A DNA stretch of 26,237 nt, from NCBI GenBank assembly GCA_038324295.1, contig JBBQHV010000001.1:1-26237 (forward strand), given 5' to 3'. Shown here piece by piece: positions 1 through 26,237 of the stretch; within the stretch, counting starts at the first letter, position 1, and the number at the start of each line of letters is the position of its first letter. Origin of the DNA: Chthoniobacterales bacterium (GTDB taxonomy: Bacteria; Verrucomicrobiota; Verrucomicrobiia; Chthoniobacterales; UBA10450). The notes under the pieces were generated by a model. The model did no database searches, had not been told where the DNA came from, and was given only the letters and a program-made list of their open reading frames with translations. Position numbers and translations under genes: made by a program.

Positions 1-663
1 TTTCCCGCCTAACGAACCCGTGACAATCGGAAATTTGACGTAAACCGCCGGGTCTTCCCGGTCCTGGTATTCCACCTCCGCCTCGGCGAGGGCGGTCTGC
101 GCGCCGGTGCTCCAGAAGACCGGTTTGAGCGATTCGTAAACGAGCCCGCGTTCAACGAAAACGGCAAAGGCGCGCAGGATTTCCGCCTCGTAGGCCGGGT
201 TCATCGTCAGGTAAGGATGTTCCCAATCCCCGAAGACGCCGAGACGCTTGAATTGCTCGCGCTGAATATCGATGAATTTTCGCGCGAACGCTTCCGAGCG
301 CTGGCGGACTTCGAGCGGCGAAAGCCCGCGTGTTTCCCTGACGACCTTGTATTCGATCGGCAGGCCGTGGCAGTCCCAGCCCGGCACATAGGGCGCGCGG
401 AAACCAGCCATGGTTTTCGATTTCACGACCAGGTCTTTGAGGATTTTGTTGAGCGCGGTGCCCATGTGGACGTCGCCGTTGGCAAAGGGCGGGCCGTCGT
501 GCAGAACGAATAATTCCGCGTCGGCGCGGGCGCGCTGGATTTGTTCGTAAAGGCCGGCTGCCTGCCAGGATTTGAGCATTTCCGGCTCGCGCGCGGCGAG
601 GCCGGCCTTCATCGGAAAATCCGTTTTCGGCAGGTTGAGGGTGTCCTTGTAATTCCGGCTCAT
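1..663 (-). CDS. ileS: Isoleucine--tRNA ligase, 5' part (runs off the window start)
   Basis: Manual translation from ATG at 663: [22 protein letters not shown]...[26 protein letters not shown]...[11 protein letters not shown]...[10 protein letters not shown]. These are class Ia IleRS motifs, including the HIGH-equivalent and GWDCHGLP. The frame is open to position 1 and is absent from the ORF track. Confidence 0.96.
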
Positions 664-768
664 TCGCGAGCGGCGACGCTAACATTCGCGCCCTACTGGC
701 GCAACGCGCCGGCCCGGGCGGCAGTTGCGCAAGGAGCGGAACTCGCGATAGAGTCGCGCCACTTTCGC

Positions 769-1431
769 ATGAAACGCTACCTTCCGTTTCTCATCATTCT
801 GGTCGTGGCGTTGCTCGCCGCGGGCGGGGGAACGTGGCTCTACCGGGCGAAGATGCGGGCCCAGCCGCCTATCGTAAGAGCTGTCCCCACTCCGGGCGAA
901 GAAGCGAATTCGCTCCATGCCGAGGGGCCGGCGGATGCGCCGGTGATCCTGGAGATTTATGGGGATTTTCAATGCCCGCCTTGCGCGACGGCGACGATGG
1001 TCGTGGCCGAACTGCAAAAGGAGTACGGGAAACAGCTCCGTGTGATCTTTCACGAATTTCCACTGGCCATGCATGCCCATGCCCTGGAAGCGGCGATGAC
1101 AGCGGAGGCGGCGGGATTGCAAGGGCATTTCTGGCCGATGCACGACATGCTTTACAAATATCAGGAGGTCTGGAGCAAGGCCTCGGACCCGGCGCATTTC
1201 TTCAAGGCGTATGCCGCCTCGATGGGCTTGGATGCCGAGCGCTTCGCGAGGGATATGCAGTCGCCGGACCTGAGGGACCGGATCAAGGAAGACGGCGAGA
1301 CCGGGGCGGCGCGCGGGGTGCGGAATACGCCGACAATTTTCGTGAACGGCAGCGAGTTTCGCGGAATTTTCCTGAAGGAAAACCTGCAGGCCGCGATCGA
1401 CGCGGCGCTCGCGGCGAAAAAGAATGCCTAA
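769..1431 (+). CDS. DsbA-family (thioredoxin-fold) thiol-disulfide oxidoreductase with an N-terminal membrane anchor
   Basis: ATG at 769 gives MKRYLPFLIILVVALLAAGGG (hydrophobic anchor), then YGDFQCPPC (CXXC), FPLAMH and GVRNTPTIFVNG (cis-Pro loop). The longer ORF start at 541 overlaps ileS and is unlikely. Confidence 0.9.
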   Translation: MKRYLPFLIILVVALLAAGGGTWLYRAKMRAQPPIVRAVPTPGEEANSLHAEGPADAPVILEIYGDFQCPPCATATMVVAELQKEYGKQLRVIFHEFPLAMHAHALEAAMTAEAAGLQGHFWPMHDMLYKYQEVWSKASDPAHFFKAYAASMGLDAERFARDMQSPDLRDRIKEDGETGAARGVRNTPTIFVNGSEFRGIFLKENLQAAIDAALAAKKNA

Positions 1432-1433
1432 CG

Positions 1434-1898
1434 ATGCCCGATGCTTCCAAAAAATCCGCGAAAGGTAAGAAGGCTGGCCCCGGCCGCGGGGCCGTGATTG
1501 CGGCCATCCTGATGGCGCTGATCGCTCTCGGTGGATTGGCGGATGCGACTTACCTCACGGTGGCGCACCTGGCGGGCGACGATGCGGTTTGCGGGTCGTC
1601 GAGCGGCTGTTCGAAGGTGCTCGGGAGCGTTTATGCCTCGGTCGGCGGAGTCCCGACGGCCGCTTTCGGAGTGTTGGCTTACTTTGTCGTCTTCAGCGCG
1701 GCGATTTGCCTGGCTTTCGGGTATGGCCGCGCCCGCACGGTGCTGGTTGTCTCGGTTGCCGGGATGTTTCTGGCGACCCTCGGGTTCCTCGGGCTGCAGG
1801 CGTTTGTCCTTCACGCCTTCTGTCCGTTTTGCCTCCTTTCCGCCGCATTCAGTTTCCTGCTCGCGGGCATCGTCGTGGCGACCTGGCCGGCTCGTTAG
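1434..1898 (+). CDS. Vitamin K epoxide reductase (VKOR) family membrane protein
   Basis: ATG 2 nt after the DsbA stop. It has four hydrophobic segments, the loop Cys pair CGSSSGCSKVLGSVYA (CxxVLxSxY) and the FCPFC CXXC motif in the last helix. Confidence 0.9.
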   Translation: MPDASKKSAKGKKAGPGRGAVIAAILMALIALGGLADATYLTVAHLAGDDAVCGSSSGCSKVLGSVYASVGGVPTAAFGVLAYFVVFSAAICLAFGYGRARTVLVVSVAGMFLATLGFLGLQAFVLHAFCPFCLLSAAFSFLLAGIVVATWPAR

Positions 1899-1938
1899 GC
1901 TGGCTTGGTCTCGAGGGCCAAAGGGGGGCATAAACGCG

Positions 1939-1958
1939 AAGGGCGCGCCGCCCTTTCC
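1939..1958 (+). terminator. Possible weak intrinsic terminator after the VKOR gene
   Basis: Hairpin aagggcg-cgc-cgccctt, followed by only a short pyrimidine tail. Confidence 0.3.
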
Positions 1959-2089
1959 GTGCCTAACCAGCGGGACCATGACGAATTTATAAGGAACAAA
2001 ACTGCAGACTCCGTCTTTACGCATTTGATAAACTCCATAACAAGTAAAGACCCTCCCAGGACCACATCACACATACAAACAACAAATAA

Positions 2090-4237
2090 ATGAAAGAAAT
2101 GTCTGCTTCACGAAGCGCGCCGCTCTGCGAGCGCTCCTCATTCGTTCTCACTGCTCTCGGCGCCTCCCTTGCGCTCCTGACTTTGAGTATTTTAGCAAGT
2201 CCCTCTGCCCTGGCTGCGGCATCGCAAAAAGCCACAATCGTCCACTCCTATCATAATGATGTCTCGCCACCCCTGCGCGATCAGGAGCCATGGCCCTTGC
2301 AGGTCCGCCAGGAGCGCGAGGCGGCCGAGAATCCGCCGATCATCGTCGCGCATACCGACAAAAAAGACCCGGTCGTGCAATCGAGCGCGCTCCTGCACGA
2401 GCTCGCTCCGAACATTCCGGCGCCTATTTTAAATTTTGCCGGCATCCCTTACCCCGGCGTGGGCTGCTTCTGCCTTCCGCCCGATACGAATGGCGAAGTC
2501 GGCGCGACCCAATACGTCCAGATGGTGAACGAAGCCTATCAGGTGTTCGACAAGGCTACGGGAGGTTCTCTTCTTGGACCGAACAGCATCGAGTCGATCT
2601 GGGCCGGCTTCGGCGGCGCTTGTCAGACTGGAGGCTTTGGCGATCCGGTCGTGCTTTATGACCAAATCGCGAATCGCTGGGTCATCACCCAATTCGCGAG
2701 CGCGACGGGGAGCACGCCGATCACTGATGAATGCGTCGCGGTCTCGACGACGAGCGATGCGACCGGGACGTGGAACCGTTATGGATTTCACCTCGGCTCG
2801 AATTTCTTCGATTACCCGCATCTCGGGGTCTGGCCCGATGCCTATTACATGAGCATGAACGTGTTCAATTCCAGCGGCACGGCCTATCTGGGTGTGCAGC
2901 CGTTTGCGTTTGATCGGGCGAAAATGCTCGCCGGGCAACCTGCGACATTTGTCACGACGGGCATCGTCTCGGGCGGAGGAGCAAACCCGCCGATGTTGTC
3001 GGCCGATCTCGATGGTTCGACCCTGCCACCAGCGGGAGCGCCGAATAGCTTCGTCATGTTCCCGGCAAGTGGCACTTATAAGGTGTATCACTTTTCAGTC
3101 GGCACTCCGTTTGGAACTTCGCCGAGCTTCACGCTCTTTGCCTCGCCCGCGGCCGCTGGATTTACCCAGCTGTGCCCGGGTAACCGCAGCTGCGTGCCTC
3201 AGTCTGGCACCAGTACCCGGATCGACGGCATTGGGGATCGCCTGATGTACCGGCTCGCTTATCGCAATTTCGGCGATCATGAGTCGGTCGTGGGCAATTT
3301 CACGGTGGGCGTGAGCGGTGTGGCTGGCATCCGCTGGTTTGAGTTGCGCGATGTGACCGCAGGACCGGTGACCAAGTTCCAGGAGGGAACTTATTCTCCC
3401 GATAGCACCTACCGCTGGATGGGGAGTGTCGCCATGGATAACCAGGGGAATATGGCTCTGGGCTACAGCGCTTCGAGCTCGAGCATCTTCCCGCAGATTC
3501 GTTACACGGGCAGGCTGGCGAGCGATCCGCTCAACACCCTGCCGCAGGGAGAAGGCCATCTTTTCGATGGAACGGGAGCACAAACGAGTAGCTCTTCTCG
3601 TTGGGGCGACTACAGCGATCTGACGGTCGATCCGGTCGATGACCAGACCTTCTGGTACACGCAAGAGTACTATGACACGACCACCTCGGTGGCCTGGCGC
3701 ACCCGGATCGGCAGTTTCAAGCTGGCGACGGGCGGCGGCGGGGTTAATTTGGTCAGCGCTGCTTCGGAGCTGACCCACGGTTCTGCCGGAACCTTCGACA
3801 TCGACATGCCGTTGAGCGGGCAATCGGGAGTGGAGAATCGCGTCGCCACCACCTACAAAGCCGTCTTCACCTTTGACGCGGCGGTCACCTCGGGTCAGGC
3901 GCAGATCGTTAGTGGCACCGCCACGGCGGGAGCCCCGACCTTCAGTGGGAACACGATGTCGGTCCCGCTGAGCGGGGTTGCGAACCAGCAGATCGTGACG
4001 ATCCGAGTGAAGAACATCAACGGCGGCGGCGGACAAACGGACGTTCCGTTCGGCTTCCTCATCGCGGACGTGACGGGCAACCGGACGGTTGATAAGCCTG
4101 ACCTCAACTCGATCAAGGCCAACGCGAACGATCCGATCAACAGCGGCAACTTCCGCAACGACATCGATACGAATGGATCGATCGCCAGGCCGGATGCGAA
4201 TCAAGTGAAAGCCCACAAGGGCCAGTCACTTCCGTAA
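2090..4237 (+). CDS. Secreted protein P1 (715 aa): uncharacterised beta-rich N-terminal domain, conserved pre-dockerin module and C-terminal dockerin-like domain
   Basis: Signal peptide, then motifs PPDTNGEVG...YVQMVN, GDPVVLYD, FFDYPHLGVW and RWGDYS. The C-terminus has DVTGNRTVDKPD...DIDTNGSIARPD, a duplicated Ca-binding loop-helix. An alternative start is ATG 2099. Confidence 0.85.
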   Translation: MKEMSASRSAPLCERSSFVLTALGASLALLTLSILASPSALAAASQKATIVHSYHNDVSPPLRDQEPWPLQVRQEREAAENPPIIVAHTDKKDPVVQSSALLHELAPNIPAPILNFAGIPYPGVGCFCLPPDTNGEVGATQYVQMVNEAYQVFDKATGGSLLGPNSIESIWAGFGGACQTGGFGDPVVLYDQIANRWVITQFASATGSTPITDECVAVSTTSDATGTWNRYGFHLGSNFFDYPHLGVWPDAYYMSMNVFNSSGTAYLGVQPFAFDRAKMLAGQPATFVTTGIVSGGGANPPMLSADLDGSTLPPAGAPNSFVMFPASGTYKVYHFSVGTPFGTSPSFTLFASPAAAGFTQLCPGNRSCVPQSGTSTRIDGIGDRLMYRLAYRNFGDHESVVGNFTVGVSGVAGIRWFELRDVTAGPVTKFQEGTYSPDSTYRWMGSVAMDNQGNMALGYSASSSSIFPQIRYTGRLASDPLNTLPQGEGHLFDGTGAQTSSSSRWGDYSDLTVDPVDDQTFWYTQEYYDTTTSVAWRTRIGSFKLATGGGGVNLVSAASELTHGSAGTFDIDMPLSGQSGVENRVATTYKAVFTFDAAVTSGQAQIVSGTATAGAPTFSGNTMSVPLSGVANQQIVTIRVKNINGGGGQTDVPFGFLIADVTGNRTVDKPDLNSIKANANDPINSGNFRNDIDTNGSIARPDANQVKAHKGQSLP

Positions 4238-4253
4238 TTAAGCAAAAATCATC

Positions 4254-4286
4254 CTTCCGAAGGTCGTCCTATCCGACCTTCGGAAG
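4254..4286. repeat. Perfect 13-bp stem-loop downstream of P1
   Basis: cttccgaaggtcg (4254-4266), a 7-nt loop, then cgaccttcggaag (4274-4286). Confidence 0.85.
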
Positions 4287-4292
4287 ATTGCG

Positions 4293-4326
4293 AACGGCGC
4301 TCTCTTCGGGGCGCCGTTTTGCTTTT
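4293..4326 (+). terminator. Rho-independent terminator
   Basis: aacggcgc...cTTCGg...gcgccgtt GC-rich stem with a cUUCGg tetraloop, followed by ttttgctttt. Confidence 0.75.
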
Positions 4327-4585
4327 CTCACGAATGCCCAGTCACACTGGGGGCACGCATCCGCTGATGGCATTCCTCACCACCAGAACCGGCAGCAATC
4401 GCTGACCTCCCGGAAAATTACTTTCTGGCAATGTTTACGCGATTTCGACAAAATAGACTTGCCAAAAGCTGCGGTTACCAAATAAAACGAAAAACTTCCG
4501 TTCCAAAAAAAAGACGTCCCTTTGTTCGCTGGTCGGCGATCCAAGGGTGCTCGGAAAATCCGGATCAGGAATTAACCATAAAACT

Positions 4586-7500
4586 ATGAAAAAAACGTCC
4601 CATAAGAAATCCGGCTTCCTTAGTTTCCGCCTTCTTAGCGCCTGCTTTCTTTGTTTGTGCGGCCTTCTGCTTTGCGCGCTGAGCGTGACGGCGGCGAAAA
4701 AGAAGCACCGGCGGCCGAATGCGCCGACCCCCGCGACGGGCACGGTTTCTCTCGGCAATCCCAGCCTCAGCTACGGCGATGGACCTTTCGTGATCGCAAA
4801 CGTGACGGCCCAGGCGGGCGACCCGGTCTGCACGGTGCCGATGTCCTGCAGCGATTTTGGTCTGACTGTGGATATGTCCGGCGGACCCGATCCGGACCCG
4901 ACTAAACAGGTGCGGGTGACGGTCAGTTGGCCGCTCAGTACTGCGGATTTTGACGTCTATGCTTACGCAAATTTTCCCGCGACAGGTTCGCCCATCAATA
5001 CTTCGGCTTCCTCGGCGGATCCGGAAGTGATTATTCTTCCCGCCGCCTCGGCCATTTACACTATCCGCACCATTCCATTTGCGCCGGCCGGACAGTCCTA
5101 CACAGCCACGGTCGCTCTGGAAAATGTCACCCCGGCGCCTCCGCCCGGCACTGCTCCTCCGCCCCGCTATCTCAATTATCCAGCTCCCGCCTCGGCCACC
5201 GGAGCTGACTCCGCGGGTGAACCTTCCGTCGGCGTCGATTGGAATCCCAATGTCCCCTCGCTCAAAAACGGACCGAACCCGCCCACCCCGGGAACTCCAC
5301 CGATGAACAACATCAATCTGAATACCGGTGGCGTGGCTTTCTTTACCGCGAACTTAAACGAGTTTCGGGTCGACTTTGACGATTGCGCGTCGCCCGCGAA
5401 GGACGCCTGGGTCGATGTCACTTTCGACACCCAAGGCGTGACCACGCTTGATCCGATTGGCTTTGTCGATCACCAGCTCCCCATCACCACGGGGACGGAA
5501 TCGGGCACGGGCCTGGGGCGAGTCTTCCAGGATCAACTCGCCGGCGCGACCAGTTTGCTCGCCTTTTCGGACGACGACGGGGGCAGTTGGACGCAATCAC
5601 AGGGATCTGGCCAACCGGCTGGCGTCGATCACCAAACGGTCGGCGGCGGGTCCTATGCCCCAACTGACCCGAACCAAGTACCGCCGGTCATCGAACCGCC
5701 TCACACTTATCCGCATCAGATTTACTACGCCTCCCAGGATATCGGCACGGCTTTTGCCGCGCGGAGTGACGATGGCGGCCTGACCTTTGGTCCGGGCGTG
5801 CCGGCATGGAACATCGCAGAGTGCGGCGGCTTGCACGGCCACGTCAAAGTGGGGCCTGACGGCACCGTTTATATTCCCAACAAGAGCTGCAACGGGGGAG
5901 CGAGTGTCGCTGTCTCGCGCGACAACGGCGTGAATTGGACGGTGAAAACGATCCACGAAGGCGCCTACACGGCGGGGTCCGGCGACACCGACCCGTCCGT
6001 CGGCATCGGATCGGATAATACCCTCTATGTTGGTTATCAGAATAGCGACGGTCATCCCCACATCGCTGTTTCGCAGGATCACGGCGATACCTGGCACGAC
6101 GTTGATGTCAGCCAGGGTGTCATCGGTAACGCCGTTTTCCCGCAAGTGATTGCGGGCGATGGCGACCGCGCCGCCTTCGGCTTCCTCGGCACTTCCACCC
6201 CGGGCGGTTATCAGGGCACCAATACCTTCACCGGTGTCTGGTATTTCTATATCGCCACGACCTTTGATCGCGGGCTGACTTACACCCTGGTCGAAGCAAC
6301 CAATGGCGACCCCGTCCAGGTCGGTTCAATCTGCACCGGCGGCACGACCTGCGGCGGCGATCGAAACTTGCTCGACTTTAACGACATTCAGCTCGATGCC
6401 GAAGGCCGCGTCGTGGCCGGCTTCGCCGATGGTTGCATCGGCCCGACCTGCAGCGCGAGCACGGCCGGAGCGCATGCCCCGCCCTACAACGAATCGCGCA
6501 GCGCGCTCGCCACTTTCATCCGCCAATCCGGTGGCCCGCGCCTCCTCAGCGCCTACGACGCGCAGGCCAGCTGCTCCGGGAGCGGTGGCTCGATCACCTG
6601 CACGCCCATCGAGCCGGGTGCGCCGCGGGTTGATTCGGTGGTGCGCAACGGCGTCCTCGTGCACCTCGATTGGTCAACCCCCGATAACGGGGGCGCGCCA
6701 CTTACCGGCTATAAGATTTACCGCAAGACTGGCGTCGGCGGTACCTACGCCCTCATTGCCACGGTCGCGACCGGTTGCCCAGCTTGTAAGACAGATTACG
6801 ACGACGCGACTGCGACCGATTTGAATGCAGACTATATCTACAAAGTCAGCGCTACCAATAGCGTCGGAGAAAGCGCCACCTGCATGGAATTTCCAGTCGG
6901 CGTGGCCGGGCCTCAGGAAAGCGCGTGCTCTCTCCCAGGCATAACTATTCTAACCGACGCGACGGGAGACGCGACCGACATGCTGCCGGGGCACGACGTG
7001 CAAAGCCTGCAGGTCGCGGAGCCGTTTTCCTTCGCAGCGAACAAGGTGGTCTTCACATTAAAAATGGCAGATCTCACCACGCTTCCGCCGGATACGGAAT
7101 GGCCCATCACATTTAACGGTGCAGACAGCATTAATTACACCGTGCGAATGACCAACTCTCCGGTCGATGGCTATGTCACCGGGCCCCCCCTCTTCCAAGT
7201 GGGACCGACCGTCGGGACGAAGGTGCCGGCTGACGCGGCAAGTAACTACAGCACTGATGGAACCATCACGATCGTGGTGCCCAGAAGCGCGATCGGCAAT
7301 CCGGCCGTCGGTCAACAGATCACCGGTTTCCTTGTCAGAATCGCGGCGAATCTGGTCGGAGTCACGATTACCCCCGATAACATGCCCGACAGCCTCGCGC
7401 CCTCCGGCAGCTACACGATTGTCGGCAACGCTTCTTGTGCACCAAACGCGCTGCCCGTCGCGGTTCTTGTCGGCACCGCTGATGGTGGGAACACCATGGG

Positions 7501-8302
7501 GCGCATCCTGGGTGATCCGCCGCTGCTGGTCCATTTCAATGCTTCCGGCTCAAACGATCCGGATGGCACGGTTGTGACCTATCATTACGACTTCGGTGAT
7601 GGCACGACTCTGGATAGCGGCAGCTCGATGGTCGACCATGTCTATACCAGGAACGGGACCTTTGCCGCCCGCCTTACCGTGACCGATAACGGTGGCGCCC
7701 TCAGCAGCAACACCGCCCAGGAAGAAGTGGAAGTGGAGCTACCGCTCGACGACACCGTCTCGCGCAAGGTTCATGGTGGCGCTGGCGCCTTCGATATCGA
7801 CCTCATGCCTGATGGTAACGGCGTTTACAACGTCGAATGTCGCAGAGAAGGCAGTGGCTACGTCATCCTCTACATGTTTGGCACGGAGTATACCGTGATG
7901 GGCAATGCCAGCAGTGTGACCGTCTCCAATGGCGGGACAGTCGCCAGCGATGGGCCGACCAGTAACCCGAATGAATATCAAGTGACAATCACCGGTGTGA
8001 CCAATGCCATCTCGCACATCATTACCGTGAGTGGTCTCCCGGTGAACAACGCCAATAAACCGGCTGTCAATGGCGGCAACGCCACCCTTAATAACGCGGG
8101 GGCTCGGCTGGATCTGCTCCAGGGCGATACCACTAACGATCGGATGGTGAACTCGGCCGATGCCAGCCAGACGAAAGCGCGCTCCGGCCAGACACTCAGC
8201 AGCGTTAGCGGCAACTTCCGCAACGACGTGACCGTCGATGGCCTCATCAATAGCGCCGACGCCAGCCTGGTCAAATCGAAGTCCGGCACCTCGCTGCCTT
8301 AA
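4586..8302 (+). CDS. Large secreted protein P2: N-terminal beta domain, Asp-box (BNR/sialidase-like) propeller, FN3, DxxGD-containing domain, PKD, pre-dockerin module, dockerin
   Basis: Start ATG 4586 (MKKTSHKKSGFLSFRLL...). Asp boxes SDDDGGSW, SDDGGLTF, SRDNGVNW, SQDHGDTW and TFDRGLTY. FN3 LDWSTPDNGGAPLTGYKIYR. PKD FNASGSNDPDG...YDFGDG...HVYTRNG...LTVTDNGG. Dockerin GDTTNDRMVNSAD...DVTVDGLINSAD. Confidence 0.88.
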   Translation: MKKTSHKKSGFLSFRLLSACFLCLCGLLLCALSVTAAKKKHRRPNAPTPATGTVSLGNPSLSYGDGPFVIANVTAQAGDPVCTVPMSCSDFGLTVDMSGGPDPDPTKQVRVTVSWPLSTADFDVYAYANFPATGSPINTSASSADPEVIILPAASAIYTIRTIPFAPAGQSYTATVALENVTPAPPPGTAPPPRYLNYPAPASATGADSAGEPSVGVDWNPNVPSLKNGPNPPTPGTPPMNNINLNTGGVAFFTANLNEFRVDFDDCASPAKDAWVDVTFDTQGVTTLDPIGFVDHQLPITTGTESGTGLGRVFQDQLAGATSLLAFSDDDGGSWTQSQGSGQPAGVDHQTVGGGSYAPTDPNQVPPVIEPPHTYPHQIYYASQDIGTAFAARSDDGGLTFGPGVPAWNIAECGGLHGHVKVGPDGTVYIPNKSCNGGASVAVSRDNGVNWTVKTIHEGAYTAGSGDTDPSVGIGSDNTLYVGYQNSDGHPHIAVSQDHGDTWHDVDVSQGVIGNAVFPQVIAGDGDRAAFGFLGTSTPGGYQGTNTFTGVWYFYIATTFDRGLTYTLVEATNGDPVQVGSICTGGTTCGGDRNLLDFNDIQLDAEGRVVAGFADGCIGPTCSASTAGAHAPPYNESRSALATFIRQSGGPRLLSAYDAQASCSGSGGSITCTPIEPGAPRVDSVVRNGVLVHLDWSTPDNGGAPLTGYKIYRKTGVGGTYALIATVATGCPACKTDYDDATATDLNADYIYKVSATNSVGESATCMEFPVGVAGPQESACSLPGITILTDATGDATDMLPGHDVQSLQVAEPFSFAANKVVFTLKMADLTTLPPDTEWPITFNGADSINYTVRMTNSPVDGYVTGPPLFQVGPTVGTKVPADAASNYSTDGTITIVVPRSAIGNPAVGQQITGFLVRIAANLVGVTITPDNMPDSLAPSGSYTIVGNASCAPNALPVAVLVGTADGGNTMGRILGDPPLLVHFNASGSNDPDGTVVTYHYDFGDGTTLDSGSSMVDHVYTRNGTFAARLTVTDNGGALSSNTAQEEVEVELPLDDTVSRKVHGGAGAFDIDLMPDGNGVYNVECRREGSGYVILYMFGTEYTVMGNASSVTVSNGGTVASDGPTSNPNEYQVTITGVTNAISHIITVSGLPVNNANKPAVNGGNATLNNAGARLDLLQGDTTNDRMVNSADASQTKARSGQTLSSVSGNFRNDVTVDGLINSADASLVKSKSGTSLP

Positions 8303-8388
8303 AATAATATCCTGCCCGAACGAGAAAAGCGTCATATCCGCCCAGGCAATCAACTACAACCACAACACCCGAAAGTGAATCTGACATC

Positions 8389-9048
8389 ATGAAAAAACTG
8401 CTCTTAACCACTGCTTGCCTCGCGATCTGCACCAGTTTCGCTCTTGGTCAGACCCAGACCATAGCGTTCGACGACGGTGTCGGGACGGCGGACGCCGGCA
8501 CCTACAATCCGACCGACACATTCTCGTTCACCGTTAACCTGACCCTGAGCGGATGGACGACCGCGGGCCTGACCGCTTCCGGTCTCTCCTATTGGCTGCA
8601 GGTGCCGACCGCTTTGGCGCCGTTTATTTCGATTACCACGAACACCTACTTCACCTTCACAGATTCGATCAACCCGAGCGTGCCGAAAACGTTCACCGAT
8701 TCAGCCAATGCCAGCCCCGGTTTTGTCTCTGACGAAGGGGCCTCCGACCTGGGCGATTTGGGGGCAATTACAAACGATATGTCGGAGGAGGTCCAGGATG
8801 GGACCTATCAAATGACCACAATCACATTTTCGCTCACTGGCGCTCCCGCCGGGAGCTACAGTCTGCTCACAACCACCCTTGGGGGCAAGGCATCGGAGGT
8901 GAACGACACCAACTTCGACACCCACTTCATTCCCACCGCCGCCTATCAGATCACGATCGTGCCGGAACCGTCGACCTGGTCCCTGCTCGTCCTTGGCGCA
9001 CTGGGAACGATCGGGCTGATCACTCTCCGCCGCACACGACGGGCCTAA
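8389..9048 (+). CDS. PEP-CTERM sorting-signal protein with a single ~170-aa, probably cohesin-like domain
   Basis: Signal peptide MKKLLLTTACLAICTSFALG. The C-terminus VPEPSTW + transmembrane segment + RRTRRA is a clear PEP-CTERM signal. The cohesin resemblance is by eye only (see findings). Confidence 0.85.
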   Translation: MKKLLLTTACLAICTSFALGQTQTIAFDDGVGTADAGTYNPTDTFSFTVNLTLSGWTTAGLTASGLSYWLQVPTALAPFISITTNTYFTFTDSINPSVPKTFTDSANASPGFVSDEGASDLGDLGAITNDMSEEVQDGTYQMTTITFSLTGAPAGSYSLLTTTLGGKASEVNDTNFDTHFIPTAAYQITIVPEPSTWSLLVLGALGTIGLITLRRTRRA

Positions 9049-9093
9049 CGCGACGAGCCAAGAGGGCGTCTAATAACTCCATGCCAACAGCCC

Positions 9094-9160
9094 ATTGTAG
9101 GGCGGCCGCTTCGGCTGCCCTGCTGCGGAACCGGGGCAGGCGAAGCGCCCGCCCTACAAT
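9094..9160. repeat. GTAG-type REP doublet (REPIN-like inverted pair)
   Basis: attgtagggcggccgcttcggctgccc (9094-9120) and gggcaggcgaagcgcccgccctacaat (9134-9160) are inverted, with 25/27 identity. Each arm is GTAG followed by a 9-bp hairpin. Confidence 0.8.
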
Positions 9161-9246
9161 TTCCGCCGTCGGACGCCTTTTTGGGCGCCCTCGAAGGCGA
9201 ACGGAGGCATAGTGATCTCGTCGAGCGGGTGCCGGCCTCGAAAGAA

Positions 9247-9882
9247 ATGAGATCGCACCGCGATCTCAGCTTCGCAGAGGGGAGAAGAATACTTTTCCTG
9301 GCGTTTTCCTGTCTCCTTTTGTCTTTCCCGGGATGCGCAAGGAAGAATGAGCCGGCTCAGCCGCAAGAAAGCCTCGGCGGAGCGCCCGCCAGGAAGCTCG
9401 ATGCCTGCGACCTCCTGAAAGCAGACGAGATTACTGCGATTCAGGGTTCGCCGATAAAGGAAACTAAGAGCAGCGCTTTCTCGAACGGGAAATTCCGGGT
9501 TTCGCAATGCTTTTACGAGGCGCTTGAACCCGGCAAGTCGATCAATTTGGCGGTGACATCGAGTGATCCGGATTCCTCCGCAAAAATCAGCCCGGGCGCG
9601 TTCTGGAAGGAAAAATTCGCCCCCTACCGCGGTGGCGCAACCGAGCGCGAGGAAACACGCGCGGAAGGAGAGAAGGAGGAGCGTCTCCCGCCGAAGCGAA
9701 TCGAGCGACTCGGTGACGACGCCTACTGGATGGGCCGGGACGCCCTTTACGTTCTAAAAGGCGATGTCTATGTCCGTCTTAGCATCGGTGGAGCAGACTC
9801 AGTCGAGACTAAGATCGAGAAAGCCAGGACACTTATGGCCCACGTGCTCGGTCGGCTCTCCACTCCCACGCCCAAACCATGA
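9247..9882 (+). CDS. Hypothetical protein, putative lipoprotein
   Basis: ATG 9247, then hydrophobic ILFLAFSCLLLSFPG-C (possible lipobox). It has a Cys pair DACDLL...QCFY and a C-terminal RIERLGDDAYW...LYVLKGDVYVRLSI. The start is uncertain. Confidence 0.65.
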   Translation: MRSHRDLSFAEGRRILFLAFSCLLLSFPGCARKNEPAQPQESLGGAPARKLDACDLLKADEITAIQGSPIKETKSSAFSNGKFRVSQCFYEALEPGKSINLAVTSSDPDSSAKISPGAFWKEKFAPYRGGATEREETRAEGEKEERLPPKRIERLGDDAYWMGRDALYVLKGDVYVRLSIGGADSVETKIEKARTLMAHVLGRLSTPTPKP

Positions 9883-10009
9883 AGTTCGAACGCGAATCCT
9901 CTTACTTGAACTTGGTTGGGTTCGTTTTTCGACATACCCAACGCGAATCCTTTTCAAACCGCAATGCCACCCCGCTTCGCCCTAAAAAGCAGCTTGTAAG
10001 AAAGGTCCT

Positions 10010-13000
10010 ATGAAAACAAAATCACCCGGCCAAAGCGGCCTCATAACTCTTCGCAGCTTCCTCGCCTGCACTTTGTTTTGTGGCTCTCTTTTCCTCATCC
10101 TCGCTACTTTCGCCGCTTCGCCGTCTGGCGGGAATATTACTCCTACGGGTCCAAATCTGGCCTGGACGGGTACCGCCTCCGGCATCCCGCCGACCGGTGG
10201 AGCCGAGGACGCGTGCGAAGAAGGGACTAACTGTGATAGCTATGCTCTCACCATTTCGGGAGTGCCGGCTGATTGGATCGCTGCGAGCAAGCAGGTGCAC
10301 GTCCAGATCAATTGGTCGCTGCCCGCCAGTGACTATGACCTCTACGTTCACAAGGGCGGGCTGGATGGGCCGGTCGTGGCTTCCTCTGGCTCCGCCGGCA
10401 CCACCTCAGAGCAAGTCGACCTCAATCCTGCCAGCTCCAGCATCGGGACCGGTCTCTTCACCGTGCATGTCGTTTATTATGCCGCCACCCAGGCCGACCA
10501 ATATAGCGGGGTCGCCAACCTCGCTTCGGCCGGGGCCGCGCCCATGCCGGCGCCGACACCATCCTCCGGCTTTGCCCCACGCTACGAGACCTACACACCT
10601 CCCGCGGCTGGCCCTGCGACTCTGGGTCTTCATGCAGGTGAACCCTCGATCGGCATCGGCCTGGGCGTCGCCGGGCATCCCGAAGGCCGTTCCATGTTTC
10701 AATCCGACATCCAGACCCTGCGCACCACCTTCAACGGCCCCTGCGATACGCCCCGCGCCATTTGGGAAGACAAATCCGCCCCCACCTCGCAAGTCGATTT
10801 CGATCCGATCCTCTTCACCGATCGGGTAACGGGACAGACGATCGTCCATCTCCTGACCTTTGCCGGACAGGTCCTGGTCGGCGAATCCTCCGTGACCAAT
10901 ACAGCCGCTCCTCTCAATGATGGCGACACATGGGTTGCGAGTAATGGCACCGGGATCGGCTCTGGGATCGATCACCAAACCGTCGGCGGCGGGCCCTATC
11001 ACTCCCCCCTCATTCCGCCGCCTCCGCCGGCCTATCAACATGCTGTCTATTACTGCTCGCAAGCTTTGGTGGACGCCAGTTGCGCGCGCAGCGATGACGG
11101 CGGGGTAATTTATAACAGTCCGTCGGTCGTTATTTACACCACTGAGTGCGGCGGACTTCATGGCCATGTCAAAGTGGCTCCGGACGGAACCGTTTACGTG
11201 CCGAACAAGGGTTGCGGCGGCGCACAGGGCGTGGCGGTGTCGGAAGATAACGGACTGACCTGGGCGGTTCGCACTGTTCCGGGCAGCACCGCGGCCGGGA
11301 GCGATCCTTCTCTCGGGATCGACGCGAATGGCCGGGTTTATTTCGGATACGCGGACGGCGACACCAAGGCGGTAATCGCAACTTCGGACGACCAGGGCCA
11401 AAACTGGAGCCAGCCCCTCGATGTCGGAGCGGCTTTTGGTATTAATAACATCGTTTTCCCAGCCGTGATCGCGGCGGATGCCGACCGCGCCGCGTTCGGC
11501 TTCCTCGGCACGCCCACCGCTGGCGGCTTGCAAGGGCCAAGGTTTACCGGCGTCTGGCACCTCTATATTGCCACTACGTTTGACGGCGGCGCCACTTGGC
11601 AGACGGTCGACGCCACGCCTAACGATCCCGTGCAACGCGGCTGCGTCTGGGAGGGTGGCGGATCGAATATCTGCCGCAACATGCTCGACTTTATCGATCT
11701 TCAGATCGATCAGGAGGGGCGTGTCCTGGTCCCATTGGCGGATGGCTGCGCCGGTGGCGAATGTGCTCAGGCTGGCGCCGGAGCGATTGGTAATTCCTAC
11801 ACCGCTTTTGCCACCATTGTCCGCCAATCCGGTGGTCGCCGTCTCCTCCAGGCCTTCGATCCGCCGGAAGTCGCCACCGTCCCGGGGACGCCTTTTGTCA
11901 CGACCAAGCGCAATGGCACTCACGTCTATCTAGGCTGGTCAGAGGCGGACAACGGCGGGACCGCCCTCACCGGATTTGATATTCTTCGGGGCACCGCCAG
12001 TGGCGGCGAAACGCTCCTCGCGTCCCTCCCCGGCACCCAATTGAGTTACGACGATGCGACAGCCACCAACACCGCAGCCACCTACTACTACAAGGTGGAA
12101 GCGAGCAATGCTCAAGGCGCCTCTTGTGGTGACAACGAAGTGGCCGCCCGTTACGTCGGGAGCTCGGCCACCGGCTTCACCATCTCGGCCGATCCAACCG
12201 GCGATCAGGTGGGCGGCCCGGCGAATGCCGATCTCGACATCCAATCGCTCTCCATCACTGAACCCGGCTCGGGCCCTAACGCCGGCAAACTTGTCTTTAT
12301 GTTGAAAGTGACTGACCTGAGCACGATTCCACCCAACCGGCGTTGGAGAATCATCTGGGACTCGCCCACCGCGCCCGACGGGCAGTTCTACGTCGGTATG
12401 ACCAGTGACATGGCCGGAGCGGTCTCCTTCGAGTATGGCACGGTGTTTACGGAGGTGGTGGGCCTGGTCCTCGGTGTGCCGACGGCGACTCCGCTGGGGC
12501 CGCCGGATGCTGGCTCTTTTACACCCGCCGGCATCATTACGATCGTTGTTTCCAAGGACAAAGTGGGCAACCCGCAAACGGGCGATTTGCTGGGCGCTTT
12601 CTCCACCCGCACTTATCCTGACCCGGGCGACATGATGCGTTCGACCGACGCAACCGATACGACCTCCAACGCCACTGCGAACGACTTCACCGCCAACGCC
12701 GCCACCTACGTGCTGGCGGGCCCCATTCCCGGGCTCAATAAAGCCGTCTCCAGGAAGGTCCACGGATCAGCCGGGGCATTCGATATCGACCTGCCCCTGG
12801 CTGGAACGCCTGGGATCGAATGTCGCAGCGGAGGCAGCGGCAAGACCTATCAGGTGGTCTTCACCTTTGCCGGACCCATCAATCTGGGCTCCGCCACGGT
12901 GACAGCGCCCGGCGGGGGATCGGTCACGAACGCGAGCGCCGGCGGAAACACCGTTACGGTTAACCTTCAAGACATCGCTAATTTGCAGACGATCTCGATA

Positions 13001-13267
13001 AATCTCTTTGGCTTGAGCGGCGCCGTCTCGGGCGATCTTAGCATTCCGATGGGGATGCTGCTCGGTGACACCACCGCGGACCGGAGTGTCAACTCCGCGG
13101 ATGTCGGCGAAACTAAATCCAGGTCTGGTCAGATCGCCCAAGCGGGGAACTTCCGCAATGATGTCACGGCTGATGGTCTAATCAACAGCGCTGATGTCGG
13201 TCTGGTGAAATCGAAATCCGGCAGCAGCCTGTCGGGCCATCAGCGGCGGGGGCGCCACCCAAGATAA
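10010..13267 (+). CDS. Large secreted protein P3 (paralog of P2 without PKD): Asp-box propeller, FN3, DxxGD domain, pre-dockerin module, dockerin
   Basis: Signal MKTKSPGQSGLITLRSFL... Shares DHQTVGGG, ECGGLHGHVKVxPDGTVYxPNKxC, GDPVQ/NDPVQ, R(N)xLDF and RQSGGxRLL with P2. Asp boxes SDDGG, SEDNGLTW, SDDQGQNW and TFDGGATW. Dockerin GDTTADRSVNSAD...DVTADGLINSAD. Confidence 0.88.
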   Translation: MKTKSPGQSGLITLRSFLACTLFCGSLFLILATFAASPSGGNITPTGPNLAWTGTASGIPPTGGAEDACEEGTNCDSYALTISGVPADWIAASKQVHVQINWSLPASDYDLYVHKGGLDGPVVASSGSAGTTSEQVDLNPASSSIGTGLFTVHVVYYAATQADQYSGVANLASAGAAPMPAPTPSSGFAPRYETYTPPAAGPATLGLHAGEPSIGIGLGVAGHPEGRSMFQSDIQTLRTTFNGPCDTPRAIWEDKSAPTSQVDFDPILFTDRVTGQTIVHLLTFAGQVLVGESSVTNTAAPLNDGDTWVASNGTGIGSGIDHQTVGGGPYHSPLIPPPPPAYQHAVYYCSQALVDASCARSDDGGVIYNSPSVVIYTTECGGLHGHVKVAPDGTVYVPNKGCGGAQGVAVSEDNGLTWAVRTVPGSTAAGSDPSLGIDANGRVYFGYADGDTKAVIATSDDQGQNWSQPLDVGAAFGINNIVFPAVIAADADRAAFGFLGTPTAGGLQGPRFTGVWHLYIATTFDGGATWQTVDATPNDPVQRGCVWEGGGSNICRNMLDFIDLQIDQEGRVLVPLADGCAGGECAQAGAGAIGNSYTAFATIVRQSGGRRLLQAFDPPEVATVPGTPFVTTKRNGTHVYLGWSEADNGGTALTGFDILRGTASGGETLLASLPGTQLSYDDATATNTAATYYYKVEASNAQGASCGDNEVAARYVGSSATGFTISADPTGDQVGGPANADLDIQSLSITEPGSGPNAGKLVFMLKVTDLSTIPPNRRWRIIWDSPTAPDGQFYVGMTSDMAGAVSFEYGTVFTEVVGLVLGVPTATPLGPPDAGSFTPAGIITIVVSKDKVGNPQTGDLLGAFSTRTYPDPGDMMRSTDATDTTSNATANDFTANAATYVLAGPIPGLNKAVSRKVHGSAGAFDIDLPLAGTPGIECRSGGSGKTYQVVFTFAGPINLGSATVTAPGGGSVTNASAGGNTVTVNLQDIANLQTISINLFGLSGAVSGDLSIPMGMLLGDTTADRSVNSADVGETKSRSGQIAQAGNFRNDVTADGLINSADVGLVKSKSGSSLSGHQRRGRHPR

Positions 13268-13370
13268 AGTCGCAAGAATTAGACTAACGAGGTTAGCCTT
13301 TGCCTGCTCGCTCATCGCGCAGCGAGATCTCCGCAGGCTGCGCCGGGCGAATCGCTTCCCTTAGCTCGGA

Positions 13371-13877
13371 TCAGTCTTTTTCTTTGGCTTCCGCTCCCGC
13401 CCCGAGCCGTTTCAAAGAAAGAGTCGAAAGATTCTCCGGATCGCGGCCGAGCGCGATAACGAGCGTCTCCGGATTGTCTTTCTCCGCGGGAAGGTTCCAC
13501 TGGTAGTTATAAACCTTCATCTTCGGGTCGCCCGCCTGTTTAGCCAGCTCTAGGTCTCCTATGCTCTGGTAGGGGATGCGCTTCGCATCCTTATCTTTGC
13601 GTGCCACCGCAGTCACATAGCGGAGCTTTCCATCCGTGGCGAAGCCGATCAGAATGTGGGAGAAACTCGGATCGCTAACCTTCCAGACCTCCTGTTCGCC
13701 AGCCTCCTTTCTGACAAAGGTGCCAATCTCCTTCAAACGACCACGCGCTTGCTCCTCTGTCATTCCCAGTCGGAGGCCAAGAATTTGCCGGGCAGGCTCC
13801 TGCTTCGCTGCGCCGAGAGCTGAGGCAGATAAGGAAGCGACAAGAAGCAGCAGGAAAATGGCCTCTGATCTTTTCAT
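13371..13877 (-). CDS. Hypothetical secreted protein
   Basis: ATG 13877 gives MKRSEAIFLLLLVASLSASALGA (signal peptide), then ILGLRLGMT. The ORF is long, stop-free and convergent with P3. Confidence 0.65.
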   Translation of the reverse strand: MKRSEAIFLLLLVASLSASALGAAKQEPARQILGLRLGMTEEQARGRLKEIGTFVRKEAGEQEVWKVSDPSFSHILIGFATDGKLRYVTAVARKDKDAKRIPYQSIGDLELAKQAGDPKMKVYNYQWNLPAEKDNPETLVIALGRDPENLSTLSLKRLGAGAEAKEKD

Positions 13878-13970
13878 CTTAACCCTGAGTGTGTCCGCGT
13901 CGTCCGAGAAAAACAAGGGAAAGCTGCGATCGATGAAGAAAGATGCGGCTCAATCAAACCGCGCAGGCGA

Positions 13971-14465
13971 ATGACCTTCATGGAACTTGAATCACTAAAA
14001 GACCTCTACATTCACGAACTGAAAGACCTTTACAGCGCCGAGAATCAGATCATCAAAGCGCTCCCAAAGATGGCCAAGGCGGCGAGCGACCAAGAGCTCA
14101 TCGACGGCTTTAAGAAGCATCTCGAAGAGACGAAGGAACACGCGGCGCGGCTCGAAAGGATTCTTAAGAGTCACGATGAGAGCACGCGCGGCCCAAAATG
14201 CAAAGGCATGGAAGGACTTATCAAGGAAGGCGACGAGATGATAAAGGAAGACGCCGAGGACGAAGTGCGCGACGCCGGACTGATCTCGGCTGCCCAGCGG
14301 GTGGAGCATTACGAGATGGCTGGCTACGGCACTGCCCGCACCTACGCCAAGCTGCTCGGTGACAGCAACGGGGCCAGACTCCTGCAGAAGACACTCGACG
14401 AAGAAGGTGCAACCGACAAAAAACTGACCCAGCTCTCAGAGCGTATTAACGTCTTGGCCGAGTAA
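13971..14465 (+). CDS. Ferritin-like DUF892 (YciE/YciF family) protein
   Basis: Motifs LKDLYSAENQIIKALPKMA, HLEETKEH, KCKGMEGLIKEG, DAGLISAAQRVEHYEMAGYG and TLDEEGATDKKL. An alternative start is ATG 13980. Confidence 0.93.
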   Translation: MTFMELESLKDLYIHELKDLYSAENQIIKALPKMAKAASDQELIDGFKKHLEETKEHAARLERILKSHDESTRGPKCKGMEGLIKEGDEMIKEDAEDEVRDAGLISAAQRVEHYEMAGYGTARTYAKLLGDSNGARLLQKTLDEEGATDKKLTQLSERINVLAE

Positions 14466-14491
14466 CTGCGCAGCTAAAGGCCGATATCTGA

Positions 14492-14525
14492 AAGGGATGG
14501 CTCCGGTCGGGGCCATCCCTTCTCT
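14492..14525 (+). terminator. Probable intrinsic terminator after the DUF892 gene (possibly bidirectional)
   Basis: aagggatggc(tcc)...(ggg)gccatccctt stem, followed by tctct. Confidence 0.55.
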
Positions 14526-14629
14526 GCGCTGCGGCCAGAAGAAGGCGCTTCGTGCTGCTCTTTGTAAGCCGCTGGCGAGCGCCTTGAGTCAGCGAAGTCG
14601 GCATTTGATGACTTGGTTATCGACGCCTG

Positions 14630-14845
14630 ATGCGTCGGCCTGACCGGGCTGGAAGAAGCGCGCCTGTCCTTGAGATACTTACCGATCAGGTCCAACGCCT
14701 GCTCGTTTTCCGCCTCGGTATTGGAAATCGCGCAGTCATCTGGCACGAACAGTTCTAAGTCGCGCATATAGGCATCGTTAGCGGCAAAAAGAACCCAAAA
14801 GTTTCCCGCTATGCCGGTCATGATGAGTCGCTCCGCGGCAGAGTA
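14630..14845 (-). pseudogene. C-terminal remnant of an isochorismatase-family cysteine hydrolase
   Basis: Translation AERLIMTGIAGNFWVLFAANDAYMRDLELFVPDDCAISNTEAENEQAL matches the family C-terminal half (LILTGxxxxxCVxxTAxDAxxRD...VPxDC). Trp replaces the catalytic Cys, and there is no room for the N-terminal half because the upstream gene stops at 14860. Boundaries are approximate. Confidence 0.7.
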
Positions 14846-14859
14846 GATGTTGGGAATCG

Positions 14860-16320
14860 TTAGGCAGGGATTGGATCGAGCCGCACTCCAAACAGATCGC
14901 GCAGCGCGGTGCGCGCGGCGTGATAGCCGCACATTCCGTGCACGCCGCCACCCGGTGGGGTGGACGACGAGCAAAGATAGAGGCCGCGCCGTGGTGTGCG
15001 ATAGGGCGCCGGACTCACGACCGGGCGGGCGAAGAGTTGCCAAAGATTGTTTGCACCGCCGTTGATGTCGCCCCCGATCAAGTTGGGATTCGCACGCTCC
15101 AGATCGACCGCGTTGGCGGTACGGCGTGCCAGCACACAATCGCGAAAGCCCGGCGCGAAGCGCTCGATCTGGTCATCGATCGCATCGCTCATATCGCGCT
15201 CGGAGCCGTGCGGCACGTGGCAATAAGCCCAGAGGGTTTGCCGGCCCTGCGGCGCACGCGTTTCGTCGAAGAGACTCTGCTGCGCGATAAGGACGAAGGG
15301 CCGCGCGGGATGCGTGCCGCGCGCCACTTCGGCCTCAGCGGCGGCGATTTCCTCGAGGGTCCCGCCGAGATGGACGGTGCCGGCGGCGCGGCATTCCTCG
15401 GCCCGCCAGGGAACCGGCTCGGAAAGGGCGTAATCGATCTTGAAAACGCCCGGCGCGTGGCGAAATCCCTCCAAGTGGCGACGATAACGACTGGGGAATC
15501 TGTCGCCGGCGATCCGAGCAAGTTGCCAGCAGGTCGTGTCAAACAAGACGGCGCGAGCTGCTGGCAGGTCGTTGAGATTTTGAATCCGGCGGCCGGTCTC
15601 GATCTCGCCGCCAAGCGAGCGGAAATGTGCCGCGAGCGCATCGGCGAGCGCCTGCGAACCGCCGCGTGGCAAGGGCCAGCCGACGGCGTGCCCGGCCGCG
15701 CCAAGAACCAGACCGAAGGCGGCTGAGGCAGGCGCGTTCAAGGGCAGAAAAGAATGTGCTGCGATCCCGGCAAAAAGCGCGCGGGCGGCGCTTTCCTTGA
15801 AGCAAAATTTTGCCAATCCCGCGGCCGGGGCGAGCGCGCCGAGGCCAAAACGCGCCAGCGCAATCGGGTGGCGTGGCAGGTGCAGGATCGGCTGGAGGAA
15901 TTCCGCCGCCAACTTTTCCCAATCGCGCGCGAGCGGCTGGAAAAGCCGTTCGTAGGCGCGGGCATCCACGCCTAACGAGTGAGCAGTGTCGGTTACGCTT
16001 TGCCGGAGCGCGGCAGCGGAGCCGTCCTCGAGCGGGTGAGCCAGCGCGATTGTCGGCTGGATCCAACGCAGGCCGTGCTCCTCCAGAGGAAGGGTCCGGA
16101 ATAAGGGCGAGCCGAGCGCGAGCGGATGAATCGCCGAGCAGACGTCGTGGACGAAACCGGGAAGCGTCAGCTCGGCCGAGCGCGCCCCGCCGCCGATCGT
16201 CGCGTTCGCTTCGAAGACGCGCACGGAGCAGCCCCCGCGCGCGAGTGTGATGGCGGCCGCGAGTCCGTTCGGACCGGAGCCGACCACGATTGCGTCACTC
16301 GATTTTCTCGCGGTCGGCAT
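14860..16320 (-). CDS. Phytoene dehydrogenase-like NAD(P)/FAD-dependent oxidoreductase (COG1233-type)
   Basis: ATG 16320, then DAIVVGSGPNGLAAA (Rossmann motif), IGGGARS, HDVCSAIHPL, GWPLPRGGSQ and the C-terminal STPPGGGVHGMCG. Confidence 0.9.
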   Translation of the reverse strand: MPTARKSSDAIVVGSGPNGLAAAITLARGGCSVRVFEANATIGGGARSAELTLPGFVHDVCSAIHPLALGSPLFRTLPLEEHGLRWIQPTIALAHPLEDGSAAALRQSVTDTAHSLGVDARAYERLFQPLARDWEKLAAEFLQPILHLPRHPIALARFGLGALAPAAGLAKFCFKESAARALFAGIAAHSFLPLNAPASAAFGLVLGAAGHAVGWPLPRGGSQALADALAAHFRSLGGEIETGRRIQNLNDLPAARAVLFDTTCWQLARIAGDRFPSRYRRHLEGFRHAPGVFKIDYALSEPVPWRAEECRAAGTVHLGGTLEEIAAAEAEVARGTHPARPFVLIAQQSLFDETRAPQGRQTLWAYCHVPHGSERDMSDAIDDQIERFAPGFRDCVLARRTANAVDLERANPNLIGGDINGGANNLWQLFARPVVSPAPYRTPRRGLYLCSSSTPPGGGVHGMCGYHAARTALRDLFGVRLDPIPA

Positions 16321-16500
16321 GAGGCGTCCTGCATTATCTGCGGTGCGGAGGAGCCCCGCAAAATCGGCAGCCATTCGCAACATGATACGGCTGACAGCTG
16401 CGGGGAAGGCGTTTGCTTTTCGTATGAAAGGCTTGTTTTTCACCACCCCGGTCCGCTCGAAGTCGACGAGATCGACGATCCGCGCCTAACGAATACTTTT

Positions 16501-16704
16501 ATGGCTAAGAAAAGGAGAACGAGCGTGCCTGGGAAGGTCGGCGGATCCGTCCAGCAATCGGGCAACGTGACGGGTGGCAGACGACGGCAGGAAAAGCGTG
16601 TGGCGAGCGGCAATACCCGGCGCGGCCAGGCGGCGAGCGAGAAGAAGGTGGAGCAGCCGGCGAGCGGCCGCACTCGTGCGAGGAAGCGGCCGGCTTCTCG
16701 TTAG
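16501..16704 (+). CDS. Small basic Lys/Arg-rich hypothetical protein (67 aa)
   Basis: ATG 16501 after an AT-rich leader. MAKKRRTSVPGKVGG...RARKRPASR fills the intergenic gap. Confidence 0.5.
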   Translation: MAKKRRTSVPGKVGGSVQQSGNVTGGRRRQEKRVASGNTRRGQAASEKKVEQPASGRTRARKRPASR

Positions 16705-16808
16705 GCTGTGGAGTCGATTTCGGGGCGTTCGCTAGGTGATTTTCCTAGTGAGTGGCTCGCCCGCCGGCCGATATTAGCCAAAGAGGCGATCCATTATCAT
16801 CCCCAAAG

Positions 16809-17189
16809 ATGTCGGGACCACTCGATCTTCCAGCGGCGGATAAGCTGAAAATCCTGCGCGCCCGGGACATTTTTCACCGTTGGGAATCGATCGACGAGCG
16901 GCGGCTTTGTCGTCGCTGCGGCCAGATCATTACCGGGCGCGAGATCAAAGTCGTCGGCGGCCGGGGCGAGGAAGGAGATTTGCATCTAGAATGTCCGACC
17001 GAAGGCTGCCCCTCCGTTCCGATCGAGTGGATCATGGTCGAGGCGCTCGACGGTTCAGAGCCGGTCGCGCCGCAGCTGCCGCCACGGCCTGAGAAGAATG
17101 GCCTGGCTGCGCCGGGGAGGGATGGGTTTCGTCTGCGGCAGCGGCCGGGGATTTTCGGATTCCGGCGCATAGGCGTGTTTGTTTTCTAA
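16809..17189 (+). CDS. Hypothetical 4-Cys (putative zinc-ribbon) protein A
   Basis: WESIDERRLCRRCGQIITGREIKV...CPTEGCPSVPIEW, homologous to 18038-18331. Confidence 0.75.
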   Translation: MSGPLDLPAADKLKILRARDIFHRWESIDERRLCRRCGQIITGREIKVVGGRGEEGDLHLECPTEGCPSVPIEWIMVEALDGSEPVAPQLPPRPEKNGLAAPGRDGFRLRQRPGIFGFRRIGVFVF

Positions 17190-17260
17190 GGCTTCGCGGA
17201 CGCGCGAAGAGAACGGGTCCTGCACGAGGAAAAGTGATCGCCTCGCTCGGTCCGAAAAAC

Positions 17261-17415
17261 TCCGGGGAGGACGGGGTGTTACCCCGTCGCGCTCGCCGCG
17301 GCGAGGCCCTTAGCGCAGAGCACGACAGCAACGTGACTGTCTTCGTAGCGCGCCGCGCTGCGCGGTTCGGCGGAGACTCCGCCGAACGACGGGGTAACAC
17401 CCCGTCCTCCCCGGA
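17261..17415. mobile_element. 155-bp MITE/REPIN-like element, copy 1
   Basis: Perfect 29-bp terminal inverted repeats (tccggggaggacggggtgttaccccgtcg), an internal hairpin ttcggcggag-a-ctccgccgaa, and no coding capacity. It is nearly identical to 17806-17960. Confidence 0.8.
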
Positions 17416-17451
17416 AAAGAAGTTGCGCCGCCGCCACCTGTCACAACGCCC

Positions 17452-17679
17452 TTAGCGGCGCCGCGCACGAAGAAAGGTCGGATAGAGCTCGTCGAACGCC
17501 CGCAGCGCGGAAGCCACGCTCGTGCCGAAGCCGACGACCCCGCGCCGAATCGACGGACCGAGCAGCGCGACATAGCGGCCGTGATCGAGAATGATCCGCG
17601 GATGCTTGATCGCGCTCGGGCTGAGCGGATGCGCCCGGCAATATTTTTCGAGGTCGCGTTGGATGGCGGGTGTAATCAT
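17452..17679 (-). CDS. Small hypothetical protein (75 aa)
   Basis: ATG 17679 gives MITPAIQRDLEKYCRAHPLSPSAIKHPRI...YVALLGPSIRRGVVGFGTSVASALRAFDELY. It has globular composition and fits exactly between the two repeats. Confidence 0.65.
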   Translation of the reverse strand: MITPAIQRDLEKYCRAHPLSPSAIKHPRIILDHGRYVALLGPSIRRGVVGFGTSVASALRAFDELYPTFLRARRR

Positions 17680-17805
17680 GTCGGCGATTTTTGGGAGGCT
17701 GCACCGCGACCCTTTTCTGGAAAAGGTCCTTAGCAATTCGACAAACGACGCGCGAAACCGTTCGCTTTTTTTGCGTTTTTCCGGGGAAGATTGGATGTGA
17801 TCAAT

Positions 17806-17960
17806 TCCGGGGAGGACGGGGTGTTACCCCGTCGCGCTCGCCGCGGCGAGGCCCTTAGCGCAGGGCACAACAGCCACGTGACTGTCTTCGTAGCGCGCCG
17901 CGCTGCGCGGTTCGGCGGAGACTCCGCCGAACGACGGGGTGACACCCCGTCCTCCCCGGA
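17806..17960. mobile_element. 155-bp MITE/REPIN-like element, copy 2 (same orientation as copy 1)
   Basis: Four substitutions relative to copy 1 by manual alignment (151/155). Confidence 0.8.
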
Positions 17961-18037
17961 GCGATATTCGTCGTTCTCCCGCAAGAGCGTGAGCTGCTCT
18001 TCGGCTCTCATCTCGTCCGAAGGATCATGACTTTTCG

Positions 18038-18331
18038 TTAGGCAAGTGAGGCGCCGTAAGCCAGGATCGGTCGCTTGCTCTTGATCACCTTCGGCGGCGC
18101 CGAGCTCGGGCCGTGATAGAACCAGTCGCGCGGCGTCGCAGGGCATCCCGGTGTCGGGCAATGCGAATGAAAGGCGCCACGGCTGTCCTGCCAGACGTCG
18201 ATCATCCGGCCGGTGATGACCCGATCGCAAAGCACGCAGACGCGCCGGTCGTCGAGTGAATGCCATTTGCGGAGCGTGTCGGCTTCCTGCAGGGCGGCGA
18301 GCTTTTCATCAAGGCGGACGTGCCTGTTCAT
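18038..18331 (-). CDS. Hypothetical 4-Cys (putative zinc-ribbon) protein B
   Basis: ATG 18331 gives KLAALQEADTLRKWHSLDDRRVCVLCDRVITGRMIDV...CPTPGCPATPRDW, a paralog of protein A. Confidence 0.75.
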   Translation of the reverse strand: MNRHVRLDEKLAALQEADTLRKWHSLDDRRVCVLCDRVITGRMIDVWQDSRGAFHSHCPTPGCPATPRDWFYHGPSSAPPKVIKSKRPILAYGASLA

Positions 18332-18548
18332 CACCAGGAGGATCGTTTTTTCCGGAAAGAGTCGCAATCGGAGCGCGAACGCTTCCGTGCTTCCGAAGAA
18401 CTCTTACTGCTCGCCGGTGCGGAACGATCCTTGAGCGCAATTCGTCAGGTAAACGGACGTCTGACCTCGCCCCCTGGCGCGTTTGCTGTTTGGACCAGGC
18501 GGCATTCCGCATGACATTGCCAGCGGAGGCCGGCGTCCTCTTACTTCC

Positions 18549-21500
18549 ATGCCCGAATCCTCTTTGCCCGAATCGCCCATGCCTGCGGAAGAGCTCGATC
18601 CCGCCGCGACGGATGAGACGACAGAGAACGCGCGCGACGGAGGAAGAAAGCGACGTAACGGACACGAGCCGGCGGCGGTCGTGGGTCTCGGCGCGTCGGC
18701 CGGCGGCATCGCGGTGCTGCAACAATTCTTCAACGACATGCCGGGCGAGAGCGGCCTCGCCTTTGTCGTCGTGATGCATCTTTCGCCGGAGCACGAGAGC
18801 AATCTCGCGAGCATCATTCACCAGAGGACGACGATGCCGGTGACGCAGGTGAGCGAGCCGGTGAATGTGCAGCCGAATCACGTCTACGTCATCCCGCCTA
18901 ACAAACAGCTCGCCTTCGAGGACGGGATGTTGCGATTACTCGAACCGCAGCAGGCGATCGGGCGCCGCGTCACGATCGATCTTTTCTTCCGCACTCTCGC
19001 GGTCGCTTACGGTCAGCGTTCGGTCTGCATGATCCTCTCCGGCACCGACTCGGATGGAGTGATCGGCTTGAAGCACATTCGCGCCCAGGGCGGGGTGACG
19101 ATCGCGCAGGACCCGAAGGAGGCGGAATACGACAGCATGCCGCTCTCGGCGATCAGCACCGGGATGGTCGATTGGGTGCTGCCGGTCGCGGAGATGGCGC
19201 CGAAGCTGATGGAGTTTGTCCGCAACGAAACCCGCATGCAGTTACCGCCGGAGATCCTGGAGGCGGAGGAGCCGGATGCGAAAGATCGGGAGGCGGCCGG
19301 GGGCGAGACCGTCGCGGCGGAAACGCGCGGAGCGAAGGACGAAGCGGCTTTGCGTGAAGTGCTGACGATTCTGCGCCGGCAGACAGGTCACGATTTCAGC
19401 CACTACAAGCGCGCCACCCTCCTGCGCCGGATCGCGCGCCGGATGCAGGTGAACTCGATGGAGAGCATCCCGGCATATCTGGAATTTTTCCGCCAGCATC
19501 CCGCGGAAGCGAGGGAGCTGCTGCATGACCTTCTTATCGGCGTGACGCATTTTTTCCGCGACCGCGCGTCTTTCGCCGCGCTCGAGGCGAATATCCCCCA
19601 GCTTTTCGCAGGCAAACAAAAGGACGACCAGATCCGCGTCTGGGCGGCGGGCTGCGCGACGGGCGAGGAAGCCTATTCCATCGCGATGCTCCTCTGCGAA
19701 TATGCCGAACGGCTCGATTCCCCGCCGTCGATTCAGATTTTCGCGACCGACGTGGACGAGCAGGCGATCAGCGACGCGCGCCAGGGCATTTACCCGGTTA
19801 CGATCGAAGCGGACGTCTCGAACGAGCGGCTAAAGCGCTTCTTCGCGAAGGACCATGGGCGTTATCGCGTGCGCAAGGCGCTGCGCGAGAAAGTGCTTTT
19901 CGCCGCGCACAATCTGCTCAGCGACGCGCCCTTCTCGAATCTTGATCTCGTCTCCTGTCGCAATCTGCTGATTTATCTCACGCCTAAGGCGCAGCAGATC
20001 GTCTTCGACATTTTTCATTTCTCGCTCCGGGCGGGCGGTCTGCTCTTCATCGGCGGCGCGGAGACCGGGAGCAACATGCACGCGCTTTTCTCGCCGGTGG
20101 ATGCGACGCATCGGCTCTACGTGCGCCGTTCCGTGCCGCGGCCGAGCTGGAAGATTCCGCTCATTCCGGCCCGCGCCCGCGACCGCGCGGCGCCGCCGAG
20201 CGCGCCGAGGAAACGCTCGCTCTCACCGCTCTCGTTCCGGAGTATGGAAGCAGCCGGCACGGAGACGCGCGACTCGACGCAGGCGGGGCAGAAGCGGCGC
20301 TCCGCGCTCTTTGGCGAGCTGCACCTGAAATTACTCGAGCAATACGGCCCGCCTTCGGTCGTGGTGAACCAGGATTACGACATCGTGCATCTCTCGGAAC
20401 ATGCCGGGCGCTATCTCCGGTTCGGAGCCGGGGAGCCGACCGCAAACCTCATGAAGGCGCTCAACCCCGCCTTGGAGATGGAGCTGCGCACGGCCCTCTT
20501 CCGCGCGTCGCGAACGAAAGAGGCGAGCCAGGGGGCGCCCACTTTGGTCGAGTTCGATGGGACGAAGGAAGTCGTCACCATCAGCGTGCGGCCGGTTCGG
20601 GCGGAAGATATCGAACAGGGCTTTTACCTCGTTCTTTTCCAGAAAGAGACCGGCGAACCGCCGACGCCTCCGCCAGCGCCGTTATCGCACGACGCCGTCA
20701 CCCGCAATTTGGAATCCGAGATCGACGTTCTCAAGCACCAGCTCAACGACACGAGCGAACAGTACGAAGCGGCCAATGAAGAACTGAAAGCTTCCAACGA
20801 AGAGCTCCAGGCGATGAACGAAGAAATGCGTTCCGCGACCGAGGAACTGGAGACGAGCAAGGAAGAACTCCAATCGGTCAACGAGGAGTTGATCACGGTC
20901 AACAACGAGCTCAAAAGCAGCGTCGAGGAGCTGAGCCGGGCCAATGCCGACCTGACCAACCTGATGGCCTCGACCGATATCGGCACGATTTTTCTCGATC
21001 GCCAATTGCGGGTGCAGCGTTTCACCCCGAGCGCGCAGAAAGTTTTCAACCTCCTCCCGGCGGATGTCGGGCGGCCGATCTCCGACATTACGCACAAGCT
21101 CGCCTACGACGGCTTGATGGGAGACGCCGAGAAGGTTCTGGAAAACCTCACACCGATCGAGCGCGAGGTGCGTCTCGCAGGCGAGCAATGGTATCTCGTG
21201 CGGATGGCGCCCTATCGCACCGCCGAGGACCGGATCGCGGGCGTGGTCGCCACCTTTATCGACATCACGACACGCAAACACGCCGAAGAGCACCTGCGCG
21301 CGAGCGAGGAACGGATGCGGCGCGCGCTCGACATCGGCACGATCGGGATCATGTATTTCCGAGGCGACGGCCCGATCACGCAGGCGAATGACGCCTTTCT
21401 CCGCATGAGCGGCTATAGCCGGGCTGATCTCGAGACCGGCAAGCTCTCCTGGCAAGGGCTGACCCCGGAGGAATTCATGCCCGCCTCGCTTCGGGCGGTC

Positions 21501-23165
21501 GAAGAATTCGAGGCGCGCGGTGTCACCACGCCTTACCAAAAGCAATACATCCGCAAGGACGGCTCGCGTTTCTGGGCTCTCTTCGCCGCCACCCGGATCG
21601 GTCCAGAGGAAGGGATCGAATTCATCATCGACATCAGCGAGCAGAAGCGGGCCGAGGAAGCGCTCCGCGACTCGGAGGAGCGTTTCCGGCAGTTTGCCGA
21701 AAACTCGACCGACGTCTTCTGGATCGCAGACGCGAGCAGCCGGCAGATCGATTACCTCAATCCCGCTTATGAAAAAATGTGGGGCGAGCCGCGTGAGATG
21801 ACCCTGGGCGATTGGCGCCACTGGATGGAGACCATCCACCCCGAGGATCGCGAGAAAGCGGAGGGCGTCTTTCCAGAAATCCTGAAGGGCAAAACGTCCG
21901 TCGCTTACTACCGCATCACCCGTGCATCCGACGGCGAGATGCGCTGGATTCGCGACACCGGGTTTCCGATTCGGAACGAGAAGCGCGAAATCCATCGCGC
22001 CGCCGGCGTGGCCCAGGATGTGACGGAGGACCGGCAACGGGCCGAAGCCCTGCACGAGAGCGAAGAGCGTTTCCGCCTCCTCGTGGAAGGGGCGCGCGAA
22101 TACGCCATCTTCATGGTCGATCAGTCAAATACGATCGTGCACTGGAACGCCGGCGCCGAGCGCATCTTTGGCTGGACGGCGGAGGAAGCGATCGGCCAAT
22201 CCGGCGAGTTGATTTTCACTCCGGAAGATCGCGAGCGCGAGGAGGAGGAAAAGGAAATTGAGATCGCCTTGCGAAATGGAGTGGCGTCCGATTGCCGCTG
22301 GCATATGCGCAAGGACGGCTCCCGCCTCTGGGTCAATGGCGTCATGCAGCGGATCGAGGACGACGAAACCGGCGCCCTCCGCGGTTTCGCCAAGATCGCG
22401 CGCGACGCCACCGCGCAACGGGCGGCCGAGGAGAAGCTCAAAGCATCGCACCTCCAGCTCGAACAGCGGGTGAAAGAGCGCACCGCCGATCTCACCGCGA
22501 CGAACAAAAAGCTGCAGCAAGAGATCGAGCGGCGTTCTCGCCTCGAGCAGGAGATTTTACAAATCAGCGAGCGCGAAAAACGGCGAATCGGTCAGGACCT
22601 GCACGACAGCCTTTGCCAGGAGCTGGCCGCGACCGCTTTCCTTCTCGAATCGCGCGCCCAGAAAGTCGTGAAGAAGGATCCGGCCGAAGCCAAAGCCCTC
22701 TCCGAAGCCGCCCAGACCGTCAACGCCAACGTCGGCCTGGCGCGCGATCTCGCCCGCGGTTTGCATCCGATCGAGCTGAGCAGCACCGGCCTGACGAACG
22801 CGTTGCGCGAGCTGGCCTACCGCACATCGCACGCCGGGAAAGTCAGCTGCCACTTCGTTTCGGCCAAGCCGGTCCGGATTCGCGACGAAGCGGTCGCCCT
22901 CAACCTCTACCGCATCGCCCAGGAAGCGGTGACCAACGCCCTCAAGCACGGCAAACCGAAGAACATCACCATTTCGCTGCAACGGAGCCGCTCGCGCCTC
23001 CAACTCACCATCACCGACGACGGCGAGGGCATGCCCGGGAAGAAGAGCGGAAAAGGCATGGGCATCGACATCATGCGTTACCGGGCGAGCGCGATCGGCG
23101 GCGCCCTCACCGTGGAATTCAACGCCCGCGGCGGCACCACCGTATCCTGCGTCCAGCCCGCTTGA
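18549..23165 (+). CDS. CheB methylesterase-CheR methyltransferase-coiled coil-multi-PAS-histidine kinase (HisKA_3/NarX-type) fusion
   Basis: CheB triad motifs GASAGG, HLSP and LSGTDSDG. CheR motifs WAAGCATGEEAYS and DLVSCRNLLIYL. A NEEL heptad coil, about five PAS-like domains, H-box RIGQDLHDSLCQ, N-box RIAQEAVTNALKHG, DDGEG and GMG. The start is ambiguous (ATG 18549 or ~18579; the ORF opens at 18483). Confidence 0.92.
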   Translation: MPESSLPESPMPAEELDPAATDETTENARDGGRKRRNGHEPAAVVGLGASAGGIAVLQQFFNDMPGESGLAFVVVMHLSPEHESNLASIIHQRTTMPVTQVSEPVNVQPNHVYVIPPNKQLAFEDGMLRLLEPQQAIGRRVTIDLFFRTLAVAYGQRSVCMILSGTDSDGVIGLKHIRAQGGVTIAQDPKEAEYDSMPLSAISTGMVDWVLPVAEMAPKLMEFVRNETRMQLPPEILEAEEPDAKDREAAGGETVAAETRGAKDEAALREVLTILRRQTGHDFSHYKRATLLRRIARRMQVNSMESIPAYLEFFRQHPAEARELLHDLLIGVTHFFRDRASFAALEANIPQLFAGKQKDDQIRVWAAGCATGEEAYSIAMLLCEYAERLDSPPSIQIFATDVDEQAISDARQGIYPVTIEADVSNERLKRFFAKDHGRYRVRKALREKVLFAAHNLLSDAPFSNLDLVSCRNLLIYLTPKAQQIVFDIFHFSLRAGGLLFIGGAETGSNMHALFSPVDATHRLYVRRSVPRPSWKIPLIPARARDRAAPPSAPRKRSLSPLSFRSMEAAGTETRDSTQAGQKRRSALFGELHLKLLEQYGPPSVVVNQDYDIVHLSEHAGRYLRFGAGEPTANLMKALNPALEMELRTALFRASRTKEASQGAPTLVEFDGTKEVVTISVRPVRAEDIEQGFYLVLFQKETGEPPTPPPAPLSHDAVTRNLESEIDVLKHQLNDTSEQYEAANEELKASNEELQAMNEEMRSATEELETSKEELQSVNEELITVNNELKSSVEELSRANADLTNLMASTDIGTIFLDRQLRVQRFTPSAQKVFNLLPADVGRPISDITHKLAYDGLMGDAEKVLENLTPIEREVRLAGEQWYLVRMAPYRTAEDRIAGVVATFIDITTRKHAEEHLRASEERMRRALDIGTIGIMYFRGDGPITQANDAFLRMSGYSRADLETGKLSWQGLTPEEFMPASLRAVEEFEARGVTTPYQKQYIRKDGSRFWALFAATRIGPEEGIEFIIDISEQKRAEEALRDSEERFRQFAENSTDVFWIADASSRQIDYLNPAYEKMWGEPREMTLGDWRHWMETIHPEDREKAEGVFPEILKGKTSVAYYRITRASDGEMRWIRDTGFPIRNEKREIHRAAGVAQDVTEDRQRAEALHESEERFRLLVEGAREYAIFMVDQSNTIVHWNAGAERIFGWTAEEAIGQSGELIFTPEDREREEEEKEIEIALRNGVASDCRWHMRKDGSRLWVNGVMQRIEDDETGALRGFAKIARDATAQRAAEEKLKASHLQLEQRVKERTADLTATNKKLQQEIERRSRLEQEILQISEREKRRIGQDLHDSLCQELAATAFLLESRAQKVVKKDPAEAKALSEAAQTVNANVGLARDLARGLHPIELSSTGLTNALRELAYRTSHAGKVSCHFVSAKPVRIRDEAVALNLYRIAQEAVTNALKHGKPKNITISLQRSRSRLQLTITDDGEGMPGKKSGKGMGIDIMRYRASAIGGALTVEFNARGGTTVSCVQPA

Positions 23166-23172
23166 GCCCCCC

Positions 23173-23288
23173 TTGTAGCGGCGGTCTATGACCGTCGCCC
23201 TCCGCCGTCGCCCTCCGCCGTCGCCCTCCGCCGTCACCCACGCCTCATTGCGATCTGCAGTTTCGACGGTCACAGACCGCCGCTACAA
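23173..23288. repeat. GTAG-type REP doublet with an internal 13-bp tandem repeat
   Basis: ttgtagcggcggtctatgaccgtcg (23173-23197) and cgacggtcacagaccgccgctacaa (23264-23288) are inverted, with 24/25 identity. ccgtcgccctccg is repeated about 3.4 times at 23192-23235. A third GTAG-footed arm lies on the minus strand at ~23295-23319. Confidence 0.82.
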
Positions 23289-23441
23289 AAAAATGAGCGG
23301 ATACCAGCGCCCGCTACAAATCTTTCTAAGATCGGCTCGGTCGTCATCTCAGGTGGCGGCCCGGGATGCGAGGCGGCTGGTTCTGAGCGCGTCCATTTTT
23401 GGACATCCGTCCTGCGCCCGCTGCTGCGATACTAGAGAGAC

Positions 23442-24194
23442 GTGATCTTCGACACCAGTAACGCAGTCGGGACGAAGTCAGCGTCCGCCGGTCGGCCGAG
23501 AGCGAGGATTTTGAAGAGAAGTAATGCGAAAAAAAATTCGGAACCGAGGAAACGCGGCATCCTCCTGGTCGACGATCATCCTCTTTTTCGCAAAGGCATG
23601 GGCCAGCTGCTTAATGGCCAGCCCGATCTGCAGGTAAAAGCCGAGGCCGAGAACAGCGCCGGAGCGCTCAACGCGATTCGCGCGCAGCGCTTCGATCTCG
23701 CGATCGTCGATATCGGTCTGCGCGGCGGCGCTAACGGCATCGAGCTGATGAAATTCATCAAAGTCGAGCGCCCGGAATTGCCCGTCCTGATGGTCTCGAT
23801 GTACGACGAAGCGCTTTACGCGGAGCGGGCTTTGCGGGCGGGCGCGCGCGGCTACGTCATGAAACGCGAGGCGCTCGATTGTGTCCTCGGCGCGGTCCGG
23901 AGCGTCCTCGAGGGCGAGATTTACATCAGCCCGGCGATGTCCAAGCGGATGATCTTCGATCACATCCACAGCGGCGGCGAAGCGCGCAGCGCGGTCGAGC
24001 GCTTGAGCGATCGCGAGCTCGAAGTCTTCCAGCTCATCGGCGAGGGCCGCGACATGCACGAGATCGCCGAGGACCTGCATTTGAGCAAAAAAACCATTGA
24101 AGCCCATCGCGCCAACATCAAGGAGAAGCTCGGTGTCTCGAGCGCGCGCGAGGTGGTGCGTTACGCCACGCAGTGGGTCGGCCAGCAACGTTAG
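23442..24194 (+). CDS. NarL/LuxR-family DNA-binding response regulator
   Basis: Receiver domain ILLVDDHPLFR, DLAIVDIGL, VSMY and YVMK. The LuxR HTH is LSDRELEVFQLIGEG...KTIEAHRANIKEKLG. The start is uncertain (GTG 23442 or in-frame TTG 23511 behind gagg). Confidence 0.93.
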   Translation: MIFDTSNAVGTKSASAGRPRARILKRSNAKKNSEPRKRGILLVDDHPLFRKGMGQLLNGQPDLQVKAEAENSAGALNAIRAQRFDLAIVDIGLRGGANGIELMKFIKVERPELPVLMVSMYDEALYAERALRAGARGYVMKREALDCVLGAVRSVLEGEIYISPAMSKRMIFDHIHSGGEARSAVERLSDRELEVFQLIGEGRDMHEIAEDLHLSKKTIEAHRANIKEKLGVSSAREVVRYATQWVGQQR

Positions 24195-24313
24195 GGGAGG
24201 ACGCAGTGTCACTGCGTCGGACGAGCGAGTGTTACTCGCTCGCCCTTCTGCGCGCAGAGTGTGGCGGGGAAGTGACACTTCCCCGTCCGACGGAGTAACC
24301 CTCCGTCCTCCCC
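24194..24313. repeat. Four-hairpin palindromic element related to the 155-bp element
   Basis: Termini ggggaggacg...cgtcctcccc. Four stems are centred on gtgt(t/c)ac or its reverse complement, each with a different but pairing stem sequence. Confidence 0.78.
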
Positions 24314-24387
24314 GCAATGCGCACGGGCGCGAGCGCGAACGAAGAGCACAATCTGACAGCGCCGCGGAGGAGGGCTATGTTGCGATC

Positions 24388-25746
24388 ATGCGCGGTATTG
24401 TGCTTTCTCTTGCACTGGCGCTCGCCTTCACGGCCGCCGCCGCCCCTCTGCCCGAGCCCTCACCCAATCCCCAAATCACGGAGGTCGTGAGGGAAATTTC
24501 CGCCAAAAATATCGAGGCGAGCATTCGCAAACTCGTTGGCTTCGGCACCCGTCATACCCTTTCCGACACCACGAGCGAGACGCACGGGATCGGCGCGGCA
24601 CGGCGTTGGATCCAATCGGAGTTCGAACGCTACGGCAAAGATTCCGGCGGCCGGCTGCAGGTGACGATGGACGAATTCACTCAGCCGCCCGGGAAGCGCA
24701 ATCCGCAACCCGTCCAGGTCGTCAACGTCGTCGCCACGCTCCCTGGCGCCCAGCCGGCCGCGCGCGAACGGATCTATGTCGTCACCGGCCATTACGATTC
24801 CCGCGTGACCGACGTGATGAACGCCACCGCCGATGCGCCCGGCGCCGATGACGACGCATCCGGCGTCGCCGCCGTCCTCGAGATGGCGCGGGTGATGTCG
24901 CAGAAAAAGTGGGACGCGACCCTCGTCTTCATCGCGGTCGCGGGCGAAGAGCAGGGCCTTTTTGGTTCCACCCATTGGGCGAAAATGGCGCAGGAAAAAA
25001 ACTGGAACGTCGCCGGGATGATCACGAACGACATCATCGGCAGCTCCCGCGCCGAAGACGGCCAGGTTGACGACACCCACGTGCGGCTCTTTGCCGAAGG
25101 CGTCCCGCCGATGAAGGAAATGTCGGAGGCCTGGCGCAAGCAGGTCGCGACCGGCGGCGAAAACGACAGCCCGGCGCGCGAGCTGGCTCGTTACATCAAG
25201 ACGATGGGCGAGCGTTACGTGCGCGGCATGACGGTCAACATCATCTATCGCAAGGATCGTTATCTGCGCGGGGGCGATCACTCGCCCTTCCTCGAAGCCG
25301 GCTACCCGGCCGTGCGGATGACCGAGCCTAACGAGGACTTCCGGCACCAGCACCAGGACCTGCGAAAGGAAAACGGCGTGCAGTACGGCGACCTCCCGGA
25401 GTTCGACGATTTCAACTATATCGCGCAGGTCGCGCGGGTAAATGCGGCGTCGTTAGGCGCGCTTGCCCTCGCGCCCGCCGCGCCGACCGGAGTCGAGATC
25501 GAGACGAAGGAATTAACTAACGACACCACCTTGCACTGGCAGGCGAACAAGGAGCCCGACCTGGCCGGCTACGAAATCTTTTGGCGCGATACCACTTCGC
25601 CCGCTTGGGAGCACGCTGTGGCTGCCGCCAACGTCGCGCGCTTCACGGTCAAGGCCTCGAAAGATAATTTTCTCTTCGGCGTGGCGGCGGTCGATCAGGA
25701 GGGAAATCGCAGCCCCGCCATCTATCCGGCGCCTTCCGCGAGATGA
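24388..25746 (+). CDS. Secreted M28-family metallopeptidase with a C-terminal FN3-like domain
   Basis: Signal MRGIVLSLALALAFTAAA. Zn-ligand motifs GHYDSR, GADDDASG, AGEEQGLFGS, NDIIG, GDHSPF and HQH. C-terminal LHWQANKEPDLAGYEIFWR. Confidence 0.9.
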   Translation: MRGIVLSLALALAFTAAAAPLPEPSPNPQITEVVREISAKNIEASIRKLVGFGTRHTLSDTTSETHGIGAARRWIQSEFERYGKDSGGRLQVTMDEFTQPPGKRNPQPVQVVNVVATLPGAQPAARERIYVVTGHYDSRVTDVMNATADAPGADDDASGVAAVLEMARVMSQKKWDATLVFIAVAGEEQGLFGSTHWAKMAQEKNWNVAGMITNDIIGSSRAEDGQVDDTHVRLFAEGVPPMKEMSEAWRKQVATGGENDSPARELARYIKTMGERYVRGMTVNIIYRKDRYLRGGDHSPFLEAGYPAVRMTEPNEDFRHQHQDLRKENGVQYGDLPEFDDFNYIAQVARVNAASLGALALAPAAPTGVEIETKELTNDTTLHWQANKEPDLAGYEIFWRDTTSPAWEHAVAAANVARFTVKASKDNFLFGVAAVDQEGNRSPAIYPAPSAR

Positions 25747-25794
25747 AGTTTTTTCTACCCACCCACGTCATACCGACCGAAACTTAATATGCAC

Positions 25795-26237
25795 ATGAAA
25801 CGGCCTCTCCTAGTTTTGCTCCTCGCGGCCGGCGCGCTGCCCTCCTGCCGGACCACACACGATGCTGCTGTCGCCACCTTCCGCGTAATCGATGCGCCCC
25901 ACCAATACATCCGGCGCAAACTCGATGTGGATGAGGACGGGCAAACCACCACGACCACGAGCACCACGACCGTCGAGACAAACGCACCCGGTTACGGGCA
26001 ACCCTCTCAGCAGCCCTACGAACAACCCTTCCAGCACCCGCCGCCTCAGTATGTCGGCCCGCCGCAACCGGCGAACCAGCCGCCGCCGCCTCCCCCGCCG
26101 CCGCAGCAACGTGCGGTGGTCACGCAACGGACGCGCGAGCCGGAACCGACCGCCACGCCCCAGCCGCGGGTGACGAGCCGTTCGTCGACGACGCGATCGG
26201 GGGAATCGGAAAAGGCCGAGACCCGAAGTTCGCCGAC
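25795..26237 (+). CDS. Pro/Thr/Gln-rich putative lipoprotein, 5' part (runs off the window end)
   Basis: Manual translation: MKRPLLVLLLAAGALPS-CRTTHDAAVATFRVIDAPHQYIRRKL...TTTTTSTTT...QPPPPPPPPQ... It has a lipobox-like LPSC. An alternative start is ATG 25789. It is not in the ORF track. Confidence 0.7.
   Translation, partial: MKRPLLVLLLAAGALPSCRTTHDAAVATFRVIDAPHQYIRRKLDVDEDGQTTTTTSTTTVETNAPGYGQPSQQPYEQPFQHPPPQYVGPPQPANQPPPPPPPPQQRAVVTQRTREPEPTATPQPRVTSRSSTTRSGESEKAETRSSP

Follow-up and report, generated by a model that had tools for sequence, protein, structure and literature searches.

A cohesin-like PEP-CTERM protein and X-dockerin-tagged secreted proteins as a candidate docking system in Chthoniobacterales

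The genes described here lie within a window of 26,237 nucleotides, by which we mean the whole stretch of DNA that was analysed, from a soil-type bacterium of the Verrucomicrobiota (Chthoniobacterales). The open reading frames of three large proteins (P1, P2 and P3) and of a small protein termed the anchor are all located on the plus strand, and each of these proteins begins with a hydrophobic, signal-peptide-like N-terminus as read from the sequences. P1 (2090-4237) is a secreted 715-aa protein composed of a signal peptide, a seven-bladed beta-propeller and an X-dockerin module. A terminator-like hairpin with a 12 bp stem and a T-run (4292-4319, plus strand) sets P1 apart from the unit formed by P2 and the anchor. 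The P2 reading frame spans 4547-8302, and the database copy begins at the ATG at 4586, giving a secreted protein of 1238 aa (4586-8302). The ATG of the 219-aa anchor (8389-9048) follows the P2 stop codon after 86 nt, a gap in which no plus-strand terminator-like hairpin was found. An inverted repeat (9094-9160; 27 nt, 93% complementary, 13-nt loop) is situated 46 nt past the anchor stop codon and probably marks where the transcription unit of P2 and the anchor ends. P3 (10010-13267) is a secreted 1085-aa paralogue of P2 that ends in an X-dockerin and a short basic tail. An earlier note on this DNA had described three co-oriented secreted proteins ending in duplicated dockerin repeats and a PEP-CTERM protein 86 nt past P2 with no intervening terminator, a description with which the reading frames, signal peptides, aligned C-termini and intergenic gap agree.

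The C-termini of P1, P2 and P3 align over approximately 175 aa with 33-38% identity. This common module consists of a beta-sandwich, termed the X module, and a duplicated dockerin; the dockerin tags noted earlier are indeed duplicated dockerins, with the correction that they come as X-dockerin dyads. The modules occupy positions 3707-4234 in P1 (X beta-sandwich aa ~552-657, dockerin aa ~658-715), 7721-8299 in P2 and 12698-13234 in P3, all on the plus strand. Each dockerin presents two copies of the loop D-x-[TD]-x-[DN]-x-x-[VI]-x-x-x-D and, behind each copy, a helix bearing Lys at position 17; this arrangement corresponds to the two tandem 12-residue loops with trailing helices that define dockerins; a Ca2+-binding function is predicted. 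Across the 15 aligned modules, both repeats always have Asp as the first and twelfth residues of the loop. The loops of P2 and P3 contain NSAD while those of P1 contain DKPD and ARPD, the P1 dockerin deviating at loop positions 10 and 11, and the P1 model places its two dockerin helices at residues 669-677 and 700-708 with pLDDT >90. The X module carries the conserved motif SRK-x-HG...F-D-I, the end of the X-dockerin is a conserved G-x-x-L-P, and in 110 of 119 homologues the whole module forms the C-terminus.

Recognition of these modules by Pfam Dockerin_1 (PF00404, gathering cut-off 22.9 bits) differed among the proteins. As isolated modules, P2 scored above the cut-off (26.7 bits) and P3 and P1 below it (20.4 and 14.7 bits). 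Across searches the scores were 23.4-28.9 bits for P2, 16.7-21.8 bits for P3 and 14.7-16.8 bits for P1, including matches at 8123-8278 in P2 (28.9 bits) and at 13061-13213 in P3 (21.8 bits). The expected Dockerin_1 assignment of the C-termini held for P2 and fell short for P3 and P1. Despite their sub-cut-off scores, the P1 and P3 modules are homologous to the P2 module along its entire length. Comparison of the module profile with solved dockerins returned 2ccl_B (E 7.6e-9) and 1ohz_B, and a match to the type II X-dockerin of CipA (2b59_B, E 1.1e-7) covered part of the X module as well as the dockerin.

In P1 and P2 a propeller-type domain precedes the X-dockerin. The P1 propeller comprises aa ~107-547 of a model with a pLDDT of 84.8. 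A fold search with the whole of P1 returned propellers of a generic kind (Z about 22); the propeller dominates these matches, which do not separately probe the X-dockerin, and a Pfam search of P1 matched no family, the propeller included. P2 consists of a signal peptide, an N-terminal domain, a BNR/sialidase-like propeller, further beta domains, a PKD domain and the X-dockerin; Pfam returned PKD_4 at 65 bits and BNR_2 at 23 bits, the latter below its cut-off. P3 shares 37% identity with P2 and lacks the PKD domain. PDB sequence searches with P1 and P3 gave no solved relatives, and across P1-P3 Pfam reported no GH or CBM family, the only assignments being PKD and the sub-cut-off BNR_2. The earlier description of the cargo as lectin- or sialidase-like propellers proves much too narrow for the relatives, in which X-dockerins are attached to proteases, phosphoesterases and others. 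At least 8 X-dockerin-tagged proteins are present in the source genome and at least 22 in relatives, compared with one to three cohesin-like sockets per genome.

The anchor comprises a signal peptide (8389-8448), a cohesin-fold domain (8449-8958) and a PEP-CTERM tail (8959-9045) made up of VPEPS, a transmembrane helix and RRTRR. The tail matched PF07589 at 23.7 bits (cut-off 20.7) and TIGR02595 at 21.6 bits (cut-off 16), and a PEP-CTERM match was obtained in 76 of the 79 members of the anchor family. Between signal peptide and tail lies one beta-rich domain of approximately 170 aa, as previously proposed, and the AF2 model of the anchor has a pLDDT of 93.4. Cohesins are nine-stranded jelly-roll beta-sandwiches of about 140-170 aa. 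When the anchor model was searched with VIA against 48,161 PDB chains, cohesins occupied ranks 1-18 (Z 9.7-12.5) with alignments of 127-143 residues, each covering nearly the whole length. The first non-cohesins appeared at Z 9.2, with YcnI, CLIPPER and pilins at Z 8-9. The lead of the cohesins over other beta-sandwiches amounts to only about 3 Z units. Foldseek against the PDB likewise ranked cohesins first (E 2e-6), and neighbours of the anchor in the Atlas and AFDB include Cohesin/Dockerin and PEP-CTERM+Cohesin clusters. As modelled, the domain is a cohesin-type jelly roll, which agrees with the fold postulated in the earlier note.

Sequence profiles gave a different picture of the same domain. 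The Pfam cohesin assignment that the note had anticipated was not obtained, PF00963 matching neither the anchor nor any protein of its own genome (a MAG, 56% complete) nor any of the 79 family members. Pfam and NCBIfam reported only PEP-CTERM for the anchor, and PDB sequence searches with the anchor and with its family profile returned nothing meaningful. Because the full-length family profile (A1) retrieved mostly PEP-CTERM tails of unrelated proteins when applied phylum-wide, a core-only profile (A5) was used instead. Alignment of A5 by hhalign with the Pfam-positive cohesins of relatives was not significant (E 0.06-0.35), with only a strand-8-like motif aligning. The anchor cohesin is therefore of a kind that Pfam-based surveys would miss, and the system with it.

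The machinery expected for a PEP-CTERM substrate is encoded in the same genome, where an exosortase on contig C96 (PF09721 164 bits, TIGR02602 144.9 bits against a cut-off of 105.55) adjoins EpsI. Of 151 genomes surveyed in the order, 19 were positive for the cohesin-like family and every one of these was also positive for the X-dockerin; 3 had an X-dockerin with no detected anchor and 129 had neither. The matched presence of the two spans five families and bears out the co-occurrence that had been predicted. In 20 of the 22 assessable cases the anchor homologue is immediately preceded, on the same strand, by an X-dockerin gene, and in the other two (G385 C2 and G357 C2) no X-dockerin gene was found within 5 kb. 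Among individually inspected loci, the upstream X-dockerin gene is present in L012/13, L015, L016 and L017, the last containing two tandem X-dockerin/anchor pairs, and no X-dockerin gene was found near the homologue in L014. All five of the longer homologues tested (P0077, P0081, P0104, P0106 and P0109) combine the cohesin-like domain and a Pfam Dockerin_1 in one chain. In a relative (G338), the gene for a protein with a Pfam dockerin lies 38 nt ahead of one for a protein with a Pfam cohesin and a PEP-CTERM.

The locus likely encodes a cohesin-dockerin docking system of a non-cellulosomal type that is adapted to a diderm cell. A cellulosome was considered and rejected because there is no multi-cohesin scaffoldin, the anchor having a single cohesin-fold domain, and no CAZyme cargo. 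With somewhat less assurance, we favour the broader reading that the Chthoniobacterales possess a Pfam-invisible, exosortase-processed cohesin family serving as a dedicated receptor for the whole X-dockerin-tagged set of the secretome (propellers, proteases and phosphoesterases), a cellulosome-style plug-and-socket display for diderms. In the proposed mechanism P1, P2, P3 and the anchor would be exported through Sec, after which exosortase would recognise and cleave the PEP-CTERM tail and attach the cohesin to an acceptor, either at the envelope or within the exopolysaccharide matrix. Binding of the X-dockerin modules to the cohesin would involve their two Ca2+-loaded loop-helix repeats and would hold propeller-type cargo here, and the wider cargo found in relatives, at the cell surface or in the matrix, with few sockets serving many tagged proteins. 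We infer the location of the system at the cell surface, and the plug-then-socket gene pair recurring in relatives points, at the level of sequence, to an apparently undescribed way for diderms to pin secreted proteins there.

Three other explanations bear on these observations. The anchor could be an ordinary matrix or surface protein sorted by exosortase, with a beta-sandwich that is merely cohesin-like and binds no dockerin, in a neighbourhood of co-regulated secreted envelope proteins. The missing profile-level cohesin signal, the other beta-sandwiches at Z 8-9 and the few anchors without an X-dockerin neighbour are what such a protein would show; the unbroken run of cohesins at the top of the fold search is not, and the conserved gene order, the co-occurrence and the dockerin fusions count against co-regulation alone, which would not predict them. 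We regard this explanation as unlikely. The X-dockerin might alternatively work without a protein partner, either as a tail that binds carbohydrate or exopolysaccharide in a Ca2+-dependent manner or as a secretion signal. Its placement at the very end of highly diverse proteins, with the conserved terminal motif, and the three genomes with an X-dockerin and no detected anchor would suit such a role, for which the match of the module profile to protein-binding dockerins and the tight linkage of the module to a cohesin-fold gene leave very little room.

Binding of the X-dockerin could also be granted and its purpose differ, with the cohesin-like protein acting as a transient escort on an exosortase-linked export or modification route, or as a periplasmic hold, instead of a stable surface anchor. 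Exosortase reportedly acts at the inner membrane, with the fate of its substrates not established, and few anchors would have to serve many tagged proteins. The present observations suit an escort as well as they suit stable anchoring. Known single-cohesin proteins (ScaE, OlpA and OlpC) are anchors, and we consider an escort quite improbable.

Literature searches found no paper linking cohesin or dockerin with PEP-CTERM, and a search for cohesin with exosortase returned only an unrelated archaeal review. Exosortase substrates are numerous in environmental diderms and, to our knowledge, a molecular role is known for almost none of them. If the docking reading is true, a PEP-CTERM protein family gains its first defined molecular function, that of a cohesin socket, and the cohesin-dockerin principle, familiar from the cellulosomes of Gram-positive bacteria, also operates at the verrucomicrobial envelope or matrix. 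The way in which abundant soil bacteria order a diverse secretome would then have an explanation, and protein display in Gram-negative hosts would gain a new orthogonal pair of plug and socket.

Parts of this arrangement are familiar from other systems. The floc-forming PepA of Zoogloea is likewise small, secreted and rich in beta structure, has a PEP-CTERM tail and comes from a genome with exosortase and EpsI; we know of no partner-binding function assigned to PepA-type proteins, and the anchor differs from them in its cohesin fold and its dedicated dockerin-tagged neighbour. Cohesins and dockerins also act outside cellulose degradation in the glycosidase/toxin complexes of Clostridium perfringens and in the cohesin of Archaeoglobus fulgidus, and cohesins of both (2vo8 and 2w1n, and 2xdh, respectively) are among the top structural matches of the anchor. 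Such non-cellulosomal modules have reportedly been surveyed, and we know of no description of the C. perfringens and A. fulgidus pairs with an exosortase signal or a conserved cassette of a dockerin gene followed by a cohesin-PEP-CTERM gene. The scaffoldin CipA of Clostridium thermocellum (2b59, 3kcp) has the same C-terminal architecture, a beta-sandwich X module directly N-terminal to a duplicated dockerin, whereas here the dyad has its own X motif and is attached directly to many enzyme-like or propeller proteins, with no scaffoldin. The closest functional parallels are Ruminococcus flavefaciens ScaE (LPXTG/sortase) and C. thermocellum OlpA and OlpC (SLH), which likewise combine one cohesin with an envelope sorting or anchoring signal and whose structures (2zf9, 3ul4 and 4dh2, respectively) are among the matches of the anchor. 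These proteins receive dockerin-bearing proteins, as is predicted here for the anchor, and like it are encoded near a partner. In contrast to them, the anchor uses PEP-CTERM and exosortase in a diderm, has no detectable PF00963 similarity, and would serve a cargo that is not cellulolytic.

In Pfam and NCBIfam, the only recognised feature of the anchor, a 219-aa protein encoded at 8389-9048 of the + strand, is its PEP-CTERM tail. The earlier note had taken this protein for a cohesin and had named the Pfam cohesin family PF00963 as a check; the check failed, with PF00963 matching 0 of 79 anchor family members and PEP-CTERM matching 76 of the 79. The cohesin-type fold that the note expected was nevertheless recovered in the predicted structure. 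An AlphaFold model built on the 79-sequence alignment (pLDDT 93.4, pTM 0.83) was aligned to every one of 48,161 PDB representatives, and cohesins occupied ranks 1-18 (Z 9.7-12.5), the alignments covering 127-143 residues of targets that are 135-170 residues long. The matched cohesins comprise types I, II and III, those of C. perfringens and an Archaeoglobus cohesin, while the best non-cohesins, YcnI and a CLIPPER domain, reached Z 9.2. A Foldseek search of the PDB returned 2vo8, 6kgf and 2vn5 (E 2e-6 to 1e-5), and the ESM Atlas/AFDB neighbours of the anchor include Cohesin/Dockerin clusters, as well as PEP-CTERM clusters of which some members carry PF00963. Since a profile-profile comparison of the anchor family with the Pfam-positive cohesins of its relatives was not significant (E 0.06-0.35), the predicted cohesin membership of the anchor is based on fold and not on sequence.

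The three secreted proteins P1, P2 and P3 share a C-terminal module of ~175 aa (33-38% identity to that of P1). P2 and P3 are paralogues with 37% identity, and the first ~540 residues of P1 are unrelated to either. The module opens with a beta-rich X part (~100 aa) in which an SRK-x-HG...FDI motif is conserved; next come two D-x-[TD]-x-[DN]-x-x-[VI]-x-x-x-D loops, each leading into a helix that has Lys at position 17. A profile of this X-dockerin (A3) was assembled from 15 modules encoded in the window, elsewhere in the genome and at related loci. Against PDB sequences, A3 matched the C. thermocellum Xyn10B dockerin 2ccl_B (E 7.6e-9), 1ohz_B, and the CipA type II X-dockerin 2b59_B (E 1.1e-7), the last alignment running from within the X module through the dockerin. 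Asp is invariant at loop positions 1 and 12 of both repeats in the A3 modules, and G-x-x-L-P is conserved at the extreme C-terminus of all modules. The P1 dockerin (4064-4234) carries K-P and R-P at loop positions 10 and 11; those of P2 (8123-8278) and P3 (13061-13213) carry S-A there. In the whole-chain AlphaFold model of P1 (pLDDT 84.8), the propeller is followed by a beta-sandwich at residues 554-656 and then by two helices (669-677 and 700-708; pLDDT above 90). These results agree with the original reading that all three proteins end in a duplicated dockerin-type repeat, although Pfam recovers it only in part: the Dockerin_1 scores of P2 (23.4-28.9 bits) exceed the cut-off of 22.9 bits, but those of P3 (16.7-21.8 bits) and P1 (14.7-16.8 bits) fall below it. 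The source genome, a MAG of 2.09 Mb in 370 contigs that is 56% complete and that the source names of close homologues assign to the order Chthoniobacterales of Verrucomicrobiota, holds at least 8 X-dockerin modules, and the module is C-terminal in 110 of 119 database homologues.

The cargo of P1 is a 7-bladed beta-propeller (residues ~107-547, window 2408-3730) with generic propeller structure matches (Z ~22) and no Pfam family match. It belongs to a very large, strongly conserved family, whose members number at least 7,987 (54-85% identity for the best 120) and differ in their C-terminal appendages (fn3, Big_5, FG-GAP, dockerin). P2 and P3 carry Asp-box/BNR propellers that score under the Pfam cut-off, and sialidase activity cannot be claimed. 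Sequence searches of the PDB with P1 and P3 found no solved relatives. The earlier note foresaw lectin- or sialidase-like propellers as cargo. The three window proteins do carry propellers; the cargo of the module's homologues is far more varied: BNR/sialidase-like propellers, PKD domains, a phosphoesterase (PF04185), thermolysin-like, reprolysin-like and subtilisin proteases, and FG-GAP/VCBS, NHL, Kelch and beta-helix domains.

The genes for P1 (2090-4237, 715 aa), P2 (4547-8302, 1238 aa when started at ATG 4586, as in the database copy), the anchor and P3 (10010-13267, 1085 aa) are all on the + strand, and each product begins with a basic and then a hydrophobic stretch of the Sec signal peptide type, as read from the sequence. 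A 12-bp terminator-like hairpin lies 3' of P1 (4292-4319), no + strand terminator lies in the 86 nt that separate P2 from the anchor gene, as the earlier note had seen, and a 27-nt inverted repeat (93% complementary, core GTAGGGCGG...CCGCCCTAC) lies 3' of the anchor gene at 9094-9160. The repeat may act as a terminator or represent a repeated palindromic element. Because of this arrangement, P2 and the anchor look like a single transcription unit. The gene directly upstream of P1 (834-1898) encodes a membrane protein of the VKOR (vitamin K epoxide reductase) family, which may bear on disulfide formation in the Cys-containing secreted proteins. Between the anchor and P3, a small ORF (9247-9882) with a lipoprotein-like N-terminus (LSFPGC) gave a weak, sub-threshold DUF3558 match (18 bits), and DUF3558 was not found among the neighbours of anchor homologues at related loci. 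Further downstream, a single 1560-aa protein (18483-23165) joins a CheB methylesterase to a CheR methyltransferase, several PAS domains and a HisKA_3/HATPase kinase; a LuxR-type response regulator comes after it (23442-24194).

The pairing of anchor and X-dockerin is maintained in relatives. At L012/13 (anchor 79% identical) and L015 (60%), the gene that immediately precedes the anchor homologue encodes a P2 orthologue with a terminal X-dockerin; at L016 one anchor sits amid four X-dockerin genes, L017 has two tandem pairs of X-dockerin then anchor, and L014 has no X-dockerin gene at the locus. In an order-wide survey of 151 species genomes, the anchor core profile (A5), from which the PEP tail was left off, was positive in 19 and the X-dockerin profile in 22. 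All 19 A5-positive genomes were also X-dockerin-positive, as the proposed co-occurrence predicted, with X-dockerin alone in 3 and neither in 129. Co-occurrence is given as counts, with no P value, because of the relatedness among the positive genomes. Presence is patchy but matched across five taxonomic families (f1, f63, f64, f6 and f4). Among 23 substantial anchor matches, one at a contig edge was left out, and 20 of the remaining 22 are preceded, on their own strand, by an X-dockerin match whose end lies ~100-700 nt away (G346 was counted after its region was inspected). The anchors on G385 C2 and G357 C2 have no X-dockerin within 5 kb. In G393 (L039, C1), a short cohesin-like remnant (10854-11162, minus strand; profile positions 119-147) lies amid at least 3 X-dockerin genes and may reflect anchor decay in that genome. 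X-dockerins number from 1 to at least 22 per genome, whereas anchors number 1-3.

Independent support is provided by fusions, by the exosortase and by Pfam-visible cohesins of relatives. Each of the five longer homologues tested (P0077, P0081, P0104, P0106 and P0109) combines the anchor domain with a Dockerin_1 in one chain (14.5-43.9 bits, above the cut-off in four); the dockerin usually comes immediately before the cohesin-like domain, and extra domains include a DUF5122 propeller, CHB_HEX_C and CarboxypepD_reg. Such fusions may serve as adaptors or associate with one another head to tail. An exosortase is encoded in the source genome, adjoined by EpsI; it scores 164 bits with PF09721 and 144.9 bits with TIGR02602, for which the cut-off is 105.55. 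Besides the divergent system, genome G338 (L022, C77) carries a fully Pfam-recognisable pair, in which a protein with a terminal Dockerin_1 (42.3 bits, 2-1330) is followed, after 38 nt, by a 204-aa protein with Cohesin (24.7 bits) and PEP-CTERM (1369-1983). In G417 (L019, C3), a 207-aa protein (1381-2004, minus strand) joins a Pfam Cohesin (45 bits) to a VPDSG-CTERM tail; here the cohesin bears a sorting signal of a second exosortase type.

What is established is the inventory of parts, the cohesin-type fold of the anchor model and the linkage between the genes. We consider it probable that the anchor is the socket for the X-dockerin tags. P1, P2, P3 and the anchor would be exported by Sec, the anchor would be processed by exosortase, the tags would dock on its cohesin-fold domain in a Ca2+-dependent manner, and the tagged proteins would thereby be tethered at the surface or matrix. 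Our literature search, in which subscription journals were thinly covered, found no cohesin or dockerin joined with PEP-CTERM, and found cohesin and exosortase together only in an archaeal context, where they were treated separately. On this reading the system would combine cohesin-dockerin docking with an exosortase anchor, a sequence-divergent cohesin and non-cellulolytic cargo.
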